Position numbers and translations under genes: made by a program
Assembly: GCA_052390515.1 (NCBI GenBank)
Contig: JBQTGV010000086.1
Span: 1 to 46,643, forward strand
Reading direction: 5' to 3'
From: Candidatus Eiseniibacteriota bacterium
GTDB lineage: Bacteria > ARS69
DNA: 46,643 bases
Part shown: positions 1-46,643 of the stretch, piece by piece
Numbering within the stretch: position 1 is the first letter of the stretch
Layout of the letters: every line of letters starts with the position of its first letter
The notes under the pieces: generated by a model
Seen by the model: only the letters and a program-made list of their open reading frames with translations
What the model was told of the DNA's origin: nothing
Database searches by the model: none

Positions 1-602
1 GGGGGTGGCGCCCCGCCGCCCGCCAGCACGCCCTCCCCGCCCACGACCGACGTCTGGTTCGGGTTGTCGTGCGCGGCGACGTAGAGCTTCGCGCCGTCCG
101 TAGAAAGCGCCCGCGACCGGGGGTCGCTGTGCAGGAGCGGAATGTCGGTGGGCGGCAACGTCAGGTTGGTCAGGTCGTACGCGGCGATCGTGTCCAGCTG
201 CGAGAGGCACACGAACGCGCGGTTCTGCGCCTCGACGAACGCGACGTCGGTGGGCTCGTCCCCGGTGCGGATCGTCCGGACCACGGTCATCTGGCTCACG
301 TCGACCACGTTCACCGCGTCCGAGATGTGGCAGACCACCCACGCCTCGTTGTTGCTGCGTGCGCGCACGGTCACCGGCTCGTAGCCGACCGCCACCTTCC
401 CGATCCGGACCGGACCGGCGGTGCCGGTCAGATCGAAGACCGCGAGCTCGTTGCCGGCGGTGTGGACGACGAAGAGCTTCGTTCCGTCGGGCGAGATCTC
501 GACGGGGTGAACGTGACCGCTTTCGAACTGGTCGACGGTGATCGCTGCGGCAGGGACCGCCAGAAGAAGTCCCAAGACCGGCATGCGGAGGACCCTGCGC
601 AT
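1..602 (-). CDS. Secreted YVTN/YncE-type beta-propeller protein, 3'-truncated by the window edge; paralog of 2171..4912
   Basis: Hand translation from ATG at 602 (AGGAG upstream) gives MRRVLRMPVLGLLLAVPAAAITVDQFESGHVHPVEISPDGTKLFVVHTAGNELAVFDL..., near-identical to the N-terminus of the 2171..4912 protein. It is absent from the ORF track because it runs off the edge. Confidence 0.9.
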   Translation of the reverse strand, partial: MRRVLRMPVLGLLLAVPAAAITVDQFESGHVHPVEISPDGTKLFVVHTAGNELAVFDLTGTAGPVRIGKVAVGYEPVTVRARSNNEAWVVCHISDAVNVVDVSQMTVVRTIRTGDEPTDVAFVEAQNRAFVCLSQLDTIAAYDLTNLTLPPTDIPLLHSDPRSRALSTDGAKLYVAAHDNPNQTSVVGGEGVLAGGGAPP

Positions 603-798
603 CGGATGCTCCTGGGCGGGGGGATTCCGAGAGGAAAGCTGAGATTGTAACAGACAGAGCCAGGCGTGATGGCGGATTCCCCCGAATCCGGCGTGCGCTT
701 CAGATGGCCGGGCCATGACTGAGCGCTAGGCTAGGGAGAATAGCCCGTCGTGCGGCGGCGTGGCGCCGAGGGGTCGGTTCCGGGATCTCGGGGCCGGA

Positions 799-1842
799 TT
801 AGCCCGCGTCGACGATCGCCCGGATCTTCTCGAGCACCTTGGCCAGGCCGGCGGTCGTCTTGAGGACGTTGTGCGGGGTGGCCGGGAGGACGTCCACGGA
901 GGTCTGCTGAGCGGTGATCATGCTCACGTAGAGCCGCGCCTGCGGCTCGATGAACCCCAGGTCCGGGTCCTGGTCCCCCAGGAGGACCGAGACGATCGTG
1001 TTCGGGTAGTCGAGGTCCGCCTCGCTCCCGAGGATCGACATGCAGTCGAACGACGGGTCGGCCAGGTCCGGACGCATCTGCTCGCACGGTCTCTGGCCGG
1101 TCAGGTCGAACCAGGTGCGGTCATCCAACCCCCTCCGCAGGACCACGTCGGTGCTCGACGTGCAGACCGTGTCGAGCACGATGAACGTCGGTCCCGCGCC
1201 GTACACGATGCCGTCCAGCAGTTCGTGCAGCTTGTGGTTCGCCACCGCGGCAGCGCCGGTGGCCGCCCCGGCGCTGCTGCCGAAGTATCCCAGGACTCCT
1301 TCGGCGATGCCGTTGGCGACCAGCCAGTGGTACATGTCGACGTACACCACGGAGAGGTTCACGTCGCCGTTGCGTGGTGATGCTCCCCGCCCGCCGACGA
1401 ACCTCGTCTCGATGCTTCGCACCTGGTCCTGCGCGGCCAGTTGATCCTGAGCCTGGATCGCGAGGTTTTGTCCGTCGCGGAAGAACGTGTCGCTGGCGGC
1501 GCCGGTGAGCCAGGTGAAGGAACCGCGCACGGTCTGGCCGACGAGATTCCAGCGGACTTCGAGCGGGTAGACCGCGCCGTTGATGTTCGCCGTGGACTCC
1601 AGGGTCACGCAATTCCAGCCGGCCCAGTTGGGGCCGTCATTGCAGGGTTGCGGACCACTGAGGACACGGATGGTCGAGGCGCTGCGGACCGCGACGGGGC
1701 ACGTTTTGACGACCGGATCGGGGTCGTCGTCGTCGTCGGACGCGCCGTCCCCGTTTCCGTCAGTGTCGGCCGGATCGATGGAGCTGCTGCAGGCGGCCAC
1801 GAGGAACGCGATCACCCCGGCCCGAACGATGCCTCTCCACAT
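799..1842 (-). CDS. Lipoprotein with alpha/beta-hydrolase fold (putative esterase/peptidase)
   Basis: Lipobox LVAA-C, acidic linker, nucleophile elbow GSSAG, candidate Asp (GDQDPD) and His (ATPHN) near the C-terminus. Confidence 0.75.
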   Translation of the reverse strand: MWRGIVRAGVIAFLVAACSSSIDPADTDGNGDGASDDDDDPDPVVKTCPVAVRSASTIRVLSGPQPCNDGPNWAGWNCVTLESTANINGAVYPLEVRWNLVGQTVRGSFTWLTGAASDTFFRDGQNLAIQAQDQLAAQDQVRSIETRFVGGRGASPRNGDVNLSVVYVDMYHWLVANGIAEGVLGYFGSSAGAATGAAAVANHKLHELLDGIVYGAGPTFIVLDTVCTSSTDVVLRRGLDDRTWFDLTGQRPCEQMRPDLADPSFDCMSILGSEADLDYPNTIVSVLLGDQDPDLGFIEPQARLYVSMITAQQTSVDVLPATPHNVLKTTAGLAKVLEKIRAIVDAG

Positions 1843-2067
1843 GGCTGCGGCTCCTCATGCAGCGGATCTCGCCCGCGCCGATCTTAAGGGCAAGGCGACG
1901 CCGGCGTAAGGGCGAGCTACCGAGGGGGAGACACTCCGGATAACGGCGTGTTGGCTCGGCGCTTTGAGCGACGGCCGGCCTCGGGGCGCCCCGTCCGCAG
2001 CCGGCGGAGACACCGCACTTCGCCGCGAAGCGAAAACGGGGGACCGGAGCCCCCCGTGGAACCGGGT

Positions 2068-2086
2068 TTGTTCAACGATTGAGCAA
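2068..2086. promoter_or_regulatory. AT-rich inverted repeat, candidate operator
   Basis: TTGTTCAA-cga-TTGAGCAA (7/8 palindromic) in a GC-rich intergenic region upstream of the hydrolase. Confidence 0.45.
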
Positions 2087-2113
2087 TCTTCGCCCCACCG
2101 CCACGTTCACCTG

Positions 2114-2186
2114 GCGGCGCGGCGTCGCCCTGCTGCCGCGGCACCACCGGCGCGGCGCGGCATCGCCCTGCTACCGCAGCACCACC
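2114..2186. repeat. Tandem 35-bp direct repeat (period 38) duplicating the 3' end of the di-heme gene
   Basis: gcggcgcggcGtcgccctgctGccgcGgcaccacc (2114-2148) vs gcggcgcggcAtcgccctgctAccgcAgcaccacc (2152-2186). Confidence 0.85.
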
Positions 2187-4912
2187 ACGCGCTGGCCGGT
2201 GCTTCCCGCGTCCGTCGTCAGGCGCACGAAGTACGTGCCCGACGACACGCGCCGCCCGCGGGAATCGAGCAGATCCCAGGTCCGCTCGAACCGACCGGCC
2301 TGCTCGCTCGGGCTGCTGATCAGCGTCCGCACGCAGCGGCCCATCACGTCGAAGACCCGCAGCTGCACCGGCCCGGTCCGCGACATCTGGTAGGCCAGAC
2401 GGCTCTCGCTCCGCGCCGGGTTGGCGCCGCTCAACCAGAGCCGGTCGGCAGCCCCACCGGCGAAGAACGGCGCGCCGACGAAGTCGAGCGGCGTCGAGTT
2501 GGGGTCGTCCGGATCCGCGCCCACGTCGAGCTCGTCGCGGTCCCGGAAGCCGTCCTCGTCGCGATCGATGCCCAGGCGGACCTGCTCGCCGAGGAGAACC
2601 GCCGTGAACGTGATCTCCGTCCCCGGACCGGCACCGGCCACGAGCTGGGTCAGGGACAGCGGCGGCTCCGTGGCCCGGTCCGGCGCCCAGTTACCGGGAT
2701 TCCGCACCCACCCTCGGTTCTCGCCGTTGCCGTCGCGGCCCTTGGCGATCAACCCGATCCGATTCTGGGCGGCCAGCTGCACCAACGAGTCCACGCGCGC
2801 CTGACCGTTCGTACCGTCCATCGTGAACTGCGCGCCGACCGCGGGATGCGTCGTGCCGGAGCCGAACGCGTGCATGAACGCCTCCACGTCGATCCGCTCG
2901 GCGTCCGTGTTGAACGTGAAGACCGGGAAGTCCGTGAAGTACGAGAACAGATCCGCGAAGGCGCCGTCGTGCAGGAAGCCGAAGCCGCGGACGGTCGTGC
3001 CCGCCTCCGGCGTGTAGCGCGTCTTCTCGTGCAGGTTCCTGAGGTGGGGGATGACCATGTCCTGGTTCCCCTCGACGTTGACCGGCGTGATGATCGTGCC
3101 GCGCTTGCCGGTGGGCAGGAAGTGGCAGTCCACGCAATCGGTCACGCCGATCTGGGCGAAGAGCGCACCGGTCTGGAACAGATTGAACCCGTTCTGCGCG
3201 TTGCCGCCGTTGAAGCTCACCGCCGGGAACGAGTTGTCCAGGTTCCGCATGGGGCTGGGCGAGGTCAGCATGCTGGTCACGAAGCTCTGCAGGTTGCTCA
3301 TCTGCCCCGGCGTGGGCTCGCCCGCCCTTCCCTGCACGTCGGTGAACGCGCCGCTGAAGTCCGAGAACGTCGCGAAGTCCCCTCGCCAGTGGAACGGGGC
3401 GCTGTTGGCGACGCCCTTGAGCGTCTGCGTCACCATCGGGCCCTTGATGGGATGCCAGCCGTTGAGCGCCCCGCCCCCCTGCGGAGGAGGAGGCGTGAAC
3501 GCGCCCACCGGACTTCCCAGCTCCCACGCGATTCCGTCGTTGTCGCCGAAGAGGTGGCAGCTCGCGCACGCCAGGTCGCCGTGCGCGGACATTCCCTCGG
3601 CATCGTACAAGAGCGGCCGCCCGCTCAGGATCGCCGTGGAGGTCGGATCGAACCCGAGGCCGAGCGTGAACGACGAGTCGTCGGAGAGATCCACGACCGA
3701 GATGTTGCTGTCGAAGCGGTTCACGACGTAGAGCCGGTTGCGTTGCTCGTCCAGCACAACGCCCGTGGGCCCGCCTCCGACCGGGATCCTCCGCGTGACG
3801 TTCCCCGCGGCGTCCAGGACGCCCACCTTGTCGGAACCCAGCGCCGCGACGTATATCTCCGCGCCGTTCGACGAGACGTCCATGTCCAGCGGGAGAGCCA
3901 GGCTCAAGGAACGCTCCACCGGATCACCGGGCGCGGCATAATTGATGTGCGGGTTGAGGTGGATCGGCGTGACGACTCCCGTGCCCGGCACGATCGTCGT
4001 GACGCGGTTCTTGGAGAACTTGCCCACGAGGTTCGGCTCGAAACGGATCTCGTTCGACGCTTCCAGGTTGGTCACGTAGAGCGTGCCCGTCACCGGGTGC
4101 ACCAGGATGTTGAACAGGTTCGTTCCCACGCCCTTGTACGCGGTGCCGACGGACAGCGTGGACGTGTTGATCGGGATGACGTCGTGGTCGAGCAGCGTGT
4201 ACGGGACGCCCCACGTCTGCCCGAGCTCGTCCTTCCAGGACGTGCCGTCGTGTCTCACGATCAGTCCTACTGCGGGCTCGGGGCCGAGCAGCGGATCCAT
4301 CGGCGGGTTCGGCGCCGGCCTGGCGCCGAAGTTCAGGACGCGCTGCCAGGAGACGATCGTCGTCTTGTTCTGGCTGTCCAGCGCCGCCACGTACACCGTC
4401 GAGCCGTCGGGCGAGAGAGCCAGCGACCGCGGCTCGCTGTGATTCAGCGCGATGTTCGTGGGCGGCAGCGTCAGGTCGGTCAGGTCGTAGACCGCGATCT
4501 TGTCATCCTGCGACACGCAGACGAACGCGCGGTTCTGCGATTCCACGAACTGCACGTCGGTCGGCTCGTCCCCGGGAAGCAGCGTGCGCACGATGCTCAT
4601 CGTGTTCACGTCGATGATGTTGACGGCGTCCGAGACGTGGCCGATGACCCACACTTCGTCGTTGTTGCGCGCGCGCACGGTGACGGGCTCGTAGCCCACG
4701 GCCACCTTGCCGATTCGGACGGGCACAGGACCGGTGAGATCGAAGACGGCCAGCTCGTGATCGGCGGTGTGGACGACGAACAGCCTCGTCCCGTCGGGGG
4801 AAAGCTCGATCGGGTGGACGTGGGCGCTCTCGAACTGCTGCGTGGTGACGGCAACGCTCACGGACGGCAACACAAAGCACAGAGACGCAATGAACTGCCA
4901 GAATCGATTCAT
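2171..4912 (-). CDS. Secreted YVTN beta-propeller + di-heme c (cytochrome c peroxidase/MauG-like) protein with Ca-binding DxDxDG motif and FlgD-Ig C-terminal domain
   Basis: Start reassigned to ATG 4912 (MNRFWQFIASLCFVLPSVSVA, GGAG RBS). SPDG..LYV propeller repeats, CxxCH motifs CASCH and CVDCH, DRDEDGFRD, and tail NPA..VFDVMGR.VRTL..WD..D..GR.V.SGTYFVRL. Confidence 0.85.
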   Translation of the reverse strand: MNRFWQFIASLCFVLPSVSVAVTTQQFESAHVHPIELSPDGTRLFVVHTADHELAVFDLTGPVPVRIGKVAVGYEPVTVRARNNDEVWVIGHVSDAVNIIDVNTMSIVRTLLPGDEPTDVQFVESQNRAFVCVSQDDKIAVYDLTDLTLPPTNIALNHSEPRSLALSPDGSTVYVAALDSQNKTTIVSWQRVLNFGARPAPNPPMDPLLGPEPAVGLIVRHDGTSWKDELGQTWGVPYTLLDHDVIPINTSTLSVGTAYKGVGTNLFNILVHPVTGTLYVTNLEASNEIRFEPNLVGKFSKNRVTTIVPGTGVVTPIHLNPHINYAAPGDPVERSLSLALPLDMDVSSNGAEIYVAALGSDKVGVLDAAGNVTRRIPVGGGPTGVVLDEQRNRLYVVNRFDSNISVVDLSDDSSFTLGLGFDPTSTAILSGRPLLYDAEGMSAHGDLACASCHLFGDNDGIAWELGSPVGAFTPPPPQGGGALNGWHPIKGPMVTQTLKGVANSAPFHWRGDFATFSDFSGAFTDVQGRAGEPTPGQMSNLQSFVTSMLTSPSPMRNLDNSFPAVSFNGGNAQNGFNLFQTGALFAQIGVTDCVDCHFLPTGKRGTIITPVNVEGNQDMVIPHLRNLHEKTRYTPEAGTTVRGFGFLHDGAFADLFSYFTDFPVFTFNTDAERIDVEAFMHAFGSGTTHPAVGAQFTMDGTNGQARVDSLVQLAAQNRIGLIAKGRDGNGENRGWVRNPGNWAPDRATEPPLSLTQLVAGAGPGTEITFTAVLLGEQVRLGIDRDEDGFRDRDELDVGADPDDPNSTPLDFVGAPFFAGGAADRLWLSGANPARSESRLAYQMSRTGPVQLRVFDVMGRCVRTLISSPSEQAGRFERTWDLLDSRGRRVSSGTYFVRLTTDAGSTGQRVVVLR

Positions 4913-5251
4913 CGAGGACGCTCCGGGGGGAGCCATCAGCGCATGCCCGTCGGTCGAACGACGCGGGGGGCGGGGGCGCAGTAATCTCCTGGAACTGTAC
5001 CACAACGCGATGACTCGGCGCGGAGAGTCGTGTTCGGGGGGCACGGCCCGTGGCTCGCCGCGACCGGCGCCGCCTCGCGCGGGCGGCGGAAACCGGTCGG
5101 CCCACCCGCCGCCTGGCCGCAACCTCATGCCATCGCGCCGGTTCCCGGATCGGGAACGCCGGCGCGGGCCGAGGCGGCACCGGAAGCGAGACCCGCCCGG
5201 GCACCGCGGCGGCCACCTAAAGACCCGGCGCCGGGCCGCCGAACAGCTCTC

Positions 5252-5659
5252 ATGGAGTGCTTCTACCACGCGGGCGCGCCGGCGGTCGGCTCGTGCCGCT
5301 CCTGCCTCAAGGGCCTGTGCCGGAGCTGCGCCGTCGAGCTCGAGGGCGGGCTCGCCTGTCCGGATCGCTGCGAAGAGCAGGTGCGCGCGATCGTCGCCGC
5401 GCTGCAACAGAGCGCCCGCTACCAGAGCGTCTCGACCGGCCTGCTGAGGTCCGCTCGCGGTCTGTGGTCCGGGCTCACCGTCGTCGCCCTGTTCGTCGGC
5501 CTCTTCGTCGCGGTGTGGGGCCTGAGCCTCCCGGCCTTCCGCGAGATCGCCGCGCTCGGTATTCCCTTCCTGGCGCTCGCGCTGATCACGGCACGCCTGG
5601 CGCGGAACACGCGCCGGGCCGACGCGCCCTCCGAGCGGGAGCACGCACCCGCCGCCTGA
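5252..5659 (+). CDS. B-box-type zinc-finger membrane protein
   Basis: ATG 5252: MECFYHAGAPAVGSCRSCLKGLCRSC (CxxH-CxxC-CxxC), followed by two hydrophobic helices. Confidence 0.75.
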   Translation: MECFYHAGAPAVGSCRSCLKGLCRSCAVELEGGLACPDRCEEQVRAIVAALQQSARYQSVSTGLLRSARGLWSGLTVVALFVGLFVAVWGLSLPAFREIAALGIPFLALALITARLARNTRRADAPSEREHAPAA

Positions 5660-5794
5660 CGCAGTGGCGTCTCCTTGTGGGTCGAGTTGCCTCGGTGGCG
5701 AGGGCGGGCGTAAGCTCAAGACAGCGCGCCCCCATCATCGCCCGCGATCGCCCTTCGCCGACGATCGCCGCTTTCCAGCCTGTGGAGAACGCCC

Positions 5795-8434
5795 ATGCGA
5801 GCCCGTCACGCCGCCTTCCTCGCCCCGGTCGTCGTGGCCGCGGCGTTCCTGCTTCGCCCCGACCCCCCGGAGGACCCGGCCCCGGCGGCCCCGCGCTTCC
5901 TGTACGACCCCGACTCCATCTCGGAGGAGGAGAAGAAGAGCGAAGGCCACGCGTGGGAGATGTTCGAGTGGTGGTACTCCCAGCGCGCGTACCCGAACGA
6001 GCTGATCCCGAAGGACGCGTACTGGAAGGCCTGGACCCACAAGCAGACGAACCTCCCCGCGCCGGACGACCTGCTGCGCTCGGCCACCTGGTCTTCCCTC
6101 GGACCCGACAACGTCGGCGGGCGGATGCTCGCCGTGGCCGTCGACCCCACCGACGTGAGCCGCGTCTGGGCGGGTGCGGCGAGCGGGGGACTGTGGCTCT
6201 CGACCACCGGGGGCGAAGGGGCGAACGCGTGGACGCGCGTCGAGACCGGGTTTCCTTCGCTCTCGGTGAGCGCCATCGTGCTCGATCCCGCGGATCCCGA
6301 CGTGATGTACATCGGCACCGGCGAGATCAGCCGCTACGTACGCCCGCTGGTCGGCACGCCGGGCGCCCGGGCCAGCTACGGCCTCGGCGTGCTCAAATCC
6401 ACCGACGGCGGCGTCACCTGGAACACGACCGGCCTCACCTGGACGTTCGACCAGACCCGCGCGGTCCTCGCCATGAAGGCCGGCCCCCTCGGCACGAACG
6501 TCGTCTGGGCCGCCACGAGCGAGGGGCTCTACAAGACGACCGACGCCGGAGCCAACTGGACGCTGTCCCACGCCGAGCTCATGGCCATGGACGTGGTAGT
6601 GGACCCGACGAACGCGAACGTCGTCTACGTGTCGCACGGTCAGATCGGTGTGCCGCCCGACGGGATCGCCGGCATCTACAAGACGACGAACGGAGGCACG
6701 AGCTGGACGCTGCTCGGCGGCGGCCTCCCCGCGACCGACTTCGGCCGGACCTCCCTGACCATCTCAGCCAACGGGCAGACGCTCTACGCCGGCGTGGCCA
6801 GCGCGACGGGCCACAACATCGTCGGCCTCTACCGCACGACGAACGGCGGCACCACCTGGACGAGCGTGAATTCCACCAACTTCACCGGCGGCCAGGCCTG
6901 GTACGACAACGTCGTCGCGGTTTCGCCCACGGACAACAACCTGGTGATCGCCGCCGGGCTCGACGTCTACCGCACGACCAACGGCGGCTCGAACCTGTCC
7001 CAGGTGGCGTTCTGGTGGGCAGGATACGGCGGAGTGATCCCCAACGGCGGCGACGAGGGCCCATCCGACTACGTGCACGCCGACCAGCACGCCATCACGT
7101 TCGAGCCGGGGAATCCGCAGACGGTCTACATCGGCTGCGACGGCGGCGTCTTCAAGTCGACCGATGGCGGGCAGAACTGGGACGGAAAGAACGGCGGACT
7201 GCAGACCACGCAGTTCTACGCCGGGTTCGCCGACGCGCCGACGTTCCCGCTGGCGCTCGGCGGGCTCCAGGACAACGGCACGCTGCTCTACACCGGCAGC
7301 CCGTCCTGGGACAAGACGTTCGGCGGCGACGGCGGCTGGTGCGCCATCGACCCGACGGACGAGCAGACGATGTACGAGGAGTACGTCTACTTGAACATGC
7401 ACAAGACGACGGACGGCGGCGCCAGCTGGAACGAGATCCACTCCCTTTCATCCGGATCCGCGAACTTCATCGCGCCGTTCGTGCTGGCGGAGTCCGCCCC
7501 GAACGTGATCTACGGCGGGATGCTCGCCGTGGAGAAGACCACGAACGGCGGGAACTCCTGGTTCTATCCCGACGGCGACTCGAACTGGAACGGCACGCAG
7601 GTGGCGACGATCGGAGTCTCACCGACCGATGCAGACCGGGTGATCGCAGGCACGGGCAACTCCGGGACGAGCCCGACGATGGAGGTGCGCTGGACGACGG
7701 ACGGCGGCGCGAACTGGAACACGGTGGCGGCCGGCCAGCTCCCCGTGCGCTACCCCACGGACTTCCACTACGACCGGAACGACGCGGACCGCATCTGGGC
7801 CACGTTCTCCGGCTATGGTACCGGCCACGTCTGGGAGTCCAGCGACGCCGGCGCCACCTGGACGGATCGCTCGGCGAACCTGCCCGACATCCCCATGCAG
7901 TGCGTCGCGCTGGACGAGGACCATCCCGGCCACGTCTACGTGGGAACGGACCTCGGCACCTATCAGTCGACGGACGGCGGCGCGTCGTGGCAGGACTTCA
8001 ACTCGGGCATGCCCATCGCCATGATCCTCGACTTGGTGGTGCACGGCCCGACCCGCACCATGCGCGCGGCCACCTTCGGCAACGGCATCTGGGAAGTGGG
8101 GCTGCCCGAGCCACAGATCACCGCCGCGCCGATCGCGGGGGGCGAAAGCGAAGGTCCGCTGCTCCGTCTCGGTGCCGGCCAGCCCAATCCCTTCCGCGAC
8201 CGCACCACCATCGAGTTCGCGCTCGACCGGCCCGGCGAGGTGCAGCTCACCGTGCACGACGCCGCGGGACGCCGGGTCCGCACGCTGGTCGACGGCCGGC
8301 GGGATGCAGGAACCGCCACCGCGGCCTGGGACGGGAGAGACGAGAGCGGGCAGCCGGTGGCCGCGGGCGTCTACTTCCTCACGCTGGAGGGCGCGGGAGG
8401 TTCGCGCTCCGGCAAGATCACGCTGCTCCGTTGA
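5795..8434 (+). CDS. BNR/Asp-box beta-propeller (VPS10/GH74-like) protein with FlgD-Ig C-terminal domain
   Basis: Many (S/T)xDGGxxW Asp-boxes, the WxSLGPxNVGGR start typical of this family, N-terminal hydrophobic segment, and tail PNPFRDRTTIEF...WDGRDESG..VAAGVYF. Confidence 0.9.
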   Translation: MRARHAAFLAPVVVAAAFLLRPDPPEDPAPAAPRFLYDPDSISEEEKKSEGHAWEMFEWWYSQRAYPNELIPKDAYWKAWTHKQTNLPAPDDLLRSATWSSLGPDNVGGRMLAVAVDPTDVSRVWAGAASGGLWLSTTGGEGANAWTRVETGFPSLSVSAIVLDPADPDVMYIGTGEISRYVRPLVGTPGARASYGLGVLKSTDGGVTWNTTGLTWTFDQTRAVLAMKAGPLGTNVVWAATSEGLYKTTDAGANWTLSHAELMAMDVVVDPTNANVVYVSHGQIGVPPDGIAGIYKTTNGGTSWTLLGGGLPATDFGRTSLTISANGQTLYAGVASATGHNIVGLYRTTNGGTTWTSVNSTNFTGGQAWYDNVVAVSPTDNNLVIAAGLDVYRTTNGGSNLSQVAFWWAGYGGVIPNGGDEGPSDYVHADQHAITFEPGNPQTVYIGCDGGVFKSTDGGQNWDGKNGGLQTTQFYAGFADAPTFPLALGGLQDNGTLLYTGSPSWDKTFGGDGGWCAIDPTDEQTMYEEYVYLNMHKTTDGGASWNEIHSLSSGSANFIAPFVLAESAPNVIYGGMLAVEKTTNGGNSWFYPDGDSNWNGTQVATIGVSPTDADRVIAGTGNSGTSPTMEVRWTTDGGANWNTVAAGQLPVRYPTDFHYDRNDADRIWATFSGYGTGHVWESSDAGATWTDRSANLPDIPMQCVALDEDHPGHVYVGTDLGTYQSTDGGASWQDFNSGMPIAMILDLVVHGPTRTMRAATFGNGIWEVGLPEPQITAAPIAGGESEGPLLRLGAGQPNPFRDRTTIEFALDRPGEVQLTVHDAAGRRVRTLVDGRRDAGTATAAWDGRDESGQPVAAGVYFLTLEGAGGSRSGKITLLR

Positions 8435-8700
8435 GGAAGCTCCTCGAGAGGGTCGCCCGCGAAGTGCGCATCGCCGGGCTCGTGCTCCGCGACCCGCGCA
8501 CGCCGTGGGCGTCCCGCATCCTGCTGGGTTGCTGCGTCGCGTACTTCCTCTCGCCCATCGACCTGATCCCGGACTTCATCCCGGTGCTCGGACAGCTCGA
8601 CGACGCCGTCATCGTCCCCCTGCTGCTCTTCGCCGGTCTGGCGCTCGTACCGGCCGAGGTGATCCGCGAGCATCGTGCGGGCGAGGGAGCCCGCCCTTGA
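8431..8700 (+). CDS. YkvA/DUF1232 family small membrane protein
   Basis: TTG start overlaps the upstream TGA (TTGA); signature YFLSPIDLIPDFIPVLGQLDD. Confidence 0.9.
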   Translation: MRKLLERVAREVRIAGLVLRDPRTPWASRILLGCCVAYFLSPIDLIPDFIPVLGQLDDAVIVPLLLFAGLALVPAEVIREHRAGEGARP

Positions 8701-11120
8701 CCGAGGGTCCGACGGTGGGCAGGTCGGTCGCCGCCGGCATGCCGGAACGAATCGGGCCGTACCGGATCCTGGAAGAGCTCGGCTCCGGCGGCATGGGTGT
8801 CGTCTACCTCGCCGATCAGGAACACCCCGTCCGCCGGCGCGTGGCGGTCAAGGTCATCAAGCTCGGGCTCGACACGAAGGAAGTCATCGCGCGCTTCGAG
8901 TCGGAGCGGCAGGCCTTGGCGATGATGAGCCACCCGAACATCGCCCGCGTGCTCGAGGCGGGGACGACCGCGGAAGGCCGCCCCTATTTCGTCATGGAGC
9001 ACGTGCCGGGCGTGCCCATCACCGACTACTGCGACCGACACCGCCTCTCGATGAAGGAGCGGCTCGACCTCTTCGTCCCGGTCTGCCAGGCCATCCACCA
9101 CGCCCACCAGAAGGCCATCATCCACCGCGACATCAAGCCCTCCAACGTGCTCGTCATGCTCCTCGACGGCGTGCCCGTGCCGAAGGTCATCGACTTCGGG
9201 GTGGCGAAGGCCCTGGACCGCAAGCTGACCGAGAAGACCGTGTTCACCGAGCAGGGCCGGCTCATCGGGACGCCCGCATACATGAGCCCGGAGCAGGCCG
9301 AGATGACCGGGCTCAACATCGACACCACGACCGACGTCTACTCGCTCGGCGTGCTGCTCTACGAGCTTCTCGTCGGGGAGCTCCCCTTCGACACGAAGGC
9401 CCTGCTGGAGGGCGGCTGGGACGCGCTGCACCGGGTGATCCGGGAGGTGGATCCGCCGAAGCCGAGCACGCGGGTCAGCTCCCTCGGGGAGAAGGCAGGT
9501 GCCGTGGCGCTGCAGCGGCGGATGGAGCCGGCGCAGCTCGAGCACCAACTGCGGCGCGAGCTCGACTGGATCACCATGCGCGCGATGGAGAAGGACCGGA
9601 CCCGGCGATACGAGTCGGCCGCCGCGCTCGCGCAGGACATCGCCCGCTACCTGAACGACGAGCCGGTGCTCGCCGGCCCTCCGAGCACGGCCTACCGTGT
9701 CGGCAAGTTCGTCAAGCGCCACCGAGCGGCGCTGCTCGTCTCCGCCGTCGTCCTGGCGAGCCTGGTCTTCGCCACGGTGGAGTCGACGCGACAGCGCCTC
9801 GTGGCCGAGCGCGCGCTGGAAGAGTCGGAGGCGGTGACCGCGTTCCTGTCGAACATGCTCTCGGCGGTCGACCCGGCCAAGCGAGGCCGCGAGGTCACCG
9901 TGCGGGAGATCCTCGACGAGGCCGCCACGAACATCGACCGGCAGTTCGGGGGCAAGCCGCTGGTTCGCTCGAGGCTCATGGCCGCGATGGGAGGCGCGTA
10001 CCTGCAGCTCGGCCACTTCGACGAGGCGCGGCCGCTGCTCCAGGAAGCGCTCTCCATACGGGGCGAGCGCGCGCTGGCCGAGAACGAGCTGCTCGTCGCC
10101 GAGACCCTGCACCTGCTCGGCAACCTCGATCTCGAGACGGCCGACTATGCCTCGTCGAAGCGGTGCCTGGAGGCGGCCCTGGCGATTCGAGAGAAGAGGC
10201 TCGGCCCCGAGCACCCCGAGTTCGCGCGGACGTTGAACGACCTCGGACTGCTGCAGCGCACCACCGGCGACCGCGCCGAGGCACGCGCTCTCTTCGAGAG
10301 GGCGCTGGCCGTCCGTGAGAAGACGCTCGGCCCGGATCACCCCGACGTGGCCAAGACGCTGAACGACCTCGCGGGCCTCCTCTACATGATGCGCGATTAC
10401 GCCGGCGCCCGGCCGCTCTACGAACGCGCCAGCGCCATCCAGGAGAAGGCCCTCGGGCCGGAGCACACCCACCTGGCGGCGACGCTGAGCAACTACGCCA
10501 CGCTGCTGGGCGACACCGGAGACTTGGAGACCGCGCGCGCCGTGCACGAGCGGGCGCTGGCTATCGAGCGGAAGGCGCTGGGCGAAGAGCATCCCGACGT
10601 CGCCAACTCTCTGACCAGCCTCGCCATCCTGCGGCAGAAGGCAGAGGACTTCGCCGGCGCGAAGGTCCTCTACGAGCAGGCGCTGGCCATCACCGAGAAG
10701 GCCTTCGGGCCCGAGCACCCCGACGTCTCCATGAATCTCAACAACCTCGCGGCGTGTCTCATGGATCTCGGAGACAACGACGGGGCGCGGCCGCTCTTCG
10801 AGCGCGCGCTGTCCATCCGCGAGAAGTCATTCGGTCCCGAGCACTTCGCTGTGGCGCAGAGCCTCAACAATCTCGCCTACCTGAACGCGGTCACGGGCGA
10901 CTACGCCGCCGCCGTGCCGCTGCTCGAGCGCGCCATGGCCGTCGAGGAGAAGGTTCTCGGTCCGGAGGACGTGCACGTGGCCGACACGGCCTCGCGTCTG
11001 GCGGAGGTGCTGCGGCTGCTCGGCGACGAGGCGGCCGCCGCGCGGTACGAGGCCCGCGCGAAGCGGGTGGCGGCGCAAGCCGCGCAGACCGCGCCGGCCT
11101 CGCCTCAGAACGGCGGGTAG
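8697..11120 (+). CDS. Hanks-type Ser/Thr protein kinase with one TM helix and C-terminal 42-aa TPR repeats
   Basis: LGSGGMGVVY, VAVKVI, HRDIKPSN, DFG, GTPAYMSPEQ; TM AALLVSAVVLASLVFA; about 7-8 LGPEHP..A..LN.LA repeats. Start is TTG 8697 (TTGA overlap) or ATG 8739. Confidence 0.92.
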   Translation: MTEGPTVGRSVAAGMPERIGPYRILEELGSGGMGVVYLADQEHPVRRRVAVKVIKLGLDTKEVIARFESERQALAMMSHPNIARVLEAGTTAEGRPYFVMEHVPGVPITDYCDRHRLSMKERLDLFVPVCQAIHHAHQKAIIHRDIKPSNVLVMLLDGVPVPKVIDFGVAKALDRKLTEKTVFTEQGRLIGTPAYMSPEQAEMTGLNIDTTTDVYSLGVLLYELLVGELPFDTKALLEGGWDALHRVIREVDPPKPSTRVSSLGEKAGAVALQRRMEPAQLEHQLRRELDWITMRAMEKDRTRRYESAAALAQDIARYLNDEPVLAGPPSTAYRVGKFVKRHRAALLVSAVVLASLVFATVESTRQRLVAERALEESEAVTAFLSNMLSAVDPAKRGREVTVREILDEAATNIDRQFGGKPLVRSRLMAAMGGAYLQLGHFDEARPLLQEALSIRGERALAENELLVAETLHLLGNLDLETADYASSKRCLEAALAIREKRLGPEHPEFARTLNDLGLLQRTTGDRAEARALFERALAVREKTLGPDHPDVAKTLNDLAGLLYMMRDYAGARPLYERASAIQEKALGPEHTHLAATLSNYATLLGDTGDLETARAVHERALAIERKALGEEHPDVANSLTSLAILRQKAEDFAGAKVLYEQALAITEKAFGPEHPDVSMNLNNLAACLMDLGDNDGARPLFERALSIREKSFGPEHFAVAQSLNNLAYLNAVTGDYAAAVPLLERAMAVEEKVLGPEDVHVADTASRLAEVLRLLGDEAAAARYEARAKRVAAQAAQTAPASPQNGG

Positions 11121-14100
11121 CTCTCCGGGAAGCGGACGACGAGCAGGCGCTTCTCCCGCTCCACCCAGCTCGTCCAGCCGAGCGTCTCCAGCAGCCGCAG
11201 CCGCTGTTCGAAGAGCGTCCGATCCGGAGCCGCCTCGTCGATGCGCGCGTTCAGCACTTCCAGCGCCTTGGCCGGGCGCCCGCGTCTCCGCTCGTGCTCC
11301 ACCGCCACGACGGCGGCCTCGCCCTTCGCGGGGTCGGTCCAGCGCGCCACTTCCGCGTACGCCGCCGCGATCTCCGCGTCCGCTCCGGCGTTCCCGACCA
11401 GCGCCTCGACCTTGCGGCGGAGCGCCTCGACCAGCGCGTCCCGGCGCTTCTCCGCGCCCTCGCGTGCCGCCTTCGCCTCCTCGTTCTCCGGATCGGCGCG
11501 CTCGCCCAGCAGCTCCGCGAGGTCCGCGCCCGCGGCTGCGTCCACCACCTCGTCGCACGCCTTCACCACGGCCTTCGCGTCCGGCTCTTCCTTCTCCGCG
11601 AGGTAGCGCATGCGCTCCACGAGCAGAGGCAGCGTGCGCCCGCGCTCCTTCAGCAGGACTCGCGACTGCGCCTCGAAGTCCTCGTCGCGGCCGTCCTTGC
11701 GGAGCTTCGCGAGGTGATCGACCTCGACCTGGAGCAGCTCCTCGGCGAGCTCGTCCGCCGTGCTCGCCTCGACCGCCTCGGGCACCCCGTCCGCCTCCGT
11801 CGACTCGTCCTCGACCCGGGCCGACGCGAGTCGAACGGTCAGCGGCCAGCCGGAGGGGCGGTCGCCCGCGGCGGCGGCTTCACTGCCCTCTGGACCGAAG
11901 CGCAGCGTGCCGACCAGCAGGTCCCCGGGTGCGGCTCCCTTCGGGATGCTTTTCGCCGGCGGCGGGGCGATCCACATCGCCGCCGTCTGTCCCCGCGCGA
12001 GCTTCGTCTCGCCGACGTCGTGCCCGCCCTCGAGCGCGCCGTCCGGATCGTTCAGCACCCGCAGCGCGACCGCGTCATCCAGCGTGCGGTCCAGCGCGAG
12101 CGGCATGTTGCGCAGTCCCCGCAGCGCGGCCTCGTCGGTGCTGCGCACGTGGAAGCGAAGCGTGTACTTCCCCTTCCCGAGGGACACCGGAGCGTCCTTC
12201 GGTCCGTTCGCGGCGAGACGCTTCCCCTCGTCGTGGATCTGCCAGAGCATCGATTGCCACGACTGCCAGATCTCGTCGGACTCGAGCACGGCGGCGCGCG
12301 GGCGAACCTTCGCGTCGTCGTCGAGCTCGAACTCGTACGTGAGCAGCGCCTCCCACACCTGGCGTCCCTGCGGAAGCAGGTCGCGGGAGCCGTCCAGCGC
12401 GCGCACTTCCGCCTCCTCGGGCAGCAGCGTCTTGCGCAGCACCTTCGCCTCGGCTTTCGGCGCGAGGGTCTCCGGACGGAGCGACGCCCGGACGAGCAGC
12501 GGGCGGCTGAGCTCGGTGCCGCCGTCCACGTCGACGCGCGCCTCGTCCGGCACGAGTCCGTGGAAAGTGAGCTCGAAGTCAGCCTCGCCGGGTCCGAGGT
12601 TGGACCAGTTCTGAGCGAGACACAGCTCGAGCGTGCGGCCGCCGGCCACGGCGAAGCTCTTCACGTACCTCCCGCCCTGGTCGAGCCACTGCGTCTCCTC
12701 CGTGTTCCACTCCGCGTAGCTCGATCCGGGAACGAGCTGTACGGCGTGCGCCACGATCTGCCGCGGCGTCTCCGGGTTCTCCGTTCGGATCACGAGGTCG
12801 GCCCACGTCGCGCCGTCAGGAACGGCGAAGAAGAAGCGACGGATCTGTCCCGGCTCGAACGCGAGGGTCTTCTGCCACGAGGGATCCGCGTCCGGCACCT
12901 TCTCCGAGCGGATCACGGTGACGGGCACGCGGAACAGCGGACCGCGCCCGGGATCGCCCGTGTCGGTGCCGCGCACTTCGGCGAAGTGCACGCCGGGCGG
13001 GAGGCTGCGCGGGTCCACCTTGATCTTGAACGAGCGGGTGCCCGGCACGACCACGAACATCCCCGGCGCGTCGACCCACGGAGCGCTCGACTCCAGCCGA
13101 AGGTGCCGCTCGAAGGAGATGCGCGCGCGGTTGCTGTCGGCGTCGGCGAAGACCGCGGCGACCTCGACCAGGAGATCGTGCGCCCGCGACGACTCCTCCG
13201 GCTCGCGCAGGTGGACGCCGCGAGCGCCGTCCCGCGCCGGAACGTTCACCTCGAAGCGGACGCCGTGCGGCGCGTGCGGCCGGTGGGCGCGCAGCGCCTC
13301 CCAGGCCCGGTCGAACCGGGCGAGCCCCCGGCCGAGCGTCCACGGATCGAATCCCTCCGGCTGCTCCGCGGTGCTCTCCAGCGCTCGGCGGATGTCGTGC
13401 GGCGAGGTGGCGAGTCCCTCGGCCTTCGCGCCGGAAAGCAGACAGGCGATCCCGCCGCACACGCTCGGCGCCGCCATGGACGTCCCGTTGAGCAGCGAGG
13501 TCGGCTTCAGCTCCCAGTTCGGCACCGGCGAGAACGCCCCGCCGGGGGCGCTCAGCGCGACGCCGAGATCCCCGTCGGCCGTCGGCCCCCGCGACGACCA
13601 CGTGTAGTGCGTGTCGGGGAGCTTCTCCCGGATCGAGTACTGCGCCGTCATCATGGAGCCCGAGAGGTACGCGCCGATCCCCATCAGGTGCGACGAGGTG
13701 CCGCCGGCGCTGCCCACGGTGGAGAGCGCCGGGCCGTTGTTGCCGGCGGAGAGCACGAACACGACGCCGTGCTCGTTCACGATCTCCTGGTAGAGCTCGA
13801 TCATGTGGCCCTCGTCGGGCGAGGGCGTCGACCCGCCGAAGCTCATGTTGATGAGCGCGCAGCTGTCGGCCAGCGCGGTGATGAGGCCGCGCACCGGGCC
13901 GGTGTTGGTGGAGGAGGCGCCGAGCCTCGTGTCCCCGATCTTCACGCAGACGAGCTGCGCTCCCGGCGCCATGCCGTCGAGCGCGCGGTTCTCGGGATGG
14001 TGGGCGGCCACGATCCCGGCGACGTGCGTCCCGTGCGACCCGCAGTCGGTGACGATCGAGAGCAGGTTGCCGTCCGCGTAGATGTTCACCGCGTAGTTGA

Positions 14101-14842
14101 GCAGGCTCTCCTCGTCGAACGTCGCCCACTCCCTGGCCACGCGGTAGTTCGCCATCGCCTTCTCGTCGGCGAGGTCTCCGTCCTCGTCGGTGTCGATCAC
14201 CGCGCGCCAGTGCTCGCCGTCGTGGAAGACGACGCAGTCGTACACAGGGCCAGGATCCTGGGCCTTCCCGGCGAGAGTGCGCAGCACGTCCACGCGCGCG
14301 GCCAGCTCCTCGCGCGTCATGCGCTCGGACTCGGTCGGCTCCGGATGCTCGTCGTCGAACGCGTCCAGCGCGCGCCGCGCCTCCGCGAGAAGCGGACCGT
14401 GCGCCTCGTCGAGCTGCTCCTTCCGGCGCTCCTTCATGCGCGTGACGAGGCCGACGGGCCACAGCTCGAAGGCCGGCTTGACGCCGAGATGGAAGTCGCC
14501 CGAGGGGCAGGACAGCGCGCCGACGTCGAGCGTTCGCCCGGAGGGGCCGACGAGCTCGCCGCCGTCCGCGCGGCGCACGGTCCTCGTGGAGACGTCGCCC
14601 GATCCCGAGCCGTCGACCAGATCGACGATCTTCGGCTTGCCGTCGGTGGTCACCTGCAGGCCGGGCGCGCCGGGGTCGACCCCGGTATCGAAGATGGCGA
14701 CCACGACTCCGCGCCCGTCGTAGGTCGGGTGCTCCTCCAGGAAGCGCGTCATGCCGGTCTCGCTCTTGGGCAGGAGATCGGCGGTCGGGAATGCCGTCTC
14801 CGCGGCGGCGGCGAAGACGGCGGCGACGAGAAGAACGTGCAT
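11105..14842 (-). CDS. Tripeptidyl-peptidase II (TPPII)-like S8 subtilase, 1245 aa
   Basis: ATG 14842 with GGAAGG upstream. LLPKSETG...YDGRGV..AIFDTGVDPGAPGLQVTTDGKPKIVD, DPGPVYDC..HDGE.WRA, HGTHVAGI, SAGNNGP.LSTVG, YTWSSRGP and NGTSM are colinear with eukaryotic TPP2, including the large Asp-His insert. Confidence 0.92.
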   Translation of the reverse strand: MHVLLVAAVFAAAAETAFPTADLLPKSETGMTRFLEEHPTYDGRGVVVAIFDTGVDPGAPGLQVTTDGKPKIVDLVDGSGSGDVSTRTVRRADGGELVGPSGRTLDVGALSCPSGDFHLGVKPAFELWPVGLVTRMKERRKEQLDEAHGPLLAEARRALDAFDDEHPEPTESERMTREELAARVDVLRTLAGKAQDPGPVYDCVVFHDGEHWRAVIDTDEDGDLADEKAMANYRVAREWATFDEESLLNYAVNIYADGNLLSIVTDCGSHGTHVAGIVAAHHPENRALDGMAPGAQLVCVKIGDTRLGASSTNTGPVRGLITALADSCALINMSFGGSTPSPDEGHMIELYQEIVNEHGVVFVLSAGNNGPALSTVGSAGGTSSHLMGIGAYLSGSMMTAQYSIREKLPDTHYTWSSRGPTADGDLGVALSAPGGAFSPVPNWELKPTSLLNGTSMAAPSVCGGIACLLSGAKAEGLATSPHDIRRALESTAEQPEGFDPWTLGRGLARFDRAWEALRAHRPHAPHGVRFEVNVPARDGARGVHLREPEESSRAHDLLVEVAAVFADADSNRARISFERHLRLESSAPWVDAPGMFVVVPGTRSFKIKVDPRSLPPGVHFAEVRGTDTGDPGRGPLFRVPVTVIRSEKVPDADPSWQKTLAFEPGQIRRFFFAVPDGATWADLVIRTENPETPRQIVAHAVQLVPGSSYAEWNTEETQWLDQGGRYVKSFAVAGGRTLELCLAQNWSNLGPGEADFELTFHGLVPDEARVDVDGGTELSRPLLVRASLRPETLAPKAEAKVLRKTLLPEEAEVRALDGSRDLLPQGRQVWEALLTYEFELDDDAKVRPRAAVLESDEIWQSWQSMLWQIHDEGKRLAANGPKDAPVSLGKGKYTLRFHVRSTDEAALRGLRNMPLALDRTLDDAVALRVLNDPDGALEGGHDVGETKLARGQTAAMWIAPPPAKSIPKGAAPGDLLVGTLRFGPEGSEAAAAGDRPSGWPLTVRLASARVEDESTEADGVPEAVEASTADELAEELLQVEVDHLAKLRKDGRDEDFEAQSRVLLKERGRTLPLLVERMRYLAEKEEPDAKAVVKACDEVVDAAAGADLAELLGERADPENEEAKAAREGAEKRRDALVEALRRKVEALVGNAGADAEIAAAYAEVARWTDPAKGEAAVVAVEHERRRGRPAKALEVLNARIDEAAPDRTLFEQRLRLLETLGWTSWVEREKRLLVVRFPESYPPF

Positions 14843-14915
14843 GGGCGTCCCTTCCGGAAGATGCTGCGGGTCAGGGGGCGCGCAGGATACCATGCGCCCA
14901 ACAGGAGGGGCGAAG

Positions 14916-15947
14916 ATGGGAGCTCTCGGAACGATGACGCGAACGGCGCTGGCGGCGGCCGTGGCGCTGGCGGCGGCCGTGACGCTGCCGATGGCCGTGG
15001 CGCTGCCGATGGCGCCGTCCGTCGCGCGCGCGGACGAACCGGTCGCGACGTTCTCGATCGTCGGATACGACCCCGCCACCGGCGAGATCGGCGTCGCCGT
15101 GCAGTCGAAGTTCTTCGCCGTGGGCGCCGTCGTGCCCTGGGCGAAGGGTGGGGTCGGTGCCGTGGCCACGCAGGCTTTCGCCAACACGACGTTCGGCCCG
15201 AGAGGTCTGGAACTGCTCTCGAAGGGCATGCTCCCGGAGGAGGCGCTGGCGGCGCTGCTCGAGGGGGACACCGGCCGCGAGAGCCGACAGGTCGGCATCG
15301 TGGACGCGCAGGGACGCGCCGCGGCGCACACCGGCACGGAGTGTCAGGCGTGGGCCGGCCACGTGACCGGCGAGCACTTCACCGCCCAGGGCAACATCCT
15401 CGCCGGTGAGCCGGTCGTCGCAGCGATGGCCGCCGCCTTCCGCGAGACTCCGGGAATGCTCGGCGAGAAGCTGATGCGCGCGATCGAAGCCGGCCAGGAC
15501 GCCGGCGGCGACTCCCGTGGCATGCAGTCCGCCGCCATTCTGATCGCGAAGGCCGGCGCCGGCTACGGCGGCTTCGACGACGTCTACTGCGACCTGCGCG
15601 TCGACGATCATGCGGATCCGATCCGCGAGCTGCGCCGCATCTTCGACCTGTGGAAGATCCAGGCGCTGATCCTCGAAGGGTACCGGCACGTGGAGGCCGG
15701 CGACTTCGCCGCCGCGATCGCCGCGGGCGAAGAAGCGGTGCGCCTGGACGACGCGACCGGCGAGCCGCACTACCACCTCGCCTGCTACCTGAGCCGTGCA
15801 GGCCGCGCGAACGACGCCATCGACATGCTCGCCGAGGCGGTGAAGCGCGATCCCGCGCTCGGCCCGCGCGCCGCGGACGATCCCGACCTGAAGCCGCGCG
15901 CCGACGACCCGCGCTTCCAGGAGCTGACCCGGCCGCCGAGCCGGTGA
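14916..15947 (+). CDS. DUF1028 family Ntn-hydrolase-like protein with signal peptide and C-terminal TPR
   Basis: AGGAGG RBS before ATG 14916. TFSIVGYDP.TGEIGVAVQSKFFAVGAVVP, ATQA, QGNILAG, GGDSRG.QSA, DLRVDDH; C-terminal TPR with YHLACYL. Confidence 0.9.
   Translation: MGALGTMTRTALAAAVALAAAVTLPMAVALPMAPSVARADEPVATFSIVGYDPATGEIGVAVQSKFFAVGAVVPWAKGGVGAVATQAFANTTFGPRGLELLSKGMLPEEALAALLEGDTGRESRQVGIVDAQGRAAAHTGTECQAWAGHVTGEHFTAQGNILAGEPVVAAMAAAFRETPGMLGEKLMRAIEAGQDAGGDSRGMQSAAILIAKAGAGYGGFDDVYCDLRVDDHADPIRELRRIFDLWKIQALILEGYRHVEAGDFAAAIAAGEEAVRLDDATGEPHYHLACYLSRAGRANDAIDMLAEAVKRDPALGPRAADDPDLKPRADDPRFQELTRPPSR
14946..15017 (+). repeat. 4 x 18-bp in-frame tandem repeat in signal peptide
   Basis: gcgctggcggcggccgtg x2, acgctgccgatggccgtg, gcgctgccgatggcgccg (ALAAAV ALAAAV TLPMAV ALPMAP). 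Confidence 0.85.
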
Positions 15948-15952
15948 CGCGC

Positions 15953-15980
15953 TTGACAGGCGGGGGCCCCACCCTAGAAT
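15953..15980 (+). promoter_or_regulatory. sigma70 promoter
   Basis: TTGACA-N16-TAGAAT about 70 bp upstream of the 16053 start. Confidence 0.7.
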
Positions 15981-16052
15981 CCGCCCGGCGCGCGCCTTCC
16001 CGGCACGCGCGATTCCCGCATCCCGGTTTCCTGCCCCGGGCGGAGGTATACC

Positions 16053-17378
16053 GTGCGAATCCGCAGCTTCCTCGTCCTCCCGAGCGCAGCCGCGCTCCTC
16101 GCCGCAGCCGTGCCGGTGGGCGCGTCGCAGCCCGACTCGTGGGAAGGCAATCTCTTCATGCGCGATGTCACCGACCTCCTGGCGTTCCCCCATCGCGCGA
16201 TCGAGGACAAGGACTTCGCCCTCGGCACGCACGTTCCGTCGGTGTCCCCGAGCGTCTCGCGCACGTTCGGCGATGAAGCCGAGAACTCGCTGGACGTCTC
16301 CGGCCTGCTGTCCTTCGGCGCGGGCGAGCGCTTCTCGCTGTTCTTCGCCGCGAACGACCCGCGCGGGTACAACCCGACCGCGGGGTTCGTGGTGCAGAGC
16401 GTGCGTGGCCCGGGTGCGGCCCTCTCGGAGGGCAGCTTCGCCCTGGGGCACCAGACCCGCGGCCTGGCCACCAGCGGCACTCCGGACGAGAAGATGCAGC
16501 TGGGGGCGGCCGTACACGTCAACCCCCAGCTCGACGCCGGCGCGTTCTTCTCCATGGGCAAGTACGAGTGGAAGGGGACGATCACTCCGGCGACCGGCAC
16601 GCCGACGACCAGCGGCCGTGAGACCGGCTACTTCAACCTCACCGGCTCGGTGGGCTGGACGCCTGGCGTTCCTCCGATCGACAAATTGGAGGTCAGCTTC
16701 AGCTACGCCATGGGCGAGCAGGACGAGTTCGGGGTGACCACGCTTTCCGGCTCGGGGGACAACAGCTCCTACGGGGGCGCGGCCTTCCTCCACTTCAGCT
16801 CGAGCCTGTGGGGCTGGAGGCCGATCGTCACCGTGGGGTACGCGCAGGTCACCAGCGACTTCACGTACTACCAGGACCCGGCCATCACCACGCCGGTGCC
16901 GACGCTGGATGCCGAGGAGACCGCACTCAACGTCGCCGTGGGCGGAACCCGGCCGATCGGCGGCGGTGGCACGGTGGCCGCCACTCTCGGAGTAGTGCGC
17001 CACACCGACAAGTTCGAGTCCATGCAGGTCTCCGGCTTCGACTCCATCATCATCGACGAGACCATCACGGTGAATCCGTCGTGCTCGTTCGCGGTCGATG
17101 TCCCCATCTTCAGCAAGTTCTCGCTGGCCTCCGGAGTCAATTACCAGTTCGGCGCGTTCGAGGGCGAAACGGCCGAGACCGTCGCGGGGGTGACGGACAA
17201 CACGACCGAAGACGACAAGGACCTCGCCGCCGACTGGAGCGCGGGGCTGATCTGGAACATGAACGAGCACGTCCAGATCTCGGCCACCATGCACGACGAC
17301 GCCTGGACGGACAATCCGGTCCGGGGCGACAGCGAGGACGAGTGGGTCGGCGTGTTGCGGACGCAGTTCTCGTTCTGA
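16053..17378 (+). CDS. Putative outer-membrane beta-barrel protein
   Basis: GGAGG RBS, signal peptide, alternating amphipathic strands, C-terminal beta-signal VLRTQFSF. Confidence 0.75.
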   Translation: MRIRSFLVLPSAAALLAAAVPVGASQPDSWEGNLFMRDVTDLLAFPHRAIEDKDFALGTHVPSVSPSVSRTFGDEAENSLDVSGLLSFGAGERFSLFFAANDPRGYNPTAGFVVQSVRGPGAALSEGSFALGHQTRGLATSGTPDEKMQLGAAVHVNPQLDAGAFFSMGKYEWKGTITPATGTPTTSGRETGYFNLTGSVGWTPGVPPIDKLEVSFSYAMGEQDEFGVTTLSGSGDNSSYGGAAFLHFSSSLWGWRPIVTVGYAQVTSDFTYYQDPAITTPVPTLDAEETALNVAVGGTRPIGGGGTVAATLGVVRHTDKFESMQVSGFDSIIIDETITVNPSCSFAVDVPIFSKFSLASGVNYQFGAFEGETAETVAGVTDNTTEDDKDLAADWSAGLIWNMNEHVQISATMHDDAWTDNPVRGDSEDEWVGVLRTQFSF

Positions 17379-17386
17379 GTGCGGGG

Positions 17387-17411
17387 CCGGCGCGGGTCTC
17401 CCCCCCGCCGG
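17387..17411. terminator. GC hairpin between convergent genes
   Basis: ccggcg...cgccgg stem located between the barrel stop and the batE stop. Confidence 0.4.
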
Positions 17412-17420
17412 TCGTCTCTC

Positions 17421-18191
17421 TCACAGCCGCGCTACAGCGTCCCCGGGGATCCATCCGCGGAGGTCTCCGGGCAGGGAGATCTCCGTCCACTCGCCGCGCT
17501 CGCCTTCCACGACGACTTCCGCGCCCTCGTGCAGCACGAAGGCGGTCTCGAACGACGCACCCGGTCCGTTGCGCACGGTGGACTCGCGGGCCAGCACCAC
17601 GGCCTCGTCCACCCGCCCTGCGCGCCGCTCGATCGTCCACGCGCCGGCGAGCCCGAGCACCCACAACGAGAGCAGCGTCACGAAGGACCTGCGCCACGCA
17701 CCCGATCCGCGCGCGCCGAGCCGCCACGCGCACCCGGCGATCCCGGCCAGCACCCACAGCGCCATGGGCACGAGCGCCGCTTCGCCCGGCGTGACGCGGT
17801 CCAGCCATCCCTCCACCGGGCGGTCCGTCTTCGCGTCCTCCTCGACGCGGTCCAACGCGAGGAAGCGCGCGTAGTCCAGGTTCGCGCGGATGTCCTCGTC
17901 CCTCGGCGCCAGCGAGTGCGCGCGCCGGTAGTGATAGACCGCGGGACCGAGGCGGCCGGCCTTGAACCATGCGTTCGCCAGGTTGTACTCCACCGCGGGA
18001 TCCTCGATCCCGGACGCCACCACCTCACCGAACGCGGCCGCGGCGCCTTCGTAGTCACCGGATTCGTAGAGACGCATGCCGCTGTCGAAGGCGGCGCGCG
18101 CGGCCTCGTCCTTCGCCGCGGTCGGCAAGGCCGCGCCGAGCAGCGCGAGGATCGTCGCACCCGCGAGAGCCGCTCTCCTCGCCGCGATCAT
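17421..18191 (-). CDS. batE: BatE-like TPR + TM + SH3 protein
   Basis: ATG 18191 overlaps the batD stop. YNLANAWFK.G.LG.A.YHYRRA..LAPRD.DI.ANL, TM helices, SH3-like GPG..F...F.LHEG...GWI. Confidence 0.85.
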   Translation of the reverse strand: MIAARRAALAGATILALLGAALPTAAKDEAARAAFDSGMRLYESGDYEGAAAAFGEVVASGIEDPAVEYNLANAWFKAGRLGPAVYHYRRAHSLAPRDEDIRANLDYARFLALDRVEEDAKTDRPVEGWLDRVTPGEAALVPMALWVLAGIAGCAWRLGARGSGAWRRSFVTLLSLWVLGLAGAWTIERRAGRVDEAVVLARESTVRNGPGASFETAFVLHEGAEVVVEGERGEWTEISLPGDLRGWIPGDAVARL

Positions 18192-20056
18192 CGCCGCTCC
18201 ATCGCGCCAATCCAGGCCTGGGCGCGCTCGAGCAGGGCGCCCGCGCCGGCCGCGTCGCTGCCGAGGGGGGAGAAGCGCGCCGAGTCGCAGGACTCGAGCA
18301 TGGTGAAGAGCGCCGCGACCTCGTCCTCCTCGATTCCGTGCCCGAGAAGCCCGCGGCGAACTTCGCCCTCGTCCAGGTTCGCGGCCGCGAGATGCAGGCG
18401 GTCGGCCACGTAGCCGCGGAGCGAGGCCGACAGCTCCGCGAAGAACGGCGTGAGATCCGCTCCGCCGAGCGAGACCTTGGCGGCGTCGAGCCGCTTGGCG
18501 GCCAGCTTCCCGGCGCCGCGCCGCCTCGCCCAGCGCACGTCGCTTCTGAGCCGATCGCGGTGGCGGCGCATGACCGCCGACCCGGCGAGCGCGAGCACGG
18601 GCACGGCGTGCACCAGCAGGAACGCCGGCGTCGAGAACGGACCGCCGCGCTCGCGACGGAACGACGACGGCGCCGGCTTCACGTAGCGGATGTCTCGCTG
18701 GCGAAGACGAACCCGCTCCTTCGCGACCGTGGGGTCGTCGCCGCGGGCCAGCGCCTCGTCGAGGTCCGAGGCCTCCACCCGGAGCGGGATGGGCTCGGAC
18801 GCGACCGTGACGTAGCGGCCCGCCTGCGGATCGAAGACGGACAGCCGCACCGGCGGGATCTGCACGTCGCCGCCGGTCGAGGGCACGAGGACGTACTCCC
18901 ACGTCTTGGTCCCGTGGATCGTTCCGGATCGGACCTCGGCGGACTCCTTCGACGACGACTCGTACATCTTGAAGTCGTGGAGCACGGACACGTCCGGCGC
19001 GGGAACCACCTTCACGTTGCCCTCGCCGGACAGCGTGATCTCGAGCGTGACCGCTTCGCCGGCCTTCACGCTGGTGCGGTCGACCTTCGCGGAGAGCTGG
19101 AACTTGCCGACGGCGCCGGAGAAGTCCTGGGGCTTGCCCTCGGCGGGGAGCGCCTGTACGTCGATGACGATCGGTTGGGTCCGCAGCACGACTTCGCGGC
19201 CGGAGCGAAGCATCCCGAAGGGATCGTTGCCGAAGATGTCGAATGGGTCCCGGGCTCGGCTGCGCGCGCGGTCCTCGACGGTGGCGCGCAGCGTCGCCGG
19301 ACCGATCTCGTAGCGGCCTGGCGCGGTCGGGAAGAGAGCGGTGCGCACGCGCTCGGCGATGTAGCGGCGCCCCTCGAACGTCACTTCCTCCGGCTGCGTC
19401 ACGTCCAGCTCCTCGGCCCAGAAGCCGGTCCACGCCGGCCGCTCGTAGCGGGTGCCCTCCAGCACCCGGACACGCCGTAGGAACGTGAACGAGTACGAGA
19501 TCTGCTGGTTCACCCAGGGCGTGTCGTCGTCGATGCGGCCGAGCACGATGAGGTCGGTGCCGCCGTCGCTCCCTTCCTCGTCGTCGCCGAGCCTGCGCGG
19601 CGTGTTCGCGGTGGAGCCGGCCGGCTCGACTCGAACCTGCACGGTGTTGCTCGTGGCCTGCTCGTCGCCGCGCGTCACCGTCACCGGACCGATCGTGTAC
19701 GTGCCTTCCGCGTCGGCGATCAGCACGTACTGCGCCGTGACGCTGGACGTGGCACGGCCGTTCACGTACTGGAACCCCTGCGAGTCGTACCGGCTGACCG
19801 CGCGCAGGTTCTCCACCGCCGGCAGCTCCGGGCGGGGCACCGAGCCCATGCCGTCGTGGCGCACATCCACCTGCACCGTGAACTGTTCGCCGACCGAGAC
19901 CGCATCCCGCGACGCGGACAAGCTCACCTCGAGCGCCACGGCCGGTGCGGCGGCGAGCACGGCTGCCAGCAGGGCCGCGGCCGGCGTGGCGGCCAACGCG
20001 GCCGCCAGCTGGACGGCTCCGGGCCCGAAGCCCGACACTCGGGCGCTACCAGTCAT
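18188..20056 (-). CDS. batD: BatD family protein
   Basis: Ig-like BatD repeats (VGEQF, F.GAVG.F, SGEGN, FDP..G.Y), C-terminal TM, position in operon. Start is ATG 20056 or GTG 20065. Confidence 0.88.
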   Translation of the reverse strand: MTGSARVSGFGPGAVQLAAALAATPAAALLAAVLAAAPAVALEVSLSASRDAVSVGEQFTVQVDVRHDGMGSVPRPELPAVENLRAVSRYDSQGFQYVNGRATSSVTAQYVLIADAEGTYTIGPVTVTRGDEQATSNTVQVRVEPAGSTANTPRRLGDDEEGSDGGTDLIVLGRIDDDTPWVNQQISYSFTFLRRVRVLEGTRYERPAWTGFWAEELDVTQPEEVTFEGRRYIAERVRTALFPTAPGRYEIGPATLRATVEDRARSRARDPFDIFGNDPFGMLRSGREVVLRTQPIVIDVQALPAEGKPQDFSGAVGKFQLSAKVDRTSVKAGEAVTLEITLSGEGNVKVVPAPDVSVLHDFKMYESSSKESAEVRSGTIHGTKTWEYVLVPSTGGDVQIPPVRLSVFDPQAGRYVTVASEPIPLRVEASDLDEALARGDDPTVAKERVRLRQRDIRYVKPAPSSFRRERGGPFSTPAFLLVHAVPVLALAGSAVMRRHRDRLRSDVRWARRRGAGKLAAKRLDAAKVSLGGADLTPFFAELSASLRGYVADRLHLAAANLDEGEVRRGLLGHGIEEDEVAALFTMLESCDSARFSPLGSDAAGAGALLERAQAWIGAMERR

Positions 20057-20780
20057 TGCCGTCACCCTCGTCCTGCTCCTCTTCGTCCTGAAGCTGCTGC
20101 AGGACCTTCAACTCGTCGGACTGGATGGCGTTGAGCAGGCGCTCCGCGTCCTCCCGGGTCATGCGGCCGAGCTCCTGCTGCTGTTCCTGCGGCTGCTCTT
20201 CCTGCTCGCCCTGATCCGACGGAGTCTCCTCCTGATCGGACTGCTCCTGATCCTGTTGCTGCTCTTGCTGCTGCCCCTGCTCCCCTTCCTCGTCCTCCTG
20301 CTGCTCCTCCTGTTGCTGCTGCTGCTGCTGCTGCTGCAGACGCCTCAGCGCGATCTCCAGGTTCCGGCGAGCGTCGGCATCGGCGGGATCGAGATCCAGG
20401 CTCTGCAGGTAGGCCTCGACGGCGGGCTCGAACTGCTCGGCTTCGAGCAGCGTGTTGCCGAGATTGTAGAGCGCGTCGGCCGCCAGCGGCGAGTCCTCCG
20501 CGGCCGCGGCCCCGAGGAAGGCGTCGCGCGCCTCCTCGACCCGTCCTTCCTGCGAGAGAACGATCCCGCGGTTGAAGTCGGGGATCGCGCTTCCCGGACT
20601 GACGCGCGCCGCCTCGCCGTAGTGGCCGAGCGCTTCCTCGGCCGCCGCTTTCTCCTTCGCCTTGCGGTTTCCCTTCTCCACGTGCTCGTGGAACGGATCG
20701 AAGAAGCTCCACCCGACCAGGAAGGGGAGGACCGCGGCGAGCACGATGAGGACACTTCGCCGGGGCGGCGATTCTCTCAT
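20046..20780 (-). CDS. batC: BatC-like TPR protein with Q/E-rich tail
   Basis: YNLGNTL...A..AY..SL.L.P.D.DA..NLE.A, poly-Q, M..E.AERLLNAI, ending in DW. Confidence 0.88.
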   Translation of the reverse strand: MRESPPRRSVLIVLAAVLPFLVGWSFFDPFHEHVEKGNRKAKEKAAAEEALGHYGEAARVSPGSAIPDFNRGIVLSQEGRVEEARDAFLGAAAAEDSPLAADALYNLGNTLLEAEQFEPAVEAYLQSLDLDPADADARRNLEIALRRLQQQQQQQQQEEQQEDEEGEQGQQQEQQQDQEQSDQEETPSDQGEQEEQPQEQQQELGRMTREDAERLLNAIQSDELKVLQQLQDEEEQDEGDGNDW

Positions 20781-21796
20781 GCGAACCGCCCCTCCCACTC
20801 CTTGCGGCGGCGCACGCCGTCCGGCAGGCAGAAGTCGATCAGCAGCAGAAGCAGCGCCGCGCCGAGCGGGTACTGGAACCTCTCCTCCCACTGCGTGAAT
20901 GAGCGGGAGGCGAGCTCCTTCTCCTCCAGACTGGCGAGGCTCTCGTAGATCCGATCCAGCTCGAGCTCCCCGGTCGTCGCGCGGTGGAACTCGCCGTTGG
21001 AGGCCAGCGCCACGCGCTCCAGCGTCTCCGTGTCGAGCGCGGTCATGACGACCTCGCCGCGCCGGTCCTTGCGGAAGCCGCCGCCCTGTTCCTGGGGGAT
21101 GGGCTCGCCCTGCTCCGAGCCGATGCCGACGGCGTAGATGCGCACGCCCAGCCGCCCGGCTTCCTCCGCCGCGGCGACAGCATCGCCGGGGTGATCCTCG
21201 CCGTCGGTCACCAAGATGATCGCCTGGTGTTTCGCTTCGCCCTGGGGGAACGCGTCGAGCGCCGTGCGAATGGCGCCGCCGACGTCGGTGCCCCCTGTCG
21301 TCACCGCGTTCTGGTCGAGCACGTCGAGGAACATCCGCGCCGCACCGTAGTCCAGCGTCAGCGGGCACTGCAGGAACGCGTCCCCGGCGAACGCGACGAT
21401 GCCCACGCGGTCGCCGTCCAGCCGGTCGAAGAGCGCCGAGACCTGGCGCTTCGCTTTGGCCAGCCGCGACGGGCGGATGTCCTGCGCGAGCATCGAGTTG
21501 GAGACGTCCAGCACGAAGAGCAGGTCCGCGCCGCGCCGCTTCACGGTGATCTCCCGGCTGCCGACCCGCGGCCCGGCGAGCGCGAACAGGAGCAGCAGCA
21601 GCGCCGATCCCTGCAGGACGAGCTTGAGCTTGCGTCGCGCCGGGCTCCAGCCGGCCGCCAGCTTGGGGAGCAGCTCTTCGGCCGCGAGGAGCCGACGCGC
21701 GCGGTCCGCCGAGCGCAGCGCCCAGACGGCGAACAGCGGCACGAGCACGAGCGCCGGCCAGACGAGATGCAGCAGCTCGGGCCGCTCGAATCTCAT
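20777..21796 (-). CDS. batB: BatB VWA-domain protein
   Basis: LDVSNSMLAQDI.PSRL, CPLTLDY, TDGEDH; aerotolerance-type N-terminus. Confidence 0.9.
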   Translation of the reverse strand: MRFERPELLHLVWPALVLVPLFAVWALRSADRARRLLAAEELLPKLAAGWSPARRKLKLVLQGSALLLLLFALAGPRVGSREITVKRRGADLLFVLDVSNSMLAQDIRPSRLAKAKRQVSALFDRLDGDRVGIVAFAGDAFLQCPLTLDYGAARMFLDVLDQNAVTTGGTDVGGAIRTALDAFPQGEAKHQAIILVTDGEDHPGDAVAAAEEAGRLGVRIYAVGIGSEQGEPIPQEQGGGFRKDRRGEVVMTALDTETLERVALASNGEFHRATTGELELDRIYESLASLEEKELASRSFTQWEERFQYPLGAALLLLLIDFCLPDGVRRRKEWEGRFA

Positions 21797-22794
21797 GGCA
21801 GCACCCGGAGTCTCGTGCCGGCGAGCGCCACTTCGAGCAGGAGCAGGAGGACCGCGGGGACGGCGGCGAGACGGTACCGCTCCTCGACCCGCTCGAACTG
21901 CTTCACCTGGAAGCGCGTCCGCTCGAGCTCCAGGATCTCGGCGTAGATCTTCGCCAGTGCCTCCTCGTCCGTGGCGCGGAAGTACCGGCCGCCGGTGACG
22001 TCGGCGATGGCCTTCAGCGAGGCCTCGTCGATCTTGGTCAGCAGCAGCGAACCGTCGGGGTTGCGCGCGTAGATCTTGCCGTAGACCGGGTGCTGCACGG
22101 GGATCGGAGCGCCGCCCTGCTTGCCCACTCCGATCGTGTAGACGCGGACGGCGAGCGCCTGCGCTACCTTCGCGGCCGTCTCCGGGTCGATCTTGCCGGC
22201 GTTGTTTTCGCCGTCGGTCAGCAGGATGACCACCTTGCTCTTCGCCGCGGAGTCCTTGAGCCGGTTGACGCTATTGACGAGCGCGGTTCCGACGGCGGTC
22301 CCGTCCTCGATCATCCCGACTTCCACCCGCTCGAGCAGCGTTCTCAGCACGTCGTAGTCCAGCGTCAGCGGGCACTGCGTGAACGACTGCCCGGCGAAGA
22401 CCACGAGCCCGACGCGGTCGTTGCGGATCAGGTTCAGGAACTCGGCGATCACCTGCTTGGCGACGACGAGACGGTTCTGCGGCTTGAAGTCCTCGGCCTG
22501 CATGGAGCCGGAGATGTCCAGCGCCAGCATGATGTCGATCCCTTCGGTGAGGATCTCCTCCTCCTTCTCGACGAGCTGCGGCCGGGCGAAGGCGACGACC
22601 AGGAGCGCGAGCGCGGCGATGCGCGCCACGGGCAGGAGCGAACGCAGGCGCGCGGCGAAGGACGCGCCGGCGAACGGCTCGAGCGTGGGATAGCGCGCGC
22701 CCGGCCGGTGCGCGAGGCCTCGCCGGAGGATCCATGCGCCGGCGACCAGCACGGGCACGAGCGCGAGCAGCAGCCACGGGTCGCGGAAGGTCAT
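21793..22794 (-). CDS. batA: BatA VWA-domain protein
   Basis: ATG 22794 MTFRDPWLL; GIDIMLALDISGSM.AEDFKP.NRL, GTA.G.AL, LLTDGENN.G. Confidence 0.92.
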   Translation of the reverse strand: MTFRDPWLLLALVPVLVAGAWILRRGLAHRPGARYPTLEPFAGASFAARLRSLLPVARIAALALLVVAFARPQLVEKEEEILTEGIDIMLALDISGSMQAEDFKPQNRLVVAKQVIAEFLNLIRNDRVGLVVFAGQSFTQCPLTLDYDVLRTLLERVEVGMIEDGTAVGTALVNSVNRLKDSAAKSKVVILLTDGENNAGKIDPETAAKVAQALAVRVYTIGVGKQGGAPIPVQHPVYGKIYARNPDGSLLLTKIDEASLKAIADVTGGRYFRATDEEALAKIYAEILELERTRFQVKQFERVEERYRLAAVPAVLLLLLEVALAGTRLRVLP

Positions 22795-23752
22795 GCGGCG
22801 GCCTCCGCGGCCTCGACCTTGGGCACGGTGGCGAGCACGACGTCGCGGGCGCGGCCCTCCGTGGCGCGCGCGGCCCCCGCCTCGGGGCGGGCCTTGGCGA
22901 ACTTCACGAGGTCCGCCTCCCGCAGCAGCGAGAGGATCCGCACCGAGTTCTCCGTGCGGATCGGCGTGCGCTGCAGCAGCTCGCCGAGATCGGCGGTCGT
23001 GGACTCGAGGGCCGGCACGCCGTAGCGCTCCTCCAGGTACCGGCGTAGCGCCTCGGTCACTTCCACGTACTGGCGGTCGAGCATCCCCTGGCCGACGTAG
23101 TCGGCCGCGGCGATGCGGTCCAGCTCCTCGAGTGCGGTCTCCCAGGCGGGGCGAAGCGGCGTCTTCGGGATCTGCGGCACGGCGGTCGGCAGCGCGCGCC
23201 GGCGGCGGAGCTTGCGCAGGATCCAGAACCCGAGCGCCGTGGCCACCACGGCCGCCACCGCCGCGATGATCAGCGGAGCCCAGTTCCGCGGCGCATCGAG
23301 CGCGGGCTTCAGGGCGGCCGGCTCCGGCTCGGCGGCCTCCGCGGGGGGCGCGTCCTCGCCCTGCGTCGCGCCGCCCTCGCCCGCTGGCCTCGCCTCCGAA
23401 GGCTCGAGGTTCGACGCCACGCTCACCGGGACCGGCTCGCTTGCCACGTCCGAGATCTCGCCGTCCGGTCCGCGCGCCTCGAGAGTCACCGCGGGGATAG
23501 CCACCTCGCCCGCCTCCAGCGCGACGATGCGGAGCTTCCACCCCGTTCCCTCGGCCGCCGGCAGCGGCTCCACCGCGCGCAGCCGGAAGGGCTTCAGATC
23601 CAGCTCACGGGCCGGCGGCGCGACGACCCAGTCTTCTTCCGCGTCCACGCTCAGGGTCAGGTCGAGCGTCCCGCCGACGGTCGTCGCGGTCGTGTCCACC
23701 GCGGCGCGCATCACCGGCGCGGCGGCCAGCAGCAGGACGAGCAGCCCGCCGG

Positions 23753-23756
<4 letters not shown>
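22791..23756 (-). CDS. Bat-operon single-TM membrane protein (DUF4381-like)
   Basis: Ig-like N-terminus, TM helix, LRRYLE.RYG.PALESTT, ADLVKFAK. Confidence 0.85.
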
Positions 23757-24634
<878 letters not shown>

Positions 24635-24651
24635 GCGTGCACGCCCGCGCC

Positions 24652-25671
<1,020 letters not shown>

Positions 25672-25856
25672 GGGGACTTCCCTCCCGAGGATGCGGTGGT
25701 GGTTCCGAAAGCTCGGTTGGTGAAACCATCCCCGCGGGGGTGGGTTCCGGGCCGGGCGGGCTGCCGCCGGCGCGCTGCAGCGGTCGGTTGCCGACTCGGG
25801 GGGCGGATTCTAGGCGGGGAGCGGGGTCCCCGGCAAGTCGGGACCGGCCGTGCCGG

Positions 25857-26438
25857 TCACCCGAACCACTCCGGCTCGTTTCCCGGCTTCCACTTGATGT
25901 TGCAGCCGATGCTGGGCCGCTGCTCCTGGGGCACGGGCCGGCCGGCGGCCAGCGCCGCGACCGCCGCACGCAGGTCCTCGCCGGTGACCGGGACGTCGTT
26001 CCCGGGCCGGCTCCCGTCGAGCTGCCCGCGGTAGACGAGCGCGCCGCCGGCGTCGAAGAGGAAGAAGTCCGGCGTGCAGGCGGCCTGGAACGCCTTCGCG
26101 ACGGCCTGCGTCTCGTCGAACAGGTACGGGAACTTCCAGCGCTCGCGGACGGCGAGCTCCTTCATCTTGTCCGGCGCGTCGTCGGGGTAGGCCACGATGT
26201 CGTTCGCGTTGACGGCCGCGACGCCGATGCCGCGCGCCGCCGCGTCCGCGCCCATGCGGCCGATCTCGGCCAGCACGTGCTTCACGAACGGGCAGTGGTT
26301 GCAGATGAACATGACCAGCGTGCCCTTCGCGCCGGCGACGCCGGCCGCCGTCACCGTCTTCCCGGTCACCACGTCCTTCAGGGCGAAGCTCGGCAGCTCG
26401 GTGCCGAGAGTCAGCATGGTGGAGAGCGTTCGAGCCAC
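25857..26438 (-). CDS. Thioredoxin-like (AhpC/TSA, PRX-like1) protein
   Basis: FICNHCPFV, YPDDAPDKM, FPYLFDETQ.VA, ACTPDFF, YRGQLD, SIGCNIKWK. Confidence 0.93.
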   Translation of the reverse strand: MARTLSTMLTLGTELPSFALKDVVTGKTVTAAGVAGAKGTLVMFICNHCPFVKHVLAEIGRMGADAAARGIGVAAVNANDIVAYPDDAPDKMKELAVRERWKFPYLFDETQAVAKAFQAACTPDFFLFDAGGALVYRGQLDGSRPGNDVPVTGEDLRAAVAALAAGRPVPQEQRPSIGCNIKWKPGNEPEWFG

Positions 26439-26462
26439 GGCATCCTCCGGATTCGAAGTGGG

Positions 26463-26927
26463 TCACGCCGGCGGCGATTGCCGCCGCGCCGTCTGGATGA
26501 TCTCGTCGAGTCGGTGCAGGAAGCGCGAGCGGTCGCGGTTTCCGAAGGGCGGCGGCCCGCCCGTCGAGGCGCCGCCCTCCCGAAGGATGGAGAGCAGATC
26601 TCGGGTCGCGACCGCGTCCCCGATGCCGTCTTCCGTGAAGTCCTGGCCGCGGGGACCGAGCACGCGCGCCTGCTTCCCCAGGCAGCGCGACGCCAAGGGG
26701 ATGTCCGCCGTGATCACGATGTCCCCCGGACCGACGTGCTCGACGATCCAGGCGTCCGCGGCGTCGAGCTGCCCGTCGCCGACCACCACGAGGTTCACAT
26801 CGTCCCCGGAGGGAATGCGCATCGTTCGGTTCGACACCAGCGTGACGGGGAGATCGTACCGCTTCGCCACGCGGTAGATCTCCTCCTTCACGGGACACGC
26901 GTCCGCGTCGACGTAGACGTGGAGCAA
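26463..26927 (-). CDS. YaiI/YqxD (DUF188) family protein
   Basis: VDADACPVK, DAAD.WIV, DIVITADIPLA, GGP.PF..RDR.RF. Confidence 0.93.
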   Translation of the reverse strand: MLHVYVDADACPVKEEIYRVAKRYDLPVTLVSNRTMRIPSGDDVNLVVVGDGQLDAADAWIVEHVGPGDIVITADIPLASRCLGKQARVLGPRGQDFTEDGIGDAVATRDLLSILREGGASTGGPPPFGNRDRSRFLHRLDEIIQTARRQSPPA

Positions 26928-26934
26928 GGCGCTC

Positions 26935-28668
26935 CTACTGGAAGTCGGGATCTCCTTCGGCGACGACGGCCTCGCCGGCCTTCGTGCCGCGCGCCACCGA
27001 CTTGACCGGCGCCTTGCCTTCCAGCGCCGCGAGGTACGCGGGCCGGTCCAGGATCAGGTCGACGGCCGCCTGGAACTGATCGTCGTTGCGCAGGCTCACC
27101 TCGTACATGGCCTCGGTGCCGTGCACGTTGGAGAGGATCTCGCGCTCGATTCCGAAGCGGATGTAGTCCCGGTTCCTCTCGAAGTCCCCGGCCTTCTCCT
27201 CGTCCACGCGGGCCTCCAGCGCGTCGACGGCCGCCAGCGTCGCGGCGGTGAATCCCTCTTCCTTGCCGAGCTCGCGCAGCCGGCCGATTTCCACTTCCGC
27301 GGGCGTCTCGTAGTCGAACTTCTCCTGCGCGAGGTACGCGCGGAACTCCTCGAGTACGGCATCCGTGGCGCGGAAGTCGCGGGCGATCTGGTGGTCGGCC
27401 GCGTAGTTCACGGCGAAGCGGAAGAAGTGGTTCTGGCGCACCAGCTCGAAACCGTAGCGAGTGCCGAGCTCCGGCTCGAACACGACGTCCGGCTGGATGC
27501 CGCCGGCGATCGAGGCGTCCTCGGTGGCCGGGATCTCCGCCGCGCCCGGATCGAGCGCCGTCTCGTCGAGCAACGCGTCGTCCAGCGCCGCCTCGTCTTC
27601 CTTCCACGGCTTCTGGATGCAGCGGCCGGCCGGCGTGTACCACTTCGCCGTGGTGAGCTTCAGATTGGTCTCCGAGTCCAGCGGAATGAGCGTCTGCACC
27701 AAGCCCTTGCCGTAGGTGAGCTCTCCCAGGATGACTGCGCGGCCGTCGTCCTGCACCGCGCCCGCGACGATCTCCGCGGCGCTCGCCGAGGAACCGTTGA
27801 CGAGCACCACGACCGGGATCTCCGCGGGCAGCGTCGGCTTGGACGTCGCGTGGTACTCGACGCGATCCGCCTCGGCGCGGCCCTGCGTGTAGACGATCAG
27901 CTTGCCGCGATCCAGGAACTGCTCCGAGATGGACACGGCCTGCGTGAGGAGGCCGCCGTGGTTCCAGCGCAGATCGAAGACGATACCTTTCGCGCCCTCG
28001 GCGACGAGCCGCCCGATTGCGTTCTGCACTTCCTGGCCCGAGTCCTCGGCGAAGCGCGAAAGGCGCACGTACCCCACTCCGTCACGGACGACGGCGGCGT
28101 ACGGGACCGACTTCAATTCGATGACGTCGCGCTCGATGTCCAGCTCCAGGGGCACCGTCTCGCCCTTGCGCTGGATGGTGATGTGCACGGTGGTGCCCTG
28201 GCGGCCGCGAAGCTTGTTGGCCGCCTCCGTGGTGGTGATGCCCTTCGTGGACTCGCCCTCGATCTTCACGATGCGATCCCCGGCGCGGATGCCCAGCTTG
28301 AACGCGGGCGTGCCCTCGATGGGGGAGACGACGGTGAGCCACTCGTCGCGGATGTCGATGGAGATCCCGATGCCGCCGTACTTGCCCTGAGTGTCGAGCA
28401 TCAGGTCCTCGTACTCCGTCTTCTCCAGGAACGCGGAGTGCGGGTCCAGCGCGCCCATCATCCCTTCGATGGACGAGTAGATGAGATCCTGGGAATCCAC
28501 TTCCTCGACGTACTTGTCGTACACGTTCGCGAGGATGCGGTTGTAGGTCTTGATGTTCTCGTAGACGGTGCCTTTGGACGCCGACGTCGCCGAGGCTCCC
28601 CCGACCAGCGCGAGGCCGAGGAGTGCGAGGACGAGGGTGCGGCCCGTGGGTCTCCTGGGAGCTGCCAT
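26935..28668 (-). CDS. ctpA: S41A C-terminal processing peptidase (PDZ)
   Basis: LDPHS, GIGI PDZ motif, DLR.N.GGLL, SASAAEIVAG, T.GKG.VQ, KLTTAKWYTP.GRCIQ. Confidence 0.93.
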   Translation of the reverse strand: MAAPRRPTGRTLVLALLGLALVGGASATSASKGTVYENIKTYNRILANVYDKYVEEVDSQDLIYSSIEGMMGALDPHSAFLEKTEYEDLMLDTQGKYGGIGISIDIRDEWLTVVSPIEGTPAFKLGIRAGDRIVKIEGESTKGITTTEAANKLRGRQGTTVHITIQRKGETVPLELDIERDVIELKSVPYAAVVRDGVGYVRLSRFAEDSGQEVQNAIGRLVAEGAKGIVFDLRWNHGGLLTQAVSISEQFLDRGKLIVYTQGRAEADRVEYHATSKPTLPAEIPVVVLVNGSSASAAEIVAGAVQDDGRAVILGELTYGKGLVQTLIPLDSETNLKLTTAKWYTPAGRCIQKPWKEDEAALDDALLDETALDPGAAEIPATEDASIAGGIQPDVVFEPELGTRYGFELVRQNHFFRFAVNYAADHQIARDFRATDAVLEEFRAYLAQEKFDYETPAEVEIGRLRELGKEEGFTAATLAAVDALEARVDEEKAGDFERNRDYIRFGIEREILSNVHGTEAMYEVSLRNDDQFQAAVDLILDRPAYLAALEGKAPVKSVARGTKAGEAVVAEGDPDFQ

Positions 28669-28811
28669 CGGCTGGGATCCTCCGCGAACGGGTCCTACCT
28701 GGATCGGCCCGGATGCCGTGTGTCCTTGAACCCGGATTCGCCCCGGGTGTGCCGGATCCGCTCCGGGGAGCCCCGGGATTTACTTCCTTTTGCGAAACCC
28801 GACGGAAACCG

Positions 28812-29438
28812 CTACTTCTGGCCCTTCGCCTTCATCTTCTCCGCGTGGTCGATGTCCTCGAGGGCGCCCTTGGCGAAGAAGCTCACCAGCTCGGAGGACG
28901 ACTTCGCAGCCTCCTCCAGGGCCCCGCGCGCCTGGGGATCCCCGAACCAGCCGAGCGCGAAGGCGGCGTCCATCTGCACGGCCTCCTCGTCGTTCTTGAG
29001 CTTGTCGAGAAGTACGGGGATCGCCTTCCGCCCCGCCGACTCCAGGACCGGTGTGTCCTGCGTGCGGGCCAGCGCCCGGCAGGCCATCGCGCGGGTCGAC
29101 GCTTCCGGATCGTTCTGAAGGATACCGATCACCGGATCGATCCAGCGGGGATCGTCGATGTAGCTCACCGTGTGGATGGCGTACTCGCGGACCTTCACCC
29201 GCTGGTCCTTCATGAGGTCGACGAGGGGCGGGACGGACTCGCTGCCGATGATGCGCAGCTCGAAGAACATCCGGTTCCGCATCGGGTCGTTGCCCTCTTC
29301 GATCGCCTGGATCATCGTCTCGATCGAAGTGCGGATCTTGGTCTGGACGTCCTCCTCCTGGGCGCTGGACCCCGGTGCGTTGACGCTCACGAGGGCCAGG
29401 GCCGCGGCGAAGGCCGTTCGGACGTTCGACATCCTCAT
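28812..29438 (-). CDS. Exported HEAT-repeat protein
   Basis: ATG 29438 (ATGA overlap), signal peptide, HEAT/PBS repeats (VPPLVDLM..VR..A, AAFALG..GDP.A). Confidence 0.8.
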   Translation of the reverse strand: MRMSNVRTAFAAALALVSVNAPGSSAQEEDVQTKIRTSIETMIQAIEEGNDPMRNRMFFELRIIGSESVPPLVDLMKDQRVKVREYAIHTVSYIDDPRWIDPVIGILQNDPEASTRAMACRALARTQDTPVLESAGRKAIPVLLDKLKNDEEAVQMDAAFALGWFGDPQARGALEEAAKSSSELVSFFAKGALEDIDHAEKMKAKGQK

Positions 29439-30223
29439 CGTTCTCCCCTCTCGGTTTCCGGGGCGGGATGCCCCCGCCCTACCTCGGCGACCGTCTCTCG
29501 CACGAACCAGGACGGGTCGGCGGCGCCTCGCTCGATCGCCTCGCCGATCTCCGGGTCCACGGGCCACCGCCGGAGCGCCCGGAACGCGGAATCCCGCACC
29601 ACCCACGACGGATCGCTCGTCATGGACAGAACGAGCGTGCGAGCCCTCGGATCCTGCGAATCACCGAGCCCTTGTACGGCGACGTTGCGAATGGCGGTCG
29701 CCGTGTCGGCCAAGCATTCGCGGACGACATCGTACCCCGGATCCTCGCCCAAGAGAAAGAGCGAGATCCCGGCGTGCGCCCGCTCGTGGGCGTCGCCGCG
29801 GGAGGCGACCGCGCGAAGCAGGTCCGCCGAGCCTCCGTCACCGATCCGGCCGAGCGCCTGCACGGCGAGGATGCGGAAGTAGCGATCGTCGAAGGTGTCG
29901 GGCGCCGGGTCGTCGAGGGAGCGCCCGAGGTCCTCGCGCAGGGCGCCGGCGGCGGCGGGCTCGCGGAGGAGGCCGAGGCCCCGGATGGCGCCGGCGCGCA
30001 CGTCCCGCCGAGGGTCCTCCAGCAGGGGAAGGAGCGCCCGGGCGGCGGGCCCGCCGAGGGATACGAGCTCCTCCACCGCCGCATCCGCCACGAGCACGTC
30101 ATCGGCCTGGAGGCGGCGGAGGGCCTCTTCGAGTGGGCCCGCCGCGGCCCGGCCCGGCCCGGCCGCCGGGAGGGTCAACGCCACCAGGGCGGCGAGCGCC
30201 GCCCGTCCCCTTCTTCGCCCCAC
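29435..30223 (-). CDS. Exported HEAT-repeat protein
   Basis: Signal peptide; repeats DPRRDVRAGAIRGLG, DPSWVVR, DPSWFVR. Confidence 0.82.
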   Translation of the reverse strand: MGRRRGRAALAALVALTLPAAGPGRAAAGPLEEALRRLQADDVLVADAAVEELVSLGGPAARALLPLLEDPRRDVRAGAIRGLGLLREPAAAGALREDLGRSLDDPAPDTFDDRYFRILAVQALGRIGDGGSADLLRAVASRGDAHERAHAGISLFLLGEDPGYDVVRECLADTATAIRNVAVQGLGDSQDPRARTLVLSMTSDPSWVVRDSAFRALRRWPVDPEIGEAIERGAADPSWFVRETVAEVGRGHPAPETERGER

Positions 30224-30258
30224 GGTCCTCTCCCGGAAAGTCCGACCAACGGAACTTC

Positions 30259-30287
30259 AAGCTAAACAACAACTTCCGACCGGTCAA
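30259..30287 (-). promoter_or_regulatory. sigma70 promoter of the HEAT-HEAT(-ctpA) unit
   Basis: TTGACC-N17-TAGCTT on the minus strand, within an AT-rich patch about 35 bp upstream of the start. Confidence 0.6.
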
Positions 30288-30522
30288 GGGGCTCCTGGCC
30301 CGTTCGGATCGGCGCCACCATCGCCGCCCGTCGTCCTTCCCAGGCCGGGCTCAGGGGACGCCTCCGGTCGGACGAGCAGGCTCCGCCCCGGGGGTCCCGG
30401 CTCCTCGGTAGACTGCCTCGGGGCTTGCGTTTTCGGCCTATCACGGGGGGTTCGGCGGATTCAGCTAGAAGGTGGACAGTTCTGGCGACCCGTGGTATCC
30501 ACGCTCCGATTCACGCTGCGGC

Positions 30523-30536
30523 GGGCAAATTTGCCC
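30523..30536. promoter_or_regulatory. Perfect 14-bp palindrome, candidate operator
   Basis: GGGCAAATTTGCCC in the 456-bp divergent intergenic region. Confidence 0.45.
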
Positions 30537-30679
30537 CCTCCGTGGCAGGCTCGGGCCTCTCGGTATCCCGCGTTCGATGCGGCGAGTGCATCCCGGGCGC
30601 GTCGATCCTGAACTCCTGGCGGGGTTCCTCGACCCAAGGATCCGTCGAGGTCTCCCCGGGGATCACCTGGAGGGCAAAC

Positions 30680-32875
30680 TTGACTAGATCGAAGCGGTCA
30701 CTGTTCGCGGTGGCGGCGCTGGCGACCGGGATGGTGGCTGGGGAGACCCAGGCCCAGACCATCGCCTACCGCAACCTGCTGCAGTTCGACCTTCAGTCGT
30801 TCCGAAGCCAGGCGACGGCCGGCATCTTCCATGACGATGTCGACCTCATCAGCGACGCGACCCGTCTCCTCGAAGTCGATGGGACCCGCGTCTTCACGAA
30901 CTTCTCGAATCTCTCCGATCCGGCGACGGTCGGTGACAACCTGATCAGTTACAGCTGGGATCGGGTGGCCGACTTCACCGCCGAGGGCTCGATGCCCGGC
31001 GTAGGCTCGGGTGCGCCGGACACGTTCGACGCCGGCAGCTACCTGGGCGGATGGATCGGCAAGTACGACCAGGAGTCCGAGTACACGTTCTCCCTCGTCT
31101 ATCAGCGCAGCGGCCACAAGGCGATGTTCGAGGACCTGGAGGACGGGGACCTGGACGGGAACAACGCGGGCTCCAGCGCGACGATCAACTTCAATGACGC
31201 CGAGTTCAACGGCACCATCCTGCAGGAGTTCGACAACGGCGTGGGCGAAGCGGTCGGCGGGGCCGGCGACGGCGACGTCGACCAGACGGTCGAGCGGCGT
31301 ACGGATCTGATCCGGTTCGACGACCGCTCGGCCGCGGCATTCGATCTGGGCGCGGCCCGTGAGATCGCCGGGACGGACTGGTCCGTCGGTGGCCGGCTCT
31401 TCTGGCGCAGCGACAAGATCGAGCGCAACGCCGAGGGAACGAACGAAGTGGTCAATCGTCAGAAGATCGCGGACAACGGCCCGCTGGTGGAGACCAGCCG
31501 CACGCTGACGTCGTACTCCGCCTCCATGGAGGACGCGTTCAAGATGCGCGAGGCCGGCGTGAGCCTTTCCGCCGATTGGCATCCGGGCGGATGGTCCCTG
31601 AACAGCCGCCTGGACATCGCCGGGATCAACATGACGAACCCGTCGACCAATCTCAGCACGCCCGGACTCGGCAGCCGCGGCAAGAGCAGCGACCTTCCCT
31701 GGCGGATGTCGGGCGCCACGCCGGACATCTTCCAGACCACGACCTCGACGGTAGTCACCACGCCGACCGGGTTCAACCCGAACACGATCGGCGCCCTGGA
31801 TGCGGATCAGACGAACACGTCCTGGTTCACGGGCAACTTCTACCTCGGTGACTACTTCGAGGACTACTACTGGTACCGCGGCTTCTCGTTCGCGACCGAG
31901 TCCGTCGACGACGAGCGCACCGGCATCGGCTTCGGCGCGAAGCTCGAACTCGACCGTCCGGCGTGGGGTGGCGACTCCCGCGTGTGGGCCGGCGTGAACT
32001 ATCGCCCGGTGGACATCGACGCCACGATCGTCATGGCCTCCCGCCAGGGCAACACGTTCTGGTGGAACGACGCGGTCGCGGGCACGGGTGACCAGCAGGC
32101 GACCAACACGCTGATCGACGCGACGAGCACGACGGCCTGGAACGGCGACGCCACCAACACGGTGCTCGAGGCCGGCGCGAAGTGGTGGCGCGCTCTCTCC
32201 AACCGCGTCGAGATGGGCGCGGGGGTCATCCTGAGCCGCTCCACCTGGAACCAGGAGTACCAGGAGACGTTGACGCTGAACCAGGTCCAGTTCCGGTTCG
32301 ACGACGGTTTCGGGACGCTGGGCGGCAACGAGCTCGAGACCTCCGGCCTTCCCGGCTCGGGAGGCGGGGCGTACAACGAAGAGCAGACGCTGATCACCGC
32401 GACCGAGGTCGCCGATTACCAGGACGAGACGCAGGAGACGGACGTGCGTCTCCCGGTCGGTGCTCAACTCAACATCACCAAGAAGATGAAGTGGCAGATG
32501 GGCGTGCAGCACAAGATCGCGTACATGAACCGCGAGCTCAACCGCACCGCTCCGGCCGACACGGACGGGCAGGTGGTGACCGTGTTCACCGACTACGCGA
32601 ACAGCGCCAACGACGTCACGCTGTACAGCACCGGCGTGCAGAACAGCGGCACGGACACGGTGACGGACAAGGACGAGTACAACCAGACCACGTACTGGTA
32701 CGGTCTGGAGTGGCTCATCGGCGAGACGGCTCAGTTCAACATCAACGGGTTCTTCGATTCGCACGCACAGCCGGACGACCCGAGTCCGTCCTTCACCGGT
32801 GACGACGACCGCGAGATCTGGGACGTCGACTTCTTCAGGAACCTGGCGGTCTCCCTGACCTTCCTGTTCGACTGA
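30680..32875 (+). CDS. Large putative outer-membrane beta-barrel protein (731 aa)
   Basis: TTG 30680 after GGAGGG (MTRSKRSLFAVAALATGMVAGETQA); amphipathic strands with long D/T/G-rich loops; C-terminus NLAVSLTFLFD. Confidence 0.75.
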   Translation: MTRSKRSLFAVAALATGMVAGETQAQTIAYRNLLQFDLQSFRSQATAGIFHDDVDLISDATRLLEVDGTRVFTNFSNLSDPATVGDNLISYSWDRVADFTAEGSMPGVGSGAPDTFDAGSYLGGWIGKYDQESEYTFSLVYQRSGHKAMFEDLEDGDLDGNNAGSSATINFNDAEFNGTILQEFDNGVGEAVGGAGDGDVDQTVERRTDLIRFDDRSAAAFDLGAAREIAGTDWSVGGRLFWRSDKIERNAEGTNEVVNRQKIADNGPLVETSRTLTSYSASMEDAFKMREAGVSLSADWHPGGWSLNSRLDIAGINMTNPSTNLSTPGLGSRGKSSDLPWRMSGATPDIFQTTTSTVVTTPTGFNPNTIGALDADQTNTSWFTGNFYLGDYFEDYYWYRGFSFATESVDDERTGIGFGAKLELDRPAWGGDSRVWAGVNYRPVDIDATIVMASRQGNTFWWNDAVAGTGDQQATNTLIDATSTTAWNGDATNTVLEAGAKWWRALSNRVEMGAGVILSRSTWNQEYQETLTLNQVQFRFDDGFGTLGGNELETSGLPGSGGGAYNEEQTLITATEVADYQDETQETDVRLPVGAQLNITKKMKWQMGVQHKIAYMNRELNRTAPADTDGQVVTVFTDYANSANDVTLYSTGVQNSGTDTVTDKDEYNQTTYWYGLEWLIGETAQFNINGFFDSHAQPDDPSPSFTGDDDREIWDVDFFRNLAVSLTFLFD

Positions 32876-32900
32876 GAAGCCGAAGCAGGATCGTTCGAGG

Positions 32901-32936
32901 CGCCCGGGGGGTTCACGCCCCCCGGGCGTTCACTTT
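32901..32936 (+). terminator. Intrinsic terminator (possibly bidirectional)
   Basis: Perfect 11-bp stem cgcccgggggg-ttcacg-ccccccgggcg followed by ttcacttt; overlaps the MFS stop codon. Confidence 0.7.
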
Positions 32937-34253
32937 GTGGGGTGCCGCGCTCTTCTTGCGGAGAGCCATGAAGGGCAGGAACGCGAGGCAGGCGAGCCCG
33001 AGCACGGCGTCCAGACCGAGCGTCACCGGGTACCCCCAGCGCTCCGCGGCGTGTCCCTGCCAGTTCGCGCTGTACGAGATGGCCAGGTTCCCCATCGCCA
33101 TGTACGCCGTGAACTGAGTGGCCGCCACGCGCGGCGTGGTGACGTCCATGAACAGCGCGGTGCTCGTTCCGTACATGAGACCGTTGAAGGCGGAGTAGAT
33201 CAGGACCACGGTCCAGAACAGGCTGACGAGGGCCTCGGGCGGTTGTGGGCGGTCCGGGAGAGTCGGATCCACCGGCATGATCCACCCGTGGCTCTTCATG
33301 CCGAACGCCAGCACGGCGGTCATGACGCACATTCCCGCCACGAAGAGCGAGAGCATCCTTCGCCGGCCGAGCTTGTCGGACAACCATCCACCGACGACGC
33401 AGAACACCGAGGAGAGAATCGTCGACCAGAGGCTCAGCCATCCGATGCGGGTGTCGTCCAGCCCGAGCTCCACGGCGAGGTTGGACTGCAGCGCCAGCCC
33501 CAGCGCGTACGCGCCGATCGGCAGCATCGCGACACCGACTGCCAGCAGCGCGGCGCGCGTCCCGATGAAGGCGCGAAAGGCATCGTGGGCGAAGGCGGCG
33601 ATGTCACGGCCGACAGCCGCCAGCCGCGAGCCGATCACGGGCGGCCGCGGCGGCCCGGGCAACTCGCGCATCGGCACGGCGACGACCAGCGTGATGACGG
33701 CGATGACCGCGGCGACGAAGAAGAACGTGGTCTGGAAGCCGACGTGCGGGGTCAGGAACAGAACGCCGGCGCCGCCCACCGCGCCGCCGAGGTAGGCGCC
33801 GCCGAACATCAGTCCGTTGGCCAGACCCCGTTCGTGTTCGGTCAGCACGTTGACCGCCAGCGCATCGATGGCCACGTCCTGGGTGGCGCTGAAGATGTTG
33901 AGAACGAGCAGAATCGTGGTGAAGAGACCCAGATTGCCGGCGTAGTCGACCGGGGCGGCGCACAGCAGGGTCACGACCATCGCCGACTGGGTCAGCAGGA
34001 TCCACAGACGCCGACGGCCCCACCGGTCGCTGGAGATCACGTCGACGACCGGCCCGACCGTCCACTTGAGCGCCCAGGGCAGGTACAGCGCGCCGATGAA
34101 CGCGCCGATCGCGGCGGGGTCCAGGCCTCCGCGCCGCATCTGCGTGGCGACGGCGGTGCCGGTGAAGCCGTTGGGGATGCCCTCCGCCATGTACAGGAGG
34201 AAGAAGGCGAACAGGCGTCTCCGGGGCGTGGCCAGCAGGTTCGGAAGCCGCAT
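32913..34253 (-). CDS. AmpG-family MFS transporter
   Basis: LY.AEGIP.GF, LPWALKW..GP.VD, GRRR.WIL, SATQDVAIDALAV, AATQFT.YM; about 12 TM segments. Confidence 0.9.
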   Translation of the reverse strand: MRLPNLLATPRRRLFAFFLLYMAEGIPNGFTGTAVATQMRRGGLDPAAIGAFIGALYLPWALKWTVGPVVDVISSDRWGRRRLWILLTQSAMVVTLLCAAPVDYAGNLGLFTTILLVLNIFSATQDVAIDALAVNVLTEHERGLANGLMFGGAYLGGAVGGAGVLFLTPHVGFQTTFFFVAAVIAVITLVVAVPMRELPGPPRPPVIGSRLAAVGRDIAAFAHDAFRAFIGTRAALLAVGVAMLPIGAYALGLALQSNLAVELGLDDTRIGWLSLWSTILSSVFCVVGGWLSDKLGRRRMLSLFVAGMCVMTAVLAFGMKSHGWIMPVDPTLPDRPQPPEALVSLFWTVVLIYSAFNGLMYGTSTALFMDVTTPRVAATQFTAYMAMGNLAISYSANWQGHAAERWGYPVTLGLDAVLGLACLAFLPFMALRKKSAAPHKVNARGA

Positions 34254-34415
34254 GGGGGCGCACAATGCGGGCCGATGCGGTCCCGGTCAAGCGGCCGCCC
34301 GCGTGGGTAGTGGTCGGTTCGGAACGTGCGCTCCAGGCGCGAGGTCGAGGCCTGGCCCGGGCTCCCTCCTCGGGGCGCCGCGTGGCCGTGGTCGCTCCCG
34401 GGGCCGCAGCGTAGG

Positions 34416-34916
34416 ATGGCAGCGATGATGACCGCACGCGACCGACGTCGTACCGCAGGTTGGTTCGTGACCGCCGATGCGCGGATCACGGAGTGGATGG
34501 CACGCCATGGCGTGGCGCTGACCCGGATCGCCCTGGGCATCGTGTTCCTGTGGTTCGGCGTCATCAAGTTCGTTCCCGGCTGGAGCCCGGCCGAAGCGCT
34601 CGCGGGGCGCACCATCGAGCGCGCGAGCTTCGGTCTGATCGGGCCGGCGTCGGCGCTTCCGCTGCTGGCCGCGTGGGAGACCGCGATCGGTCTGGGCCTG
34701 CTGACCGGCCGCTTCCTTCGCCTCACGCTCGGGCTGCTCTTCGTGCAGATGCCCGGCACGATGCTCCCGCTCGTCCTCTTCCCGTCCGAGACCTTCCACG
34801 TCTTCCCGTACGCGCCGACGATCGAAGGTCAGTACATCATCAAGAATCTGGTACTGGTGAGCGCAGCGATCGTCGTGGGTGCTACCGTCCGGGGCGGCAG
34901 GCTCGAGGCGAGGTGA
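34416..34916 (+). CDS. DoxX/DUF417-like membrane protein
   Basis: [41 protein letters not shown]. Start uncertain (34416, 34425 or 34428). Confidence 0.85.
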
Positions 34917-34933
34917 TCGGGGCCGCGAGCCCG

Positions 34934-36436
34934 TCAGCCGGCGCCCGCCATCGAGATGGTGACCTCGAACGACCCGCCGGGATGGCTGCGGATCTCCACC
35001 CCATGGCCGAGGACGCCGGCGATCCGGTCGACCAGCGCGAGACCGAGTCCGCATCGCGAGCCGACCGGTGTTCGCGCCTGATCCCCGCGGGCGAACCGCC
35101 GCAGAAGCCCCGGCACATCCTCCTGCCGGACCAGGCTGCCGCTGTTCTCGACCTGCACCGTCGCGTGCCCCCCGTTCCGCGCGATGCGCACTTCCACGCG
35201 ACCGCACTCGTCGGCATACGCCACCGCGTTCTCCAGCACGTTGCGCATGGCGATTCCGGCGAGCATCGGGTCGGTGACGACCCACAGCTCCTCCGGCACA
35301 TTCCACTGCACTCGAAGCCGGCGAGCGTCAGCCTCCCCGCGAAGCGGATTCCATGTCTCGCGCAAGAGCGCGGCAAGGTCCGTCGGACGGGCCTCGATCG
35401 CCACCGTGCCGGCGTCGAGACGCACGAGCCAGAGCAGCCGATCGACCAGAGCCTGCAGCCGCTGCGTCGCCTCGAGCATGTCCACGAGCGCCTCGCGCTG
35501 GTCACCCGCGCCTTCCGTTCCGCGCAAGGCGACGTCGATGGTCGCGCGGAGGCCGGCGAGCGGAGTCCGTAACTCGTGCGCGACGTCCGCGCTGAAGGCT
35601 CGCTCGCGCTCGAGCGCCTGCTCCACGCGATCGAGCAGCTCGTTGAGCCGCTCACCGACCGGCGCAACTTCCTCCGGCGCCTCTCCGACGTCGAGGCGCG
35701 AAGACAGGGAACGGTCGTCGAGCTGGGCGATCCGCGCCGCGAACTCACGGAGCGGGCGAAGACCGCGCCGCGCCACGCCGAGGGAGAGCGCCACGGCGCC
35801 GGCGCCGAGTACCAGGCCGGTGGCGGCCAGGAGCATGGACACGCCGGAGAGCACCTCGGCCACCGCCTCGTCGGATCGCGCGAGCGCGATGCCGATGGAG
35901 GCCGCCGCGTCTTCCGCGGACGGAGTCGGGGTGCCGCCCGCCTCGGCTGCGGGCATGCGGCCGCCGCCGGCCTCTTCGCCTTCGTCGTCCTCCGGCTCGC
36001 CTTCCGCCTGCTCCTCCGCCCCGGAGTCCACGCGCGGCGAGAAGGACAACGAGATGCAGCGAACGCGTCCCGGCGGCTCCAGCTCGACCCAGGTGAACCG
36101 CGGCTCGTCCTCGCCGGCGGGGACCTCCGGCAGGTCGCGGCCCGCGAGACTCGCCGAACGATGCAGCACGGTTCCGTCCGCGTCCCACACTTCGAGGAAG
36201 AGGCTGCTGCCCGCGCTCGCCCCCGACTCCAGCCCTTCGAAGTCGAGCTGGATCCCCTCCTCGTCGACTTCCACCATCGCTTGCACGAGCCTGCCTTCCT
36301 CGCGAAGGGCCCGGTCCAACTGCCGCACGAGCACGAGCCGCAGGCCGAGCACGACGATCACCCCCATCGCGAGGAGGAGACCGACCGTCGACACGAGGGT
36401 CGAGAGAGCGACCTGCCGCCGGATCGACGCTCTCAT
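34934..36436 (-). CDS. Sensor histidine kinase (HAMP-HisKA-HATPase; CusS/QseC-like)
   Basis: Two TM helices, HAMP, F.ADVAHELRTPL, N box NVLENAV.Y, G2 box GLGLA.V. Confidence 0.93.
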   Translation of the reverse strand: MRASIRRQVALSTLVSTVGLLLAMGVIVVLGLRLVLVRQLDRALREEGRLVQAMVEVDEEGIQLDFEGLESGASAGSSLFLEVWDADGTVLHRSASLAGRDLPEVPAGEDEPRFTWVELEPPGRVRCISLSFSPRVDSGAEEQAEGEPEDDEGEEAGGGRMPAAEAGGTPTPSAEDAAASIGIALARSDEAVAEVLSGVSMLLAATGLVLGAGAVALSLGVARRGLRPLREFAARIAQLDDRSLSSRLDVGEAPEEVAPVGERLNELLDRVEQALERERAFSADVAHELRTPLAGLRATIDVALRGTEGAGDQREALVDMLEATQRLQALVDRLLWLVRLDAGTVAIEARPTDLAALLRETWNPLRGEADARRLRVQWNVPEELWVVTDPMLAGIAMRNVLENAVAYADECGRVEVRIARNGGHATVQVENSGSLVRQEDVPGLLRRFARGDQARTPVGSRCGLGLALVDRIAGVLGHGVEIRSHPGGSFEVTISMAGAG

Positions 36437-37107
36437 TCCGAGGCCTCGAGGGAATACCCGAGTCCGCGATGGGTCCGAAGAACGGGAGGCAATCCCGCTT
36501 GGCGGAGCTTCCTGCGGATGTACCCGACGTACACGTCCACCACGTTGCTGCCGACGTCGCGGGCCCAGTCGTAGATGTGCTCGGCGATCTCGTCACGGGT
36601 CACGATCTGTCCGGCGCGCAGCGCGAGCACTTCCAGGATCGAGTACTCTCGCGCGGTCATGCTCACCGCGACACCGCCCGCCCGCACCGTGCGGCCCGCG
36701 GTGTCGATCTCCAGCTCGCCGATGCGGACGAGGGCGGTGCCGGTGCCGTACCTCCGCCGGACGAGAGCGCGGATGCGCGCCAGCAGCTCCTCGAAGGCGA
36801 AGGGCTTCACCAGGTAGTCGTCGGCGCCCCGGTCGAGACCGCGCACCTTGTCGTCCAGCCTGTCCTTCGCGGTGAGGATGAGGATCGGAGCCCGGCAGCC
36901 GCGCTCGCGCGCCTTCGCCAGCACGGTCAACCCGTCCAGGTCGGGCAGCATGACGTCGAGCACGATGACGTCGTAATCCCCCGCCGAGGCGAAGGCCAGG
37001 CCCTCCGATCCGCTGCGGGTGGCGTCGACGGCGTAGCCGGCGCCCTCCAGCCCGCGAACGATCGACTTGCGGAGCGGATCGTAGTCCTCGACGACGAGCA
37101 CTCTCAC
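36433..37107 (-). CDS. OmpR/PhoB-family response regulator
   Basis: VVED, LDVMLP, LTA, GADDYLVKPF, winged helix SNVVDVYV.Y.RRKL...RG.GY. Confidence 0.95.
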   Translation of the reverse strand: MRVLVVEDYDPLRKSIVRGLEGAGYAVDATRSGSEGLAFASAGDYDVIVLDVMLPDLDGLTVLAKARERGCRAPILILTAKDRLDDKVRGLDRGADDYLVKPFAFEELLARIRALVRRRYGTGTALVRIGELEIDTAGRTVRAGGVAVSMTAREYSILEVLALRAGQIVTRDEIAEHIYDWARDVGSNVVDVYVGYIRRKLRQAGLPPVLRTHRGLGYSLEASE

Positions 37108-37180
37108 GGCTTTGGCTCCAGGGGCGTGTCCATCGATGCTACCGTGCTCGACGGTCGCGCGAGAAGTGTTCCGAGCAGCG

Positions 37181-37217
37181 CTCTCATGCTCCTCTCATGC
37201 TTCGCTGCGATTCTCAT
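37181..37217. promoter_or_regulatory. OmpR-type tandem direct-repeat box
   Basis: CTCTCATGCT at 37181 and 37192 (11-bp period), plus TTCTCAT at 37211, between the response regulator and the divergent gene. Confidence 0.65.
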
Positions 37218-37253
37218 CGTGCCCACCAGCCTCTGGTGAAGGAGCGTCCGAGA

Positions 37254-38087
37254 ATGCGTCACGTCGCAGCCGTCCTGTTCGCCTCGATGCTGCCCGCCGC
37301 CGGCTGGGCGGCGCCGGAGATGTCCCGCCCCATCGCCCGTGATCGCGGGACCGGCATTCCCCTCTCCCAGTTCGGAACGTACATCGAGCCGGGTGAGCTC
37401 GTGGTGTATCCGTTCTTCGAGTACTACCGGGACCGGGACCACGAGTACGCGCCGAACGAACTGGGGGGAACGCTCGACCGAGATTTCCGCGGCGAGTACC
37501 ACGCCACCGAGGAGCTGCTCTTCCTTGCCTGGGGCGTTTCGGAGCGGCTCGCGCTGGAGCTCGAGGCCGCGGTGATCCAGGCCTCGCTCGAACGCGATCC
37601 GACGGACCTCTCCGGCACCGCCGATCGCATCGAGGAGTCCGGGCTCGGAGACGTGGAGGGGCAGATGCGCTGGCGGTGGATCCGGGAGACGCCGCACGGG
37701 CCCGAGTTCTTCAGCTACTTCGAGACCGTCTTTCCGACGCAGGAGGAAGGCTCGCTTATCGGGACCACCGACTGGGAGTTCAAGCTCGGCTCGGGGTTGA
37801 TTCGCGGCTTCCCGTGGGGAACGATGACCGTTCGCGCCGCCGTCGAGTATGACAGTGCCGAAGGGGCGGCGGAGCTCGGCGAGGCCGCGATCGAGTGTCT
37901 CCGGTCGCTCTCGGAGCGGTGGCGGGTCTTCTGCGCGGTGGAGGGCACGCAGGACGAGATCGAGCTCATTCCGGAAGTCCAGTGCCGGCTGTCGACGAGA
38001 GTCACGCTCAAGCTCAACAGCGCGGTCGGCCTCACCTCGAAAGCGACCGACTGGGCGCCGGAGGTCGGCCTCCTCCTTCTCTTGTGA
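37254..38087 (+). CDS. Exported protein, probable small outer-membrane barrel (transporter-like)
   Basis: AAGGAG RBS, signal peptide, SGLGDVEG motif, amphipathic strands, hydrophobic C-terminal strand. Confidence 0.7.
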   Translation: MRHVAAVLFASMLPAAGWAAPEMSRPIARDRGTGIPLSQFGTYIEPGELVVYPFFEYYRDRDHEYAPNELGGTLDRDFRGEYHATEELLFLAWGVSERLALELEAAVIQASLERDPTDLSGTADRIEESGLGDVEGQMRWRWIRETPHGPEFFSYFETVFPTQEEGSLIGTTDWEFKLGSGLIRGFPWGTMTVRAAVEYDSAEGAAELGEAAIECLRSLSERWRVFCAVEGTQDEIELIPEVQCRLSTRVTLKLNSAVGLTSKATDWAPEVGLLLLL

Positions 38088-38147
38088 CCGGGCGGGGGGA
38101 GGGAAGGCCGGACTCGCACTCGATCGGTGGTCTGCGCGCGGCCCTCG

Positions 38148-38184
38148 GAAAAGACATCGGGGCGGGAGTCTCCCCCCGCCCCGA
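38148..38184 (-). terminator. Intrinsic terminator of the TWG-protein pair
   Basis: 10-bp stem tcggggcggg/cccgccccga followed on the minus strand by TGTCTTTT. Confidence 0.7.
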
Positions 38185-38238
38185 GTGCCGTTCGCGAAAT
38201 CGTTCGGGGTCGTCGGCTACCAGGTCCCTCTCGTCGGA

Positions 38239-38892
38239 CTACTGGTAGAGCGCCTTGACGCGACCCCAGGTATGCTCTTCCGTGCCCGTGTTATCCGGGC
38301 AGTTCCACAGCGCGTCGTAGAACTCCTTGTAGCCCGCCGGTGCCGTACCGATCTGGTAGTTGATGAAGTCGTTCATCACCAGACCGCCGCTGCACTGGGA
38401 ATCCAGGCTGGCCAGGCCCGCGCCGCCGCTGAAGACGACGACGCCGGTGATGCCCCAGGGAAGCCCGAAGACGTTGATGCGCTGGCCGACCATGTTCTGC
38501 ACCGCGCCGGAAAGCACCAGCGTTCCGTCCGTGTAGGTCGCCACGTTGGCCGTGTTCGCGGCCGTGCCGCCGCCACCGGGATTGTCTTCGTAGACCGAGA
38601 CCGTCCCCGGATTCCAGGTGACGATCTGCGCCATGCCACCGATGTAGGACTGGATCGTCGCCGTGAGCACCGCGGTGTATTCCCTCGCGGCGTTCCACGG
38701 GTACCACGGGTTGATCTGGGTCGTATCCAGCGTCATGTACGCGGTGTACGTGTGCCCGACGGTGTAGATGCCCGGAGCGCCGTTGTGCTTGGCGGCTCCA
38801 GAGAAGCTACCCTCGAGTACGACCGCGGACGCAGCGAGCGGCACCACCAGCAGAGCCACCACGCCGACGCCGAGGACTGCAGACTTCTTCAT
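38239..38892 (-). CDS. Secreted protein with C-terminal TWGRVKALYQ motif
   Basis: Sec signal MKKSAVLGVGVVALLVVPLAASA, G/T/N-rich beta domain, tail TEEHTWGRVKALYQ, GGAGAGGAG RBS. Confidence 0.88.
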   Translation of the reverse strand: MKKSAVLGVGVVALLVVPLAASAVVLEGSFSGAAKHNGAPGIYTVGHTYTAYMTLDTTQINPWYPWNAAREYTAVLTATIQSYIGGMAQIVTWNPGTVSVYEDNPGGGGTAANTANVATYTDGTLVLSGAVQNMVGQRINVFGLPWGITGVVVFSGGAGLASLDSQCSGGLVMNDFINYQIGTAPAGYKEFYDALWNCPDNTGTEEHTWGRVKALYQ

Positions 38893-38924
38893 CTGAGATG
38901 TCTCCTCTCCAGGTCAGCGTGAGA

Positions 38925-39572
38925 TTACTGGTACAGGGCCTTGATGCCGCCCCAGGTACTCTCTTCGACTCCGACGACCGTCAGGAACACGTCGCCGTTC
39001 ATCTGCAGGTCATACCCCGTCGGCGAGACGCCGGCAAGGTTCGCGCCGAACGTCCAGCCGTTCGTCGCGGAAAGCAGCGGATACACGTCGCCGCCCGTGA
39101 AGTTGAGCGTGCCCGTGAAGCTGCCCGACTGCGTGATGTTGTTGTAGGTCAGCGTGAAGTCGGAGAAGAACCCGTCCAGGTACGTGGAGATCCCGTCGGA
39201 GAACGTCGAGGGCGACGTTCCGTTCGGCGGATTGACCCCGTAGTTCCCGTTCGAGGGGAGCCAGTCCACGTAGATGGTGAAGAGGCCGCCCGTGTACCCG
39301 ACGACACGCGTGCCGGAGATGTTCACCTCGCCCACCGAAACGAGCTGGCGGACGTGGAACGTGTACGAGTAGTTCGCAGTGTCCCACACGAGCGGGACGT
39401 CGATGTCGTTCAGATCACCGACTGCCTGCAGCTGGTCACCGGCGTTCGACGGCGGGAACCCGCCGGTCTCGAACGAGTGACCCGACACGTGCAGGATCTG
39501 ACTCGCCTGCGCGAACGCGTTGGTGGCCACGGCGAGAGCAGCCACGGCCAAGAGCGTAGTAACTTTCTTCAT
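38925..39572 (-). CDS. Secreted protein with C-terminal TWGGIKALYQ motif; paralog of 38239..38892
   Basis: Sec signal MKKVTTLLAVAALAVATNAFA, tail VEESTWGGIKALYQ, GAGG RBS. Confidence 0.88.
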   Translation of the reverse strand: MKKVTTLLAVAALAVATNAFAQASQILHVSGHSFETGGFPPSNAGDQLQAVGDLNDIDVPLVWDTANYSYTFHVRQLVSVGEVNISGTRVVGYTGGLFTIYVDWLPSNGNYGVNPPNGTSPSTFSDGISTYLDGFFSDFTLTYNNITQSGSFTGTLNFTGGDVYPLLSATNGWTFGANLAGVSPTGYDLQMNGDVFLTVVGVEESTWGGIKALYQ

Positions 39573-39934
39573 GCTGCATTACCTCGCGAACGACGTTTGT
39601 CGGAAGCAACACCACTCAGCGATCGCCGAGTCGATACCGGTAGTAGCCTAGGTTCCGGTTCTGCCTCCTAGCAACAACGTGCATTTCCAACGGACTCGAG
39701 TCCCGTCGATGCCGGCCTTACGAGAGGTGAATCGGCCCCCATCGACTGCGTGCAGCTTAACAGGGCGAAGCCCCACGAATCAATGCTTTCGATGAATTCT
39801 TCGCGTCCGGAGAAGAAAACTCCGGAAGCGCGCGAACGGAGCTCCCGCGGGGAGTCGTCGCCGTACATGCTGCCCGAATCTAGCTGTCTGACAAGTGCGG
39901 CCCGCGGCTCCGGCACACCGCCGAGAATGCCCAG

Positions 39935-42900
39935 CTAGCGGAGTCTCAGGAGCTTGCGGTTCCAGACCTGACCCTCGGCATTCAATCGGACGAAGTAGAC
40001 GCCCGCGGCCACCGGCGCCCCGAGGCGGTCCCGGCCGTCCCAATCCACGCGGTGGACCCCGGCGGACAGGCCGCCCTCGAGCAGGGTGGCCACGGCCCGC
40101 CCCCGGAGGTCATAGACCAGGAGGGCCACGTCCGACCGCCCGGCCAGGGCGAACTCGACCGCCACCTGACCCCTCGAGGGGTTGGGCGAGGCGGCGAGGA
40201 GCCCGCAGCGCGCCGGGGCCGGCGTGGAGGCCTGAGCCGAGGTCGTCACCCCGTTCAGAAACAAGGTCAGGTCGCCGCTGGCGCGGTTCACCGCGGCGAC
40301 GTCCAGCACCCCGTCCCCGTTCCAGTCGCCGCCGACGACGCCGTAGGGCATCGACCCCGCCGGCAGCGTCGTGCCCGCGTCGAAGAGTCCGCCACCCTGG
40401 CCCGCGAAGACGGTCACCGTGGATCCGCCGCTGTTCGCGGTCACGAGATCCAGCCGGCCGTCCCCGGTCACGTCCCCGCCCCACAGGCCGTGAGGCTGGG
40501 CCCCGGCCGGAAGCGTGACCGCGGGGGCGAAGTGCGCTCCGTCGCCCAGGCTCTGCAGCACCGACACGCCGCCGCCGACCCAATCGGAGCTCACCAAGTC
40601 CACCCAGCCGTCGCCGTCCGTGTCCCAAGGGAACGTCGCGACGGGAACGCCGCCCGTACCGAAAGACCCGACGGACGCGAAGCCGCTTCCCGACTGGTAG
40701 TGGAGTGCTTCCATCCGACTGTTCGCCGCATCCACTGCGACGATGTCCAGATCCCCGTCGAGGTCCAGATCGGCGACCGCCAGATCCACCGGCGAACCGC
40801 CCACCGGAATCGGGCTCGAAGCGGGAAAAGCGCCCGAGCCATCGTTCCAGAACACGCGGAGGCCGTGCGGGCCGACCTCGGCCACGGCCAGGTCGATGTC
40901 TCCGTCCCGATCGAAGTCCCCGGAGCGGAGCGCGAAAGGCGCACCACCGGTCGAGAGCGGCGTGCCCGCCGAGAAGCTCGCGCCGCCGGAGTTCAACTGG
41001 ATCGACACGGACATGCTCACCGCGTTCGCCACGGCGACGTCCACGTGGCCGTTGCCGTCGAGATCGGCTGCGCACAGCGCGAGCGGCCCGGTCTGCGCCG
41101 CGAGCGTCGCCTGCGTGATCGGGAGCCCATCGCCCGCTGTGAGCAGGAGAGTGACGTCGGCGGACAGGTAGTTCGCCACGATGAGGTCGCTCGCGTGGTC
41201 GCCGTCCAGATCCGCGGCCTCGACCGCGACCGGGTCGACACCGGGCAGCGGGAAGCTCTGCGCCACGAACGCGATCGGGGCCTGCGCACCCTCGGTCATG
41301 AACTCGAAGACGTGGCCCGGGTGCGCGACACCGTCGGTCGACTGAAGCAGTCCCGATCCGTTCGAGACCACGCTGACGATCTCCCCGGGGACGAACGGGT
41401 CATCCGGCGTCAGGACGACGGCCTTCTGCGACCCGTTCCAGACGGCCGTGGCCGTGTGCGGCCCGGACTGCGCTCCCTGGACCTCGAAGGCCGCGGAGCT
41501 CACCGACGCCGGGTCCAGGTCGGTGCTGAAGAAGATCGTCACGTCGTTGTCCACGGGCGTGCCGGTCCAGTTGCTCGAGGGAGCGGTGGAAACGACCCGG
41601 GGTGTCGGTACCTGCTCGTAGAAGAATGCCACCTTGGTGACCGCGAAGCCCGCCACCACGTCGATGTCTCCGTCGAGGTCCCAGTCGGCGGCCCCGATGG
41701 AGTGGCACTGAATCCCGCCGGAGTGCAGCGGCCCGGCGGTGAAGCTGCCCGCGCCGTCGTTGTCCATGACCAGCCAGCCGTTCGCTCCCCGCACCGGCAC
41801 GACCGCGTCCAGGTCGCCGTCGCCATCCACGTCCACGGAGTGGATCCCGAACGGGAAGGAGGAGGCGATCCCGTATCCGACGACCGGCTGGAACGTGCCG
41901 TCTCCGTTTCCGCGAAGGAAGCTCAGGTCCTCGCTCAGCGAGTTGATGGTGACGAGGTCGACGAGCCCGTCACCGTCGTAGTCGCGGGCGTCGACGAAGT
42001 TCGGGCTCTGCCCGACCGGAAGGAGCGGCTCCTGCACGTCGAAGGCAGCGTTCCCGTCGTTGAGGAAGACGCTCACGTCGTGCGAGTAGCCATTGCAGCA
42101 GGCGAGGTCGACGTCCCCGTCGCCGTCGAAGTCGGCGCCGTCCACGAACCTCGGGCTGTCGGCGAGCGTGCCCGCGGAGTACTCCACGCACGCCGCGAAG
42201 GTCCCGTCGCCCTGGTTCTCGAGCACGCTCACGCTGTGGCCGTTGAAGTTCGCCAAGGCCACGTCGGTGTCGCCGTCCGCGTCCAGATCGGCGCCGAACG
42301 CGCCGTAGGGCGTGGTTCCGTTCGTGACCGGGAACGCGGTCAAGACGAACGCGCCGGTGCCGAGGTTGCGGAATACGTCGAGGGTGTCGCCGGCTCCCGC
42401 GCAGACGATGTCCGGCAGACCGTCCTCGTCCACGTCGGCCAGGATGCTGTGGCGGGGGAGTGGGTGCGTCGCCAGGCTCGCGAACGGGAAGAGCGTGCCG
42501 GATCCGTCCGAGCTGAGCACGGTCAGCGAATCGGGGACGACGTTGGCGAACACCGCTTCGGGAAGGGCATCCCCGTCGAGGTCGCCGACGGTGCAGGACA
42601 GGGCGATCGAGCCGATGGGCCAGCTCGTCGGGGAGGTCGTGAAGCTTCCGTCCGGCATGGGAGCGGTCCACGCGGCGAACTGGAAGTGGTGTCCGTTCGG
42701 GAGCGACATCCCCGCCAGGTCCTTGACGCCCTTCGTCACGGTCACCAAGACGCGCTCACCGGGGAGGAAGCTCTGGGCGGGATCGAAGGTGAGCCGTCTT
42801 GCGGCGGCGCTCCAAGCGAGCGATCCCGTCAGCTTGCCGCGCAGGTTGGTCGTCACGAGGAGATTGTCAGCGTTGATCGTGGACGCATTGATCGGGCCGG

Positions 42901-43069
42901 AGAAGCTCACGGTGATGTTCGACGCGAGCGGAACGCCGACGGTTTGATCGACCGGCGACGTCGCGGAGATCACGGGGACCGCGCCGGCCTCCGCCGCGAG
43001 CAGCACGAGGGCGACGATCGGTATCGCCTGGACAAGTGATGTCACGCTGCCGCGCGAGAAGCGAAACAC
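39935..43069 (-). CDS. Secreted Ig-like (Big_5) + FG-GAP/VCBS repeat protein with FlgD-Ig C-terminal domain
   Basis: Two P....GVP....I.V.FS Ig modules, about 14 D(L/F/W)DGDGxxD repeats, tail PNPSRG...YDLRGR.V..L...WDGRD..G.PVAAGVYFVRL. Confidence 0.92.
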   Translation of the reverse strand: MFRFSRGSVTSLVQAIPIVALVLLAAEAGAVPVISATSPVDQTVGVPLASNITVSFSGPINASTINADNLLVTTNLRGKLTGSLAWSAAARRLTFDPAQSFLPGERVLVTVTKGVKDLAGMSLPNGHHFQFAAWTAPMPDGSFTTSPTSWPIGSIALSCTVGDLDGDALPEAVFANVVPDSLTVLSSDGSGTLFPFASLATHPLPRHSILADVDEDGLPDIVCAGAGDTLDVFRNLGTGAFVLTAFPVTNGTTPYGAFGADLDADGDTDVALANFNGHSVSVLENQGDGTFAACVEYSAGTLADSPRFVDGADFDGDGDVDLACCNGYSHDVSVFLNDGNAAFDVQEPLLPVGQSPNFVDARDYDGDGLVDLVTINSLSEDLSFLRGNGDGTFQPVVGYGIASSFPFGIHSVDVDGDGDLDAVVPVRGANGWLVMDNDGAGSFTAGPLHSGGIQCHSIGAADWDLDGDIDVVAGFAVTKVAFFYEQVPTPRVVSTAPSSNWTGTPVDNDVTIFFSTDLDPASVSSAAFEVQGAQSGPHTATAVWNGSQKAVVLTPDDPFVPGEIVSVVSNGSGLLQSTDGVAHPGHVFEFMTEGAQAPIAFVAQSFPLPGVDPVAVEAADLDGDHASDLIVANYLSADVTLLLTAGDGLPITQATLAAQTGPLALCAADLDGNGHVDVAVANAVSMSVSIQLNSGGASFSAGTPLSTGGAPFALRSGDFDRDGDIDLAVAEVGPHGLRVFWNDGSGAFPASSPIPVGGSPVDLAVADLDLDGDLDIVAVDAANSRMEALHYQSGSGFASVGSFGTGGVPVATFPWDTDGDGWVDLVSSDWVGGGVSVLQSLGDGAHFAPAVTLPAGAQPHGLWGGDVTGDGRLDLVTANSGGSTVTVFAGQGGGLFDAGTTLPAGSMPYGVVGGDWNGDGVLDVAAVNRASGDLTLFLNGVTTSAQASTPAPARCGLLAASPNPSRGQVAVEFALAGRSDVALLVYDLRGRAVATLLEGGLSAGVHRVDWDGRDRLGAPVAAGVYFVRLNAEGQVWNRKLLRLR

Positions 43070-43164
43070 GCTCGGAGTGCCCTCCGCGAGCGGAGCCGTA
43101 CCCAGAGAGATCCCGCTGAGCCCGCCCGGCTGCGAGGGGGGAGCGGCACGAAGCGAGTCCCGCC

Positions 43165-43193
43165 ATCATAGGGAGCGCTCCCTCGAGGATCAA
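43165..43193 (-). promoter_or_regulatory. sigma70 promoter with palindromic spacer
   Basis: TTGATC-N17-TATGAT on the minus strand; perfect palindrome AGGGAGCGCTCCCT at 43170-43183. Confidence 0.65.
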
Positions 43194-43256
43194 GGGGGCT
43201 GCCCGCTGCCTTGCCCGGGCCGTCGAAAGGCCGGACCCGGGGAGTGCCCTCCTCGG

Positions 43257-43454
43257 CTAGAGGTAGGGGAGCATCGTCTTCACTCGCTGCTCGTCCCCGG
43301 TCTCGAGGAGGCCGGACTTCCGCAGCTGGCGGATCCGCTTCGAGGACTTTTTCGTCAGGATGTGGTTCTTGAAGCCCCGCTTGTGGCGGATCTTGCCGCT
43401 CGCGGTCTTGCGGAAGCGCTTCGCGGCGCTGCGGTTGGACTTCATCTTCGGCAT
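43257..43454 (-). CDS. rpmI: 50S ribosomal protein L35
   Basis: MPKMKSNRSAAKRFRKTASGKIRH...HILTKKSSKR.RQLR...MLPY. Confidence 0.96.
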   Translation of the reverse strand: MPKMKSNRSAAKRFRKTASGKIRHKRGFKNHILTKKSSKRIRQLRKSGLLETGDEQRVKTMLPYL

Positions 43455-43473
43455 TTCGTTCTCCGCGCGATCA

Positions 43474-43689
43474 TCAGAGGCGATTGTGCTGGAGCACCTT
43501 CTCGCAGCAGGCGAGGGCATCGGCTTCGGTCTTGTAGCGCATCCCGCAGACCCGGCAACGGTTGGGTCCGCCGATGCGCCCCTCCTCGACCGCTCTCTTG
43601 AGGAGGAGTTCGTACGTGCTGTTCGCACGGTCTTTCTGCAGGACTGCCGATTCCTCGTCCCGAATCATCACCGTCTCCTCCTCCATCAT
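43474..43689 (-). CDS. Small Cys-rich (CxxC...CC) putative zinc-binding protein
   Basis: GGGGAG RBS, 71 aa, RCRVCGMRYKTEADALACC, located between rpsU and rpmI. Confidence 0.7.
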   Translation of the reverse strand: MMEEETVMIRDEESAVLQKDRANSTYELLLKRAVEEGRIGGPNRCRVCGMRYKTEADALACCEKVLQHNRL

Positions 43690-43794
43690 GTCTCTCCCCA
43701 CACCGCGAAACGTGACGGCGGCGACCCTCGCGAAGGGCCGCCTCGAATCCAGATTCGTGCTTCGGGCTTCCAGAGTCCTCAAAGTTCCCGCTCC

Positions 43795-43980
43795 CTATCC
43801 CTTGCCGGACCGGCGCCGCTTGGCCGCTTTGAGCTGCTTCTTACGCTTTCTTTCGGAAGGTTTCAAATACCGTGAACTCTTCTTGATGTCCTGGATGATC
43901 CCTTCCTTCTCGCACTTCTTCTTGAAGCGCCGGATGGCCTTGTCGATCGACTCGTTCTCCTTGACCTTGACGAGGGGCAT
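43795..43980 (-). CDS. rpsU: 30S ribosomal protein S21
   Basis: MP.VKVKENESIDKAIRRFKKKCEKEGI...YLKPSE.KRKK..AAKRR. Confidence 0.96.
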   Translation of the reverse strand: MPLVKVKENESIDKAIRRFKKKCEKEGIIQDIKKSSRYLKPSERKRKKQLKAAKRRRSGKG

Positions 43981-44032
43981 CCCCGCTGAGCCTGCCTTTC
44001 CCTACGAGTAGTTTCCGGCAATCGAACGCAGC

Positions 44033-44119
44033 AGTATGCGGATCCGGTGATCCCGTGTCAAGTCCCTGCGCCTCGCTCGGGCCTGCCAACTTGACGTGCA
44101 AACCCCGCGCGGACACTAT
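44033..44119. promoter_or_regulatory. Back-to-back sigma70 promoters (rpsU and sigma54 activator)
   Basis: Minus strand TTGACA-N17-CATACT (44061-44033); plus strand TTGACG-N17-CACTAT (44091-44119). Confidence 0.6.
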
Positions 44120-44154
44120 GATCGTGGATTCCGACACAGGAGACGGAGGCCGAA

Positions 44155-45669
44155 ATGGCAGAAACGCGGTGCCTCCTCGTCGGCCCGTTCCCTGACTGGG
44201 ATCGAGTCGAGCGCGAGGCCACCCGGCGGGGCTGGACGGTCCGTACCGTCGAGTCGGGCGCCGAAGCTTTCCGGGCCCTCCAAGAGGACGACACGATCAT
44301 CGCCGTCCTCCTCCCCGCGGTGCTGCGCGACGGTCCTGCGGACAACCTGTTGCTGCGTGCGCGCAGCGCGGGGACGCGCGCCGAGTTCGTCGTCATGGCG
44401 GGGAGCGGCGGGAGGGAGGAGCGGGCCTCTCTCCTGGCCGAGGGCGCGGACGAGGTCTTCGAGCCGCCGGTCGATCGGGACCGGCTGCTCGGCAAGCTCG
44501 ACCGCCTCCGCGATCGCCGGCGTCTCATCGACGACCTCGGCATCGTCGTACGCAACCCCACCATGCTCGAGCTCTTCGAGCGCGTGCTTCGCATCGCGCC
44601 GCTCAAGGTCACCGCGCTCATCACCGGAGAGAGCGGCACCGGGAAGGAGCTCCTCGCGCAGGCGGTCCACCACGCTTCCGAGCGCCGCAACGGGCCCTTC
44701 GTCGCCGTGAACGTGGGGGCGCTTCCCGAGACTTTGCTCGAGTCCGAGCTGTTCGGTCACGAGCGTGGCGCGTTCACCGGCGCCGACGCCCGGCGTGTCG
44801 GACGCTTCGAGCTCGCCGACGGCGGCACGCTCTTCCTCGACGAGATCGGCGAGATGCCGCTCGCGTCGCAGGTGAACCTGCTGCGCGTCCTCGAGGAGGA
44901 GCAGTTCCTGCGCGTCGGAGGATCGCAGAAGCTCGCCGTGGACGTCCGCGTCGTCGCGGCCACGAACCGGGATCTCGAGGAAATGGTGCGCGAGGGCAAG
45001 TTCCGCCGCGACCTCTTCTACCGCATCAAGGTCGTGTCGCTGGAAGTCCCGCCGCTGCGCGAGCGCATGGACGAGATCCCCGTGCTGGCGCGAGCCTTCG
45101 CGGCCTCGGCGGCGAAGAAGCACGGCGTTACGTTCCCCGGATTCGCCAAGGACGCCATCGAGGCGCTCGTCGCGTACGAGTGGCCGGGCAACGTCCGCGA
45201 GCTCCGCAACCTCGTGGACGGGTTCGTGGCGCTTCGCCCGGAGACGCAGGTCCGCGCCTCCGACCTCCCGTCGTTCGTGACCCGCCCGCACGGATCGCGC
45301 CTGCTGCCCGCGCTCCCCGCGGACCGGAGCGTGGCCGAGCGGGAGTTCGTCATCCAGTCGTTGCTGGCGCTCCGCGCGGAAGTGGCCGCGCTCCGCGAGC
45401 TGATCCTCTCCGGCCGCGCGGGGACGGGAGGCGGGATTCCGTACCCCGCAGGCGCGGGAGCCGTCCCCATCTATCCCACCGGACCGGTCCGCGTCGAGGA
45501 GGCCGACTCCGGCGGTCTCGCACTGAAGGAGCTCGAACGGCGGACAGTCGAGCGCGCGCTGCGCGAGTCCCGCGGGAACCGCCGGCTCGCCGCGCAGGCA
45601 CTGGGCATGAGCGAGCGCACGCTGTACCGGCGGCTCAAGGAGTACGGGCTCACCGACGACGGCGGTTGA
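44155..45669 (+). CDS. sigma54-dependent enhancer-binding protein (NtrC family) with degenerate receiver domain
   Basis: [41 protein letters not shown], Fis-type HTH. Confidence 0.93.
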
Positions 45670-46643
45670 CCGGCGCCGCCTTTCCGGAAAGCGCGGCGTG
45701 CGCCGCGGCGAGCCGAGCCACCGGCACTCGGAACGGTGAGCAGCTCACGTAGTCGAACCCGATCTCGTGGCAGAAACCCACCGTCGCCGGGTCGCCGCCG
45801 TGCTCTCCGCAGATGCCGACCTTGAGCCGTGGCCGTGCGCTTCGCCCGCGCTCCGTGCCGATGCGCACCAGCGCTCCCACGCCCTCGATGTCCAGCGTCG
45901 CGAAGGGGTCCGCGTCCAGGATCTCGTTCTCGAGGTAGTGAGGCAGGAACGACCCGGCGTCGTCCCGGCTGATCCCGTAGGTCGTCTGGGTGAGGTCGTT
46001 CGTGCCGAAGCTGAAGAACTCGGCGTGCTCGGCGATGCGCTCCGCCGTCAGCGCGGCCCGAGGCAACTCGATCATCGTGCCGACGAGATACGGCACGCGC
46101 GTTTTCCGCTCCTTGAACACTTCCTCGGCGACGCGGCGCACGACGGCCACCTGCTCGCGCAGCTCGGCGGTGTGGCCCACGAGCGGGATCATGATCTCGG
46201 GGTGCACCGGGGTGCCCTCCGCCCGCACGTCGCAGGCCGCGTGCAGCAACGCGCGGACCTGCATCTCGGTGATCTCCGGGAAGGTGATCCCCAGCCGGCA
46301 TCCGCGGTGCCCGAGCATGGGGTTGGCCTCGCGCAGCTCCTCCACCCGGCGCACGATCGTCGCCGGCTTCTTCCCCAGCGAGCGCGCCACTTCCGCTACC
46401 TCGGCGGCGCCGTGGGGGAGGAACTCGTGCAGCGGCGGATCCAGTGTGCGCACCGTCACCGGGCGGCCCTGCATGGCGCGGAAGATCCCGGCGAAGTCCG
46501 CGCGCTGCATGGGCAAGAGCTTCTGCAGCGCGGTGCGCCGGCTCTCCCCATCCTCGGCCAGGATCATCTCCCGCATCGGACCGATACGCCCTTCGCCGAA
46601 GAACATGTGCTCCGTGCGGCAGAGCCCGATGCCTTCCGCCCCG
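45650..46643 (-). CDS. ppdK: Pyruvate, phosphate dikinase (C-terminal part; 5' end outside window)
   Basis: [83 protein letters not shown]. Confidence 0.96.

Follow-up and report, generated by a model that had tools for sequence, protein, structure and literature searches.

Tripeptidyl-peptidase II (TPPII; EC 3.4.14.10) is, in the textbook picture, a giant cytosolic protease of eukaryotes that assembles into a multi-megadalton, two-stranded spindle and cleaves tripeptides from free N-termini, and in which two glutamates hold the free N-terminus of the substrate and fix the three-residue cut. This role of the glutamates is reportedly described in the work of Chuang 2010, Lindas 2008, and Peters 2011. 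The available part of PMC6713707 (2019) counted TPPII in two planctomycete species and put this down to a transfer from eukaryote to bacterium; in the literature accessible to us, partly in excerpt, nothing else on bacterial TPPII was found. The next-best structural matches to the protein described here are large exported bacterial S8 peptidases with beta domains at the C-terminus, for example Vpr (8jmw), streptococcal C5a peptidase ScpA, and SpyCEP. These carry extra beta-sandwich domains as well, but only the catalytic domain is common (TMq of 0.24 or less, E-value 2.9e-18 or weaker vs. 3.2e-80 for TPPII), and they are without the Asp-His insert, the TPPII central domains, and the helical domain.

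The gene studied here lies on a 46.6-kb contig (JBQTGV010000086.1) of Candidatus Eiseniibacteriota, and the window is this whole stretch of 46,643 nt. Our overall reading, to which we assign a probability of roughly 60%, is that the product is a catalytically intact full-length TPPII of a bacterial branch, probably exported and likelier not a strict tripeptidyl aminopeptidase.

Domain organization and fold

The open reading frame runs from an ATG at 14842 to a stop codon at 11105–11107 and codes for 1245 amino acids (Table 1); its location on the minus strand had been left unstated in the initial annotation. All motif blocks quoted there, namely DTGVDPGAPGLQVTTDGKPKIVD, DPGPVYDC, LNYAVNIYADGNLLSIVT, KIGDTRL, YSIREKLPDTHYTWSSRGP, and APGGAFSPVPNWEL, were found in the translation. 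The claim of a full-length TPPII was likewise borne out by four TPPII Pfam domains, a match to Drosophila TPPII, and a match in fold. The proposed central beta region was recovered as Ig-like-1, galactose-binding-like, and TPPII domains with scores of 100.6, 75.3, and 129 bits, respectively, all exceeding the Pfam cut-offs, while the helical C-terminus corresponded to 11 helices predicted at residues 984–1192 of the AF2 model (protein residues 1029–1237). The Pfam domain TPPII_C was not detected in the protein at E ≤ 0.01, though it was detected in relatives. At its very end, the protein carries the tail motif LGW..W...RFP..YPPF, which recurs in the majority of the sequences inspected on both the bacterial and the eukaryote side. 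In a genome-wide search, Peptidase_S8 and the TPPII domain were recovered with coordinates identical to those in Table 1.

Table 1. Features of the TPPII-family gene and its product, with positions in the window.
Feature	Position	Strand	Evidence
TPPII-family S8 peptidase gene, 1245 aa + stop	11105..14842	minus	ORF/translation, Pfam, 3lxu match, AF2 model
Ribosome-binding site GGAAGGGA	14848..14855	minus	sequence reading; 5 nt 5' of ATG
Signal-peptide-like N-terminus, residues 1–15, MHVLLVAAVFAAAAE, without Lys/Arg	14798..14842	minus	hydropathy, rule-based class
Peptidase_S8 (subtilase) catalytic domain, residues 43–494	13361..14716	minus	Pfam PF00082, E 3.5e-42
Catalytic Asp52	14687..14689	minus	aligns to Drosophila D44; codon checked
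DH (Asp-His) insert, residues 53–269, 217 residues	14036..14686	minus	aligned lengthwise with Drosophila insert
Catalytic His270	14033..14035	minus	aligns to Drosophila H272; H in 150/150 rows; codon checked
Ser311, site of first glutamate (Drosophila E312)	13910..13912	minus	3lxu alignment, column counts
Pro316, site of clade B's own Glu (GTGE motif)	13895..13897	minus	column counts
Gly337, site of second glutamate (Drosophila E343)	13832..13834	minus	3lxu alignment, column counts
Oxyanion-hole Asn368	13739..13741	minus	N in 150/150 rows; codon checked
Catalytic Ser455	13478..13480	minus	S in 150/150 rows; codon checked
TPPII_Ig-like-1, residues 528–644	12911..13261	minus	Pfam PF21223, E 9.3e-29
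TPPII_GBD (galactose-binding-like), residues 662–750	12593..12859	minus	Pfam PF21316, E 4.7e-21
TPPII central domain, residues 787–970	11933..12484	minus	Pfam PF12580, E 2e-37
C-terminal all-helical domain, residues ~1029–1245	11108..11758	minus	predicted helices, 3lxu structural match

At the level of sequence, the catalytic set of Asp, His, Asn, and Ser is intact. The column of Asp52 held aspartate in 73/74 bacterial and 68/76 eukaryote-side rows (141/150), the remainder being gaps. The Asp-His insert named in the initial annotation was confirmed as well, since 217 residues separate Asp52 from His270 and align along the Drosophila insert. Within it, Gly258 (G213 of the cut sequence) was invariant in 56/56 aligned sequences; it corresponds to a human glycine needed for complex formation and is the only hint here of a spindle-type assembly.

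The best solved relative was Drosophila TPPII (3lxu, E-value 3.5e-169; next chain 4.9e-12), with an alignment spanning residues 16–982 and a second, weak stretch at 1089–1242. A Foldseek comparison of the AF2 model (pLDDT 90.6, pTM 0.85) with 3lxu resulted in an E-value of 3.2e-80 and TM-scores of 0.83/0.82 over 1289 columns, and the next entry reached a TMq of 0.24. This full-length structural match also takes in the C-terminal helical domain. An ordinary bacterial subtilase is ruled out by the TPPII domains and by these sequence and fold matches. No NCBIfam subtilase model reached its cut-off for the protein, and clustering with ordinary subtilases, named beforehand as the outcome that would speak against TPPII, was not seen: the S8 outgroups from the same genome were set apart in the PMSF tree by a branch 5.3 changes per site long. 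From the core start to the end, the domain order is that of eukaryotic TPPII (Drosophila 3LXU; human TPP2; MEROPS S8A), i.e., an S8 domain with an Asp-His insert of about 200 residues, Ig-like-1, GBD, TPPII, the helical C-terminal domain, and the tail, with the same catalytic set and, for the predicted model, a similar fold. Differences concern identity (28–40%), the N-terminus (extended, hydrophobic, and signal-like here, cytosolic-type in eukaryotes), and the glutamate pair.

Bacterial homologues and the glutamate pair

The initial annotation held that TPPII has only sparse bacterial homologues, which did not prove true: 2427 proteins were found at E ≤ 1e-10 among 7999 scored, and the best 120 of them were all full-length with four domains. 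Named sources among these 120 were Planctomycetota, Phycisphaerae, or Verrucomicrobiota, and many of the 120 were already annotated as tripeptidyl-peptidase-2 by JGI.

A phylogeny with eukaryotic TPP2, as had been proposed, was built from 150 sequences (74 bacterial, 76 eukaryote-side); the Blastopirellula marina and Rubinisphaera brasiliensis homologues named in the available part of PMC6713707 were not placed on it. All 74 bacterial rows formed one clan apart from the 76 eukaryote-side rows (SH-like support of 1.0; support of 99 in the PMSF tree), with the Eiseniibacteriota protein deep inside, and 59/135 of the nearest full-length 50%-identity representatives belong to this branch. The protein is a full-length TPPII-type member of the S8 subtilases and sits in a large, purely bacterial branch. 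This branch splits into clade A (42 rows) and clade B (32 rows, including our protein).

The two clades differ at the glutamates, which are E312 and E343 in Drosophila and E305 and E331 in human TPPII, and for which our protein has Ser311 and Gly337, a replacement missed in the initial annotation. Position 311 is glutamate in 75/76 eukaryote-side and 41/42 clade A rows but serine in 32/32 clade B rows, and position 337 is glutamate in 76/76 and 41/42 rows, respectively, but glycine in 31/32 rows of clade B. As a pair, Glu/Glu was present in 75/76 eukaryote-side and 41/42 clade A rows and Ser/Gly in 31/32 clade B rows; among the 120 nearest homologues, 98 had Ser/Gly, 8 Ser/Glu, and 7 Glu/Glu. 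Clade A is bacterial, full-length, and grouped with clade B, but carries Met-Glu at 310–311 and Glu337 in 41/42 rows, where clade B has Ser-Ser and Gly. What is new here is this split, read from alignment columns, of the bacterial TPPII branch into a double-Glu (A) and a double-Glu-less (B) form, and the Eiseniibacteriota protein is an ordinary member of the latter.

Judged by these residues, it probably does not act as a classical tripeptidyl exopeptidase. Because the glutamates are replaced by Ser311 and Gly337 and position 316 is proline, endopeptidase activity, or exopeptidase activity in a loose register, appears likelier than strict tripeptidyl aminopeptidase activity, a view that draws on sequence and on the biochemistry of eukaryotic TPPII. 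The strongest alternative, which we regard as rather unlikely, is an exported enzyme that has remained a genuine exopeptidase of tripeptidyl (or other fixed) register, with the N-terminus anchor rebuilt by clade B from other residues. Such a relocated anchor is what the glutamate at position 316 resembles, since it occurs in 18/32 rows of clade B vs. 0/42 of clade A and 0/76 on the eukaryote side (0/118 together), and conservation elsewhere in the active-site region is high. However, position 316 is Pro, Ser, or Gln in our protein and in its near relatives, and no further clade-wide acidic replacement was found in the clade B alignment columns for residues 303–344.

N-terminus and predicted export

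The hydrophobic N-terminus MHVLLVAAVFAAAA-E is present as described in the initial annotation. Its top 10-residue hydropathy window reached 3.02 (rule class 'SP_like_noKR'), with a candidate cleavage site after AAA, and it is placed directly before the conserved FPxxxLLPK core start, where homologues have signal peptides of 25–70 residues. By a crude rule of our own making, as opposed to a trained predictor, signal-peptide-like N-termini were called in 66/74 bacterial vs. 1/76 eukaryote-side tree rows (35/42 in clade A and 31/32 in clade B) and in 114/120 of the nearest homologues. Several of the sequences failing this rule (7/42 in clade A, 1/32 in clade B) resemble truncated gene calls, and a loose lipobox pattern was matched in 13/74 bacterial rows. 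Given the difference between the bacterial and eukaryote-side counts under this crude rule, export seems to be the norm of the bacterial family. Bacterial TPPII would thus carry a Sec-type, in some cases a lipoprotein-type, signal just before the eukaryotic start point and, from such signals across the family, we infer that its place of action would be extracytoplasmic, either periplasmic or at the membrane surface.

For the protein itself, the proposed export stands only as probable, since its own signal is short and without Lys/Arg. It shares this with P0004 and P0005, the two proteins most closely related to it, all three having only about 12 hydrophobic N-terminal residues. Export may have been lost in this sub-lineage. 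The extreme form of this idea is that the protein is a classical TPPII in all but its host, i.e., cytosolic and spindle-forming, trimming tripeptides after cytoplasmic ATP-dependent proteases, with an N-terminus that is no working signal. Besides the far shorter, uncharged N-terminus of these three proteins, the Drosophila-like architecture, fold, and catalytic set and the invariant Gly258 would fit such an enzyme. Nevertheless, we consider it improbable: both glutamates are replaced, the strongly hydrophobic N-terminus ending in AAA-E lies at the position of the signal peptide of those 114/120 homologues, and the relatives with 66–73% identity all have full signals. The preferred reading is that the family signal survives here in shortened form, as the 14-residue hydrophobic N-terminus, and probably still directs export.

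As to function, bacterial TPPII would most likely serve nutrition by breaking down oligopeptides that are imported or secreted. The genome here is protease-rich, with 14 Peptidase_S8 matches in a profile search. The genomic context lends no functional support, since the neighbours of the TPPII gene differ in the five same-family genomes compared, and no conserved gene neighbourhood was found among them.

Origin and significance of the bacterial branch

In favour of a gene recently taken up from a eukaryote, or of an assembly contaminated with eukaryotic DNA, one could cite the transfer proposed in the available part of PMC6713707 for two planctomycetes and one quick PMSF tree with the outgroup inside the eukaryotes. 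As a recent event, this reading is effectively refuted by a GC content (0.715–0.720 for the gene, 0.636–0.724 across the whole window) and third-position GC (0.92 in the reading frame) that fit the contig, by ordinary bacterial genes on both sides, by the presence of the TPPII domain in 6/12 genomes of the phylum with copies 47–70% identical to ours, by the position deep in the bacterial clan with the closest eukaryote-side representative at 40% identity, and by a tree holding the eukaryote side as one group, which was not rejected (lnL 6.8 above the free quick tree, p-AU 0.665). The GC match to the neighbours had also been pointed out in the initial annotation.

A single early transfer between bacteria and eukaryotes may have taken place, whichever the direction. 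The bacterial and eukaryotic groups separate cleanly, and outgroup rooting singled out no one root of the TPPII tree (p-AU 0.70/0.27/0.40). One rooted FastTree of 247 catalytic-domain columns grouped clade A with the eukaryotes (support of 0.994), and a tree constrained to this order was not rejected (p-AU 0.269). A bacterial invention of TPPII may be put forward as a tentative, rather doubtful scenario. The ancestor would have been an exported giant subtilase without the glutamate ruler, either periplasmic or a lipoprotein; the double-Glu pair would have been gained in the lineage from which both clade A and the eukaryotic sequences descend, and a single ancient transfer to the eukaryotic stem would have been accompanied by loss of the signal. 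Clade B, including our protein, would then have kept the ruler-less state. The suggestion that this gene informs the origin of TPPII found little support, as a single gene adds little where bacterial homologues are this abundant.

Altogether, the bacterial TPPII branch is deep, diverse, and nearly always signal-bearing, a picture that the two-species transfer view in the available part of PMC6713707 predates. The branch as a whole provides material for the direction in which TPPII genes moved between the domains. Its signal-bearing members offer material for the question of whether the giant assembly can form outside the cytoplasm, and its double-Glu and double-Glu-less forms are natural variants for the question of what sets the three-residue register.

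A complete tripeptidyl-peptidase II-type gene and its surroundings

The open reading frame of the query runs on the minus strand from an ATG at 14842 to a stop codon at 11105–11107 and encodes 1245 aa, and its translation contains every sequence block quoted in the initial annotation; the feature is real. This start was kept because it is preceded by a ribosome-binding site; an alternative ATG 17 codons upstream was rejected, since the added leader would be acidic (uncharged-to-negative) and the ATG would lie almost against the start of the divergent gene. GC at the third codon position was 0.92 in this frame, and GC along the gene was 0.715–0.720 (window range 0.636–0.724). A scan of positions 10800–15200 returned neither sigma-70-like promoter sites nor intrinsic terminator-like sites.

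Features of the window and domains of the query protein
Feature	Position	Strand	Evidence or remarks
Query, TPPII-family protein	11105-14842	-	1245 aa
Ribosome-binding site GGAAGGGA	5 nt upstream of query ATG	-	read from sequence
Peptidase_S8	query residues 43-494		Pfam, far above cut-off
TPPII_Ig-like-1	query residues 528-644		Pfam, far above cut-off
TPPII_GBD	query residues 662-750		Pfam, far above cut-off
TPPII domain	query residues 787-970		Pfam, far above cut-off
DUF1028-TPR protein	14907-15947	+	DUF1028 E 6.9e-78, then TPR repeats; signal-peptide-like N-terminus
Ser/Thr protein kinase with long TPR array	8172-11120	+	TPR_12 E 1.5e-82, Pkinase E 4.6e-42
Large beta-propeller/sortilin-type protein	2171-5719	-	FlgD_ig / Por_Secre_tail-like C-terminal domain
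Large beta-propeller/sortilin-type protein	5795-8434	+	FlgD_ig / Por_Secre_tail-like C-terminal domain
Bat/MoxR-vWA type cluster	18188-25671		BatD E 8.7e-41; MoxR-type AAA ATPase, AAA_3 E 3.6e-66

Based on its four Pfam domains, its best structural match, its predicted fold, its C-terminal motif, its catalytic set and its insert, the query is a complete tripeptidyl-peptidase II (TPPII)-type protein and not an ordinary subtilase, which bears out the full-length assignment made initially. Its top PDB sequence match was Drosophila TPPII (3lxu), at E 3.5e-169 over residues 16–982 with a second, weak aligned stretch at 1089–1242; the second-ranked chain was an ordinary S8 peptidase (E 4.9e-12). NCBIfam returned seven weak subtilase matches, every one far under its cut-off, and matches in the ESM Atlas were to TPPII and subtilase clusters only. 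An AlphaFold2 model of residues 46–1245, built from a 56-sequence alignment, reached a mean pLDDT of 90.6 and a pTM of 0.85, with the final ~210 residues predicted as 11 helices, and Foldseek aligned it to 3lxu over 1289 alignment columns (E 3.2e-80, TM 0.83/0.82), the runner-up entry having a TMq of 0.24. The C-terminal end motif LGW..W...RFP..YPPF is common to most of the bacterial and eukaryote-side sequences inspected. The catalytic residues were located at D52, H270, N368 and S455, the last three invariant in 150/150 aligned sequences and the first an Asp in 141 of the 150, with gaps in the others. D52 and H270 are spaced by 217 residues, which form the TPPII-specific insert and aligned along the Drosophila insert.

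The gene appears to stand alone. The DUF1028-TPR gene lies divergently upstream, the two starts being ~64 nt apart, and the convergent kinase-TPR gene downstream overlaps the 3' end of the query by 16 nt; since neither was found beside TPPII in any of the five same-family genomes compared, no operon can be inferred. The C-terminal domain of the two large beta-propeller/sortilin-type proteins suggests that a type IX-like system would secrete or sort them, and the same domain recurs near TPPII in relatives. The 4.27-Mb genome to which the window belongs (G000) revealed 14 Peptidase_S8 matches, several in open frames of 850–1600 aa, and this number fits a protein-degrading lifestyle.

Distribution, family tree and rooting

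A word-indexed search with the query resulted in 2427 matches at E<=1e-10 among 7999 scored candidates. The best 120 of these (query included) measured 1052–1404 aa and carried the four Pfam domains in every case; where sourced, they were named 'tripeptidyl-peptidase-2' (JGI) or 'S8 family serine peptidase', and sources, where given, were Planctomycetes/Planctomycetota, Phycisphaerae, Verrucomicrobiota, Limisphaerales or 'bacterium'. An exhaustive search of 50%-identity representatives using residues 16–1215 gave 10980 proteins at E<=0.001, of which 3070 reached <=1e-10 and 1066 reached <=1e-30. Within the small GTDB phylum of the window, whose 12 species genomes all belong to one family, a TPPII-domain match was found in 6 of 12 genomes and in 5 of the 7 with a completeness of 90% or more and a contamination of 5% or less; the five relatives with a match share 47–70% identity with the query. 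The public record of one such genome reads 'uncultured Gemmatimonadota bacterium'. In current sequence collections, bacterial homologs are therefore not sparse, contrary to the initial premise. The query belongs to a large branch of bacterial TPPII proteins that automated annotation already names. PMC6713707, which cites Rockel et al. 2012 for the occurrence of TPPII in two planctomycetes, puts forward a transfer from eukaryotes, with low support; full-text searches found no other literature on bacterial TPPII, and the supplements of that article may list more.

For the family tree (FastTree LG+gamma, 1231 columns), 150 sequences were used: of 150 listed representatives, the 135 with a length of 1100–1500 aa were kept and the other 15 dropped, and 15 closer homologues, the query among them, were added. 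The query and all bacterial-named sequences formed a clan of 74, split from the other 76 (eukaryote-side) rows at an SH-like support of 1.0, and when 48 of the rows were analysed by PMSF (LG+C20), the same bacterial group was recovered at support 99. The clan consists of two sub-clans, clade A (SH-like support 0.97) and clade B, which includes the query (0.853; 97 in the PMSF tree). Look-up of ten eukaryote-side rows gave an informative source for five (an EukProt transcriptome, Bigelowiella natans, Mesostigma viride, Peronospora and Dissophora ornata) and none for five. Among 20 bacterial-side rows, one cluster only yielded a phylum (Verrucomicrobiota), five more a JGI product name alone and one a soil-metagenome label; several of these representatives sit on contigs of 0.1–1.9 Mb. 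Since few looked-up representatives had informative names, the bacterial or eukaryote label of most rows is based on tree position and the N-terminal feature.

Subtilase (S8) domains from the query's own genome served as the outgroup for rooting the three clans (eukaryote-side, A and B). In a FastTree LG tree (155 rows, 247 shared columns) the outgroup fell inside clade B, with clade A and the eukaryotes together at 0.994. IQ-TREE PMSF quick trees of 52 and 48 rows (486 columns) instead nested it, on a branch of 5.3 changes per site, among the eukaryote-side sequences, where the nodes have weak support (80–84). Constraining the eukaryote-side rows together raised lnL by 6.81 over the free quick tree (p-AU 0.665), and constraining clade A with the eukaryote-side rows gave identical values, reflecting either one optimal tree for both constraints or a saved state used twice. 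After this identical gain, the comparison was repeated with our own constrained LG+F+G4 searches in IQ-TREE, resulting in lnL -32032.3 for AB|EO (p-AU 0.696), -32036.3 for AE|BO (p-AU 0.269) and -32035.8 for BE|AO (p-AU 0.397). Placement of the outgroup thus depends on the method. The expectation that the gene would inform the origin of TPPII is not supported by these trees: the bacterial and eukaryote-side clans are separate, yet the three rootings are statistically inseparable. A recent transfer or contamination as the source of the gene is ruled out by GC composition, gene context, distribution and tree depth; a single ancient transfer, from bacteria to eukaryotes or the reverse, is possible.

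N-termini of the bacterial branch

Eukaryote-side proteins start a few residues ahead of a conserved FPxxGLLPKxETG core. Bacterial proteins carry 25–70 extra residues before it, which begin basic, continue with a hydrophobic stretch and become rich in Ala towards the end; in some the end is lipobox-like and contains a Cys. The N-termini were scored with a simple rule of our own in place of a trained predictor: a protein passes if it starts with Met, has 12 or more extra residues and reaches a hydropathy of 1.9 or higher in its best 10-residue window.

Ruler positions (groups of the 150-row alignment, and the best 120 homologues) and signal-like N-termini by the simple rule
Group	Residues 311/337	Glu316	Signal-like N-termini
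Eukaryote-side	EE 75/76	0/76	1/76
Clade A	EE 41/42	0/42	35/42
Clade B	SG 31/32, SE 1	18/32	31/32
Best 120 homologues	S/G 98, S/E 8, E/E 7, other or unreadable 7		114

A loose lipobox pattern was also matched in 13/74 bacterial rows, and several of the eight that fail the rule resemble truncated gene calls. Judged by these N-termini, the bacterial TPPII branch appears almost uniformly signal-peptide-bearing, of which no description was found in the literature covered by full-text searches, and export would very probably (at roughly 0.9) be its ancestral state. The N-terminus of the query, MHVLLVAAVFAAAA-E, and those of the two proteins closest to it (89% and 84% identity) pass on hydrophobicity; all three lack Lys/Arg and have only ~14 residues before the core. 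Relatives at 66–73% identity have full-length signals. Export of the query, as initially proposed, is somewhat favoured by the 66/74 signal-like bacterial N-termini, although its own signal is short and lacks Lys and Arg.

The substrate ruler

In TPPII, two glutamates bind the free N-terminus of the substrate and act as a ruler that fixes the release of tripeptides. We take these to be E312/E343 in Drosophila and E305/E331 in human, and Drosophila D44 and H272 to be the catalytic Asp and His; the role of the ruler glutamates is said to go back to Chuang et al. in 2010, Lindas et al. in 2008 and Peters et al. in 2011. In the 3lxu alignment E312/E343 landed exactly on glutamates, and D44 and H272 on the catalytic Asp and His. 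The query carries Ser311 and Gly337 at the two ruler positions, and in the alignment one of the two bacterial sub-clans, that of the query, has both glutamates replaced; no description of this Ser/Gly replacement in bacterial TPPII was found in the literature covered by full-text searches.

A glutamate at position 316, within a GTGE motif, was observed in the clade B rows counted in the table (relatives within P0019–P0136) and in 0/118 rows of clade A and the eukaryote side together; the substrate anchor may have moved there. In the query and its close kin this position is Pro, Ser or Gln instead of Glu. Based on these residues, we infer that clade B would not hold the substrate N-terminus as classical TPPII does, and the query, without even Glu316, would more likely act as an endopeptidase or as an exopeptidase with a loose register.
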